From positions 8,047,079 through 8,111,078 of the forward strand of contig OZ316898.1 of the NCBI GenBank assembly GCA_973895155.1: 64,000 nt of DNA. The letters run 5' to 3'. Below, piece after piece: positions 1 through 64,000 of this stretch. The stretch's first letter is position 1; each line of letters starts with the position of its first letter. The notes below the pieces were generated by a model. It ran no database searches. It was not told the DNA's origin and saw only the letters and a list, made by a program, of their open reading frames with translations. The stretch is from Marsupella aquatica. Taxonomy: Eukaryota > Plantae > Marchantiophyta. The position numbers were made by a program, and so were the translations under genes.

Positions 1-2196
1 ATCTCACGGCCGATCGCATTCCATTTCACTCCCAGTTGAGGGGATTCAGACGATCAGTTCAGATTGATCGAGAATCGCCAGCATGTTTGGAAAGCACCTC
101 TCAATTTTGCGTTACAGGATTAGAAATTGCTTGTCTCAGCCTTGATTCAAGACAGTGATCTCGAAGTCGAGACAGAGAGATATAGAGAGAGAGAGGAAAA
201 AAAGTTGACAGGACTGCAAAGCGAGAACCCACAGTCCCTTCAACGACACAGAAGTGCTGAACAACAGCAGCAAATTGGAAAAGGAAAAGGCAAGTTGACA
301 GAGCTGCAAAGCGAGGACCCGCAATTCTTCAAACACCAACGATGTGTAAGCAGCGAACTCCTTCAACCTTCAAATCCACGCACCCACCCACCCACCGAGC
401 GACAGACCACTAGCAGTAGACAAGATTCCGAAGCTGCAGAAAGGGTTTACACTCCGTGCTGACAAGTCCACTGAAGACAAATAAAACAGGATCAACCCGG
501 GTCATTGAACCCAACACTATATGCTCCAGCAATCATAGGCAGTCATTTTTCCTGTCCACAGTGAGTAATAATTGTGCTTTAATACTGAATTCCTACGTGG
601 ACGACTATCAGATTAGTCACATAGTGTCCACTCTAATTGCGCCATTCTGCGTTGGGCTGACGTTCTGTTTTGTCTTGTAGCAGGTTTTGTCTGAAATAAC
701 CAAGAAAATCTGCACTCAACAGTGTTTGGGCGCTACACATAACGAGACTACTTTTTACCCGTTTTCTGGCAGATTTCATCACTTGGGTTGTTGGTTTATC
801 GGGATTATCCACAAATTAAATATGTTTTAGCCTACTATGGAAGTCTCAAGCATCCATTCTGGCATGGACTTTTGTAAAGGAATCCTAAGACCATTTAATC
901 TTCCTAAATCTTGCAATCATAATGCTCTATTCATAAATACATGGTGAGTGCCATGGTGCCCGTTTCCATTTTCATCCATAGAAATAGTAGTGCCCCATAG
1001 TCAAGATCATTCCCAGTTGAACCCCCAAAGTTAGTTACAGTGCTACACTCTAGATCTCAAGCTACACTCTAGAACATAGTCCCTGACCCAACCCTAACTT
1101 TGGGTTCAGCCCCTACTAGATAGATGTTATTTACAGATTTTTTTATTTCCACCCATCCATTAGAAAACTTTATTAAGTTGATTGCACTTCCCTACTAAGC
1201 CACCCTCACTATCGGTGGGCACACCATAACCACACTACGTGCAACAGTGGGTAGGGTGAGGCAGGCAAACAATGCCAACCTCCCGAACAATAAATGGATT
1301 TTGGTAGTGTTGCTGAGTTTGGGATGCCACCATTTGTGGAACCAAGACGCGGTGGTTCTTTCTGAAACAATTACCCAAAGGGAGAACAAATTGTGTGCAA
1401 TGTGAAAGTTCCAGTTTGGGGAAATAAGAATGTCCTTTACCTGAACAATACCAACCCCCCAAAGAACCCAACATGGCCTGCACACTAGTAAAACTCTTGT
1501 GTACGCCTTCTACTCTCCTCTTGCCTTCTTGTGTTGGGTTGTCTATGTGTTCTACATCTTAAGACTGTTGCCTTTCAAGGTGAGATTCAGATTACCTATA
1601 GCATTCGTGACACTAGTCACAGAAGATCGTGAACTGAAACTAGCTTTAGTACTCACTCAATTTCGGGTTGTATTCAGTAGGTGACAGTTGAGATGATCCA
1701 TTACATCGTAGAAGAGTTGCTGGCTAGCTTGCTGTTCTTCGTACACCGCGGCATGTGTGGTCTCCAGAGGCCAGAGCCAGCTAAGAGACAACTTGTCTAT
1801 TCACCCTGCTTGGGACACCTGTCATTTTCTTTAGGGGAGGTCGAAGTACATGACCATGGGTTAATGCTAGAAGGTTATTGTCAACGTTGCTGAAAGGACC
1901 CTGGAGTTGTTCAGCCTCTTTTCTGCAAATGGTAAGGATTCCGACTTATTTTTGCAGCAGGGTAGCCTTCCTTGCTGCCAAAGATGCATGATGCCTCAAA
2001 AAGGTAGCTATCAACCTGAACAGATTGATAGGCAATGAATGTTTCGGATCTCACATAATATATTACAATTCCTCACTATGTACATACACACAATCGAGAG
2101 ACACAGATTTCTTCTGCAGATCATAGGATATGGACAGGTGCAAAACTGTGATTAGTGGGCGGTTTGTAAGCTCAAGACCCCAGTAAATTCCACCAC

Positions 2197-5100
2197 CTAA
2201 GCCTCACAAAGCTGAAGCCGTGGTACAATGTTCATAGATTGAAGCTCCTGCGAAGCAGTAAGAGAGTTAGATTGCACGACAATCTAATGAGATTTTGAAT
2301 CCAGAGAGCGAAGACACAAAACTCGCGGTCAATGATCATGCTGATGACGCACCTGAAATAGAAGCTTGCAAGCATAGGGAAGCTTCATAGTTGCAATATT
2401 TTCACCACCCTTGCAGGTTGAGCACATGCTCATCTTTAGACTGTGGTTGTAATGCCCAAGCAACCCACATTTGGTGCACACCTGCCACATGCACCCCGGC
2501 CACTGAATAAATTTTCATGATCATGACACCTAATGAAATTGTCCAGATGTTGCCGGATGGGTAACTCCCAGCCATTCATCGCATATATGCTGACCTGTCG
2601 TCATCATAGTATGAGCCACCTGGACTTAATCTACTCCTCTGCACGAGCCAATATAAACTATGTTGGAAAAATACCTGGATCTGAAACTGATCACTGGATA
2701 TCATAAGACGCTCTAAGATCATCATGCTTGCTCCATACGCGATCAAGCAATCGCGCTCCATCTCACCCAACCTTAGACCTGCACAAAATAAAGACAGTCA
2801 ATGGGAAGCATAAGAAAAAGAATAAATAAATCCTTTCTATGATGATTCCTGGGAATCAAAATCTATTTCCAGACATCGCACCTTTACCTTAGCGTGTAGC
2901 CAACTGCAAGAGGCCTTCATGATGTAATATAGGGACCACATCCATCATTCATGGTCAGAATCTATATATGTTGATTCAGTGGTGAAGTGCAGAGGTCAAT
3001 CAATAATACCTAGGAAGGCGACGTCAACAGTCACATGTAGACAGACACTAGGATAGACTCTCAAATCACACAGGGATATTAATATGTTCACCTCCTTCAC
3101 GACTTCTTCCTTCCGTCGGTTGTCGAGTAAGTACCACTCGAGGCCCTCGAGCACGAGCATGCATTTTGTCCAGGACCTGCACATTTAAAAAATGTTGCAA
3201 AATTAAACTTTTGAAATGTTAGCCCTAAGTCATAAATTTAGCTCCACTCAAATTTTCAACAAGAATGGACCCTAGCAGAGTTTTCATATTAAAGTCGGAA
3301 AGACAATTCAAAAGAGCAACCCGACTATTAAAAAGATCAAATGGAACTAATACACAAGAAGCTCTGGGGTTAAATTGCAGGCCTAGTCCATGAGAAAGTT
3401 CTAAATACGCTTCAAATGTCGAGTTTTAATTATCTGATACTTTCGGACAACGTAGAAGGAAGATGAAGAGAGATACGTCAACATGGCATAAGAAGCTCGA
3501 CCACTAAGCTGGGTTGGAAAAGGGAAAGAACCTGATGTTTTTGTGAAAGATGTGAGAAAGATAAACAGGTAACAGAAGGATAGACAGACGAAGTCTGGAA
3601 CACATCAACACACAGGGAAACAGGTCCTAACTAGAATGCACCCTCCCGAATTTCCAATTAAAAAACATTATGTAGTGGTGCTTACCATATGCTTAAGCTT
3701 TTGATAGTAGATCGGACCCATGAAAATGTAGGCTTGAAGAGGGTGTCCTGTGATTCCTGGTAAATATACCAATCAGATGATTCAGGGGTGAAACCAAAAT
3801 GAATTCTTGGAAGACCTTGAATTTCTACTACTGCACCGTCAGAAATCGAATCTGTAGATACCTGAATAGAGAAAATCTTTGCCGCTGTAGCTGAAACCAT
3901 GTTCTATTAGTGTTGAGCTGCCAAATCCGATAAATGTGTTTTTCAATCAGTTTCCAGACAAAAGATACCTGTAGAGCTTATCACGAACATCATCACAGGG
4001 GCGACCAAATTTATCAACCAACACAATTACCTTATTGCTTCTACTGTGTCGGCATGACCACTGGGTTCTCCAAAAGCACTCCCGTAGTGAAATCGACCGC
4101 TCATAACACCAGCTTTCCCTCCCAGAAGCTCTATCATCTTTCCAACAGTCATTCGACTGGTTCCACGACAAATATTTTCAGAGTCAAAAAGTATCAAACA
4201 TAACACGCTGTCTGCGGTGGCAAATCTATAGAAAATTGAACTAAACTTCACGAAACATGCAGTGGCAACGGAGAGAAAACAGAAGGGAGCGAGTACGAAT
4301 GCATAGAGAGGAGCAAGATATATCAAATTATTGGGTGAAGAGAACACCTACAAATATCTTTTAATCCCACAGCTTAATTTATGGGGTAGTGATAAAAAGT
4401 CTCCATTCAAAAGGATTTTGGCTTCACCATCTCTATGGAGTGACAGATTGTGCTGACTGTCATTCTCAGGTGGACATAGTTTTCTCTTGTATCAGACAGG
4501 AGAAAGGTACTGACAGTGAACTTGACAGAGACCAAACCAAATCTTACCTGGGAAAACCGTGAGGATTCATAATAAGATCTGGACAGACACCTTTTTCAGA
4601 GAATGGGAAGTCTTCCTGTTGCACAATTGTACCACAGACGCCTTTCTGTCCATGCCTGCTACTGAATTTATCCCCAATCTGATGGACAAGAAGACAACGT
4701 ATATAAGCAAGGGAGTCTTTCAGTTCTGCACGTTTTTCACCTTGAATCACAGATTACTACAATCCACAACTTGCCTATATAAATCGAAACAATGAAACAT
4801 AGTAAAATCTACCTGGATCCAAGGACTTGAAATGTCGGAGCATAAACAAGAATGAAACCGTTAGATAACTTCCAATGCCCTTGAATCATTCATTTCCCCC
4901 CGTTAAAGTGGCTCCTTACGGAAATCTCGTTTAGAGAGTAAGATACCTCTGGTCGCCGGGTGTGTCGTATCAGGGCTTTGATCATGAAATGATTTTCATC
5001 ATTAGATGTGAGGAGCACCCTATCCACCACTGCGCACTCTCCTGGAGGTCCTTTGTAGGTCTGAGGTGTTGGTTTGTACGCACTGAGCAATATAATTTGG

Positions 5101-8100
5101 AAGAAGGATTAAATTAGTTTCAAGAGGTGGACACTTCTGTAAAGAGCAAGTAAAACACCCGTCCGTAAACAAAAGCGATTAGCTTGCGGCAGCCTACATT
5201 TATGCAGTTTCATTCCAACCGTAATAACCCTGATTGCCTCTAAGTGAGCCCAAGACTGTGACAGACTTATGTTTACGCAAAAGACATTACCTGTCCTTCA
5301 TTGCCATTGGATTGGGAACATCATCTCTCGTATTGATAGGACTCTGCTTGTTCACATAGATATCTCCAGGCCGTATCATTTCACCGACAGCTGCAATCCC
5401 ATCTTGATCTTGCAACTAAGATGAGAACAGAATGACCGGTGTTAGGATCAAAGTTGAAAAGGACTGGACAAATGATTCCCAGGCACGAGCCATCAGCAAT
5501 GTAGAAGGCTTGGAAATAATCCTCTACCTGGCAGCGACTAGAAACAGTGAACGTTGTACTATTCTTTCCAGACGGTACAAGCTGTGGGGCAACAATTCGA
5601 TCTGAAGTTCGATTCTGGTACTTCTTCAAGCTTGTAGCATACCTACAGCACCATGAGACTTAGCATAGATGAACAAAAGTTCAAATTTTAAGTGATATTC
5701 TTCATTAAGGCTTGGAAATGCAAGGAGACACCAGGATGTGCTTACTTCTTTACGACAATGCATCGACCAAATCCACGATCTAGAGAGGACTTATTCATGA
5801 CAATCGCATCCTCAATGTCATAACCGCTGTAACTCATCACCGCCACACTGGCATTCTGCCCTGCTCCAAGCTTGTCGTAGCCGACCTGCAAAATACAGTA
5901 CCTCTTTGAGACCAAAGCTTGGCCTATGCAAAACAAAACACCTGCATGGCAATGTCATTCCCTGGTACGGTAGCCTGACCTCAGAATCAACTTTGGCATA
6001 CCCTTCCTCGCATTTCATCATCCACAGAACCAGGCAGCCTGACATTCAAGTCTCTTCTTTCTTACTATTTTGAGGTGTGCAACTCTGATGAGATTTCTAA
6101 ACAGGATCCTTAGTAGAGTGGAATTGCGCAAGTCGGATGAGTTTTCTAATAAACCCACACGTAACTTCTCTCTAGCAGTCGGTCTTGTCAATCTTTCCAT
6201 TTCCTTCAGTGACACATACTCTCACCATCGCAGAGCACCTCGTGCAGAAAGCATGATCCAAGGGCAAGGCTTCACTTTGGACTAGAAAACGACCCAACCC
6301 TAGCGACCGACGCCTACCAACTACTAGGGTGCATTCAATAAGAATATCACTCTCCTTACTGAATTAAGGATCTGGCGGCGACAGAAAAGGGCTTGCCATG
6401 CGATGCGTCATATCCTTATCGCAAAGCCCGAAAGTATTCTCTGACCTTTAGCTCACCATCAAATATCAAATGGGATCTCCTCACCGCCACCACCTCAGAC
6501 TTCAGCGAATCTCTAAGTAAATAAGAAACTTATCATGTTTATTGCAGAGATCTATACCACGCAGTCAATTCGAGGCCAGCGCCTGGAGAAAACTAGGTTG
6601 AATATGCGCGGAGTGTAAATGAGATGAACACAAACATCTATAGCTGTATCCCCCAGTAGGGCTACACAGAAGATCATTGTCAAATTCCATCACAATCAAA
6701 TACTTACCAGCTCGATACTTTTAGTGGTCAACAGAGGCCTCTGTGGGTACACCAGAAGATAAAGCAGTGTGTCCATTCTCGACAGCTGCACAACATAGAA
6801 TGAGCTTACATCCTTAAAAATGTCCGGAGGTACATATCGCATAACCCGAATTAAGAAAGTACGTTGGATTGACAAATTCGGATCTAGGTCACAGCCTGCT
6901 TTGTAAAGATAGAATTTACTAGTCAAATCATAAGTTGAAAAACCCTTGTGCAAGAGCCGCAGGCATAGACAGAACAAGAACTATGTAACCAACCTACCTG
7001 ATTATAGGCAATGTTCCCCATAGCTTGCTTCCCCATAGCACACTGCAAATAATAAATTTAGTTCAGTACTGTCAGAACCATCACTTCAACAGATATATCA
7101 TAATACAAGATCAGCATAACATCATCTTGCCTGCTTATGAACTGAAAAATTTACTTGATAGGTATTCCGTGGGGATTGATTGTGGTGTGGATAAGGAATG
7201 AGGCCCGCACAGACACCCAGAATAGTGAATGGTTCTATTTCAATGTGAGTCGTCTGAGATGTAGCCTCTCCTTCGTAAAGTGCAATCTGTGGGACAAAAT
7301 AGAAAAAATTAGTGCCGGCCAAAGCTTCAAATATCAAGACAACTCTGGATAGAAATCATCTTTTCAAACTAGACAAAAAATCGCTAACAATATAACATTG
7401 AAGTAGACGTAAGGTACTGCAAAGAAGCAACAGAAACTCTAGACCACCAAACTTGACTTTAGCCCACATCTAGCAAAAGAAGGCTAAATAGGAACAAATA
7501 CGCCTACTCATTGAAAGAAGTTTTCAAGAATGGAACAGAAAATGCGTCTTTAGAAGCGACGTCGTACCAAACAGTTGTTCTCTTCATTCACATCCAAATA
7601 TTCCACTAGTCCTTCGCGTAGAAAATCTTCAAAAGTACGAAAACCGTCCTGTTGAAAAGGTAAGTCGCCATCAATACACCATAGACAAACCCATTGTTGA
7701 TGAAAAGCACTACTGGACAATGGTCATCAACAATTTGCCTGGAAGGCAAACCACGGCTAACCTCAAAGATGGCCACAAACATAAAGCAGATCCAACCTTG
7801 AGTTCCTTCATGTGATGCTCTTTGACCCGAGAGATACCCTCATCTGCAATAACCAAAGGTCTACAAACACGGCCACCATCTGCAGCAATATAAATGCAAC
7901 GCTGGGGACATACAGACCACACTTAGTGCTACAAACCTCCACGCACACTCAGCTTGAACTTGTTAACAAGCAACAATTGTGTCTCATATCCAAAATGTGC
8001 AACCTGATGGTATGGGGAAGATTGAACTATATTCACTGCTGACCTGTCCAGAGTGAACGTGGATACTAACAAACTCTCCAATTTTCCCAGCACGCCTCAA

Positions 8101-11100
8101 TTTCCGCAAGTGGTCCGCAAAGCGCTGCAACAAAGTTTGGTTCAGGTATTGTAGCTCTAAATGGTAATGCTGTTTTCGTTCAGACTCTGAAGGGGCTAAA
8201 TCATGACTATCATGCCCGTGAACATCAGATGAGATGACGTACTGTACGCTGTTTCCATGTACATATACAAAGCCAGTCTGTATGTGATTGAGCAATGAGG
8301 AAGGTAAGTGTACCAGTGGTCGGCGATGCACTCCCAGAATTGTTCCATTAAAGAATACTATACAGGTGCTGCGAGCGTGAAGTTCTTCCCCAGATAGTAA
8401 ACTTAAATCCTCCACTCCCAGAGTTGTACACTGTCAAATACAACATAATATCTGAGAATCTCTTGGAAGACTGGGCTTTGTCACTGAACGCAAAAGACGC
8501 CGTATTCAAGATCACTTGCTGGTCAGCAACAAGGCATGAGAGCAAATCGAGAGCTGTTTACATAATCATTTCCTCTCGCCAGAATACATTTGTGTAAAAG
8601 AAAACCTGTGCTCACGGCAAAGACTTCTCTCACGACGGGCTAGTCATTAGCAGGGTCGAAGAAGTCTAAGTGAAGAAAATGGCAAGGCAAGGAGAACGAT
8701 ACCAAAGCAATAATCGGGCCTTCTTCTTCATCAGTAGTGACATGAGTCATTAATGCAAGATTCTTGACGAGCCCGCACGCCTCACCCTCTGGTGTATCAC
8801 AGGGACACAGCATACCCCACTGACAGCACGAATGACGAAAAGTAAACAAGCCGCTTTGTCAGTAGGGTGACATCGTTCATGGACAAAGTATAGCCGGCTT
8901 CCTCCTATTTTCTGCAGCCCAAAGTCAGACATTTGGTAGACTAAAAACTTTTCAGCTGAGTTCAGTCAGTGCTGACGAACAAGTCCTGATCCAAGAAAAG
9001 GAACTGGCTTATACATTATACCAGAGAACGAACAAAAATATCCTCGGAGATACCGACAGAATAATCCTCGAACACAATTTTCCTCATTTCTTTCCGAGTT
9101 CGAGCACACCTAAAAAGTATTACCTGGCTGGGCTGCAGTGCCCGTGGTCCACTGACTTTGCGGGTCTTCTCAAACTGCGATGTAATTCGCGTCATATGCC
9201 CTAAAGCAGCTATGAAAGAGAGCCGAGAAACCACCTACACGACCACAGATATAACCCCAGAGGATGCCGACCATTAGCAACTCTTCGTTCTGGAAATTTT
9301 ACTATTGAATTAAAAAACAAAACAAGTGAAGACCGTAGCTATCAAATGACGATGCAGAAAGCTGCATCTGTGAGTAAAGTATTCGGGAATGGCGTGTACC
9401 TGTGTTACTCCTTTTCTGTCCATCCTGAACCTCTTGACAGTCCAGTTTCCGCTTGAAATGGCATGCTCCAAACCGCTTGTGAGGAAATCTGGCCTCATAC
9501 ACTGCCCCAACCACAAGTGATTGATAAAATTAACTGAAGCAAAGATACTTTAGTGAGCACACTGTTAAGAATGCTTAAGGAGACCGTAGACCATAACCGT
9601 ACCTTTGCAATATCAAACTGAGTAGAACGATTGGCTTTAGATAGGGTTATATCAACAGTTCTCTTCAGTTCTCCATTCATCCGCTTGAAACAATCCTGCA
9701 ATGACAGGAGTGCAAGAGTTGTGAGGCACGTAATGCACATATCAAAGCAACTTTCTGAACAGATTCTCGCCCCATATATGGACACAATTGAAAAGCGGAA
9801 TACAGCATTAACCAGTACGATTATTCCGTAAGGTCTCCACGTCTACTGGTGTTAGCAAACTGTCCGTAGGATGTCACTGTTGTGTACGACATAACAGAAT
9901 TTTGAGTTTGGAACTGGGATTGAAATCCAGTGATATACCTCAAATAGAAGGGCTAGAAGCTGTCCAGCAAGCTCAAGCCGTTTATTTCCAACATAATCCT
10001 TTCAACAAATGGAGTACACTCCACATCAGATTATTACTATATGGAACAGTGCAACCAAAGTAAACATTGGAGACATTACGAGGATGAAGGATATAGTATT
10101 TTTGAGTGCAATTGTCACCTTATCATCAACAGCTTCTGAATTTAGCATTGCCTCCAACATACGTCTAATCATAACTGCAATGTAGATGCACTTATTGCGG
10201 AAGTCATACTGATGGACCTGTAGGCAAAGAACGCAGCATAACTTAGGAGGCATACTTTTGGAATATAGACATGTAATCTGCAGTTTCATTCATTTACTAG
10301 AGACAGATGTAACAAAAAAATTAAGAAAAAATTCCTCTTGGATTGGTAAGACAGCCACTTACAGGAACATGAGCAAGAACTACATTTGCCAGAATGTCCC
10401 TGGCCTCATCAACCTGGAAAACATCGAGTCAGTTGCGAAAATGAACCATTTTCAACAACCGTTTGACCAAATGGTCATCTAGTATGAGATATTTGTCAAG
10501 GATTTGTTAAAATTGGAAGGAACTTCGATGCAAATGGTTTGAAAATACCTTGGATCTCTTGGCTTTCACCCACATATTTCGACTTGACTTAACCTGCAAA
10601 ACGTCACAGGAATGGCATAATCAGTCAATATAACACGTTCCTCGCTTCTACACTATACACCTTCCTTACTACAAAACTCACTGATGTGGGGAACTGCACA
10701 CTTGCAAATGTTCGTGTCTAGAAGAAGGTACAACCTTAACACCCAGATACTCAAGGGCTTGCTGCTGCGAGTAGATGGCAAGCGAAGCACATTCCTGGAC
10801 GAGGTAAATTTGTGTCAGCAAGCTGAAAGAAATTCATATAAATTTCAAAAGAGGGACACCGGTCACGTAGTGATGTCACGTCTAGCACTTTTGGACCATT
10901 CTAAAGACCACGCCTGCGAGCACTTGCCAATTCAGTTCAAGTTGACAAGAAAATCACAGAGATTCCGTACTAGAGAGGCGGGACAGAAATAAACCATGAT
11001 GAAAACATTCTACCTGCATAGAAGGTGCCAAGATTCCAGCATACTTTGGGTCTCTCCCTACCATCTGCACTATCTCTTGGTCACTTTCCATTCCCATGGC

Positions 11101-13938
11101 TTTCAGAACCACCACAATGGGGATCTGACGCACATATTATCCATTCAATTATGGTACAATCAGAGGTTGCACTATCAGTCAACATCAGAAACAAGACTTA
11201 AGTAGAATCACTAGTTTACTTGCATTTGAACCGTTGAATGGATGGAGATTGGTAACAGCAGAAGCCGACCTTAAAACAAAACCCCTGCCTCACAGAAATT
11301 CCAGAAAAGAAGCTAATCGCCCTACTGTTCTACTAAGTCTGAAAATTCTCCACTGAAACAATGACTTACAGTGCATCTTAGCACAGAAGACACGTACATC
11401 ATCACCAAAAGTATTGTGCCGCAAATAGAGCCTCTCATGCTTCACAGCAATATTGGTCTTACTCTTCCGTTCATGGGTACTACTTGTCACTGAAGCTGCT
11501 ACACTGTCCCGCAGCAAAAAGGTTGGTTATCATGTGGCAACAGGTCGAATGATACAAACTCAGGTTAAAGGCAATAGCCTTGGTGAAAGACGGATATAGG
11601 ATAAATACGAAGAGTTGGTCTAGTTCATAACATTGAGCAAGTTGCTTTCCAAAATCTTAAAATGTGACCGGGAAGATTCAGATTGGATCATGGTGGTTTC
11701 TATCTAGCACTCACTTGCCACTGCTGTCTGTGTCAATTATGATCCGATTTTTAGACAGCTGCTCCTGAATCAAGATCACCTGCAGTAGAAACACAGAGTG
11801 ACTGGTGTCCAATGAGTGTGCCGAGTACAAAGTAAAGAACATGGAAAACTTGTTCCATTACAGAACGAGAGATGTATGAGTTTGGTGGGGCATTATTACC
11901 TTCTCAGTTCCTTTAACGACAAAGTATCCACCTGGATCTAGAGGGCATTCACCTGAGAAAATAGTAGGTCTAGGTCAGTACTGATTATTAACATCCAAGG
12001 AGTGCAAGTTGAACGCTAAATGCAATCCTCTAATCCATCAAAATTGTAATCAAAGAGTGAGACTGAAAACCTCGTACATTTCAAATCGACCTGAACATGG
12101 TTGCAAGGAAAACGACGTTCTGAAGAACCACTAACCAAGTTTTGCAAGTTCAGCTTCAGATTTTCCAAAAAGTACACAGCGAGAACTGCGCAGCATCAGT
12201 GGCATTCTTCCCACAACCAAGGCCCCCTGAAAGTCACAAAGCAAAGCACGTATGAGAGCATGGAAAACCTTCTCTTCGGATGTTGGTCTGGTCACAGAGT
12301 TACATCTGACTTCCATTAACTTCTTACTCTCCCCAGCACCGCATGCTGATAATTCCAGCTTTTTGCCAAGATCAGCGTAAGATTTGAAACTTCAGAGGTT
12401 CCGTACTCGTAGAATGCAAGAACTCAGGTACATGCATCGATTTTACCTGACCATCTTTCCCCTTGCGTACTACAATCTCCTTCCCTCTTGTATATTCTAC
12501 ATCTACACTAATAGGTGCAGCATACCTGCATAGAAGTAAGTAAAACAAGAAGGTTAAAACGATGGAACAGCACATGCGACGATGGACACTTTCATTTCTC
12601 AGCGAATCCAAACTTGCCCGGCAACATAACACGAGTTATTCACCAACATGAGAATATATCAGCACTTTATGTACAGCGGAATCCCAGGGGAAGAAACCAG
12701 CTGTGTTTCAATAGATAAGACATAAAAGATTGAAACTTGGGTATTTGGGATTTTAAGAATTTACGTCATATCCCGTAAGCGACACTGGTGTGGAGTAATA
12801 TCCTCAACAATATAGTCCTGCTCAACACAAGGCTTTCCGACAAATATATCTGTAAACCTGAAAAAGTACCATACGTTTTCCAATTAGGAGGAAACGTTTT
12901 TCGAAGCATCATAAGATCATCAAAACCTCTCACATAATTGAGATGGATGAACTATTGCTGGGCAACCACATCCAAATAGCAAAATCCCAAATGCCAGCTA
13001 AATATTAGAGAGGACAAAGCAACCAGGATATTGAAATCTACTCAAAGATGTGTAGATGAAATGTTAGTAAAAGAGTTAAATTCAGGCCCGAGTCGACTAC
13101 ACAGTTAACTCACGCATATAACAGGTTCAGTTTACTCATAACATCTTGGGCAATAATAAGGCGGAATGTGAAACGACAACGCTGTCAAGTACTACAATGA
13201 TAAAAACATGAAGACGTCCAGCTGCTTACTTGAGATAAAAATTAGGGTCAACATCTGACGTGATTTTCTCGTTTGCCTTGGCATGGATAATCTTTTTGAT
13301 CTCACAATTTATGAGATAATTGAAGGAGTCAATGTGCTGTTTCACGAGACCCTTCACCTGATGGTCGAACAGAAAAGTCATACTGACGCCAAATTAGCAT
13401 AAATCTTCAAATCCAATCATTGAACCTAAAGACCCAAAACAGGCTAGGGAGTGATCACTACACCTTTAGAAAGGCCGGCAGGAGAGCAAATTTATCCACA
13501 GCGGTTTTAAGTGGCGATTCCAAGTGCTTGGCATTGTACAATCTGCAAACATGATCTGAATCAGAGAAATTGCCTCGCCTACAGAGGGGACCAGTATACG
13601 GCGATTCGCTTATAAGAGCTTCCCAGAGTCCGTAGGACAATGTTCATGTCATAAGCGATACGAACCAAGCATTCAACATGATTCAGAGAATCTGACGAGA
13701 GGTGAAAAATTTACAGAATTAGGTCTTACTGCATGATTCCACACGTGAGGTCGAAATTGTGGATCCCGACTAGTTATCTACATCGTGACACTTCACTTGT
13801 GCGCCCCCAACATCAGTGATCGCATCACATTCATATATACAAGAATGACTATCCCCTATCACTCTATGCTCAGATGCAGGGAACTCGGCATTAATTGTAA
13901 ACATACTCTTTGAGCTCCGGATCCAAAGTCTTGTCCAT
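2197..13938 (-). CDS. NRPC2: DNA-directed RNA polymerase III second-largest subunit (RPC2), about 38 coding exons
   Basis: Exons with GT-AG boundaries give, in order: [172 protein letters not shown] at 13938, TAG at 2197-2199. LIAYGAS and SHERKSKT fit the Pol III paralog rather than Pol II. Confidence 0.95.
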
Positions 13939-14092
13939 GTCGTCCAGGAGATGATGGTCGATTTATTCAAAGACTACACTCCTCGGAACAAGATACATGG
14001 GCAGAGAAATGGGAGCAAGATTGCCTCCAAATTCACCTGTCAGGGTTTAACAAGAATGTAAAATTAAGTTACGAACAAGACCCCAAGCACTT

Positions 14093-14101
14093 AAACCCTA
14101 A
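14093..14101 (+). promoter_or_regulatory. telobox (AAACCCTAA) just upstream of the NRPC2 start codon
   Basis: Exact motif about 155 bp 5' of the ATG. Teloboxes are common near plant ribosome/translation-related genes. Function not shown. Confidence 0.35.
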
Positions 14102-15177
14102 ACCCAAAACGGTAAACTGGAATATAGACATGAGTTACGTGCGATTAAAAACATACGGAGAATTTCCAAAGACAGAAAAGTGGGGGAGAATCGAAAGTGC
14201 GAAGTGAATCTAACGGGAAGAGTTCAATTTTTCTCAAGCCAGTCAAATTCTGTCGTGAGAAAATGCTAAATTTCGTTGACTGTCACAGATATCCCATACC
14301 CGACATCGGATAAACTTTCAGAACAATTCCAAGTTGAAGACGGATCGAAGGGTACCTCAGGTGGACTAGATTGCTACCATATGGTAACCCTATGGACGAA
14401 ACTCCATGTCAAGAGATATTTGCAGTTGTGGTCTTCTGTATTACAATGCACGATGTACTCAGAGGCTAATTTGTGTCCTTATCGCCATGCTTTTGTACAC
14501 CAGGCTGATCTAGCTGCAGCATTAGAATTATATTAGACCGCCATTAGGACCGTACTTGAGAAATGTCGAGGCACACAATTTGTACCAAGGATTCATTCAC
14601 AAATACTTATTTTCTATATTCGAAGATCATGCCCAACTGGTGCAGGTACTAACTAACCTTCACGCTCGCATACCCATTGATAGCTTGGCTTCGATGGACC
14701 CCCCAATTCCTCAATTCCTCAATTTTGCGGCAATTTGAACTCCATAGACAATTTTCACCATAAATTTGAGTACAGTACTATGGAAGACATAAAACAACAT
14801 GCATCTCCCCGAGTTTGCCTCTTTACAATGAATTGCTTGCCGTGTTCACTGCAGCACATCCTCAGCACAGTACAACCCGAGCGCAGTGGGATTCTCATCA
14901 GCGTCCCACATGTTTCATCGGATGCAGACAGTTTCAAAAACCTGAGATGTGAGCTTAGACAGGGAGGTCGGTACGTCCCAGATCCACAGGGCCAGATTGA
15001 ACGCAGACAGGACTGTCTATCACAATTTGTCAGCTGAGAATCTCCGCGCACCCAAATCCTTGACAATAAATCTCAAACGGGGAGGTTTTGCCTTCTGATG
15101 ATGTTTAATTTTGTTCTTTAAGAGCATAGCCCAACAAAAACAGTAGCGTCAATCATGGCATTGAGCACAGTACTGTG

Positions 15178-15298
15178 CTTCTTTGAGGATGAAGGGTTTT
15201 AGAATGAATACTCTTCTTGAGCTACAGGGTAGAGTAGGGTTTTAAGTGCTCTCAATCCTTCTTTGAGGATGAAGGGTTTTAGAATGAATACTCTTCTT
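15178..15298. repeat. 41-bp direct duplication at the 5' junction of a retroposon remnant
   Basis: CTTCTTTGAGGATGAAGGGTTTTAGAATGAATACTCTTCTT occurs at 15178-15218 and 15258-15298. Confidence 0.9.
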
Positions 15299-15810
15299 TG
15301 AGAATGAAGGGTTTAGGGTACCTTTTCTACCCGTTTGCCGTGGAGGTATTTGGAGCGCTGCACCCGACTTTTGACCATTTCTTGCGCTCATGTGCGGTTC
15401 ATTATGTCGAGCGGCGGCCTTATCCACCCATCTCTGTTATCACAGCTTTTTTTAGACAGCGGGTGTCCATTGCACTTCAGCGAGCACAGGCCTTCACTAT
15501 CCTTCGTAGAGGAGAGGCGGTTGGAGTCAGGGCATCTAGTCGGATTCCATTGCTTGACCCCCCTATGCAGTTCACGATGGAGCTTTATCAGGCCCTTCAC
15601 TTTGCCGTTGGGTAGTCTTTAGGTTTGTGGGTCCTTTGTTCTCCTTGGGCTGGGCTTGTGCCTGGTCTTTTTTGTTTTTGCTCTTTGGCCTTTTGGCCTT
15701 TTTTCTTGTTTTCCCTTGATTGGGTTTTTTGGCCTGTGGGATCCTGTCTCCCAGTTGTGCGCCTCCTGCTCTTTGGCAGTCTGGTATATGTTTAGGGTGG
15801 TATAATCCAA
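15298..15810 (+). mobile_element. 5'-truncated CRE-clade non-LTR retrotransposon (end of restriction-like endonuclease domain plus T-rich 3' UTR)
   Basis: ORF 15298-15615 reads FYPFAVEVFGAL...FL...A...FRQRVSIALQRAQAFTILRR, the typical CRE C-terminus (F-P-A-E--G ... R-S-ALQR--A). A T-rich tail follows. The 3' end is approximate. Confidence 0.7.
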
Positions 15811-16537
15811 ATGACAAGTCCTTGCATGGAATACTTTCTTTTGGGAAATGCACAAGTTAGGACTCTGCCTGTTTGGTTCAGCTTGTGACCAATCAAGAAG
15901 GAAAATCTCCTAAGTACTAACTAGGCCCCCTGACCAAGGGAGTGGTCACAAAGTTTGACCCACATTACACGCCTAGATGTGTTAAAATGATGGGTCATTG
16001 TACTGTGCAGATCAGAATCACATTTCAAAGGTAGTTTCCTGCTAAGGGCATGGGGCACAGGCAAGGCTGCAAGGGGATGAGAGGTGGGGTGTTGTGCAAT
16101 GAGGGGGGGGAGGGAGGCTTCTCTTGCTTTTGATTTGGTGAGGTGGGGGAATGGGGTTTTCGAGGTAGGGGTGAGGGCATGGGTTCCTCCCCGGCAGACG
16201 ACCAACACAACAATCACAGAAAAGAAAGCCGCTTCCTTCCCCACCCCAAGTCATAAAACAAAAAGCCTCTCTGCTCCCTTCCTCCCCTCCCTCATTGCAC
16301 GCCACCCCAACCCCGCCACTCTTCGCCCTTGCCCGGTTCAACAGGCTCCTACTATGCCACACAGTACAACATATCACAAAGCAGTAGTTTTCCACTAAGA
16401 GTCTCAACTACTGCAAGCTCAACAAGAGGCCAAAGATCTTGAACCACTTCTTGCAAGTTTGTGGATGCTACATCTTTGTCACCTGAGAACAGTCTAACTA
16501 AAATAACTTAGTTGTCATAATTATTCTACAAACAAAC

Positions 16538-16583
16538 TTCAAGGGGGCCTTGTGAGCCTGTTCAAGGGGGCCTTGTGAGCCTG
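16538..16583. repeat. 23-bp tandem duplication
   Basis: TTCAAGGGGGCCTTGTGAGCCTG twice, exact. Confidence 0.9.
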
Positions 16584-18866
16584 TTTTTTTCTCTGGCCAT
16601 GGGCTCACAAGGTCATGGATGGTTAGACATCACCTAAACTGTTTAGCTTGCTAGTGTTGGTTGGTACTTAAATGTAGCATGTGATTTGGTTAGCTAGAGA
16701 AAAATTTAACCATGGTTACAAGTTGCAAAAGTTAGACTATTAGAGAGGCCCATATCCTAGAGGAGCACTCCATTATGCTCACACTAGAGATAAGTCTTCA
16801 GGAATTGAAGATTGGAGAGAGAGAAGAGGATTGTGTTGTAAAGCAGGCTAGGGGGATATGCAGTGTTAGTATATATATATAATGGAATTTTCCCGGTCGC
16901 GGATGTAGCCTAGACAGGGTGAACCATGTATCAATTATAAGTTGTACACTGGTTTCATGAGGCGTCGTGCTGTCCGATATTATCTCAGGTAATTGAGGGT
17001 ACATACATGAACCATGCGGTATTGAATTCACTTACTGACGAATCTAAGAACTTTAACCCCCCCCCCCCCCCCCCCCCCCCTCTAATCACTCTGGGAAGTC
17101 CAAAGACCTTAATTATAAGATTGAGTCATTCCCATAGGGATGACCTTCAAATGAATACTTTAACCTGCTGGCAAACAGTAGGTACATAAGGCACCCTCCA
17201 CTTTTAATAGTTTCCACACAAAGTTAATTCTTCATTTGTTTAATCTGGCATTTTCTTGGGCACTCTATCATACTTGTGCAAAGACTCCAATACATGGTCC
17301 TTAGTCTCCTTTTTGTCATGCTTCCTAGGCTTTTGTTCTCCACACTTGTTTGGCTCTTCATCACTGGGACTCTACTTTGGGGTTCTATGTACATTTGCAT
17401 GCAGTGGAGGATGTTACTTAGTTACCTTCTAACCACATGCATGCTAATGTATATGGCATCCACTTTCCAAACCTCACCAAACCCTCTCTAACTCAACCTC
17501 TTGTCTCAAAGTTTTGCTTCCCAGTTTGCCTTTTCAAATGCTGAACTCGTCTTCCTCAAGCCAAATGTACAGTACATGATATTTAGTGCAATCATCTTTC
17601 ATTTTTTATTTGAAATTATTGTGCTCCACTTCTGAAGATTACCCCTCTACAAATGGCTTTGTCCTGTTATATCTATGTGAGGAAAATTGTTTTATTGATT
17701 TTATTGGGGGATAACTAATTTGGAGACCGAATAAAAACCTGAGAAAGTTGATACTAAAGGATCAGTTCGGGTCAAGACTCTGGAAACCCAAACGTTTTTA
17801 AACACCCAAAAAAATGAGCACTAGTCATTTCAAAGTGGTCTATGCGCCTTTCACACTCTATCCAAACAGCTTAGTTGTCAAAAGTTGTAATCAATGGGAC
17901 CATTGTTTCTCAAAATCTTGAGCTGAACTTGGAAGCATAGCTTCTCTACCCCTCTAGATGTTTGTTTATCTAGGAGAATTGCACCCCTCAGTTCCTTTCA
18001 CAAGCTTTCTTTGTGGAAGGAGAAGGCAAATGAGCCCCATCAACTCAAAGGCAGGACCAAAATGCCTTGGAAGAGCACAATGAGTTCAAAATAAGGAAGA
18101 AGGAAGGAAGCCCGCTTGAGTGAAAGAAGCAGGGAAAACATGCTTATGGGAAAAGGAAGCAGGATGAGAACCAGCTAAATAATGAAGGTGAAGCTAGAAA
18201 CTCGTGTAAGAACTCCATTCATGTTTGGTCACTTGCTTCATGACATTTCTGTCCCTAGGTGGGTGACCTTGGCCCGGGTTCCATCTCATCACCCATGTCC
18301 ACTGCTTGTTTGAATTTATTTGGTGCAATATCACCTTTTATTGAAGATACAAATAAAATACATTGAACTAAATAACACCCCCCCCCCCCCTTACATTTAT
18401 GTGTGGTTTTACTTTCACATAAATAACATATTCAATTTATTATATTGCATTTTTCTTTGTCTGAATCCATGCTTTGCACTTTTCTGCCATCCTTGCCAAT
18501 ACTAGGTAAGCACATTAACTATAGTTAACTTGAAACAATCCAACAGTCAACATCCAACCACTTTTCACTAAGTATGAGATGGCCATCAGATGATGAAAGC
18601 TGACAGGATGGCAACTCTTTGATTGTTCCTGTTGGATGGCTCCAAGTTAACCAGAGTTACTTTGCCTCACAAGAGGTGAAAAAACGCCAGCATAGTAATT
18701 GATTAGACCAAAAAAATGGCAAAGTCTCGAATCTCACGTAATTTTTGTATGGAATACAGGTTCCCTCATTGTATGTAATCACTTGCAATTCCAATAGTCT
18801 TTTGCCCTGAACTTCATGATCAGTTAGCCTTTTCCAGACAATAATTACATACTATAGAGGAGATCT

Positions 18867-19098
18867 GGGCAGGGGTTTTAGCCACACTTACAGTATTTAG
18901 TCTCACACACTTTATTTAGTGTGAGTTTATATTTGGGGGTGGGTGATTGTAATTAGTGTGCAAGACACTAGCATGGGATAGTGTCACTTGCTTGAAAATA
19001 GTGTTACTTGTAGGAAAATTCAAGGGCCCCCAATTAGTGTGTGTGACACTAATTGTTTAGTGACACTAAATAGTGTAAAGAGTGTAGTAACGCTGCCC
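18867..19098. mobile_element. possible MITE
   Basis: Imperfect inverted ends GGGCAGGGGTTTTAGCCACACT ... AGTGTAGTAACGCTGCCC, many internal TAGTGT/ACACTA motifs and a hairpin CAATTAGTGTGTGTGACACTAATTG. No clear TSD. Confidence 0.35.
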
Positions 19099-19569
19099 CG
19101 GGAATGGTCAAAAAAAGTTTCCCAGTTACCACCACTCAACTCAGCTTTTCGTCACTTTACAGAGTTACACAGTCTTTATCCCATACAAAAATGAGTGTCA
19201 CTATACTAAGTCTCGCAAAATTCCAGTCCCCTAACATTGTGTGCTGTTTTACTTGGACCGGAAGTAATGCGAAAAGCACTGCAGATTGTGAGCCACTAGT
19301 ACATTTCGGAGCATTTCGTCGACGAGATGGCGAGGCGACTAAAGTGGCCACCGTCGTCGTCATCACCACTTTGCCCTCAGGAGGAAGTAATACGGTAGTG
19401 TGGTCTCGTCTAGTGTGTAGTCCAGTGCAGCGCAGGGCAGCGCAGGGCAGTGCGTGCGGGTTTTGCTTCTGTCTTCAGGACCATTACTTCGTGGAGTTCA
19501 GCTCCTTATCCACAGAGCGCTTCGTTACCGGAGCATCGGCAGTCCCGAATCCTGGGATCCGCCATTGTT

Positions 19570-19607
19570 TACTGCTACTGCTACTGCTACTGCTACTGCT
19601 ACTACTG
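19570..19607. repeat. (TACTGC)n microsatellite upstream of the At5g03900-like gene
   Basis: Five perfect units plus a degenerate end. Confidence 0.9.
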
Positions 19608-20479
19608 TGTGCTTCATCGTAGGTCATTTCGATTTACGATTTCAGAGAGGGCAGGGCGTGGACTGAGCGCTCGTCTGTCCTTCACTGCTCCTGCCACTCA
19701 CCGACTGATTGATGAGGTCGGCGACCTCTTGTTAAGGATTTTGATTGTCGAAGCCGGGAGATTGGTAGCTGATGGAATTTGAGTGACAACGCTTTCTGGC
19801 AGGGCAGGCTGAAAGGACTGAGCTGCTCCTCTGTGCTCTATCGTGCTAGTTCCTGCCACGCACCGACTGATTGAGGTCGAATTCGTGTGAAGGATTTCGA
19901 TTTTCGAAGCCGGAGATTTGCAGCTGATGAGAATTGAGGGACGTCGAGCTTCCCGCATGCAGAGGTGTTGCGGACCCCAAATCTGTACAAATGCCGTTCA
20001 TTGTGGTGCGAGGCAAATTGCTCAGTGGAGATTTGTATTTGGGAATGCGGAAATGGTTTTGTTGCGAGGATTGTATTCAATTATCGTGAGCGATGAAAAT
20101 TCATAGTGAAGCTCGAGATTGCTTGAGGAGGGTTGGTTTATTGAATGAGTAGTTCAGTGGTTTCTTTATCTCGACTTGTCTTGGAAGACATGGTCGTGAC
20201 TTGAGTAATTCCTGCTAAAGCTTACCCGAAAGCAGGGGAATGGTTTTCTTACACTCTGCTACAATTTGTCTCGTTATGTCTCAGGTCGTGTGTAATTTGT
20301 GCGTGGAAATTGAACGGCTTACAGAGTTTTGAAGCGTTCCTCTTGCGCTCCCGGCGCAATCTTGAGGTCTCCCTCCCCTTAGGTAGTTCACCATAGGTGG
20401 CGATTATTTATGTCCCGAGAACTTCCTGTAAGACCGAAGCCTCTCCGGCCTTAGGCTGAAATTAGAGCACGGAGCTCCC

Positions 20480-23400
20480 ATGGGTACCCGGTGTCTAGTT
20501 TACAGTGGGAATCTAAATCCGAATTGTTGCCCAGGATATGCTTCCCTCCAAGGAAAGTCCGAGTTGTACAGAAAACCTTCTCGTGTGGCATTCGCGCATT
20601 CCGTTAGATCCCTTAATTCATCCCCGAGGCTTCTGTCGGCGACGAGGATTGGAGTGCATCTGCCTCTACCAAGAACTAGGGCGTTTCCCGACTTGCCTTT
20701 GAACAGAGATTTTGTCTCGAATCCCTCTCCACCATTTAGACGAAGAGAGACGAGATGCAGAGCCGAGGCGGGCCAAAGTTTTCAATCTGCTTTGAAGCTC
20801 ACAAAAACGATACAGACAGATTCATTACCGCCCTCTGTCCGGGACAGCACAATGAGGGCAATTGACGAGCTCGGAAGGAGAGTGACAAATGGTGACGTTG
20901 CCTCTCGAGCGGGTCTCAAGGTCACTCAAGCCGAAAGCGCACTTCAGGCACTTGCAGCAGACTCTGAAGGATACTTGGAGGTGCATTATTGATATGTCCT
21001 ACTTCAACCTTTAGGGTTCTGCTCTTCTCAACGATTGTGCTGCAATTAAGCTTGATCATGACATCTTAGCACCTACTTCATGGATTTGCCACGAAATCGT
21101 TTTGTTCTGGGCAGTTTCAAGTTTTCTAAACTGCATTTATTATTTCAGGTGTCGGATGAAGGGGACGTGCTTTATGTGTTTCCAAGGGATTATCGGTCAA
21201 ATCTTACTGCTAAATCCCTCCGGCTGAAAATTGAGCCAACACTAAACAAACTTCAGGTAGCAATCCATTTTTAGAGACGAGTTGCATTTCTGTTTACGAA
21301 TTGAGTTGCGTGGTTCGTTAACTGGTTTGATGATGATTGCTTTGTTAGGCTGCCGCTGCATACTTGATGCGAATCTCGTTCGGAACTGCGTTGGTGGCGT
21401 CGATTGTGATTGTTTACAGTGCGATACTCGTTCTGCTGTCGTCCTCTCGAGGGTACTGCAATCAGATGACCAGAAGTGGAGCTTGCTGGGGTTTTTTAAT
21501 CTTGTTTTTAAGTGCAATTTATTGTGTAGGATGATAAGACGGAATAGCATTTACGCTAATTTAGGATGTTCAGCCTTCTTCTGTTAGTGTAGTGCGTATG
21601 TCATGTGAGTGACAAGTTACTTTCCAAGGATGGAATTCACTCCTGTTCTCATTGATTTGTTGTGGCAGTGATGACGATAACCGAGGGAACCGGGGAGGCT
21701 ATGGAAATCAAAGATACAACCGAGGTGGAATGACGTTCTATGTCAGCCCCATGGATTTATTCTGGTCAGTGCCGAATCTCTGGTCTCAAAGTCTTTGCAA
21801 ATGGAATGCATCATTCTTGATCGACCTGGCTACTTTTTTCTCTGGCTTGGGGAAGAGGGTTGATACTTTGCTTTCCAACTCACCGGGAATTACGGAATTG
21901 CTACAAATTTCCAAATGAAACCCTTTTCAAATCATAAGGTGGCGCAAGCTGAGATGAATGAACGGATGGATTTAAAGTTCACGTGCACTAAGGGTCAAAG
22001 ATCAACATGTACAAAATATGCTCAGATTCGGACAAGACGGAAACATTCATAGAAAATTTTAGTCTGATCCTATCATAATGGATAAGAAAGAGCTATGTTC
22101 CCAAGTCGTTGATCAGCGCATGGTCCCGTTGTATACAGTGACAGATCGAAACAGATGAGAGCTCTGGGTGAATCTTTGACCTAATTCAATGAGATGTAGA
22201 AAGTCGGATTCATCCGGTGACTGGATTGACCTGGGAGATGCACCTCATGGGTACCTGGTGAATTGATGTAAAGCCATCCAGCCTTGTTCTTCACGAGGAT
22301 GTGGCCCAGATGAGAAACTTTCTGCGATACTAGACTGCAGATAGCTGCTACTTTCTATCTACGCTTTGTACATCGGCGTAAGGTCGCTACTAAAGGAAGT
22401 CCCGAAGGGCGCACCTTCTAAAACCCGGAGGTGGCTCATATACTCATCAGATTCGCATTCCGCTGAGCCCAAGTGGAGAACAGAGAATCATTGATCGTCG
22501 TCAGCATCGTTTAAGGCTGGCGGCAAAGCCATTTTCAGGGCCATTACAAATGACCCCTTTTCGCGTCTTTGGATCCATCTTGCTTTCAGAACTCCACACG
22601 CAGCCGGATCCACTTGGATCACCTGTGTAGACCTGCTTTGGTGAAGTCGATTGAAGCTCTTCCCTACGGGGATCATTGCAATATTTCAGGTCGAGGCAGG
22701 CACATCGATGGTTGCTGGAATCTCTTGACTCCAATCGTCGAAGATCATTGATTCAGGAATTGATGGGGCGATTTCTGTCTATAATGCAACAATATGTACA
22801 ACTGTCTCTCCCGGTAGTCTCTTGAGCAAAACTCGTCCGGGAGAAGCCTCGCCGTACCCATAATTCAGTAAGATAGATTGGAAATCCACTCTACTCAGTC
22901 GCGGACCATGAGGCACTTATTGTTGACTGAGCGGTTCTTGTTTTTCATGAATCTTGAAAGACAGTCGGACACTACAGTGCAAGCATCTCTTCCCTTCTTC
23001 ATGCTCTGTGATCCCCGCGGAGTTTTTTTTCGAAGAGGAGCAACGCTTCAAACCACGAGTAAGTAGCTGAGGACTCTGTCGTGGAGCAATCTCTTTTTAT
23101 ACGAGTGTATTGACTCTGAAGAATACTGGGAAGCAAGACTATTGGACCAGGAGCTTTGCCACCTCGCCTCTTCATTGAACAGGTCCTCCAGTTGGTTCCT
23201 AAATCTAAACAATAGTGGACTGGCCATGCTGACTGGGTTTTCTTCACTGTTTTTAGGAGGCAAGAGCCGTGGCCGAGGCCCATAACGTCGCAGTGGTTGG
23301 GCGTGTTAGAATAATTTGATTGTTGACTGATTGCCGCCTACACTCCCATATTCGTACGTGCCTTCAGGAGTGTACACTGATTGCCAAATAGCGATTTTAC

Positions 23401-26400
23401 AGTGAACCTTTTAGGTTTATATTTGACTAGAATTCTTACCTGTTAGGGTGTTGGTCGTCGATTAGATCTTCCGTCCGCAAGTGTTGGCCAGTGTGGATTA
23501 CCATATGGCTGAACTCGTCGATAAGTTCTGGGTTAAGATTGGAAGCACGGATTTCTGTTTGAACTGATTGAGAGTGTGAATGGAACGATTTTTTTGGTCC
23601 TTGCCAAAAGATCCCTTGTTTTGCGAGAACAGAGGAACCTGGAAGCTGGGAAATTTAAGGCATTTGTGTCGTTGGTTTAGTGGTTGCCTTTTGATTAAAT
23701 GAGATTTGGTAGGGATTTTTGAATGGTCCTGTGGAGCAGTCGTGGGGTTACGTCAAAATCTGGTTAGCAAAATTCTGACACGAGGATGCTACCGAAGATG
23801 ACTCAACCGCGTGATTTTTTTCAGCCTGCTGAATTGGGTGTGAGATCTCCATACCCGTAGAGAGGTCGCTTTTATAGAAGAGAAGAGGCAGATTCTCAGG
23901 TCACACCGCTGAACATGAAGCCAACCACTAATTTACGTATGCAGCTAGTTCTCACATTCACCTGGTATTCGGTTTGACAGTGTCCTATGAGTAGAGTCAA
24001 GATTGGCTTGTCTTAATTCAACGGATGTGGGATAATGTTAAAGAAAACTGACTGGTCCGCTAACCTGATGGCCACTTGTCAATGCTTTACGGGATGTGAA
24101 GGAGACTCGTTTGTCCCAACAATCGTCTGTTAGTGTTCGTTCTTCCCATATGATAACATCTCATATTCAGTGGTTATTAAGGGTGTGCTTCTTATGTTGG
24201 TTTCGGTGATATTGCAGGTTTTGGGACCCATACTACAACCGTAGACCAAGGCCAGCCTCAAAGCAAGGTGGAATGAATTTTTTTGAATCGGTATAGAATT
24301 TCACCTAGTCTCAAAATTTGGTTCGCTCTTTGTTGTGGTTGTTTGTCCCCAGTTTTTCCGACGGGCTTGCAGATCTCACCTGTTCTGTGATACTGAATTC
24401 CCACTACTGTGGTGTTTCCTAAGTTTCTTCACATCGGACCGTCTCCTGTTTCCAACAGGTCTTTTCTTTTGTGTTTGGAGATGGTGATCCCAATGATAGT
24501 CTTGAGGAACGGCGATGGAAATTGGTAAGACCTTTGATTTTGAAAGTGACGTTTTCAAGCTGCTGATATTTGGTCAGAAAGCAGCTGAATTTTGATTCGT
24601 CCCGTAAAACCTATGCTGTTATCTAGAGTAGTGATCTTATGCGGAACAAATATCTGTAACAGATTGGGGATCTCATTGCTAGCAAGGGAGGTGTAGTTAC
24701 GAGAGAAGAGCTGGCCCCGTTTTTGGATGTTCCACCTATCTCGGACGAGAATCAGGTTTTTTCCCAACTCTGTTGAAAAGAGACTCATTAGATTTATTCT
24801 GATGTTGTCATTTTGTGTGTCACTGGACTTTCTACATTTTGGTGTGTCACTGGAAAGTTGTAGAAAGTCCAGTGACTCTAATAGTAGAAAGTCCAGTGAT
24901 CGCCGAGGCCATATTGATTTCACTATATGCAATTAGTCAGTGTAAAGGAGTCACAAAGGATATTTGTCATACGTTCTGATCTTTGTCAAGAATCACTTCC
25001 AGATACTGGAAAACGGGCTGCGTCCCTGAACTTTTAGTACGCAGATTAATGCTTCTTGTTATATCTATGATCTGAATGATAGGGTAGATTGATGTCCATA
25101 CACCCTGCTTTATCTTCTGTCAAAATCTAGATGTGAGTAGGATATCTGATATGAAAGCGATTGGTTGGAGTTCAAAGACCTGACCTGAAAGTTCTGTACT
25201 GAACTGTGTTTCTCACAGACAGATGAATCATTTGTGCTTCCAGTCCTTCTACGGTTTGATGGCTATCCAGAGGTTGACAAGAAGGTATGGTGGATAGATG
25301 AGAGAATTTTTTATGCACTTGCACACCAGGTGTGCTAATCTGTTTGGTTAGTCCTTTGGTTAGGCTCTACTTCGTCAGATATTCTGACTGGTAGTGATCA
25401 TGTTAAAGTACTGTTACTGACTAAATCAGGTGGTGTGCAATTGAGTTGGTTGTTGTTAGTAGTGCAAGGACGGCAGCTGTGTTGTGCATTTGGACTTGAT
25501 GATCATGTTCTTATGAGATAAGATCTACACGGAAATAATGTAGCTATCAAAAGATGAGCAAGTGGCTTAGCTGTAGAGTAGCGCTTTATCCATTGATGAA
25601 CTCATGCTTCGACTTCTTAGTGCAGGGAAATATTCTTTATCGATTCCCTTCATTGCAACGAACAGCTAATGACTGGATAGGACAAAGAAAAGAAGTTTCG
25701 GACGAAAGTTATTACTTAGCAGAGCGCCGCTGGAATTTCAGGTAGATTCTTAGTTGCCTGTATTTAAGATGTTGGGATCTCTGCTCGTTTGAATTTATCG
25801 AACATACAAATTGATGTCGTAGTTAATCCAGCATTTGAAGAGATGTGAGCAATATTAGTCTAGGTTGATTTTCATGATCAGCTATCCTGTACTTGGGTGA
25901 TGATTCCACTGCTATGATTGCAGTAAGGCGAGTAAAATGAATCAAGCGCTTGTACTAGGACTTGGCGGAATCAATTTTCTGGGAATCATTGTACTTGGCG
26001 GTATGCTGAGGTTAGTTTCCGATTGATATCATATTCCCTCCAAGTCTTCGTTCTTGGAATTCTGTAAACCTTAAGATTATTGCAATGAAAATTCCAACCG
26101 CAGATTCAGCAATTTCGATTCTTTGACATCAGGGACACGAATATTTTGGGACAACTGAGTGGAACTGGACTGGTTCCCTTTGCAGCCACGCTCTTGCCAT
26201 GGCTACAGGTATGTGAGAGTCAAATCTGTTAATATTTTGAGCTCTTGGCCTGTTCTGAGCTTTTGTCCAGTGACGTTGCAGCAAAAGCTTTTTGAGTTGA
26301 AATCAGTTGCGCCACAAATAATAACCTCCAGTCCATGCTTTTTATGTCACCTTTTCACTTCCCTAAGGTTTTGTCTATTAGATGTCATTGTAAGCCACCG

Positions 26401-27173
26401 GGTTGATTCTTCATTGTATGCAAAATTCAGGCCTACACAGCATCATTTTTTGCTATCCCTGCTTTTCGATGGCTATTGATTCAACGGAGAAACAATGAGA
26501 TCGAGGACCGAAACCGGGCACGGATTGGATGGGCTGTGGCCCTTCAGCGAGCAAATAAGGAACTCCTAGAAAAAGTAAGCATGCATTTTCCTACGCCTGC
26601 AATGCACAAGGTTGTGGACATTACTTTGTCTGATTCGTGGAAGCTACTCTTTTCTATAATTTGATGCATTTCTGCATGAGAATCCAACCATTTAGTGAGT
26701 TTAGTACAACCTGGGCTAGAGTTTGAACGCATATTATCCGCAAATGCTGCATCCGAAACAGCCACTGCAAGGAACAGAGCTCGCTGAGGACTCCTGGAAA
26801 TCCTGCGAAGACTGCAGAAATTTTCTTCTTAGACTCCGAAAGCATAGACCCGTCACGTTTGTAACGTGTTTGTCTGCCATTGACTGGAAGCTTTTGCATA
26901 CCACTTTGGCAATGATCAAGGTGACACGGACCTGAGCTAATTCTTACTCTCATCTGTCTTTTACACTGTTCTTTCCCCGAATTTCAAACTCTGACCGGTG
27001 GATACCTTGAAACTTTGGAAATGCAGCTTACTAGCGCACGAGAGATGGCTAAGCGAACTTTCCTTGGAAGCGATCGGATTGTTTATTCAACAGAAAAGGA
27101 TTTTTCAGAACAAAGCTATGATGCCCGTGAGTGGGATGAGCAATTGAAGAAAAGTCAATCAGGGAAGGGCTGA
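20480..27173 (+). CDS. plastid-targeted uncharacterized membrane protein, At5g03900-like, about 13 exons
   Basis: Ser/Arg-rich transit-like N-terminus, then GRRVTNGDVASRAGL...ALQALAADSEGYLE/VSDEGDVLYVFPRDYRS, YLMRISFGTALVASIVIVY, GMNFFES/VFSFVFGDGDPN..LEERRW, VTREELAPFLD, DESFVLPVLLRFDGYPEVD, GNILYRFPSLQRTA. TGA at 27171-27173. Exons approx. 20480-20980, 21149-21256, 21349-21451, 21669-21764, 24218-24290, 24459-24524, 24664-24754, 25219-25284, 25626-25741, 25924-26011, 26132-26208, 26430-26574, 27027-27173. Confidence 0.88.
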
Positions 27174-28754
27174 CTTCTTCCCTTTGGGGTTGTCATGTCC
27201 CAGTCACCAAATTTACGTTTTGATTCAAAGGTATCACTACACAGGATACCTTACGTCAAACTGGGACTCTAAGAAGTTTGTATTTATCTGCAAAACGGGC
27301 AACTGGTGTGTTACAGTTCTGTTCTTGTCAGGATCAATTTACCCAAGTGCCATGCTACCAAGTCAGGCTCGTTGTACATATAACAGTTTTGATTGCGTAC
27401 TACACCTTGTTGTCCAACGAGAGCTTCCTGAACCAACTTTGCTCCTGCCCTACTTTGTGGTCTATCTTGTATTTCGCTGTCACTCTCATTTTCTATCAGT
27501 TTGGCTTTCGTTTTGATTCGAGATATCCAGGTACTGTCCAAGTGCTTAAGACTGTCAACGTGAGCATATGTCGTTTGAGATTCTCAACTGTCAGATGGTT
27601 AATATCTGGCTCTCCATTCATTTGGACTAGCACTCAAAGGGAAAGGTGGCCTTCTTGCAGAATTTTACTTGGGGGAAATGAATGACACCCAAAGAACCAG
27701 TCTGATCCAATTGAACAATGAAGAACACGCAATACAGAATACTCATGTATGCACTTTCTTCTCATGGCAAGATATCCCAATGTGGAAAGACTAACTTCTG
27801 GGTTTGATTAATGTCAAAGATTAAATCTACACATCTTTACAACACTTCTCATGGAACCCACCTTATAGTTAGAATGAAATGATTATGATGCGACCGTTTA
27901 GATTTTATTAGGATTTACCACACCCTTCAAAAGTCCCATCAGTAATTAATGATGTCCCTTTCCAAAACAACCAGTCGTTCTTATATAATGTACAAGGTTC
28001 CCACCCATTGTCCTTAGCGAATAAAGAACAAACTGTTAAATTGCGCTGAATTCCAAGTAAACTATGTCATGAGACTCAGCTAGGATTTTCCAAAATTTTA
28101 TAGTTGATTATCACTTCCCCTCATTTGTCATTGCTACTACCGGGCATCTTGGGATCTATTGTCTTGAAACCTGAAAGTTTAGCAAGATGAGGTCTTCAAG
28201 AGATAGTTTCGTTTACCAATGCCCGAAAAAGTATACCGCCGATACCGTGACTGCAAAACTCTTCGCGTAATTTTGTTGTACCGTCCTACGTCTACAATTT
28301 GATGTCGGGTCACGAACCCCATGAATATCCATTGCATACGTGCTCGAAGTCAAATGGCTACATCTTAGGCGTAGAACCGATCCCTTACAACCTTTTAAGG
28401 ACCACAGGGTCAGCATCTATAAATATCATGTGGTTTGCCTAAATCCACACAGAATATGTTGCCCGAGAGCAGCCAGACCTGAGTACTCTTACGCATAAAA
28501 TCTCAGTGATTGAAGAACCATTACTTCACAAGACGCTCCCGAATGTAGCACTCAATAATCACTTGACGAATCCAACTAAGTGTTGGCTACCGCAACACTT
28601 AGCACCCCCATGGAAGAAAAGGTAAAATTAGGTGAAAGACAGGAAGGTCAAGAAGAACAATGTCCACCAAGAGTTACAAATTCTAATCCTCAGAATGTCG
28701 TTTTATCTACACGAAAATTGATGCGTTGGGGTACCATACCCCATACGACTGCCA

Positions 28755-31700
28755 TTATTCACCATATTCACCATATTCACCATATTCACCAAGGCCAGTA
28801 TTCTTATAGAATGCCCTAGAGAAGAACTTCACGTCAATATCGTCATTAAAGAAATTATTGCTTAACCAGATCACCCCAAATAGTGACGCTATAAACAAAA
28901 TCGCGAGTTGAATCCTTACTTCAAAGTAGACCACGTCAAGATCTGTATATTCACCATGTTCAAAATGAAAATGCACCTGGCAAAGGGCCCTGGTAAATCC
29001 TGTAACAATCATAGAGTACCATATGCCAAGGCCAACAGCAGCTGCAGCCCTAGAGAAGAGTTCCCCCGTCTTGCCCGATGCAGAAAATAGAGAATTTTCT
29101 GAATGAACCAGCCTGTTAGTACCAACAAAACAAAAATTAGCCACAAATATCCTTATATCAACGTCACAGGTTTCCAATGACCTCTGGGATGATGTCTCAT
29201 CTTCGATAAACATTGATAAAGAAAACACTGCATCAACGAATAAGTGTTCTTTAAATCTACTAAAGTACCGAAACATGACAGCAATCAAATTAAGTAAAAA
29301 ATGGCACAAGATATACTTACAGATACCAAAACTGCTTTATCAAGTCTAGATTTGATTGCTCCTTCTCAGTGCTACAGTTCCCACCCTTGTCTACAGTAAT
29401 ATCCACAATCTTGAGGTTTTTGGAACTATACGTGCAAGGGTAGGTCCCATTAACCTGCATCCCCAGGGCCACAAGACTGCTGAGAAAGCCAACGTTTATC
29501 GATGGCAACTTAAGGATACTTATTGAACTCATTTCAACGCGGTGACATCCCGCATTGCAGAATCTCATCCAAACAAAGGTCATTAGCAACCGACCTCCCA
29601 GCCACCAGGATGGTCTTCTACAGTCCTCAAAGCATAGAAAGACACTGCCAACAATGCCCAAAGGGAGCTTCGGCGAGTCAGTCACACACCTCAAAAGTTT
29701 CTTTGGTTCTCCAAGCGGATGCAAATGTAGGTCTGCATGTTGAGGAGACGGCCCCACTTGGTACCTCAACATTGGCTAGTACGACCGATGTAGAGGTACG
29801 TGGCATGTATTCAACCTGTGCATGAGAACCAGAGTGTAATCAATACTCCGAGCTGAAAGCATCCTCCTTGATATCCACAACAACAATAAACCCGTTGATC
29901 TCACCATTCCTTACAATCATTTCAAACAGAACTCCCCAGTACTCCAAATCTGAATGCAGCCACTCCTTAGGGCTTAGAAAATTCCTCACTACCTCTGTTC
30001 GACACATAAGAGATGTTGTTGCATGGAGGGACCTTAAGACAGGCAAGTAGGATTCCAAACAAGAGAATCGATTTGATCTTGGAACCACTTCGCAACGAGC
30101 TTAGTCCTCAAGGACCGAATACACAAACACCTGACCTGAAGTTGAGAGTCTGATTTTGTAGAGATTGCCAGTACTCAGGATGTTTCTGCTTGTATTTAAT
30201 ATAATTCTTCAACTGCCCTCTGTTGTGCATTACAAGAGTCTTCCCTACAGTTTGATAAATATTAGGCAACCGTGTCTCTCAGACTTACAATAGCCCTAAA
30301 CTTCCAGCCTGTGTTACAAGCATGACAATTCGATCACTCATTGCAACTCCAGTGAGCCGCCCCATTTTCACTCCTTTCATTTCCTCCCCTTTTCTTAGAA
30401 TACCCCGATATGATGCTCCAGAGAAATTGAGAGAATTAGGATCCACTTTCCCAGATAGCGCAAGTAACTTTTCCATGAAATGGCTTGCTCGCTTGAAAGT
30501 ACACCTTCTCTTCTCAAATTAATCTCTATGGCGAGCAATTACTTCCGTAGATGAGTACTAGGAAAGATTTGTTCTCGAGATATTTATGGAAGAAGCCTAG
30601 CAAGGGACTTTAATATCGGTTTCTGCAGCACTTCGATTGTGATCCAGATGCAAATTTAACCCAAATCGAGTAAAGACTCCACGTCACCTTGAACACTGAC
30701 GACCAATAGTAGTCCCAGGAACATCTAAACTTGGATGGAGCATTTGAGTTTTGCCTGCTCTTTTGCAGATGTGCCAAATTGCCACCTTCGCATACTTTTG
30801 TCGACCGGATATCAACACCTACACCAGTTGTTTGTACAAAAATTTAGTTTAAAAAACGTCACGCGGGCCCAGCTCGTCTTATGTGAAAAGCAATCCTTTG
30901 ACATAAGCAATGGAAACGTACTCGGGGGAAATGGCGAACTTTGAGAAATGGGTTAGCTTGCCGACTTAGAAATGAGCAAATATTAGAATAAAGATGAAAT
31001 CGACCATAAACCAATAGATTACTAACATAGGATGAAAATGGCAGAGGCTCGAAACACCAGTTGACCTGACGGCCTACTAAACACTCAAGAGACTGATGAA
31101 AATTTAGCATCTGTCAATGAAAGTGTAACAGTGACAGTCCTGTCCTTATGCTAAGTGTTTTCGATCTGAGAAAAACACAGTCAAAACTAGATTGGGAAAG
31201 AGAGTCGAAGTCAGTATGAAGGAGACTTGACTAATGTGTTTATACCGACTTTCTTAACTAATCAGATGATGACAAGACGATGCCCAAGCGATTTTTGCCT
31301 GACGTAGCAGCTCCTTGGACAACCAACAAAGGTCCAAATTATATTAGAAGCTGCAATCTGTCTAGAAGAATCCTTGACTATATTTGGGAGATTACCATTA
31401 TCAGAGTGTATTTCCACGGGAAAATTAGGAAATATAGAAGTGTACTCAATGCACTGCATGCATTCTCTCACAGAAAAGGTGATACAACGACTCGCAACTT
31501 CGAGGGCTCATTTATCGCATTCTAGACAATCATGACTCCCAGATTGGGAAGGCAATTGAATTTAATTCAATCCAATTTACCCAGAGAACAGTGAGATTGG
31601 ACAGTTGAGTAACACAGTAGCGTTCTGTACCTTTGGCCAGAATTCTGCAGTCAGCTGAGAGCCGAACTGCTTTGGGAGAGGGAGAGTAATTCTGAAGCGC

Positions 31701-31889
31701 GAACCCTGCCACCCCGACTAGAACACCAATCATGAGGGACAGCATGACCATGAACCCGCAGAGCAGCCACCACCGGCAGAGATGCACCCGCACCAAACGC
31801 CCTTTCCTGCACTCTCCCATACTGTGCCAGAGAGGTACACCAAGCATCAACAGCGCCACCGCCACTCCATACATCACAGCCTCTTCCAT
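28755..31889 (-). CDS. conserved plant transmembrane protein of unknown function (multi-exon)
   Basis: Exon 1 (31631-31889) has hydrophobic segments ending SADCRILAK. Later GT-AG-bounded exons give DLEYWGVLFE, VEYMP...VEVPSGAVSSTCRPTFASAWRTKETFE and VNGTYPCTY...NLDLIKQFWYL, then C-terminal hydrophobic segments. This resembles a plant family with 'YYWASVF.VEY...CRP.FG.AW..K..F.VN.TY.C' (recognised from memory). Internal exon structure is partly uncertain. Confidence 0.65.
28757..28790. repeat. 9-bp tandem repeat (ATTCACCAT) encoding (GEY)n at the predicted C-terminus
   Basis: About four units, ending at the stop codon of ORF 28755-29309 (-). Confidence 0.85.
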
Positions 31890-32360
31890 CCCTCCCAGCT
31901 AAGCCCACCTAGGGCTGAGCTTCCTGCCAGCAAACCGATCGAAAGAGCGACGATGCTCTCATGTTCAGATACTGAATTCTTTGTTCAACACCATCAATCA
32001 ATCAATTGACTACTGACGCAGAGGATCTGATTTCATAGATTGGCCTGATCCGATCAATTCGCTCGCTCTGCCGCTCTGGTCCTACACCGCTCCGCATCAG
32101 GAAAGCCAATTCTCCCGTTCAAATTCTTGGAAGTGGATTGGCAGACGAGACCGAAAGCAGAGAAAGAAAATAGATGCCTCCCAGAGAAAGCTCGATGGAC
32201 CCGAGGAGCAATGCATGAACATCGTCAACTGTAGGAGCGACGGCCGTAATCACCTACGCGCCAAAGCCCTCATTCGTTTGTTTGTGCTGATTAAATAACA
32301 AATTTTGAAAGCGATGACCACCTGCCCTGCGTAGAGCAATAGATCCAGCTCAATTCGTCT

Positions 32361-32391
32361 CTTCTTCTTCTTCTTCTTCTTCTTCTTCTTC
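32361..32391. repeat. (CTT)10 microsatellite
   Basis: Seen directly. Confidence 0.95.
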
Positions 32392-34180
32392 ACCGCCACC
32401 TCCTGGACATGTACCCTGCTCTTAGCCTTGGCAATCCCTGTCCTCTACTTTTTGCCTTGGAAATCGATGGACTCCAGTCCATGCCAATCAAATTTTATAA
32501 ACATAAACATAAAGCATAAGAACTTACGAAGGATGCTATGCCGCAAGGGCCGGAGCAGTACTCCCGTGCCGCAATTTTTCATTCACCATTCATTCGTCAA
32601 CACAGAGAGAAGGGGAAAAGAAGCTGTGGGATCGAGAAACTCGAAAATTTGCTCGTAATCTTCGTTCACAACAAAGGGCTCTCGATGTGAAAATCCTCAT
32701 CGCCTTTCAATTGCCACATGATTGCATCGGAGTTTCCGCCTCCAGTGGGGTTTTTCTGGTGTACAGAACCATGGGATAAAGTGCATTAGTGCAGTGGGTG
32801 CATTCCGTGGATAAGTGCAGACCAACAATCTAATCCCCAAAAATTAGGAGTGATTTGCTATGTAGATGCACCCAAAAAAATGCATGGGCAGGTCGACCTA
32901 ATTAAATGACCAAGTAGACTCACTACATGCACAAATATACAGACATAAGTGCAGTTATAACACATAAACTAAAAAGTGCAGTGTGCATCAGTGCAGGTAA
33001 ACCCTCACTAAATGACAAAGTAGAGTCACTAAATGACAAATACATAAGTGCATTTGTATCTATAAAATGTACACATGCATTTATGACCTATAGTGATACA
33101 TCCATAAGTAATATTTATTGATGAATGGAGCAAATAACATAGTAAAGTAGTTTGATGCATTTATCCACTTGAATAATGCCCTATGAGGGCTCATAAACTC
33201 GTACACCATATCATTGTCTAGGTCACCACACACATGGGACTCTAGGTCACACACTCTGATGTGTGTGATCTGATGGGAGCAGGCCTGTTTTTCGACCTGC
33301 ATTTTTTGTGATACTTCCTGCAATGAATTCTGCAAGATAGGCACTAACTTGGATCATCAAATTGGTCATCGAAATTCACAACACTGAAGACTGCCACTCT
33401 TATGCTCTTACAAAATCCATCCATGGTTGCCGGTGCCACTCCTTGCTCATACGAAACTCATCCATGGTTGCAGGTGCTGTTGTCAAATCTAGATAGAGAT
33501 CTGTTTTGATCCATAATTATGGCTCGATGTTGAAAGTGGACTGAAAGTTAAAAAGGTAAAAAGTTAGACATTTTTCCTGAGAATATGGCACTTCCCTTAA
33601 ACCTCTTAACATTCTGTAAGGGCCACTACAGGATCCCATCCAGGCATTATGGGATGCCCTAGCATGAGTTACGAGCCTCTGTTGTGTCAGGGCCTTAACT
33701 TATCACTATAGCAGGGGTGGACTGAAAACCTTACACAACGGTAACCTGAACACTAGAGAGAGATTACGGCACGGCTAAGTCCTCACATTGCTTGGGGGAG
33801 GGATGGCCAAAAACAAATGGCGATTGCGAGCAGCAGAGGGAGGGATGGCTGATGAAGTGCAAGTGGAGGGAGGGATGGCTAATGAATGTTTGGAGGAAAG
33901 TACACAAATCTATGAACAGGAATCTCAGAATTTAGAGAGAGGTTTGCAAAAGGCTCAACTGGTGGCTCGAAGAAAGCATTTGTTGGCAAAGAGATCAATA
34001 AACTTTTTGCTGAGACTCGTGGAAGCAGAGCTTGGCAAGCACTTGGACAATCGACTAAAGGATCTAGCAAGTAATTAAGGTGGAGGCTAACACCAAAGCG
34101 CAATTCATACTCATGGAGAAAACATTGACGGCAAACATTGGTTTGATTGTTAGCATTTTTTATAGGAATAACCAGGTGAG

Positions 34181-37100
34181 GGACTTTTTCCCCGTGACAG
34201 GAAACAGGAAACAGGAGTTATCATAACAGCAAAAATGATCAAAGATAACGGGAGTTTGTGCGCAATGCCAAAAGAAAATTCACACTTTAGGGACCCAGAT
34301 TACACTACAATTTGAATTGAGCAACTGTAATATATGTAACAGATACAATTATTATAGACAAATTATTATAGATAGACATCTTTACTAGTGCCAGAGATTT
34401 TCTACACATGAAGGCATGATTTGATAGTAGCTCAACAATGCTTGCAACAAAAATACTCACAAGAGCAATAGAAGAAACATCTAAATCCTAACCAAGTAAG
34501 TATTTGCAATTCTTGAGTGTTTGGATCTGGAATGTTATGCTCTCTCAAGCTGATCCCCCATTTAGCGCAAGCCATCTCTAGCTAGTGCATCTCCATAGAT
34601 ATATAAGGATAATCAATGAACTTGCTCTTCCCCTATAGATGAGATTGTCTTGTTGATTGAGTCTTCATCCCTTTGCTAAGCGTAGACACTCCATATATGG
34701 TGGTCCACCAAGAGGCAACGGATTGTTGTACAGAACATTATGACCAGAAAAACTGTTAGTTTCTCTATATATCTATCAATATTCACGCTCAAAACTACCG
34801 TGCACGACATCACAACTATATTAAGATTACAGCACAAAAGTTTATTCCTCTTTAAACACCCTAATTGTCATGCTCAAACTAACTTGAATGATGTTGAATC
34901 GTATTTTGATTTGTACGTCTAGTACTGACATACTATCGATAAAGGAGCACATCATATTAAGGGTTCCATGCATCTTCCAAAGCACTCCCTAAGAGACTGT
35001 GAATGTATGGATTGACCAAAGGTTAACATCCTCATGTAGAGTGATGTGAGTAAAAAAATATACTCTTGCTATCAAATGCAATACACTGTGGTCATTTGAA
35101 TGCTCTAACCAATGATGAGGAGTTTTACATATTGTAAACTTTGATTGAACTGCCTTAGACTTAGATGATGCTATGTTTGTTTTTGGTAGTAATAAGTCAG
35201 CAACCGTGACATTGGATAATATCAGTGATTAAAACGTAACTACTGATGATATAATATAGTAGCACCACAAACTAATATAATAAATTTGATCATTAAAGCC
35301 ATTGTTTTTGACCAAAATTTATAGCAGCGCCTAGCGCTTATCAAAATATATCCTTTAGGCTATAATCATTTTTATTCATATTCCCATAGTAGCACTCAAC
35401 GCCAACAAAGAGTCATCTTTGGTGAGGTCTCATTTACATAGATATTTCTTTATTACTTGCAAAATTGCATGACCTTCTAAAACATTCTTTAGTGCATTTA
35501 CCAACAATAACAAACACAAGAGATAAAAAGATAATACTATTAGTGAAATATGTGGTATATCAGTAAACAATCAAAGCTAATAGACTCAAAAAAATGTTTC
35601 TCTAGAGGGTTTGGGCCAGAGTCACATTACTAGTTTTTGGTACTAGTAATGTTCTTTTGTTTTTGTACATTTTTTTGCATAAAATTTCTCTTATGAAATT
35701 CTCAAAATGGTGCTATTATGGAGGATCCAAGCAAGGGTGACATTACTAGCTCCTAGCGCTAATAATGTTAATTTTTATATGGTCCAATTTACTAATTTTT
35801 TTCCATAAATACACTCAACATGATGTTATTTTAAAGGGTCCAAACGAGTGTGATATTACTAGCTCCAAGAGCTAGTAATGTTCATTCACTTTTATAGCCT
35901 TTTTTGCTTAATTTTTTCTCATAAAGATACTCAAAAAGTGTCATTTTGGAGGATCCAAACTGGTGTGATATTACTAGCTCCCGGCGCCAGCAATGTTTCT
36001 TCATGTTTTTACCTTTTTGCCTATTATTTTATATAACATGCTCAAAGTACTCTCATTTTGGAGGGTCAACGTGGGTGTGACATTAGTAGCTCTTGGAGCT
36101 AGTAATATTTCATCATTTTTGTTACTCTTTGCTTACTATTTTTTTGTAAACATGCACTCATATAGTGTCATTTTGAAGTGTCTTGGTGACTTGAATATTA
36201 CTAGCTTTCAGCGCTAGTAATATTTTAGATTTTTTATACTAATTTTAGCTCAATTTTTGTATAAATGTTTTTAAAATTATATCATTCTTAAAGGGGATCA
36301 AGCCAAGTAGGATATTACCAATGCCCGATGTTAGTAATATTTGTATTTTTAAAACAAAATTATGGGTTTATGTTTTTTATTTCTTGTAATTGAATCTTTT
36401 GCCAAATTTTGCTAAAAAATGATGGATATCTCTACACATGAAGGTGTCATTGATAAAAACACATACTATTTTTATCAATCAATACATCAAATAAATATGA
36501 TTTATGATAGCGCCTACCGCTATTATACATTCTACACAAGATTTTAAGACTATTGAGATAGCAATTAGGTACTAAATTAGGGATTATATCAAATTAATAT
36601 ATTAAAATTTTCTCAATTTTTTTTGCATTTGGAGCTATTATGAGATTTGTTTCTAGATTTAATCCAAGAGTTTAATCTTCATGACCCTTAAACATATTGA
36701 ATTAGGCCAATTTGTATAACAGAGTATGGCCTTACTATCATAGTTTTCTTGTTCTATACTAGATATTTTGGGGTTCACAAGAGGGCTTCAAACTCTAATC
36801 CTATTGTAGTCATAAACTTTTCTCATTTTCTTAAGCACCTCACCCTCCTATAAGAATAATTTAGAAGTAATTCTAAGAAATTTTGTGAAAATAACAACAA
36901 CCCACATTTATAGAATCAACAACTTGAAAAATATAATGATGTTTGTGGTTTGAAAAAAAAATTCAACAATAGTCAAATTAATATTGTCCCAGATTTTCTT
37001 GCGAAACAAAGATTGAAATTAGACTTGGTTTTGTAATTTGATCCCATTTGTGTGTCTATCCATCACATGGGTACAGAAATTTTTCTTATGGATGTGAAAT

Positions 37101-37940
37101 TATATCCATGCATTGATATTTATGTTCCAAAAGTTACAAAAATATCAATGGAATTTCCTATATTTAAAGTTTAGTTTAATTAGAAATTAGATTAAAAAAC
37201 AAAGTTCACATGAAGATTTTTTTGACCAAGACTCTGCCCTTCAGGTCAGCACTGTTTCAATAATCTTGATGATGATGTACACTTTAAGTCTCCTCCTTAG
37301 AATTCAAAGAGGATCAGATTTGGTCAAATGCAGGAAATAGGCACTTGGTTTATAGGGAAAATATATTGCATTTTCTAAGCGTTCAACAAATGTAGGAGTT
37401 TGTTGTATGTTAATTGTAAATCTTGCCACTATGTAAAGTCTATGATGGTATTTTGGCTAGCGTCGGGAGGGAGTGTTAATGATAACTCTTGCTAAAATGC
37501 TGATTATCCACTGAAAAATACAAATTACATATCTTCGAATAAACAATGCACATTGTGTTTGCCTAAGATGTGATGTAATTTTCTAATTATAACTCTTGCA
37601 ACTAATATGAAGACTTATTATTGTATTTTGGCTAGCGCTCGATGCTAGTAAACTTATCCTTGTGACAAAGTAGGGTTTGTTGAAGATAAAAAGCAATGGC
37701 CTGGATCATGCGTGGTACCGTTGTGGGCAAACTAGAAGGAGAGCGTGACGTAACTCTAGGTTTTGTAGATCTATTGCGTGATGACTATATAGAAAAAAAT
37801 AGATATCATAAAAAAAATATTTTTGGCTCTTGAAAATGAAACATTTTTTGGTTGTGAGCGCAAAAACTCCTGTTATCTTTCTTGATTTTTTCTGTTATGA
37901 TTTTTTTTGTTTATTGTTTTCTGTCATGGAGGTCAGGCCC
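34181..37940. mobile_element. degenerate or non-autonomous TIR DNA transposon, Mutator-like
   Basis: Imperfect TIRs of about 85 bp (left ...CCGTGACAGGAAACAGGAAACAGGAGTTATCATAACAGCAAAAATGATCAAAGATAACGGGAGTTTGTGCGC; right ...GCGCAAAAACTCCTGTTATCTTTCTTGATTTTTTCTGTTATGAT...CTGTCATGG). Flanked by CCAGGTGAG / CCAGGCGAG (7-9 bp TSD depending on end placement, one mismatch). Interior is very AT-rich with no intact transposase. Confidence 0.75.
35600..36345. repeat. tandem array of seven ~115-bp units, each with palindrome ATTACTAGC-N7-GCTAGTAAT
   Basis: Cores near 35626, 35741, 35854, 35969, 36081, 36195 and 36313. Confidence 0.85.
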
Positions 37941-40841
37941 AGGCGAGGCTGGTTAATTCTAGTCTCACCAAAGACTTCAAGGAGTTAGATGAACTTGTTT
38001 CTGATGTTGATGATAGCAGGATTGCTGGATTTCCAAGGACTCTCAAAAACCTGTCTTAGGTCACTCCTAAGACCTGTAAGTCTATTCTGGTGTCTCTAAA
38101 TGCATTGCCTGCTCATCAGAGGACAGTAATAGAATGGGCAAAGATTTTACGGCAAGCTGTTGGAGTCCTCCACAAGTGTTGCTAGAAATCGATACATAAA
38201 GGAGTAGTTCAGGCTCATTAATTTCTTTCTTTTAAAGTTGTCAGCTGGGGACAGTGGGTGGATGGGCGTTATCTTGATGTTAGTGTAAGAGCAAGATTCG
38301 TATCACAATTTGCTTACCACACCAAACAATTGTTAAGTTAGATATACCCAGCAGCATTGGCACTTGTATTCATAGGAAGTATGCTTGACGGTGGAGTGAC
38401 TGGCAATATAAGATGGAATGTTCCAGATTGTGCAAAGAGATAAATGAACGTATTTCATTGCTGACTTAGTGCATCTTGGTCAATTGTTGTTAGGCCTATG
38501 CTTTCTTGACATTTTTTGGTTTCTTGCTTTTCTTTTACATTCTTCCTTTGAACCCTAGTGACTGGCAAGACCAATCCTCATAGCTGTAGTTGGAGCTTTT
38601 TTGTAAGCTAGGGATGAAGGTGCTAATGAATAGCATGTAAATAATTTTATTGTCTATTGAAGTCTTTCTTCAAGAATCTTTTATATGTCAAATCTAGCTG
38701 GGATAGTTTTCTCTGCCTATGTGAAGCCTTTGTGTGTCACCCTTGAATCACAAATAGTCATTCATTGTACTCCGTGACAAAGTTCTTCCACAACCAAAAT
38801 GCGCGCACTGCAAAATTCAAATCTCTAAAATTCCCTGGCCTGAGTTCCTCAATTTCCCTACATCGGGAATATCTTTGTCTTCTTTATCTGGTCACAGACA
38901 ACCCTAGGGGACTTTGTCCACAGGGAGGGATGTTTAGGGTCTTTGACATGCACTCTTAGTCCTGTCTTTATGTGATAAATGTCTTGAGCGGGATTCAAAC
39001 TGGTTGGACTAATGCAGGTATTCCAGCCGGTTTTTTGTTGAGAGTTCTTTGAAATGGGCATTCTAGGAGAAGTTAAGTACAAACTAAACTTGGGCATGGA
39101 GATTCCTGACCGCTGAGTATCAATCAGCAGCATTAGAATTGGGTGAAGGTGCCGCTGCGGGAGTTCGTCAGGCTTGATCCATGCTTCGAGTAAGGTTTTA
39201 AAAATGGCCTTGTCTCATCTTTCTTGTTGCCCCTGTTTGCTATTTGGGAGGGAAGTGGTGGCTTGAAAGTGGATTTCTTAAATCAGATTTTCCACTGTTC
39301 TCTTTCACCCATCAGACCCATCATCTGAGATGAGAGATCTTAGTCCTGTCCCGTTCGGAATTGCAAGATATGACGGAGAATTGGAAGATGTGTTTCAGAA
39401 GGGAGAGAGAGAGAGAGTTGAATAAATTTGTTGGAGTCATTGGCCTAGTGCTTGGGTTTCTATTTTGATCACATCATTAATCACGTGGTAGCATGGTTTT
39501 CCGGCCGAGCATTCCTTCTCTATGGCCTAAGAGGACATTTTTGAAGCAAGTGAACCCCCTCCTCTTTTCTCTGCATTTTCCTACCCTCAGCAATTCAGAC
39601 GAGACAATTGGGTGACTCTGTCCAGATTATGAACACGCGACAAGGAATCGGAGGATGCTTTCGAGCAATAGAATTGAATGACTGCCCTTCATTCCTCTTC
39701 TCAAAGGGGAGTCTTTTGTAACTAGAGTATAGACGGTCATTTATCATCTCAGGCTTGACATGATCACGAGGCTCTCAGTCAGAATCCTGAGAAAAGGAGA
39801 GTTGGAGGAGAGGTTGAGAAGAGGGGGAGAGAGAGCTCAGCACTTGTCTTAGTCATCTTTAGTTGGGCTCAAACTCTGGTTGGGGACATCTATAGCACTA
39901 GGATCAGTCAAGAAGGCTGTGTTGGCCTCTTTTTGGTGCAGAATTCGTGAACAGATGAAGAGAGGAGAGATAACTTGAACACACGGGTCATGATTGTTGT
40001 CTCCTAGCCCAAGCGAGTGACCAAACGTTCATCTGAATTTAATTGATGCTATCATTTTGTCACTGTGTTTTTGACATAGAGAGGATAAGTTTTTTTCAGT
40101 AATTTTGTATAACGTCAGGTTCACATTGCAGATAGGAGGAATTCCTTGGGTTTTGCCCGGTGCATCGTCAGCAGCTATGTTTTGTAAGCAGCCCAGCTTT
40201 TTACTTTTGTACTCCTGAAGTAGCCGTGGAAAAATGGTACAACTGCAGCACAAGTCCAATCATGTGTGCTCCTACTTTGCTTCTGTAGCGGGTCCAACTT
40301 TTTCAATAGAGGTAGCTGGTATGTAATTCCAAAGCCCATCATCGAACTAAAGGTCATGACTATACTCAACCCAAGAACGGCAGTGTCACCTTCTTCGATG
40401 GTATTGAATCACAACCAATGCAATAGCTCCTGTTAAGCATCCGGGAAGAGATTTGGAGAGGGTGGGATTTTTTTTGCTTACTTTTAGGCTACAATTTGAT
40501 TCACCAGAGAACTGAGAAAATCTTTTTTATTTTTGCCCTGAAGTTAGTTCTTGTGAGCCTGGTATTTCCAAGAGATGTGTTGATCTATTCTTACCTAGAC
40601 CTTGCCCTCTTAGGGTATTGGGAAGGGAGTAGGATAGCTCAGTCAGAGCTTCACTTCTGTGAATTAATTGGTACAGTAGCTTAGACAGCTGCCATAGTGT
40701 TTGCAAATTTATGTTTGCTGGCCTTTTGATAGAATTAAATTGGAAAATTTTCCGTCTTCAATCCGGTATTGATGTTTGACAAAGGATGTTGTTGGAATCA
40801 TCTCTTCACATTATCTTCGCTCTGAATCTTCTCTAGGAATT

Positions 40842-41299
40842 ATGGGATGCCCTTTCCCACAAATCAACACTGTGAAGGCGTTACTATTTGACATCAACGG
40901 CACTCTGACAGATTCAGATCCTCTACTCTATGTGGCCTTCCGAGATATGGTTTAGTTTAATTTCCTTTTTCTTCTCCATCATTTTGCGTTGTGTCTATGT
41001 CTGATACATCTCTCATGCAGTAGAGCTCATGTGGTCAATCTTTCGTGTTTGTCTGTTTATTTTCACAAATTGGCAGAAAATTAAGGATTCAGTTATGTAG
41101 TTGGTGTGCAGGAAGGGTACATGGGAGGAGAGCCAATAACAGAAGAGTTCTTTAGTGCTCACATCAGTGGCAAATTCAACGCTGATATTGGTAGATTTCT
41201 CTTTCCTGATTGGGAGGAAAGTAGGCAAACAAAGTGGTTGGATGAAAAGGAAGTTCTTTTCAGGAATTATGCTACAACCTGGCTTCCCTCTGTCTCTAT
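40842..41299 (+). pseudogene. HAD-like sugar phosphatase (Sgpp-like), 5' two exons, truncated by an LTR
   Basis: Exon 40842-40949 reads KALLFDINGTLTDSDPLLYVAFRDM (HAD motif I, DxD altered to DIN). The exon from 41112 reads EGYMGGEPITEEFFSAHISGKFNADIG.FLFPD....KWLDEKEVLFR. The frame runs into the LTR at 41300. Confidence 0.8.
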
Positions 41300-42497
41300 T
41301 GTCACACCATTCTGAGTAGTGTAGTAGTATATCGTGCTATTAGAGTATGTATGTTTGGTATGAGTGCTATTGGAGCCGATAAGGTTCTGTCAGGTTTGTG
41401 TGAGAGGGTACTTCTCACTTGTGAGGCATTGAAAGGTCATCTTTCAATGTTGAGCCTTGGAGAGAGAGGAGCTTGAGTGTGGCTATGGTGGCTGTGAGCT
41501 CCGCTTGTGTAACATGGATTCCTTGAGTAGTGCAAGGTGCGTTGGCTTGACATACGTGTGTGATCGGATCGGTGCGGGATCGATGGGGTATTGTTGACCG
41601 AGATCGTTGTGCCGATTGTATGGAGATTACATTGAAAGATCACATTCGAAATCTGTTGTACGGACTGTGCGGACAGAAGTTCGATTGATTGAGTTGTCGA
41701 CGGTTCGTGGTAGCTCGGATCGTGTGTTGTTATCGAACAGATCGTTGGTATCTTGACCTGTATCGTTGTTGTCCGATCGGCTTGCTTCCCGATCGATGTA
41801 CAGATCTGTGATTGGTGACAGGTTTTGAGTTGGAGGTCGATTGATGATTCGTGGAGGAAAGCGAATGTTGAGTAGATGTTGGACAGTGGAAGTCGATCCG
41901 TGAGGCTTCAGATCCGATTGCCGGCTACTGTGAGGCTTCAGATCTGATTGTCGGCTACTGTGGGGCTTCAGATCTGATTGCCGGCTATTGTTGGACGATG
42001 TTGGCAAGGCGCAGGTGAAGCGACGGCTCTTTTCCTGAAGGAACGGAGCTGCCAATGCCCCGTGCGACGGTATCATCGTTTCAGTGAAAGAAACGAGGGT
42101 CAAAGGTGTTTAATCAAGCTGCTGCCAGTTCTGTGGAAGGGCTGTGTTTTTCATGAAGGAAATCGACAGTTTTCGGGAGCTTTTCGTGAAGGAAGTAGTC
42201 ATTTTTGGGGTCAGGTGTGAGGCGCACAAGGTCATCCATCCCGAAAGTGCTCACGCGAGGCGACGCGTGAGGTCACCCATCCCGAAAGTGCTCCCAACCG
42301 CAAGCGCGAAGTCACCCATCGTGAGCGCAGGCAGGCGCGAGGTCAAGGTCACCCATCCCGGGGCTATTCCGGGCCGTGAGCGCGAGGGGAGGCACAAGGT
42401 CGAGCGCGAGGAGGTCACCCATCCTGGGTCTATTCCCGGCCGCGAGCGCTTAACTGGCAAGTTCTCATCCCACCTTGTGTACACACAAGCTTTGACA
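41300..42497 (-). mobile_element. LTR family B, copy 1 (1198 bp, solo-like)
   Basis: Termini TGTCA...TGACA. The first ~330 bp are near-identical to copy 2. Internal 30-bp x3 repeat (41900-41990) and GGTCACCCATCC repeats (42229-42425). Flanks TCTAT and ACTTG do not match. Orientation is inferred from the GGTGTGACA end; the right end is inferred from the inverted terminus only. Confidence 0.7.
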
Positions 42498-45400
42498 ACT
42501 TGTTGTTTAGATTCAAGCGCCAGGGGGCTTTATATACTTCCCGGTTTGTTTAGAGGCCTATTCTAGGCCAAATCAGAGGCTGTTTGAGGGTTTTTGATAC
42601 TTCTGAGTCCATCTAGACTCACAGATTGAACCAATTTTGCCTTGGTTCTCATCTACAACATTGGAGTGCCATTGTGAAGCCTATTATGAAGACTCTTCCT
42701 TGAACCTTATGCACATTGTCATATTGATTTGCATTTGCTTTTGTGTGGAGAGTTGAATGGTATCCATTCTTGTTTCTGGATCCTCTTCACACATGTTTCC
42801 TGTTTATGCGCCATGTTAGTTTCGTGTGGGCGCTTGATTCCATCGGAGTGATCCGGGTTTGCAACTGGACATTCTAGTGTGCTGTGTATTTCTCTCTTGG
42901 TGATGTTGGAGTGATGCCCAACACACCATGGTGAGTGCTTGTGGTGCTGACAGGGATAGATTGCCCTTAGGGTTAGCACATAGATTAGGTTAGGGTTGGT
43001 CACCACGGATTCCTCTGGTGCTGCTGGATTACCCGATGGACGACGGACCGGTTTCACTCGGAGTGGGGCACAGTTTCGGCCAGCGGCATTGGTAGCAGTC
43101 AGCAGTGCAGCTTCAGACAGTGATTCTGATGAGGACTCAGTGACCAGTTCTCCTCATCATCAGGTGGTTGCACCTTTGTTGTGGGATATGGACGAGATGT
43201 ACGGGGCTACAAAGGGCCCACGACGATACTCTGGTGCAGTTGGCACAATTGATCTGGATGACTTCATCCAGGAGTTTGATACGTGGTGCGATATGCAGAC
43301 ATTGCGTAATGTCACGTTGTTTACCCCTTTCATGGCATGGAAGGGATTATTCCAGCATTTGGAGGGGCCACCCATGGATGACTACCATGAGTTTCGGAAG
43401 GCTCATTTGGTTGAAATTGAGGCATGGAGGCAGCATTGGTCGCCTAATTACGTGTCCATCACCTATGGCACTAGTGCGGCTGCCCAACCAATTGCCACAG
43501 CTGCTGCTTCTTCTAGCAGCACTAGCTAGAGTGGCACACCATCCACCAGCAGCACTCCAGCAGCATCCACCACTACTCCTGCCAGTGTGATTGTGACGGG
43601 AACTGGAGTTGCGCCAGCATTTAATCCCGTGGTGGAATTCTTTGAGGTACTGAAGCAGAACTATCAGGGTGTGAGAACTGATAAGTTGAAGGGTCTTCAG
43701 GAGTTCCAACGCAAGACTGGAGAGAGCCTACGTGAGGCATACACACGTATGCGCAGATTGATCACTGTCACCAAGGGAGTGACAGAGGCTCAGGCAGTCC
43801 AGTTTTGGTATGCAATTCTGGACAGAGAATTGCGACGCAGAGTGAGAGATGTCACTCTGCTTAGGGATGCAGATCCCACATTAGCAGTTGTTTTCACCCT
43901 TTCTGAGCGCATTGAGCTCAATATGGTGAATGAGAAGGTGGTGACTTTCGGATTTGCCAAGGAAGCACCAAAGGCTGCATCTACATCCACACCACAGCCT
44001 ACTGCACGGAAGAGCCAGAGGGAGAAGCCTACTGCACGAGAGTCTACCAGCCAGAGACCTGTGCCCTCTTATGCTGGACAGCAGTCAGGATGCTGGACCT
44101 GTGGTGGGGATCATGCACAGAGATATTGTCCAGATCATAGAGGATCAGGGGGAGCATCAGCGCCTGATCAACGACAATGTGATCACTGTGGAGCTCCTGG
44201 ACACACCAAGGATAGGTGTTTCTCACTCCACCCTGAGTTACGGAGAGGAGGATCCCGTACACATGATCAGGGAAGAGGAGGAGGAGGTAGAGGTGGTGGA
44301 CGTGGTCGTGGCATGCCACATGCAGGGAGACAGGGAGGTGACGCTGCCCCTGCTGTAACCATAGATCCAAAGGATGCTAAGATTGCTCAATTAGAGCAAC
44401 AACTAGCTGCCATGGCTAGTTCCCAGGTGAGACCTAATTCTGGTGATGGAGCATCTACATCCTATGGACCTTCCACATCCCATGGTCCTTCCACATCTTA
44501 TGGAGCTGATGGAGACCTTGCCACCATGGGATTCATGTGTGGCACTACACATATTGATGCATCAGCAGCTTTGACACGTGGGGCAGCCAAAGCTCTTGAG
44601 CCCCGAGGAGCAGTAGTGGAGTTAGATCCACAAAGGGGGGATGCACGTCGGCAGACAAAGCTTCCTCAGTCTTTTACATTGTCAGAGACAATTCAGACTG
44701 CCTCTATGAACCCGGTTCGGACAAACCATGATGTGGGTAAGTTGGCAGAATCAGGTAGTGATGCAGCAGGGATGACATGTACCTTGCTGGGGGCGGCTAC
44801 TGCCATAGTACGCACCCCATTATTTTCAACGACAGACATGCTGAACTTGGGAGTTGGTCCTGCAGAAGTGTTCAGATTGGCAGCTACACTCTGTGAGGAC
44901 ACTCCAGTGGTTGCTTCCCATGCAGAAGCAACTTGTAGTGTTGATGCAGTGAAGACCATGCCACCTACTGCTACTAGTGAGACATGGCATGCAGCAGCAG
45001 CGAGGTTGGTGGATTTACCAGCACGCCCTGCATTTGAGAGGACTAGGTTTAAACCTAGTGTTGTGTCATTGGATAATCGGAGTGGTATCTTCCGATTAGT
45101 TGGGCCTTCTGGAGCAGTATACCAGCCAGAGAGAGTGTTACTGGATACTGGTGCTCAGCCCTTGATGTTGGGGAAGTCTGCCATATGTGGATTGGGATTG
45201 CGTCCAGAGGATTTGGAGGATTGTCCCTTTCCCATTCAGACTTCATTGGGGGGACCTACACCTACACAGCATATCACCAGGAGACCACTTGATTTGAGGA
45301 TTCAGGAAGGTCATACCACAGATAGCTCACAGATACAGGCGCGAGCTATTCTGACTAAGGTAGAGTCATATGATGTGTTGGTGGGATGTATAGTGCTCTA

Positions 45401-45851
45401 CCCCATGGGATTTATTCTTGATTTTTGGGAGGAATCAGTGTCATATAGACCTGATTGGCAGTCAGGAGATGCTCGATTGAGAAAATTGCCAGTGAGATTT
45501 AGTGGACCTGTGGGAGGCTCTAAATCCACACCATTGTCTTTGGCAGCATTCAATGGTGTAATTGCTGGACCTGATGATTTGATTGAGGGTAATGCGCATG
45601 CAGCCGATGTTCCACCATTGGAGGAGTCTCATGAGGAGCACATCATGCGAGGGTTACCTGTTGGCAGTGTTGTGCCACCAGTGTGGGGCACTGCACAAGC
45701 CTTGCCACAGGAGGCAGCACGATTGGTACATGATGCATGGCGTCATGCTTTTACACCACAGTCAGGAGTAGAGCAGTCTTTTGCAGATGGACCTGTGACT
45801 CTTTCACCATTGGATACCACTCCTATTGCTTGGCAATATCCACCGGAGGGT

Positions 45852-46800
45852 ATTTGTTTGTTGGATCTTTTTGGTGGGATTAGCACTGGATTGGCTGCTG
45901 TTCTTCAGGCAGGAATTCCTGTGCGTCGTTATTTATATGTGGAGACAGATGAGACAGCACGGAGGGTCTCATTGCGACATGTGGCTATGTTGGTGGATAG
46001 ATATCCACAGTTGCTACCAGTGGATGCTGTTCGTGATTATCAGCATGCACTACCTGCTGATATTTCATTGTTGGGGTGGATCATCTGCATCGTGTTGGCC
46101 CCATTGATTTGGTGATTGCTGGTTGGCCATGTCAGGGCCAATCTAGAGCTGGCGTTGGGCATGGACTTCATGATCCACGCTTTGCATTGTTTTGGGAGAT
46201 GTTACGGGTGCTGCGTCACCTCCAGCTACATCAGACACAGTCTCCAGCATACATTTTGGAGAATGTGCCATTGTTAGGTGATGATCGTAGTCGGATTGTT
46301 GCCAGTGTTCACCAGGTGAGGTCTTGGATTGGACCCGCTGTGTTATTGGATGCTGCACGTGTGGGTTCTTGTGCACATCGTCCACGCTTATGGTGGACTA
46401 ATTTGATCCCATGTGAGGTGCTGAAGCGCGCATTTGACAGCATTCCACGCTCACCAGCCTTAGTGGTGGATGATATTTTGGATCCAGGGCGTCGTGCACA
46501 GGGTGTGACCCAACCTGATAGACCTCCATTGGCAATGGTCAATGCAGTTGGGTGCCCACGTTGTGCATTACCCACTCTTGTAAGCCACTCTGCTTCATAT
46601 GCATTCAGAGCAGGTGGCCCTGGACTTGTATGGGACACAGCTCTCCAGCAGTTAGTGGAGCCTACTGCTGATGAGAGAGAGCGTGCTATGGGATTTTTGA
46701 CTGGCACCACTGCAGTTGCCTCTGTGTCAGAGGGTTTGCGGCGCCAGGTTCTTGGTCAAGCAATGGATTTGAATTGTTTGACTTGGATTATCAGCTTGGG
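45852..46800 (+). other. DNMT3-like C5 cytosine methyltransferase domain between protease and RT
   Basis: Motif I LLDLFGGISTG, II YVETD, III ADI, IV AGWPCQGQS (catalytic PC), VI ILENV, VIII AHRPRLWWTN, IX ERERAMGF, X RRQVLGQAMD, in non-permuted order. Confidence 0.92.
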
Positions 46801-49800
46801 AGTAGCTGAACAGTTGCGGATGCGCTCTGCCGGAATTACTGATTGTCCCTTGGTGAGCTTGCGGTCCACTAAGACAGTATTGACCACAGCTGGGGGCGAG
46901 CAGACAGTCCATGGACCTATGACAGGATTGGCAGCTGGACAGATTGTTGAGCAGGAAGAGACTGCTCAATCTACTGCTAAATAGCAATCATCGGCTATCT
47001 CTTCTACCCTACAAAGAGATATTAGGGAGTTGGTGGAGAGTTGGGAACCACAGCTTGGCCCTAAGTTAACAGGGGAGGAGAGACGTCGCATGCATCGATT
47101 CCTGAAGAGTTATTGGAATTGTTTTGCATTCAGCATGAAGGATTTGGGGACATTGAAGGGCACTGGTATTCAGATTGAATTGGCTAGTGATGCGCCAATC
47201 TTTCGTAGACCATACCGTTATAGTGACATGGAGAGAGCTCTGATTCAAAGCAGAACTCAAGATTTGTTGGAGGCTGGATTGGTGGAGATTTCATATGGGG
47301 AGTATGCATTTGCCACAGTGATGCCAGCCAAGAAGGATGTGCATGGCAATTACACAGATAGGCGCATGTGTGGTGATTACAGACCTATTAATCGCCAGAC
47401 AAAATCTGATCGATATGCCATGCCCACACCTGAGGAGATCTTTGATGCTGTGGGGCATGCAAAGGTTTTCAGTTCATTGGATCTGAGGGCAGGATACCAT
47501 CAGCTTCCAATTAGGCATGCTGACAGGTCCAAGACAACATTCTAGGGGATTGATTCTTATGGCAAAGATCATTTGTATCAATGGTTATTCTTACCATTTG
47601 GGTTGAAGAATGCACCAGCTGAGTTCCAAAGAGTCATGGATCGAATCCTTGCAGGTTTGGATTTTGTCAGATGTTATATTGATGATATTTTGGTCTATTC
47701 TTCTACTGTGGAAGAACATCAGCAGCACTTGCAGACTGTGTTGGAGAGATTGAGAGCACATGGGTTGAAGCTCCATCCTAGCAAGTGTAAGTTCTTCCAA
47801 GACCAGATTGAGTATTTGGGCCACACCATATACCCAGGGGGATTGGGTGTACAGCAGACTAAAGTGGAGGCCATTACACAGATTCCTTGTCCTACTGATG
47901 TGAGTAGAGTTCGTGCATTCTTGGGATTGGCGAGCTACTACAGGAGGTATGTTAAAGGATTTAGCCAGCTTGCTAAACCTTTGACCATACTCACTAAGTT
48001 GGATCAGGAATGGATTTGGGGTGATGACCAGGAGCATGCCTTTCAGGAGTTGAAGCAAAGGTTGACATCATCCCCTATTTTGAGAAGACCCATTTCAGGC
48101 AGACCATTTCAGCTACACACTGATTGGAGTGGAGTAGGACTTGGAGCAGTGCTGACTCAGAAGGATGATGAGGGGAATGAGTTTGTTGTGGCTTATGCCA
48201 GTAGATCAAACAATTCAGCAGAGGCTAAGTATAGCTCTTATGAGGGAGAGTGTTTGGCAGCAGTGTGGGCTGTTGCACACTTTCGTTGCTACTTGTTTGG
48301 TAACCCCTTCACCTTGATCACTGATCATCAGCCTCTTAAGTGGTTAATGGAGTCTGACAAGCTTACAGGGAAGCTTGCACGATGGGCATTGTTGTTACAG
48401 GAGTATGATTTCCAGGTGGTGCATAGGCCTGGAAAAGTGAACTTGGATGCAGATGGATTAAGCCGCAATCCATGTACCAGTCAGCAGGATGAGACTGGAG
48501 CCAGATGGCATGATGAGTCAGATAAGGAGATGGTGCCAGGATGGCATGCATCTGCCTTTCTTTGTTGGGTGCCAGCATACAGTGAATCTGTGGACTCTAC
48601 TTCATTGGATGGAGTGGGTGATGAGTCTTCAGATGTGGATGTTGGTGAGGTAACTTCTGGACAACAAGATATTCACAATGATGTGAGAGTGTTGGAATAT
48701 CTGCGCAGTGGTTCTATTGTTGGCAGTGTTGATGCCAAGGAACGTGACAGGGTTCTACAGAGAGCCAAGAGATTTTGATGGGAGGGAAACCATCTTTTGA
48801 GAGTACTGCATGATGGTAGGATGTTGGTGGTACCAAAACCATCACAACGAGTACATTTGGTGCGACATGCGCATGAGGAGTTGGGTCACTTTGGTGTGAA
48901 GCGCACTTACAGCTTGCTGCAGACACAGTATTGGTGGCGTGGTATGCACACTCATGTCCAACAGTTGATAGCTAAGTGTGTGGTATGTGATAGAGTGAGA
49001 GCATCATTTAATGCTCCCACTCCCCAGTTGCACCCGTTGCCGATCATGGGTTTGGGATATCGTTAGAGTTTGGATTTTGCTGGTCCATTACCTCTTACCC
49101 AACGTCATAATCGATATGTTTTGGTCATGGTGGAGCACTTCTCCAAGTGGATTGAGCTAGTGGCGTTGCTAGATAAAGCCAGTGGAGGAGTTGCTGCTAC
49201 ATTTTTGGATCGTGTACTCAGTCATTTTGGAGCACCAACTGAGGTGTTGACTGATCAAGGAACTGAGTTCCGTGGAGAGTTTGAGAGTTTGTGTGAACAA
49301 GCTCTGATTGATCATCGTACTACCTCTCGTGATCATCCTGAGGTAGATGGATTAGCTGAGAGAGTTGTGCAAACTGTGAAGAGAGGATTGCGTAAGTATG
49401 GCTTGCAGGTTGGTCATCTGGGAGATTGGGATCTCCAGCTACCTTGGTTAGCTATGGGCTACCGTTTCAGTCGGCAAGCATCACTTGCATCCTTCTCACC
49501 CTACTTTTTGCTCTATGGTAGAGAGCCAGATTTGCCAGCAACTATTCGTCGTCATGCTGCACCAGTTGTGAACTTGGATGATCCTGATGTTTGGGTCAAG
49601 GTGTGTTCAGAGAGAGCACGGGTATTTCAGAGAGTGATGCCCATGGCTTTTGACAACCTTGCCATTGCCCAACATCGTGATACTTTGAGGTATGCCACTA
49701 TTCGTGGAGGAGGTTACCGTGCAAGCATTCGACGATTTCATCCCGGTGATTATGTTTATTTGCAGCAGACAGCACCCACGACACTTGATGTGACCGCAGG

Positions 49801-49969
49801 CCGGACAATCTTACGTGTGCGTGAAGTGTTGCCTTCTGGTGTCCTGATGTTGGAGGGACGTGATGGTATGGTTTGGAAGGATCATGTGCGCAACTGTGCA
49901 CCATGTCACCTTCCCAACATTGATGGTACAGTAGATCCAAGCTTGGCACATGTTCGTGCTGGCTTGAAA

Positions 49970-50107
49970 TGTATGTTGTGTGGATCTGCTCAGGGAGCAG
50001 CTACTATGTTGATTTGTGATAAGTGTTCTAGAGGATGGCACATGTCATGTTTGACACCACCATTGCAGGTGATTCCTAGTGGATCATGGTTGTGTCCTCA
50101 GTGTCGG
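49970..50107 (+). other. PHD finger at the integrase C-terminus
   Basis: CMLC-x9-ICDKC-x4-HMSCLTPPLQVIPSGSWLCPQC, a complete C4HC3 pattern, in frame with integrase. Confidence 0.93.
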
Positions 50108-50270
50108 TGAAGCCGACTAGTTATCATTTGTGTTCTCTTGGCAGATATGGATTGCAGGTAGGTGATCGATGGGGCTCACTTGCACCCGGCCTCCTGATCT
50201 TCACACCTAAAAAGGTGTATATCAACCTTGTAGAACTCATGGCTAGCTAGAGTTAGGGGACCTTACTCCC

Positions 50271-50285
50271 AGTTAGGGGGGCGAT
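50271..50285 (+). other. polypurine tract of element A
   Basis: AGTTAGGGGGGCGAT immediately before TG at 50286. Confidence 0.75.
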
Positions 50286-50607
50286 TGTGGGTTTTGGACA
50301 TGTGTGGACATGAGTTCCACTTGTATTCCATTCTCTTGTATTTGTGATGTGGCAGTGTGACTATGTCTGGATGTATGTGACAAGCGATGTATGTTGTGTA
50401 GCGATATGTATGCGCACGACAGCTGTCACACCATTCTGAGTAGTGTAGTAGTATATCGTGCTATTAGAGTATGTACGTTTGGTATGAGTGCTATTGGAGC
50501 CGATAAGGTTCTGTCAGGTTTGTGTGAGAGGGTACTTCTCACTTGTGAGGCATTGAAAGGTCATCTTTCAATGTTGAGCCTTGGAGAGAGAGGAGCTTGA
50601 GTGTGGC

Positions 50608-53600
50608 TGTGATGCCTAGACAGGAATCACTCGGCCGGTTAAGTGGGTAAAGCAGGAAGGCACCCTAGGAACACCTTAGTATAGTGACAAAACAAGGAAA
50701 ATATAAACAATTAGGGGCAACCATGGAACCCGGGCCGAGGCCAAAGGTAAGGCTAAGGGTGAAAACCCGATTAGGGTTAGGGCGCGTTAAGCGTCGGCGG
50801 CTAGGAAGGATCAACGGGAAGAAGGACCGGCAGAGGAGAGGGGTAAGGAGCGCTTGCAGGAGATGGTGGCTCATTTGCGAGCACGAACTAGGCAGACGAC
50901 TACGGGAGGCCAACTACTGTCAGCTGCTTAGGCAAGCACTCGGGGAGAGAGTAGATACCGACGATCGACCTAAGGAGGGTATGAGCAACGTCAATCAAGC
51001 GGCACATTTCTGGGGATGCCTATTCGAACGGGAAACTGAGTACATCAAGACTTACGAGGACGAGGAGTCAGAAAGGGCAGCTCGAGAACGGCAGGAGCTC
51101 GCTCGATTGTGGGAGCTGCAGAAGACGGCTTTCTTAGGAGGCGAACTCATCAAGGACGAGTTTCTGTGGACGCCTACTTCCAATCAACTCGACGATCTTC
51201 TGTTTTGCAAAGACAGCGTCGTCGGCATCCGAGAGGCCATCAAGAACTGCAACGACATACACTGGGAATTAAAGGGTAGCACGGAAAGGTGGACCCAGGC
51301 AACGGTGCTAGGAGAAACCTCCACGGCAGCAGAGATGAAGAGGAAGGGAGCCGTCAACGATGAAGCCACCCCGGCAAAAAGAACGAGGTCGGCGGCACCA
51401 AAGAAGCCAGCCGAGCAGCAGAGCAGGAGGCAGGGAGAAGCCGAAGAGGAGGAGGTCGATCCCATCAAGGCCATTCCAACCAGGGATGACACCTGGAAGG
51501 GCTGGGCGGCAACCCTACCGGTGGAGGTGCAGCTACATTTTGCACGGGAGGAGGATGCATGCTTTACGGCCATGCAGACCAAGAAGTACCAAGGCTTCAT
51601 GGCCGGATCCGGCTTGGAGGCCTTTGTAAGATTACCATGGCTGAAGCCGGAGGTACCGGAGTCAGACCTATTAGAATTCGTGGGGTCATGGGAACCCGAG
51701 ACCAATTGCACGAGGATATATGGGAAGGATTTCTATCTTACTCCCAAGGTAATTGCCGAAGTGTTTGGCCTGCCGATAGGCAATAAGACCAAAGTTGATA
51801 CCAGGAAGACCTTGCCTGACAAGGAGTTCCGGTCGTTCCCCGGGCCATCAACGAAGAATGGCTTCTTCCGGAACACCTGCACCAACCCGCACATAGGAGA
51901 GATGATCGACTTCTTGCAGGTGACCATGCATTGTAACTTGCCGAGGGCAGAGATCGGCAAGGCACAGGTCTATCTGGCAGAAAGGCCAGACCCAAGCCGG
52001 GACTACAACGGGTACCTCCTCAACCAATTGAAGAAGATCTTAAAGGAGGAGCAGCAGGTAATCGGCATGGGGAGCGTGTCGCGGCTTGGCTATCACATGC
52101 CGCTGTTGTGCCGGTATGCCAGAGGTCAGACTTTTGCCCCGGTACTTCCCCTGCAGGTAAGGGCACCCGAGGAAGCTCCAACGCCGAGGCCGTTGGCTGA
52201 GAAGCCTCAACCACCTGTTAGTCCTACGATCGAGCAGGTGTTTAGGCCCAGGAAGGAAGACTTGCCGATGCAGCAACCAGGCATGCAGAGTCTACTGAAA
52301 CTACTGGAGAAAGAAAAGAAATCGGCATCGGCAACAACAACGGCAACGGCAACAATGCAGGACACTACTACAGAGGTAGGCCTACACTGGCTCACAAGAG
52401 AAAACCCCTTTGCTGGAGACAAGGAGAGAATCAGGCCGGAATCCAAGCTAGGTGTTCGAATGTACGTGGGAACCTCAAGCTCCGAATCTGAGGCAGAATT
52501 GCCTGAAGCTCCTACCGACGAAGAGGAGAGGGAGAAGCCGGACGTCCAAGAGGTAGAGGAGGCAGTGGAGGACTGCAGCCATGATAATTCCGGCTATGGG
52601 TCGGACCATCACATTCCAGGAGTAAGGACCTGTGGCCGGTTTGTCCCCACACTTCCAAGGGTAGTGCGAGGGGACCCCAACCAGCAGAGTAGCCCTGAGT
52701 CTCCCCCACCAGATGTTGCTCCCCCGAGCTTCGACGGCATAAAACAGACGGTGCAGGAATTTCAGGAGCGAATCAAGCAGGAGGAAGAGGCCGCCCTGGC
52801 TAAGGAAAAGGATTTACCAGGAGGAGATTGGCCGGAGGACATCAGGCGGCTAGCCGAAAAAGGAAGCAAACCTCTAGCCACGATTGAAGAGATCCGCAGG
52901 ATGGCTTGGGAGCAGAGGCCACGATGGGCGATGCCGATCACTTCTACTTACTCCACCTACGCTAAGAATAGAGCCATGGAGTATGGTGAGATGTGTGGGG
53001 AACTTGCGCTCGGCATCTTTGGAGAGGAGTTGGAGGTAGGACCCTTTTTCCATAGGGAGCAGTTGGAGAAGCACCAATTAGAAGAAGCGGTGGCTTTAGA
53101 GAGAAGCAAGAAGGACGAGGTCATTCGGCGGCTTAGGAGGATGGAAGCCGAGATTGAAGATCTAAGGGCGGCCAAGAAAGCCCAAGATGAACTGCGGATT
53201 AAACGACATGAGCTGAACATCATGCAAGGGCAATTGGACACCGCGCAGGCTGATAATCAGAATATCAAGGATAAACTGACTCAGACGCAGGAAGAGTTGG
53301 CCGACACGATCAAAGAGAGGGAGAAGTGGAAGCAAGAGCTGAAGAATACAGAGGAGGCCCACATAACAGCCAACAGCCGGGCCATGGCGGAGACCCAAAG
53401 AAAGGAATGGGCGTTGAAAGGGGAGCTCGAGAAAATCTGCGGAGCCCTTGAGCAGAAGGAGGTCGAGTTAGGGAAATCCTATCAAGGGATTATGGCGCTG
53501 CAGCAGGAGCTTGCGTCCCTGACGGCCAGCTTCAAGGCCGACCTAAGGGAGAAGGACGAGATGCTCGAACAGACTTACGCCAAGATGAACCAGATGGAGT

Positions 53601-55267
53601 CTGTCATCATTGCAGAGCTCGACAAGGAGCTAAGAGCAACCCGGGAGGAGAGGGCTACCTTGAAGAAGGAATTGGAGGAAGCCCACAGGGAGCAGGAGGA
53701 GGCCAAAAACGAGCTGGAGGGGGCACGTAAGGACCTGGATGAAACCCAAGAGGAATTGGAGGAAATCACGAGGAAGATGGAGAACCTACAGCGGCGGGCC
53801 GACAACCAAACAGAGCGGCTGAAGAAACAAGCCGCAGTATTTAAATGCTTAGCTGCAGCAGGTCCATCTCCCGTTGGGACAAACCAGTTACCAGGGGTGG
53901 TAATTGCCGAAGGACAAGCCGCGTCAACTGCACCAGTGCCGGAAGTAAGTGGGAAGGGGAAGGGACCAGCTGCCGAGCCACCAACGAAGAAGAAGCGGAA
54001 ACCTTCAGGGTCAAGGAGTAATACGACTTCACAGGCCGTGGTGATCAAGGAGGTAGACCCAGCACCGACCCCAGACAGGGTCACGGCTAAGGATCCAACT
54101 ACCCTAGGGGAAGGGGAGGCCGAAGCCAAGGGAGTGGCTGAAGCCGAAGCCGTGGGAGTGGCTGAGGCCGAAGCCGTGGGTATTGCCGAGGCCGGTGTCG
54201 AGGCTGAAGCCGAAGGTGGACCCAGTCAGGCCGATGGAGAGTTGACTCGGTCAAGGGCAGGTAATCTGTCAGTAGGCGGGCCAACGGCAGTGGCTGAGGA
54301 GGAAGTGTTGGGGGCGTCCATTGAGGATCCACCACCGGTGTCGTGACGGTGCAAGGGCGCCGTTCCTTTTAGGGAGGGCGGACGTGGAGGGAGGAGGCGT
54401 GAGTGGGCAGGGCGGGCGCGGATCTCCACGTTTAGGATTAGGATCAGAACCAGGAGCGGCCCTGACACTTAGCTTAGTGGGATTGCGGTCCCACTGGTAG
54501 GAGCAACACTTGTGCTCCTGCCTTGCTGTACATAGGTAGATTCGGGCAAGTAGATTACTGTCAGGTAGATTAGGCTTACGATGCAAAGAATGGCGGATCC
54601 ACTACCAGGATAAGTACCTAGGCAGCGGGGAGCTCAGGGCCTCTTCTTTAGCAAGTTTTTAGTTTGCACCAGCCGGGCTGGGATCAAGTAGTACGAGAAG
54701 CTCTCGGTTAGTCATACAGTGACCCTTGTGTATATTCATGTTTCCTCATGCCTAAGAGCTGAATAGAGTTGGCCTCACGGCTTAGTTCGCAGAACTTGTG
54801 TATGAGATGTACTGTTTGTATGGCAAGTGCATGGTATGACTCAGTCAGAATGAGTCATTTTGCTATTTGTGTGTCGCATTAACTTGTGTGAAGAGTGCCC
54901 ACATCAACAGAAGGAAGGAAAGTAAGCAGGGGAGTGAGAGTTGGATGTGTCGAGCTGAGAGAGGTCTTAGCGGCTTAACCAAGCCTATTGGGGATCATTC
55001 CGGCGGCGAAATCCAAACATACCTAACAAGACGGAGGGGAAGACAGGGGAAGACAGGGGAAGGCCTATATTAGGCCGGCTACGTATCTCATGACCCGATG
55101 AAGGATCTGTCCAGTATATGTGTGTAAAATGTTAATAGTAGTAGTAGAAGGTTAGCAGCGTCCCATGCCGCTAAGCCGCGGAAACGGCCTCGCCAAGCAC
55201 GAAACCTGCAGGAATCGGCTTGAGCTGGGGGGTTTCTTGGGTTTAGGGAGCCATGGGACGCACCACA
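50608..55267 (+). repeat. 5' LTR of element C (4660 bp)
   Basis: Both ends match the 3' LTR (offset 10884 before and 8561 after the deletion). Followed by the PBS. Confidence 0.93.
50684..54346 (+). CDS. LTR-encoded accessory protein (plant transposon-associated domain plus long coiled coil)
   Basis: Uninterrupted 1220-codon frame with in-frame ATGs at 50723 and 50981. LLEFVGSW...IYGKDFYLTPKVIAEVFGLP resembles plant mobile/transposon-protein motifs. About 280 aa of E/K/L heptads, NLS-like PTKKKRKP and (AEAVGV)n tail. Confidence 0.85.
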   Translation: MTKQGKYKQLGATMEPGPRPKVRLRVKTRLGLGRVKRRRLGRINGKKDRQRRGVRSACRRWWLICEHELGRRLREANYCQLLRQALGERVDTDDRPKEGMSNVNQAAHFWGCLFERETEYIKTYEDEESERAARERQELARLWELQKTAFLGGELIKDEFLWTPTSNQLDDLLFCKDSVVGIREAIKNCNDIHWELKGSTERWTQATVLGETSTAAEMKRKGAVNDEATPAKRTRSAAPKKPAEQQSRRQGEAEEEEVDPIKAIPTRDDTWKGWAATLPVEVQLHFAREEDACFTAMQTKKYQGFMAGSGLEAFVRLPWLKPEVPESDLLEFVGSWEPETNCTRIYGKDFYLTPKVIAEVFGLPIGNKTKVDTRKTLPDKEFRSFPGPSTKNGFFRNTCTNPHIGEMIDFLQVTMHCNLPRAEIGKAQVYLAERPDPSRDYNGYLLNQLKKILKEEQQVIGMGSVSRLGYHMPLLCRYARGQTFAPVLPLQVRAPEEAPTPRPLAEKPQPPVSPTIEQVFRPRKEDLPMQQPGMQSLLKLLEKEKKSASATTTATATMQDTTTEVGLHWLTRENPFAGDKERIRPESKLGVRMYVGTSSSESEAELPEAPTDEEEREKPDVQEVEEAVEDCSHDNSGYGSDHHIPGVRTCGRFVPTLPRVVRGDPNQQSSPESPPPDVAPPSFDGIKQTVQEFQERIKQEEEAALAKEKDLPGGDWPEDIRRLAEKGSKPLATIEEIRRMAWEQRPRWAMPITSTYSTYAKNRAMEYGEMCGELALGIFGEELEVGPFFHREQLEKHQLEEAVALERSKKDEVIRRLRRMEAEIEDLRAAKKAQDELRIKRHELNIMQGQLDTAQADNQNIKDKLTQTQEELADTIKEREKWKQELKNTEEAHITANSRAMAETQRKEWALKGELEKICGALEQKEVELGKSYQGIMALQQELASLTASFKADLREKDEMLEQTYAKMNQMESVIIAELDKELRATREERATLKKELEEAHREQEEAKNELEGARKDLDETQEELEEITRKMENLQRRADNQTERLKKQAAVFKCLAAAGPSPVGTNQLPGVVIAEGQAASTAPVPEVSGKGKGPAAEPPTKKKRKPSGSRSNTTSQAVVIKEVDPAPTPDRVTAKDPTTLGEGEAEAKGVAEAEAVGVAEAEAVGIAEAGVEAEAEGGPSQADGELTRSRAGNLSVGGPTAVAEEEVLGASIEDPPPVS

Positions 55268-55271
55268 TTTT

Positions 55272-55289
55272 TGGCGCTAGATGGAGGGG
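55272..55289 (+). other. primer binding site, tRNA-Asn type
   Basis: TGGCGCTAGATGGAGGGG, 4 nt after the LTR. It is complementary (one mismatch) to the plant tRNA-Asn 3' end ...CCCCUCCUUCUAGCGCCA as recalled from memory. Confidence 0.8.
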
Positions 55290-55426
55290 GCATTTCTTAA
55301 GCCGTGAGATATGAAGTTAGAACGGAAGCGTAGGTAATGACTGACCTTACGCCGAGGGAAGAAAGAGTGATTCAACGGGAGAGAGCTCGACTGCAGTAGC
55401 TCGCCGGGTGGCATGATACACAGCGA

Positions 55427-58330
55427 GTGAGAGGGGCAGAAAGAGCTGGTAGCTCCGAAACTGGAAGTGGCGTCGAAGAAGACATACCAGAAGAAGAGTC
55501 GGTAAGGAGAAGTGAGTCTCCAACCGACATGGGGGAACCAGAGGCACGGCCAGACCAGAGGCCAGGGACCAGATTGAGCCAGCGGTCGCGCATACATTAC
55601 AAGGCATTTCATGGGAGAGGAGATGAGGATCCGGACGAATGGTTGGATGATTTCGAGGGAACCGCTGCAGCAAATGGAGAATCGGCCATCAAGATGCAGA
55701 TTCTTCCCGGCCTGTTCAAGGGTGAGGCTAGGCCTTGGTACAGAGCATTAGATGTGGAAGATCAAGCCATCTGGGATATCTTCAAAACACTCTTTGTTAA
55801 GGAGTTTCGACCCATTGGAACTTCAGAACTAGCAGTGCTGAAGTTGGGACAACTTCGGTTCAAGGAGAACAAATCCTTCAGGAAGTTCTTGCAACGCTTT
55901 CAGAAACTGGTAAGACGTACAAAGACCAATGCATCTGAAGGTATGCAACTTCAATGGTTGGTGAATGCTTTGCCACAGAAGATGAGTTTTGCAATTAGGA
56001 AGGAGAACCCGGAGACTTTAGCCGAAGCAATTAAGGATATTCAATTATACATTAATGCAGATATCACAAGCCGGAAGAAACAGCTTAAGTCTGAGAGTTC
56101 CTCATCAGAGGAGGGATCACCCCATAAGAAAAAAGATAAGAAGAAGAAACATTCCAAGAAGTCTAGAAGTGATAAGTCAAGCTCGAATAGTGGGAGTAGC
56201 AAGAGTGAGTCATCTTCTAGTTCTGAAGAAGAAAAAACTAGGAAAAGGAAGGGCAGAAGGAGAGGGAAGACGAAAGTCAAGATGGAGGCTAAGCCACCAG
56301 ATAACATCGTAGCCCTTACCGAGCAACTTAAGGCTATCATTGCAGAGGTAAAACCAAAGAAGAAGGTAGTACAGGAGGATAGCTCTGTATGGTGTGCCTT
56401 ATGTTATAAAACCGGACACCATAAAGATGCGTGTCCTAAGCTTAATACTAATCATGTTCGGCATGTGACCGAGATCAGACCATGTCAGGGAGAAGTAGAG
56501 TACTTTTTGGGAGATGCCGCTGATAGTGTTTTCGGCATCAGTGAGACTGGAGCACGAGACCTATCCAACAGACCTGCATCTCTGTGGTCAGGGTTAAGGA
56601 ACAATCCAGGAGAGATGTATCCTCGGATTATTCAGAACCCGTCAGTACCTCCTAGGCCGAATGTGCAAAGATTTGCGGCGTGCTATAATTGTGGTCAACC
56701 TGGCCATTTTGCTAGAGAATGCCCGAATGCACGCAAACAGGGTGATGGACAACCAGCTCAGCTATGTATGGGATGCCGACAGGAAGGTCATATGCTAGGG
56801 CAATGTCCTACTTGGTTGGCAGGCCTGGCCGCAAATCATAAGCTTTTGCCGATCAAGATCTTACCGCCAGGTACTACCCCCGGAGGAGTTCAAATCAACC
56901 ACATCGAACTAGGATGGCAAGAGGATGCCGAGGCAGAGTTCGTACCATCTGATGATGAGGCCGAAGCCCTATCAACCTTCTCAGAGGAGGATTTAGATCA
57001 TGATTGCTACCGGGTCTCTACTCGATCTACCAGAAGGAAGGAAAGGTGGGATGGGCTGGCCAAAAATAAAGGGAAGGTTACGGAGGAAAGGATCAACTCT
57101 TCGTCAACATCAACAGAAGGAGTAGGGAGGGCTCCGGCAATACAGGTAAGCCATGAGCCCACCAGTGAAACCAATCCTTCACAAGATAGCGACTTCAATC
57201 GAGATCATCCTAAGTTGTTCTACCCCTCTGTTACGGCTAGTGTTAAGGAACAACTAAGAGAATTAGAAACCCTGGAGAATACCGAAGCCATTGCCAAGGA
57301 TGTAAAACGAGCAAAAGCATTGTTTGCTTCGGAAGACCCAACAGCTGTGGAGACTAGCGTGGCAAAACTGGCCGAATCCAAGACGGAAACACCACCAGAA
57401 GAGAAGCCGATTGTTCCCTATGACCTGGCTAAAGATGTACTAGAATCTAGAGTCTCGGCAACAGTAGGTCAACTATTGAAAAATAGCCCGTACTTCCGGA
57501 AGCAATTAAGGAAGGCTATTCTCGGCAAGCCGAGATTACCCAAGGTAGCAACCAGATCCGACGTACTAATGATAGAAGAAGATCAAGGAGCCCCAGCATT
57601 ACCATTAATGATTCAAGGAGAATTATTACTACGGGTACCCATCGATGGAGGATCAGGGGTATGTATTATGATTGATTCAACAGCAAAAGGGTGGGGTCTA
57701 ACACCGGAGATGACTGGAAGAGTGTTGAACATGGCCAATGGATATCAGGTCATTCCGACGGGAGTGTTAACCGGCATCAAGACAGAGATAGGAGGTATCT
57801 TCTTTAGCATTAACTATGTAGTAATGAAGCCGGTAAATCCTACGTCATTCCGGCTATTGATTGGTAGGCCATGGCTGTACCTAGCCGAGGTAATAGAAGA
57901 TTGGGGTAAAAAGCAGTTCACTTTCGGGACCCCCTCTATCACGGTATCCTGGGACACTAAGGATGACCGTAGGAAAAGCATAAGGGAAGTAGATGGGTAC
58001 GACAGTGGACTGGAGTCAGCCGATGAAGTACGTTGGTTAGAATGCCTCACTAACCTAACCGAAGAAGGTGTCTTTGAACCAGAGGTACCCCCCAGCGGAT
58101 TATGGCAAGAACCAATGGAAGGTGACTTGGAAGAAGAAGACGAAGAGGTCGAGGACTGCTTTACAATAGAATCCACCTTTTTAGCTGCAATTCCGGAGGA
58201 AGTAAAGGATGTAGACCAATTGGATGAAACGGCTAAGTGGGGAGCAGTAGCAGGGACAGTGGATTTTCTGCAGGCGTTGTGGCAGAGCCGACGGGGTCCA
58301 CAACGCCATCGATCATCGGCAAGGAATTAA
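55427..58330 (+). CDS. gag: Gag-protease of element C
   Basis: Capsid-like FHGRGDEDPDEWLDDF...KGEARPWY, Ser/Lys-rich linker, three CCHC knuckles and aspartic protease PIDGGSG...LLIGRPWL. True start uncertain (first in-frame ATG at 55529). Confidence 0.92.
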   Translation: MRGAERAGSSETGSGVEEDIPEEESVRRSESPTDMGEPEARPDQRPGTRLSQRSRIHYKAFHGRGDEDPDEWLDDFEGTAAANGESAIKMQILPGLFKGEARPWYRALDVEDQAIWDIFKTLFVKEFRPIGTSELAVLKLGQLRFKENKSFRKFLQRFQKLVRRTKTNASEGMQLQWLVNALPQKMSFAIRKENPETLAEAIKDIQLYINADITSRKKQLKSESSSSEEGSPHKKKDKKKKHSKKSRSDKSSSNSGSSKSESSSSSEEEKTRKRKGRRRGKTKVKMEAKPPDNIVALTEQLKAIIAEVKPKKKVVQEDSSVWCALCYKTGHHKDACPKLNTNHVRHVTEIRPCQGEVEYFLGDAADSVFGISETGARDLSNRPASLWSGLRNNPGEMYPRIIQNPSVPPRPNVQRFAACYNCGQPGHFARECPNARKQGDGQPAQLCMGCRQEGHMLGQCPTWLAGLAANHKLLPIKILPPGTTPGGVQINHIELGWQEDAEAEFVPSDDEAEALSTFSEEDLDHDCYRVSTRSTRRKERWDGLAKNKGKVTEERINSSSTSTEGVGRAPAIQVSHEPTSETNPSQDSDFNRDHPKLFYPSVTASVKEQLRELETLENTEAIAKDVKRAKALFASEDPTAVETSVAKLAESKTETPPEEKPIVPYDLAKDVLESRVSATVGQLLKNSPYFRKQLRKAILGKPRLPKVATRSDVLMIEEDQGAPALPLMIQGELLLRVPIDGGSGVCIMIDSTAKGWGLTPEMTGRVLNMANGYQVIPTGVLTGIKTEIGGIFFSINYVVMKPVNPTSFRLLIGRPWLYLAEVIEDWGKKQFTFGTPSITVSWDTKDDRRKSIREVDGYDSGLESADEVRWLECLTNLTEEGVFEPEVPPSGLWQEPMEGDLEEEDEEVEDCFTIESTFLAAIPEEVKDVDQLDETAKWGAVAGTVDFLQALWQSRRGPQRHRSSARN

Positions 58331-61300
58331 ATACCAAGGGATCGGCATACAAGCCGATTACGAGGGCAGAACAAATTGAGGCCCTATTAGAAGCCGAGAG
58401 AGCACAGCGGCCTAACTCTCAGGAGCAAGAGGTGGATGAGATGGACAGACACGATCTAGAGCCAAGGCAGGAAGGGGAGCCGACCACTAATTCAAAACCG
58501 AATAGACCGGTAAGGGGACAATCTATGGACACCAAGGAAGGGACCGACTCGGCTAGTCCAGCCGAAATCCCAGTTTATGGAGGTATGAGATTAGAGAGAC
58601 TGGAAGCCGAACTGGACCCGAATTTGAAGAAGCAGATTAATATGATCCAAGCACGGCAATATCGGAAGCTCGACTTAGGAGAGGGAAGAGAACTGAACTT
58701 AGGGAGAAACCTAGCACCTGAGCTCGAGAAAGAGATCAGTGACTTATTGATTGAATTTCAGGATGTGTTTGCATGGAGTCACCAAGATCTAAAGGGAGTA
58801 GATCCAACACTAGGGGAACATCGAATTGATCTCATGTTAGGAGCCAAATCATTTCGACAACCAATTCGAAGGATGAACCCGAAGTATTCCCTGCTGGTCA
58901 AAACAGAAATCGACAAACTAGTGGAAGCTGGATTCATCACTCCAGTCCTGCATTCAGACTGGGTGTCTCCAATTGTGATAGTTCCCAAGAAAGCTGGACC
59001 CGATGGTAAACCCAAGATCCGGGTTTGTCAGGATTACAGGAAGCTGAATGAAGCAACATTAAAAGACCATTTTCCTTTACCGTTTACTGATATGGTACTA
59101 GACATGGTAGCCAGTCATGAACTATATTCATTCATGGATGGATACTCTGGTTATAACCAAATCAGGATTCGGCAGGAAGACCAAATCAAGACGGCCTTCA
59201 TCACGGAATGGGGGATCTATGTCTTCAATCGTATGCCGTTTGGACTCTGCAACGCACCAGCTATGTTCCAACGATTAATGGTGAACATTTTTCATGATTA
59301 CTTGAGAAAGTTCATGGAAATCTTCATTGATGACTTTGCAGTATTCGGGAAGGCATCGAAACATGCTAAATACCTCAGGAAAACCTTCATGAGATGTAGA
59401 GAGGTGGGTCTCAAGTTACACCCAGATAAATGTTTTTTTGCAGTAACCGAGGGGGTGCTACTAGGTCACAAGGTATCAAGGAAGGGCATTGAGATTGACA
59501 AAGGTAAGCTAGCAGTATGGCTAGATATCATGCAACCTAAGAACATAAAGGATGTAAGATCCTTCTTGGGATGCATTGGTTACTATCGCCGGTTCATCAA
59601 GGATTTTGCCAAGATGGCTTTACCATTAACCAATATGCTCAAGGCAGGAGCAGACTTCGAACCCACACCCGAACGAGTCACAACGGTGGTAGAATTGAAG
59701 CAGATGTTAGTAGAGGCCCCAGTCATGATAGCACCGGACTGGAACAAAGATTTTCATGTTTTTGTAGATGTCTCGGGCTTCTGTATTGGCTCAGTACTAA
59801 GTCAGTTGGATGAGAAAGGAAGGGACCATCCCATATACTTCGCAAGCCGTCAGCTTGCCGATGCCGAACGGAACTACTCTACCACGGAAAGAGAAGCATT
59901 AGGAGTCATTTATTCTTGTAAAAAGTTTAGGCATTATTTACTAGGGTACAAGGTAATCTTTCATACTGATCATGAAAGTTTGAAGTACCTAGTCAATAAG
60001 CCGGACCTTACAGGCAGAGTAGCAAGATGGATTTTGCTATTACAGGAGTTTGACTATGAGCTGAGGATCAAGCCGGGAAAGTTACATGCCAATGCCGACT
60101 TCTTTTCAAGGATCACAGGTAAACCTGCCACGGATTGCATCGATGATCGATTCCCCGACGAGGAGCTATTCGTTGTGGAAATAGCTGGTACATGGTACCC
60201 TGAGATTTTACAATTTCTCAGCACTTCCAGATTACAGCCAGGATTAAGCCGAGAGCAAGCCGTAGTCTTTGTGCGGAAGGTCAGACAGTATCAGTGCATT
60301 AAAGGCATACTGCACAAGCATGGAATCAACGGCACGATTCAAAGATGTTTGGAAAAGAGAGAGGTCAAACGAGTCCTACGGGCCATGCATGGAGAGGAGG
60401 CCGGAGGACATTTTGCCCCAGTAACCACGTCTAAGAAGATATTAAATGCCGGTTACTGGTGGCCCACCTTGCACAAAGATGTCTATCAGTTTATCAAACA
60501 ATGCGATCCTTGTCAACGAGCGGGAGGACCAAGGGCGTCCACCAGGCATCCACTGCACCCTATTCTACCTCTGGCACCATTCGAGAAGTGGGGTATTGAT
60601 TACATTGGACCTCTGAAACCACTGACCCACCCTCGACGGAACAAGTACATAATCCTGGCTACGGATTATGCAACTAAATGGGTAGAGGCCAGACCAACAA
60701 CGAAGGATGATGCAATTACTACGGCTAGATTCATGTATGAGCAGATCTTCACCAGGTATGGAGCACCCCTAGAATTAGTTAGTGATAGAGGAACCCATTT
60801 TTTGAATGATATAATTAGTCGTTTAAATGAGCAGTATTTAGTTAAACATAGGCCTACTACTCCCTACCATCCAAAGGCAAACGGGTTGACAGAACGAGCA
60901 AACGGAATCATAGGAAAGATATTGAACAAGACAGTAGCTCAGAACAAACTCGATTGGGATGATAAATTGTTTGCTGCTATTTTTGCTTACAATCTTGCCT
61001 ATAAATCCACTACCGGTCATACACCCTTCTTCTTAACCTTTGGACAAGAAGCCCTGGTACCCATGCAACTTGAGATACCGACATTTCAAGTTACAATTGA
61101 GGAAAGAGCCTCAGCGGAGGAGAGCCTAAAGGAGCGAGAATATAGGTTAGAAGCTTTAGAGGAAGCGAGAATGATTTCAGCCGAGAGAGTAGAATATAGA
61201 CAGAATATCATGAAGCAGCAGTATGATAAAAGGTTAAAAGTAGTTAGTATTCATACCGGTGATCTTGTGCTACTTTATGACAGTAGGTATAGTAGGTTTC

Positions 61301-61503
61301 CAGGAAAGCTTTACACTCGCTGGTTAGGACCCTTTAGAGTAACCATGATGTTCCCCAATGGCTCCGTACAATTGGCCAACATTACGGGAGAGGTATATCC
61401 AGTTCGCATCCATTATGACCGCCTCAAGAAATACTATATGGACGAAGATGAAGTTGTTCGCGAGGACGCTTCACAATTAAGTGGGGAGCTATGTGATGCC
61501 TAG
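58237..61503 (+). CDS. pol: Pol (RT-RNaseH-integrase) of element C, in the -1 frame relative to Gag-PR
   Basis: WVSPIVIVPKK, CQDYRKLN, MDGYSGYNQ, MPFGLCNAP, FIDDF, RNase H (VDVS, EREALG, TDH, NADFFSR), integrase HH-CC, WGIDY, SDRGTHF, GLTER and WLGPF. No stops. Confidence 0.96.
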   Translation: MGSSSRDSGFSAGVVAEPTGSTTPSIIGKELNTKGSAYKPITRAEQIEALLEAERAQRPNSQEQEVDEMDRHDLEPRQEGEPTTNSKPNRPVRGQSMDTKEGTDSASPAEIPVYGGMRLERLEAELDPNLKKQINMIQARQYRKLDLGEGRELNLGRNLAPELEKEISDLLIEFQDVFAWSHQDLKGVDPTLGEHRIDLMLGAKSFRQPIRRMNPKYSLLVKTEIDKLVEAGFITPVLHSDWVSPIVIVPKKAGPDGKPKIRVCQDYRKLNEATLKDHFPLPFTDMVLDMVASHELYSFMDGYSGYNQIRIRQEDQIKTAFITEWGIYVFNRMPFGLCNAPAMFQRLMVNIFHDYLRKFMEIFIDDFAVFGKASKHAKYLRKTFMRCREVGLKLHPDKCFFAVTEGVLLGHKVSRKGIEIDKGKLAVWLDIMQPKNIKDVRSFLGCIGYYRRFIKDFAKMALPLTNMLKAGADFEPTPERVTTVVELKQMLVEAPVMIAPDWNKDFHVFVDVSGFCIGSVLSQLDEKGRDHPIYFASRQLADAERNYSTTEREALGVIYSCKKFRHYLLGYKVIFHTDHESLKYLVNKPDLTGRVARWILLLQEFDYELRIKPGKLHANADFFSRITGKPATDCIDDRFPDEELFVVEIAGTWYPEILQFLSTSRLQPGLSREQAVVFVRKVRQYQCIKGILHKHGINGTIQRCLEKREVKRVLRAMHGEEAGGHFAPVTTSKKILNAGYWWPTLHKDVYQFIKQCDPCQRAGGPRASTRHPLHPILPLAPFEKWGIDYIGPLKPLTHPRRNKYIILATDYATKWVEARPTTKDDAITTARFMYEQIFTRYGAPLELVSDRGTHFLNDIISRLNEQYLVKHRPTTPYHPKANGLTERANGIIGKILNKTVAQNKLDWDDKLFAAIFAYNLAYKSTTGHTPFFLTFGQEALVPMQLEIPTFQVTIEERASAEESLKEREYRLEALEEARMISAERVEYRQNIMKQQYDKRLKVVSIHTGDLVLLYDSRYSRFPGKLYTRWLGPFRVTMMFPNGSVQLANITGEVYPVRIHYDRLKKYYMDEDEVVREDASQLSGELCDA
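58261..58320 (+). promoter_or_regulatory. predicted -1 programmed ribosomal frameshift signal (G_GAU_UUU plus H-type pseudoknot)
   Basis: Correctly phased heptamer 58261-58267, 5-nt spacer, perfect 10-bp stem GGCGTTGTGG (58273-58282) / CCACAACGCC (58298-58307), and loop GCCGA (58287-58291) complementary to TCGGC (58316-58320). Confidence 0.82.
61479..61491 (+). other. polypurine tract of element C, inside the pol reading frame
   Basis: AAGTGGGGAGCTA immediately before TG at 61492. Confidence 0.8.
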
Positions 61504-63828
61504 ACAGGAATCACTCGGCCGGTTAAGTGGGTAAAGCAGGAAGGCACCCTAGGAACACCTTAGTATAGTGACAAAACAAGGAAAATATAAACAATTAGGG
61601 GCAACCATGGAACCCGGGCCGAGGCCAGAGGTAAGGCTAAGGGTGAAAACCCGATTAGGGTTAGGGCGCGTTAAGCGTCGGCGGCTAGGAAGGATCAACG
61701 GGAAGAAGGACCGGCAGAGGAGAGGGGTAAGGAGCGCTTGCAGGAGATGGTGGCTCATTTGCGAGCACGAACTAGGCAGACGACTACGGGAGGCCAACTA
61801 CTGTCAGCTGCTTAGGCAAGCACTCGGGGAGAGAGTAGATACCAACGATCGACCTAAGGAGGGTATGAGCAACGTCAATCAAGCGGCACATTTCTGGGGA
61901 TGCCTGTTCGAACGGGCAACTGAGTACATCAAGACTTACGAGGACGAGGAGTCAGAAAGGGCAGCTCGAGAACGGCAGGAGCTCGCTCGATTGTGGGAGC
62001 TGCAGAAGACGGCTTTCTTAGGAGGCGAACTCATCAAGGACGAGTTCCTGTGGACGCCTACTTCCAATCAACTCGACGATCTTCTGTTTTGCAAAGACAG
62101 CGTCGTCGGCATCCGAGAGGCCATCAAGAACTGCAACGACATACACTGGGAATTAAAGGGTAGCACGGAAAGGTGGACCCAGGCAACGGTGCTAGGAGAA
62201 ACCTCCACGGCAGCAGAGATGAAGAGGAAGGGAGCCGTCAACGATGAAGCCACCCCGGCAAAAAGAACGAGGTCGGCGGCACCAAAGAAGCCAGCCGAGC
62301 AGCAAAGCAGGAGGCAGGGAGAAGCCGAAGAGGAGGAGGTCGATCCCATCAAGGCCATTCCAACCAGGGATGACACCTGGAAGGGCTGGGCGGCAACCCT
62401 ACCGGTGGAGGTGCAGCTACATTTTGCACGGGAGGAGGATGCATGCTTTACGGCCATGCAGACCAAGAAGTACCAAGGCTTCATGGCCGGATCCGGCTTG
62501 GAGGCCTTTGTAAGATTACCATGGCTGAAGCCGGAGGTACCGGAGTCAGACCTATTAGAATTCGTGGGGTCATGGGAACCCGAGACCAATTGCACGAGGA
62601 TATATGGGAAGGATTTCTATCTTACTCCCAAGGTAATTGCCGAAGTGTTTGGCCTGCCGATAGGCAATAAGACCAAAGTTGATACCAGGAAGACCTTGCC
62701 TGACAGGAAGCCGTGGGAGTGGCTGAGGCCGAAGCCGTGGGTATTGCCGAGGCCGGTGTCGAGGCTGAAGCCGAAGGTGGACCCAGTCAGGCCGATGGAG
62801 AGTTGACTCGGTCAAGGGCAGGTAATCTGTCAGTAGGCGGGCCAACGGCAGTGGCTGAGGAGGAAGTGTTGGGGGCGTCCATTGAGGATCCACCACCGGT
62901 GTCGTGACGGTGCAAGGGCGCCGTTCCTTTTAGGGAGGGCGGACGTGGAGGGAGGAGGCGTGAGTGGGCAGGGCGGGCGCGGATCTCCACGTTTAGGATT
63001 AGGATCAGAACCAGGAGCGGCCCTGACACTTAGCTTAGTGGGATTGCGGTCCCACTGGTAGGAGCAACACTTGTGCTCCTGCCTTGCTGTACATAGGTAG
63101 ATTCGGGCAAGTAGATTACTGTCAGGTAGATTAGGCTTACGATGCAAAGAATGGCGGATCCACTACCAGGATAAGTACCTGGGCAGCGGGGAGCTCAGGG
63201 CCTCTTCTTTAGCAAGTTTTTAGTTTGCACCAGCCGGGCTGGGATCAAGTAGTACGAGAAGCTCTCGGTTAGTCATACAGTGACCCTTGTGTATATTCAT
63301 GTTTCCTCATGCCTAAGAGCTGAATAGAGTTGGCCTCACGGCTTAGTTCGCAGAACTTGTGTATGAGATGTACTGTTTGTATGGCAAGTGCATGGTATGA
63401 CTCAGTCAGAATGAGTCATTTTGCTATTTGTGTGTCGCATTAACTTGTGTGAAGAGTGCCCACATCAACAGAAGGAAGGAAAGTAAGCAGGGGAGTGAGA
63501 GTTGGATGTGTCGAGCTGAGAGAGGTCTTAGCGGCTTAACCAAGCCTATTGGGGATCATTCCGGCGGCGGAATCCAAACATACCTAACAAGACGGAGGGG
63601 AAGACAGGGGAAGACAGGGGAAGGCCTATATTAGGCCGGCTACGTATCTCATGACCCGATGAAGGATCTGTCCAGTATATGTGTGTAAAATGTTAATAGT
63701 AGTAGTAGAAGGTTAGCAGCGTCCCATGCCGCTAAGCCGCGGAAACGGCCTCGCCAAGCACGAAACCTGCAGGAATCGGCTTGAGCTGGGGGGTTTCTTG
63801 GGTTTAGGGAGCCATGGGACGCACCACA
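61492..63828 (+). repeat. 3' LTR of element C (2337 bp, net 2323-bp internal deletion)
   Basis: Matches the 5' LTR apart from about eight substitutions counted by eye. Junction TGACA-G-GAAGCCGTGG at about 62706. Confidence 0.95.
61568..62907 (+). pseudogene. internally deleted, frameshifted copy of the LTR-encoded ORF
   Basis: Near-identical to 50684-51821 up to KTLPD, then out of frame. The C-terminal remnant appears as ORF 62713-62907. Confidence 0.92.
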
Positions 63829-63980
63829 GTGGCTATGGTGGCTGTGAGCTCCGCTTGTGTAACGTGGATTCCTTGAGTAGTGCAAGGTGCGTTGGCTTGA
63901 CATACGTGTGTGATCGGATCGGTGCGGGATCGATGGGGTATTGTTGACCGAGATCGTTGTGCCGATTGTATGGAGATTAT

Positions 63981-64000
63981 TGTGGGTTTTGGACATGTGT
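63981..64000 (+). mobile_element. start of another family A LTR (runs off the window)
   Basis: TGTGGGTTTTGGACATGTGT is identical to 50286-50305. Confidence 0.75.

Follow-up and report, generated by a model that had tools for sequence, protein, structure and literature searches.

A DNMT3-like methyltransferase ends the first open reading frame of a liverwort Gypsy retrotransposon, ahead of a conserved and probably read-through stop codon

We analyzed a 64,000-nt stretch of the liverwort Marsupella aquatica genome (GCA_973895155.1, contig OZ316898.1, forward strand, 8,047,079-8,111,078; hereafter the window) and found in it a dead Gypsy retrotransposon copy, related to the Gypsy-DNMT3 elements of Klebsormidium, that carries a cytosine methyltransferase of its own. 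In the explanation that we prefer, and to which we give a probability of roughly 60%, ORF1 encodes Gag, protease and the methyltransferase, a UAG-CAA stop is likely read through into RT-RNase H-integrase-PHD, and the enzyme would be packaged and would methylate the cDNA of the element. This explanation starts from observed features, namely the domain order, the conserved in-frame stop, A-coding-B-A-B repeats and purifying selection. Positions below are those of the window, and all features lie on its + strand except for one unstranded palindrome.

The coding region comprises ORF1 (43188..46984, around 1265 codons) and, in the same frame, ORF2 (46985..50110). In this copy, ORF1 contains a stop at 43527 and loses its frame near 46075, and ORF2 has stops at 47543, 48776 and 49064. 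Contigs from other copies depart from the window as loose ends at 46073/46076, and the frame break is therefore likely to be specific to this copy. The Gypsy domain set is complete, with protease, RT, RNase H and DDE integrase. The aspartic protease (45090..45480) has a visible LLDTG motif and a match to Asp_protease_2 that falls below the cut-off (E 0.016), and it forms a separate confident block (residues 85-227) in a structure model of the relative P0001. Downstream of the methyltransferase, Pfam matches were obtained to RVT_1, RNase H, Integrase_H2C2, rve and PHD. The PHD finger (49970..50104; PF00628, E 3.6e-11) occupies the integrase C-terminus, and its nearest solved structures are those of CHD4, DPF3, ATXR5 and KMT2D.

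An earlier note on this DNA had placed a complete C5-methyltransferase between protease and RT, and the motifs are indeed found there (45870-46751), in a domain spanning 45840..46831 with motifs I-X in the normal order: FGG at 45870, PCQ with the catalytic cysteine at 46130, ENV at 46259, AHRPR at 46373, ERxxGF near 46680 and LGQAMD at 46751. The profile search that it proposed bore this out, PF00145 matching the C-terminal piece of the domain alone with an E value of 5e-10 and 39.7 bits (cut-off 22). The fold was assessed on an AF2 model of P0001, which is 82% identical to the window element. Human DNMT3A/3B were the best solved-structure match (Foldseek E 1.5e-17; Z 28.3, rmsd 2.6 over 273 aligned residues; 24-27% identity), and residues 345-670 of the model are collinear with DNMT3A 630-909, which excludes a circular permutation of the DRM kind, in line with the earlier note. 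In contrast to the human enzymes, that of the element lacks PWWP and ADD domains and has a target-recognition region that is longer and divergent, so that its specificity cannot be read from this region. The C5 methyltransferase of Pseudomonas phage Epa40 has the same motif style and, at 28-31% identity, is about as close by sequence as eukaryotic DNMT3; our DNMT tree consists of family members only. We classify the enzyme as a DNMT3-like, non-permuted C5-methyltransferase whose activity is predicted from its sequence. Among 203 full-domain homologues, the catalytic cysteine is retained in 197, the ENV glutamate in 202 and both arginines of RxR in 199. Comparison of the window with nine loci gave dN/dS values of 0.15-0.21 for the methyltransferase (nine of ten window-locus pairs, the tenth being saturated) and of 0.12-0.16 for RT-RH (three pairs), with dS near saturation at 1.3-1.8; among decayed copies the ratio was 0.33-0.91. 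Purifying selection on the domain is thus supported by these codon comparisons, and the neutral evolution that the earlier note had named as a refutation was not found.

The domain is also a trait of a family rather than of one copy. Relatives occur in Marchantia, Calypogeia, Sphagnum, Coleochaete, Closterium and Klebsormidium; the 88 longer homologues include sequences from Marchantia, Calypogeia, Sphagnum and Klebsormidium, and 171 clusters were retrieved at E 1e-30. In Marsupella, which as a liverwort is a land plant and not the algal host that would have made the finding a known one, the family is high-copy, and the read depth over the methyltransferase equals that over RT (runs X1 and X2). 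The DNMT and RT trees share the same architecture groups. Apart from the broken state of this copy, nothing in these data favours a host methyltransferase gene captured once and now decaying neutrally: the homologues in several bryophytes and in Klebsormidium, the matching depths and the congruent trees refute it. In a quick RT tree of 80 of 160 RT-RH sequences with only four outgroup rows, a 19-row clade (SH-aLRT 93) joins the element to Closterium elements and to Klebsormidium P0362 (protease-DNMT-RT-IN; 47% identical in DNMT and 46% in RT-RH), which agrees with the proposal of a streptophyte lineage persisting in a land plant. No family locus was found in viral contigs, and six loci with weak prokaryote-type matches (L013, L014 and L016-L019) were left out. 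Troyka elements (PMC12440569), which have CG..CG termini and animal hosts, were ruled out, since the element ends in TGTC..GACA.

We assign the element to the KnitGypsy-Dnmt3 clade described in 2018 by de Mendoza et al., on the basis of its sequence. As reported for that clade (PMC5890265), it combines the Gypsy domain set with a non-permuted DNMT3-like domain under purifying selection and has A-coding-B-A-B, DIRS-like repeats. It differs from KnitGypsy-Dnmt3 of Klebsormidium nitens in its land-plant host and in the position of the enzyme, which is placed in the Pol ORF in PMC5890265 and annotated as fused in P0362, whereas here it ends ORF1 at UAG-CAA. The main-text passages of PMC5890265 considered here make no mention of readthrough, a missing primer site or a junction palindrome. 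The literature searched, which does not extend to subscription journals or Repbase, contained no account of such elements from land plants and none of the readthrough; PMC12344493 and 10.64898/2026.05.21.726589, however, speak of 'streptophytes'.

The boundary between the two ORFs was investigated in detail. The earlier note had read Gag to PHD as a single frame with one frame change and scattered point stops; the frame change near 46075 stands, but the stop at 46982 is conserved and does not reflect decay. Its context, AAA-UAG-CAA-UCA (46979..46990), is predicted to be a type I readthrough site: it matches the plant signal UAG-CAR-YYA and shares with tobamovirus sites the UAG, CAR-YYA and the adenines at -1 and -2, both present here (PMC2754532, PMC3159437). 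Readthrough in the TMV context has been measured at 6-32% in plants (PMC2754532, PMC3159437). Seven of 13 family loci cover the junction, and the stop is present in all seven, followed by CAA in six; with the window, CAA follows in 7/8 junctions and full CARYYA in 2/8 (window and L015). The stop is UAA in L002 and two tandem stops in L005. In L015, a distant and uninterrupted element (28% identical in Gag, 52% in DNMT and 65% in Pol), ORF1 is open for at least 1162 aa and is followed by UAG-CAAUCA and an open in-frame ORF2 of 1047 aa. Of the 2189 in-frame codon pairs in the element, 11 read CARYYA, and none of these follows any of the four other internal stops. Among protease+DNMT proteins, 79 of 87 end without RT or IN (a redundant set that includes fragments), and Marchantia has uninterrupted ORF1 counterparts of 1278-1281 aa, the uninterrupted copies of Marchantia polymorpha being Mp4g09160, Mp5g06330, Mp5g06860, MpVg00370 and MpVg00540. 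NCBI models that fuse DNMT to RT (P0007, P0009, P0012, P0030 and P0041) lack the junction residues and were judged to be spliced predictions. No consistent stable RNA structure was detected 3' of the stop in six sequences (z -0.35 to -2.28).

The sequences thus identify ORF1 as Gag-PR-DNMT, contrary to the earlier view of an enzyme cleaved from Pol, and make readthrough of the UAG the likely source of RT-RNase H-IN-PHD. Alternatively, ORF2 could be translated by re-initiation or from an RNA of its own, spliced or subgenomic, with the methyltransferase still in ORF1. Five moss-like loci read CAA-CCC, short of full CARYYA, followed by an in-frame ATG, so that re-initiation is possible there; an ATG lies two codons past the stop in L002, L004, L007, L008 and L010, and a Coleochaete transcript encodes a stand-alone 1083-aa ORF2 with a Met start. 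However, no such ATG exists in L015 or in the window, where the first in-frame Met is reached only after 36 codons. ORF1 and ORF2 are separated by one in-frame stop, nothing resembling an intron lies between them, and two distant elements share all 9 nt of the signal although the codons around it differ. We therefore consider expression without readthrough distinctly improbable. Among known retroelements, Ogre elements have an intron between gag-pro and rt, and SIRE1 is known for pol-env readthrough. The stop described here lies after Gag-PR-DNMT and before RT, and hence neither between gag and protease (cf. MuLV gag-pol readthrough) nor between pol and env. Because a conserved in-frame stop separates DNMT from RT (window and 7/7 loci), we file the element as a readthrough variant of the Gypsy-DNMT3 clade and not as a strict KnitGypsy-Dnmt3.

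The element extends well past the bounds of 42996..50110 given earlier, from 41300 to at least 64000, with terminal repeats in the order A-coding-B-A-B that are split by a nested Gypsy. Repeat A1 (41300..41629; first letters TGTC, left flank TCTAT) differs from the split A2 at 2 of 330 nt and is followed by a 5' leader (41630..43187) with short internal repeats. A conserved 3' non-coding motif (50168..50284; four-sequence alignment and fold), with a hairpin in which 2 of 24 predicted pairs have changed on both sides and a G-rich polypurine tract, precedes B1 (50285..50421; last letters GACA). B1 and A2 meet in the palindrome GACA-GC-TGTC (50418..50427). The first part of A2 (50424..50607) is interrupted by a younger Gypsy without DNMT (50608..63828; 5-nt target duplication GTGGC), after which come the duplication with the remaining A2 (63829..63979) and the start of B2 (63980..64000), which matches the first 21 nt of B1 exactly and is cut by the window end. 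An Atlas search with an ORF in the LTR of the nested element gave leads under 0.9 only. Rfam had no match across 41200-50700, and a tRNA gene search of the 64-kb window found none.

Ordinary LTRs altered by tandem insertion or recombination, with standard tRNA-primed replication, would also yield a B-A-B end; B2 amounts to only 21 nt in the window, and assembly collapse could explain the circle of L015. We think this very unlikely: B-A-B is complete in L008 and L010 as well, a lone A opens L011, B and A are joined alike in L015, and KnitGypsy-Dnmt3 is reported with the same layout (PMC5890265). Moreover, canonical Ty3/Gypsy elements have two like LTRs and a TGG-type primer site, as does the nested Gypsy, but the DNMT element has neither; TGG is absent after A1 in the window and likewise in L011. 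A search for a self-priming complement gave nothing convincing, the best candidates being 11-14 nt long. The GACA-NN-TGTC palindrome is perfect in the window, L015 and L008, where the central pair has changed on both sides, and imperfect in L010. Canonical Ty3/Gypsy insertions are also bordered by a target site duplication of 4-6 nt. The right end of the window element lies beyond position 64000; TGTGT stands both on the left flank of L011 and on the right flank of L008, but L011 has an altered end, and an identical overlap of 2988 nt is the only connection between the two contigs. We rejected the circular L015 assembly as proof of circular DNA, as assembly collapse gives the same for any repeat-ended element. 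Elements of the DIRS order, including SymbioDIRS-Dnmt3, share the A-coding-B-A-B layout and a retroelement-borne DNMT3 (PMC5890265); where the Ngaro/PAT type has a tyrosine recombinase, the element has a DDE integrase, a protease and a polypurine tract, and no recombinase family appeared among the Pfam matches of seven element pieces, in which rve and the H2C2 integrase were present.

Base composition bears indirectly on methylation by the enzyme. Synonymous CpG is nearly gone from the window lineage (NCG 22/275 vs a control of 0.52; C before G 9/190 vs 0.43), whereas such loss is slight or absent in the nested non-DNMT Gypsy, the one control element of this within-genome contrast, and in host exons; CWG has mostly been retained. 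None of 13 near-fixed differences of the window copy is a lost CpG. The enzyme might act on host chromatin, the insertion site or RNA, or serve as a non-catalytic nucleic-acid-binding module, with CpG loss due to host methylation or selection. In keeping with this, the loss is mild in L005 and in L015 (0.48 vs 0.69; 0.36 vs 0.46), so that the family as a whole does not share strong CG self-methylation, the CG and CWG loss that host methylation predicts is seen in decayed moss-like loci, and the Klebsormidium enzyme had no activity in yeast, a result that its authors call inconclusive (PMC5890265). Against it stand the near-invariant catalytic residues, the DNMT-free Gypsy of the same genome without CpG loss and the de novo CG methylation by related SymbioDIRS DNMT3 enzymes (PMC5890265), and we regard it as unlikely.

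Under the readthrough reading, most ribosomes would stop at the UAG and, because DNMT closes ORF1 ahead of it, the enzyme would be as plentiful as Gag; packaged as part of the abundant capsid protein, many copies of it would enter each particle. The protease would free it at flexible linkers, and the freed enzyme would methylate new cDNA before insertion, most likely at CG. In DIRS replication models, an internal junction serves as template, and integrases are known to cleave LTR junctions. By analogy, the internal B|A junction might act as template for the two ends of the element, in the manner of DIRS/PAT elements, and the integrase might generate CA-3' ends by opening the GACA-NN-TGTC palindrome. 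The PHD finger could steer integration via histone H3 tails. An internal B|A junction would have to escape cutting by the integrase. More tentatively, and in a reading that we consider rather unlikely, the elements may form a distinct green-lineage class without a tRNA primer site, with DIRS-like split repeats, a DDE integrase opening the palindromic junction of circular or end-extended cDNA, a capsid-borne DNMT3 that CG-methylates cDNA in the particle so that it lands pre-marked, and PHD guidance.

How a transposon benefits from encoding a cytosine methyltransferase has been an open question since 2018, because genetics was lacking in the known hosts and the Klebsormidium enzyme showed no activity in yeast. 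With the uninterrupted ORF1 copies of Marchantia polymorpha, self-methylation becomes testable in a model plant for which methylation mutants exist. From the conserved stop we predict that the enzyme is required in capsid rather than polymerase quantities, and from the repeats a way of priming and integrating that would be unusual for an element with a DDE integrase. Since such loci are annotated as hypothetical genes, with gene models that appear to splice across the stop, inventories of bryophyte DNMTs may miss or miscount them.

The Gypsy-type element encodes, in this order, Gag, protease, a C5 methyltransferase (DNMT), reverse transcriptase (RT), RNase H (RH), integrase (IN) and a PHD finger. 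As the earlier note had read, the methyltransferase (45840-46831; motifs I, IV, VI, VIII, IX and X in normal, non-permuted order) lies between protease and RT. The copy is dead: its reading frame is broken near 46075, and stops interrupt it at 43527, 47543, 48776 and 49064. Its insertion is fairly young, since its terminal repeats A1 and A2 differ at only 2 of 330 nt. That note had taken the region from Gag to PHD as a single frame with one break and point stops; the break was recovered, but the stop at 46982 is not a product of decay. Seven of the 13 family loci found on metagenomic and other contigs (L001-L012 and L015) cross the DNMT-RT junction, and all seven have a stop at the equivalent position, with RT downstream in frame in six.

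The stop at 46982 lies in the context AAA-UAG-CAA-UCA, and the plant type I readthrough signal is given as UAG-CAR-YYA with 5' adenines in the accessible text of PMC2754532 and PMC3159437. CARYYA occurs at 11 of the 2189 in-frame codon pairs of the element and after none of the four other internal stops. The junction reads UAG-CAA-CCC in L004, L007, L008 and L010 and UAA-CAA-CCC in L002, while L005 has two tandem stops. In L015, both frames are open: ORF1 runs for at least 1162 aa up to UAG-CAA-UCA, and ORF2 for 1047 aa beyond it. Identity to the element is 28% (Gag), 52% (DNMT) and 65% (Pol); on sequence grounds, we consider this locus decisive for a putatively programmed stop. Catalogue proteins agree with an ORF1 ending there: the ORFs that stop shortly past the DNMT include five of 1278-1281 aa from Marchantia and many others of 1274-1351 aa, 79 of 87 protease-DNMT proteins are without RT and IN, and ORF2 is common as a separate protein of about 1030-1080 aa. 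Readthrough at this UAG is thus predicted and very probable; the rival explanation is that ORF2 is made by re-initiation or splicing instead. The DNMT, which had been proposed to be cleaved from Pol, closes ORF1 at the conserved stop, with RT-IN beyond. The junction stop marks a sub-clade, since Klebsormidium P0362, Closterium P0385 and several unnamed proteins are DNMT-RT fusions.

The host is a liverwort, probably of leafy type, judging from the exon at 20432-20989, which matched Calypogeia fissa at 76% identity over 90% of its length and Marchantia at 55%, with moss and angiosperm matches over shorter stretches (20 matches in all); the algal host allowed for earlier thus falls away. This placement used a multi-exon plus-strand gene (20480-27170) of the plant 'iron-sulfur cluster biosynthesis family protein' type. 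A multi-intron minus-strand gene at 1-14000 has, in translation, motifs of a second-largest RNA polymerase subunit, probably that of Pol III. An AT-rich array at 35579-36267 contains about six units of 112-116 nt (66-81% identical), each with a short inverted motif.

In the DNMT tree (FastTree; 137 of 204 rows left by redundancy filtering), the window grouped with the homologue P0001 (99) and then with liverwort proteins (100), and its 17-row group (82) has no fused members. In a quick IQ-TREE of RT-RH (80 of 160 rows), it was joined successively by Calypogeia and Marchantia (100), a Coleochaete transcript (96) and L015 (100), then by Klebsormidium P0362 and Closterium (93; thin outgroup of four rows), in line with the suggested streptophyte lineage in a land plant. 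A second architecture, RT-RH-DNMT-IN(-PHD), with DNMT between RNase H and integrase (P0056, P0082, P0109, P0137 and others), forms a large metagenomic clade that takes up 65 rows of the DNMT tree and 39 of the RT tree. It is monophyletic by RT (100) and falls inside one DNMT-tree group (90), and it implies that the DNMT changed place inside the polyprotein. The Gypsy polyprotein P0416, which lies outside the DNMT clade of the RT tree, has a PHD finger and, by precomputed annotation, an adenine methylase domain (PF05869). The uninterrupted element at L015 1-9285 lies on a contig from a prokaryote collection whose title names a cyanobacterial genome assembly, and its ORF2 is deposited as cyanobacterial protein P0433; the contig is likely mis-binned plant DNA.

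The clade is already known from Klebsormidium. In the literature searched, we found no description of its land-plant members, nor of readthrough within it. Term searches of the accessible text of PMC13468544, PMC10508981, 10.1101/2024.09.22.614159 and PMC7466625 returned no relevant methyltransferase passage; 10.1101/2021.02.12.428880, in its accessible part, covers host MpDNMT3b only, and the later PMC12344493 and 10.64898/2026.05.21.726589 speak of 'streptophytes', among which their figures or supplements may count bryophytes.

One-off capture of the DNMT, a case raised earlier, was not borne out: its C-terminal piece has 88 longer homologues (6703 candidates), those named being from Marchantia (to 68%), Calypogeia (67%), Sphagnum (53%) and Klebsormidium (39%), and it matched 2152 clusters of a 50% library at E 0.001 and 171 at 1e-30. 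Read depth over 45800-47700 was equal in DNMT and RT bins in four runs; summed depth in run X1, about 1-4 x 10^5, is not a copy number. The full domain is present in 203 of 273 stored proteins with a match, which keep the catalytic Cys (197), the ENV Glu (202) and each Arg of RxR (199). dN/dS was 0.15-0.21 for DNMT (window against nine metagenome loci), as under purifying selection, and 0.12-0.16 for RT-RH (three pairs), with dS of 1.3-1.8 and L005 pairs saturated; between decayed copies it was 0.33-0.91.

The DNMT3-like assignment, as opposed to a DRM order, was upheld. DNMT3A/B were the best solved-structure matches by sequence (E about 1e-11), ahead of rearranged plant enzymes (E 4e-7 and weaker) and HaeIII. 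The P0001 model (pLDDT mostly 80-97 within the domain; low-confidence linkers on both sides, residues 233-285 and 678-726) is collinear with DNMT3A 630-909 and scores Z 28.3 there, whereas a bacterial CpG enzyme reached 25.7 and HhaI 24.8. The C5 methyltransferase of phage Epa40 (L020 400-1206) has DNMT3-style motifs, is 28-31% identical to the element family and equals human DNMT3A in sequence closeness to it.

Synonymous CpG is depleted in the element: NCG makes up 22 of 275 NCR codons, where the control is 0.52, and C before G is seen at 9 of 190 sites, where it is 0.43. In a nested Gypsy the two counts are 66 of 214 and 45 of 81, for controls of 0.29 and 0.50 (Fisher p 1e-10 and 3e-20). 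Host exons lie close to controls, and CWG is mostly spared in the element. None of the 13 near-fixed differences of the window copy, among 40 of 299 rows listed, is a lost CpG, so the loss is inherited. It is only mild in L015 and L005, which counts against a general rule.

That nested Gypsy (50608-63828), which splits A2, is young (8 of 2335 aligned LTR nt differ). Its 4660-nt 5' LTR carries a 1225-codon open frame (50669-54346) for which no Pfam family was found, and its 3' LTR is without about 2.3 kb present in the 5' LTR; Gag-PR (55400-58330) is encoded in one frame and RT-IN (58237-61503) in another. The element's own repeats are A1 (41300-41629) on the left, B1 (50285-50421) 3' of the coding region and polypurine tract, the interrupted A2 after it, and B2 from 63980 past the window end. 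B-A-B ends are complete in L008 and L010, L011 has a single A ahead of gag, and neither the window nor L011 has a TGG primer site 3' of A1. The DIRS-like A-coding-B-A-B layout is shared with KnitGypsy-Dnmt3 of Klebsormidium nitens (de Mendoza et al., PMC5890265, accessible text). The ten nucleotides at the B-A junction form the palindrome GACA-NN-TGTC, which is perfect in three of four cases, the central pair of L008 being altered on both sides. We infer that integrase would make a staggered cut after each CA here, giving joinable ends; retroviral integrases join ends such as this cut would leave. Directly before the polypurine tract, 50168-50284 (also in L008, L010 and L015) holds a conserved non-coding motif and hairpin, a candidate primer or packaging signal.

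We give the whole account, from readthrough and packaging to cDNA methylation, ends and PHD, a probability of about 0.62. Most ribosomes would halt at the UAG, yielding Gag-PR-DNMT, so that DNMT would be packaged at capsid stoichiometry, and few would produce the whole polyprotein. The packaged enzyme could methylate the cDNA, with CG as likeliest target, the split repeats would restore both element ends, and the PHD finger, closest to those of CHD4, DPF3 and ATXR5, would steer integration.
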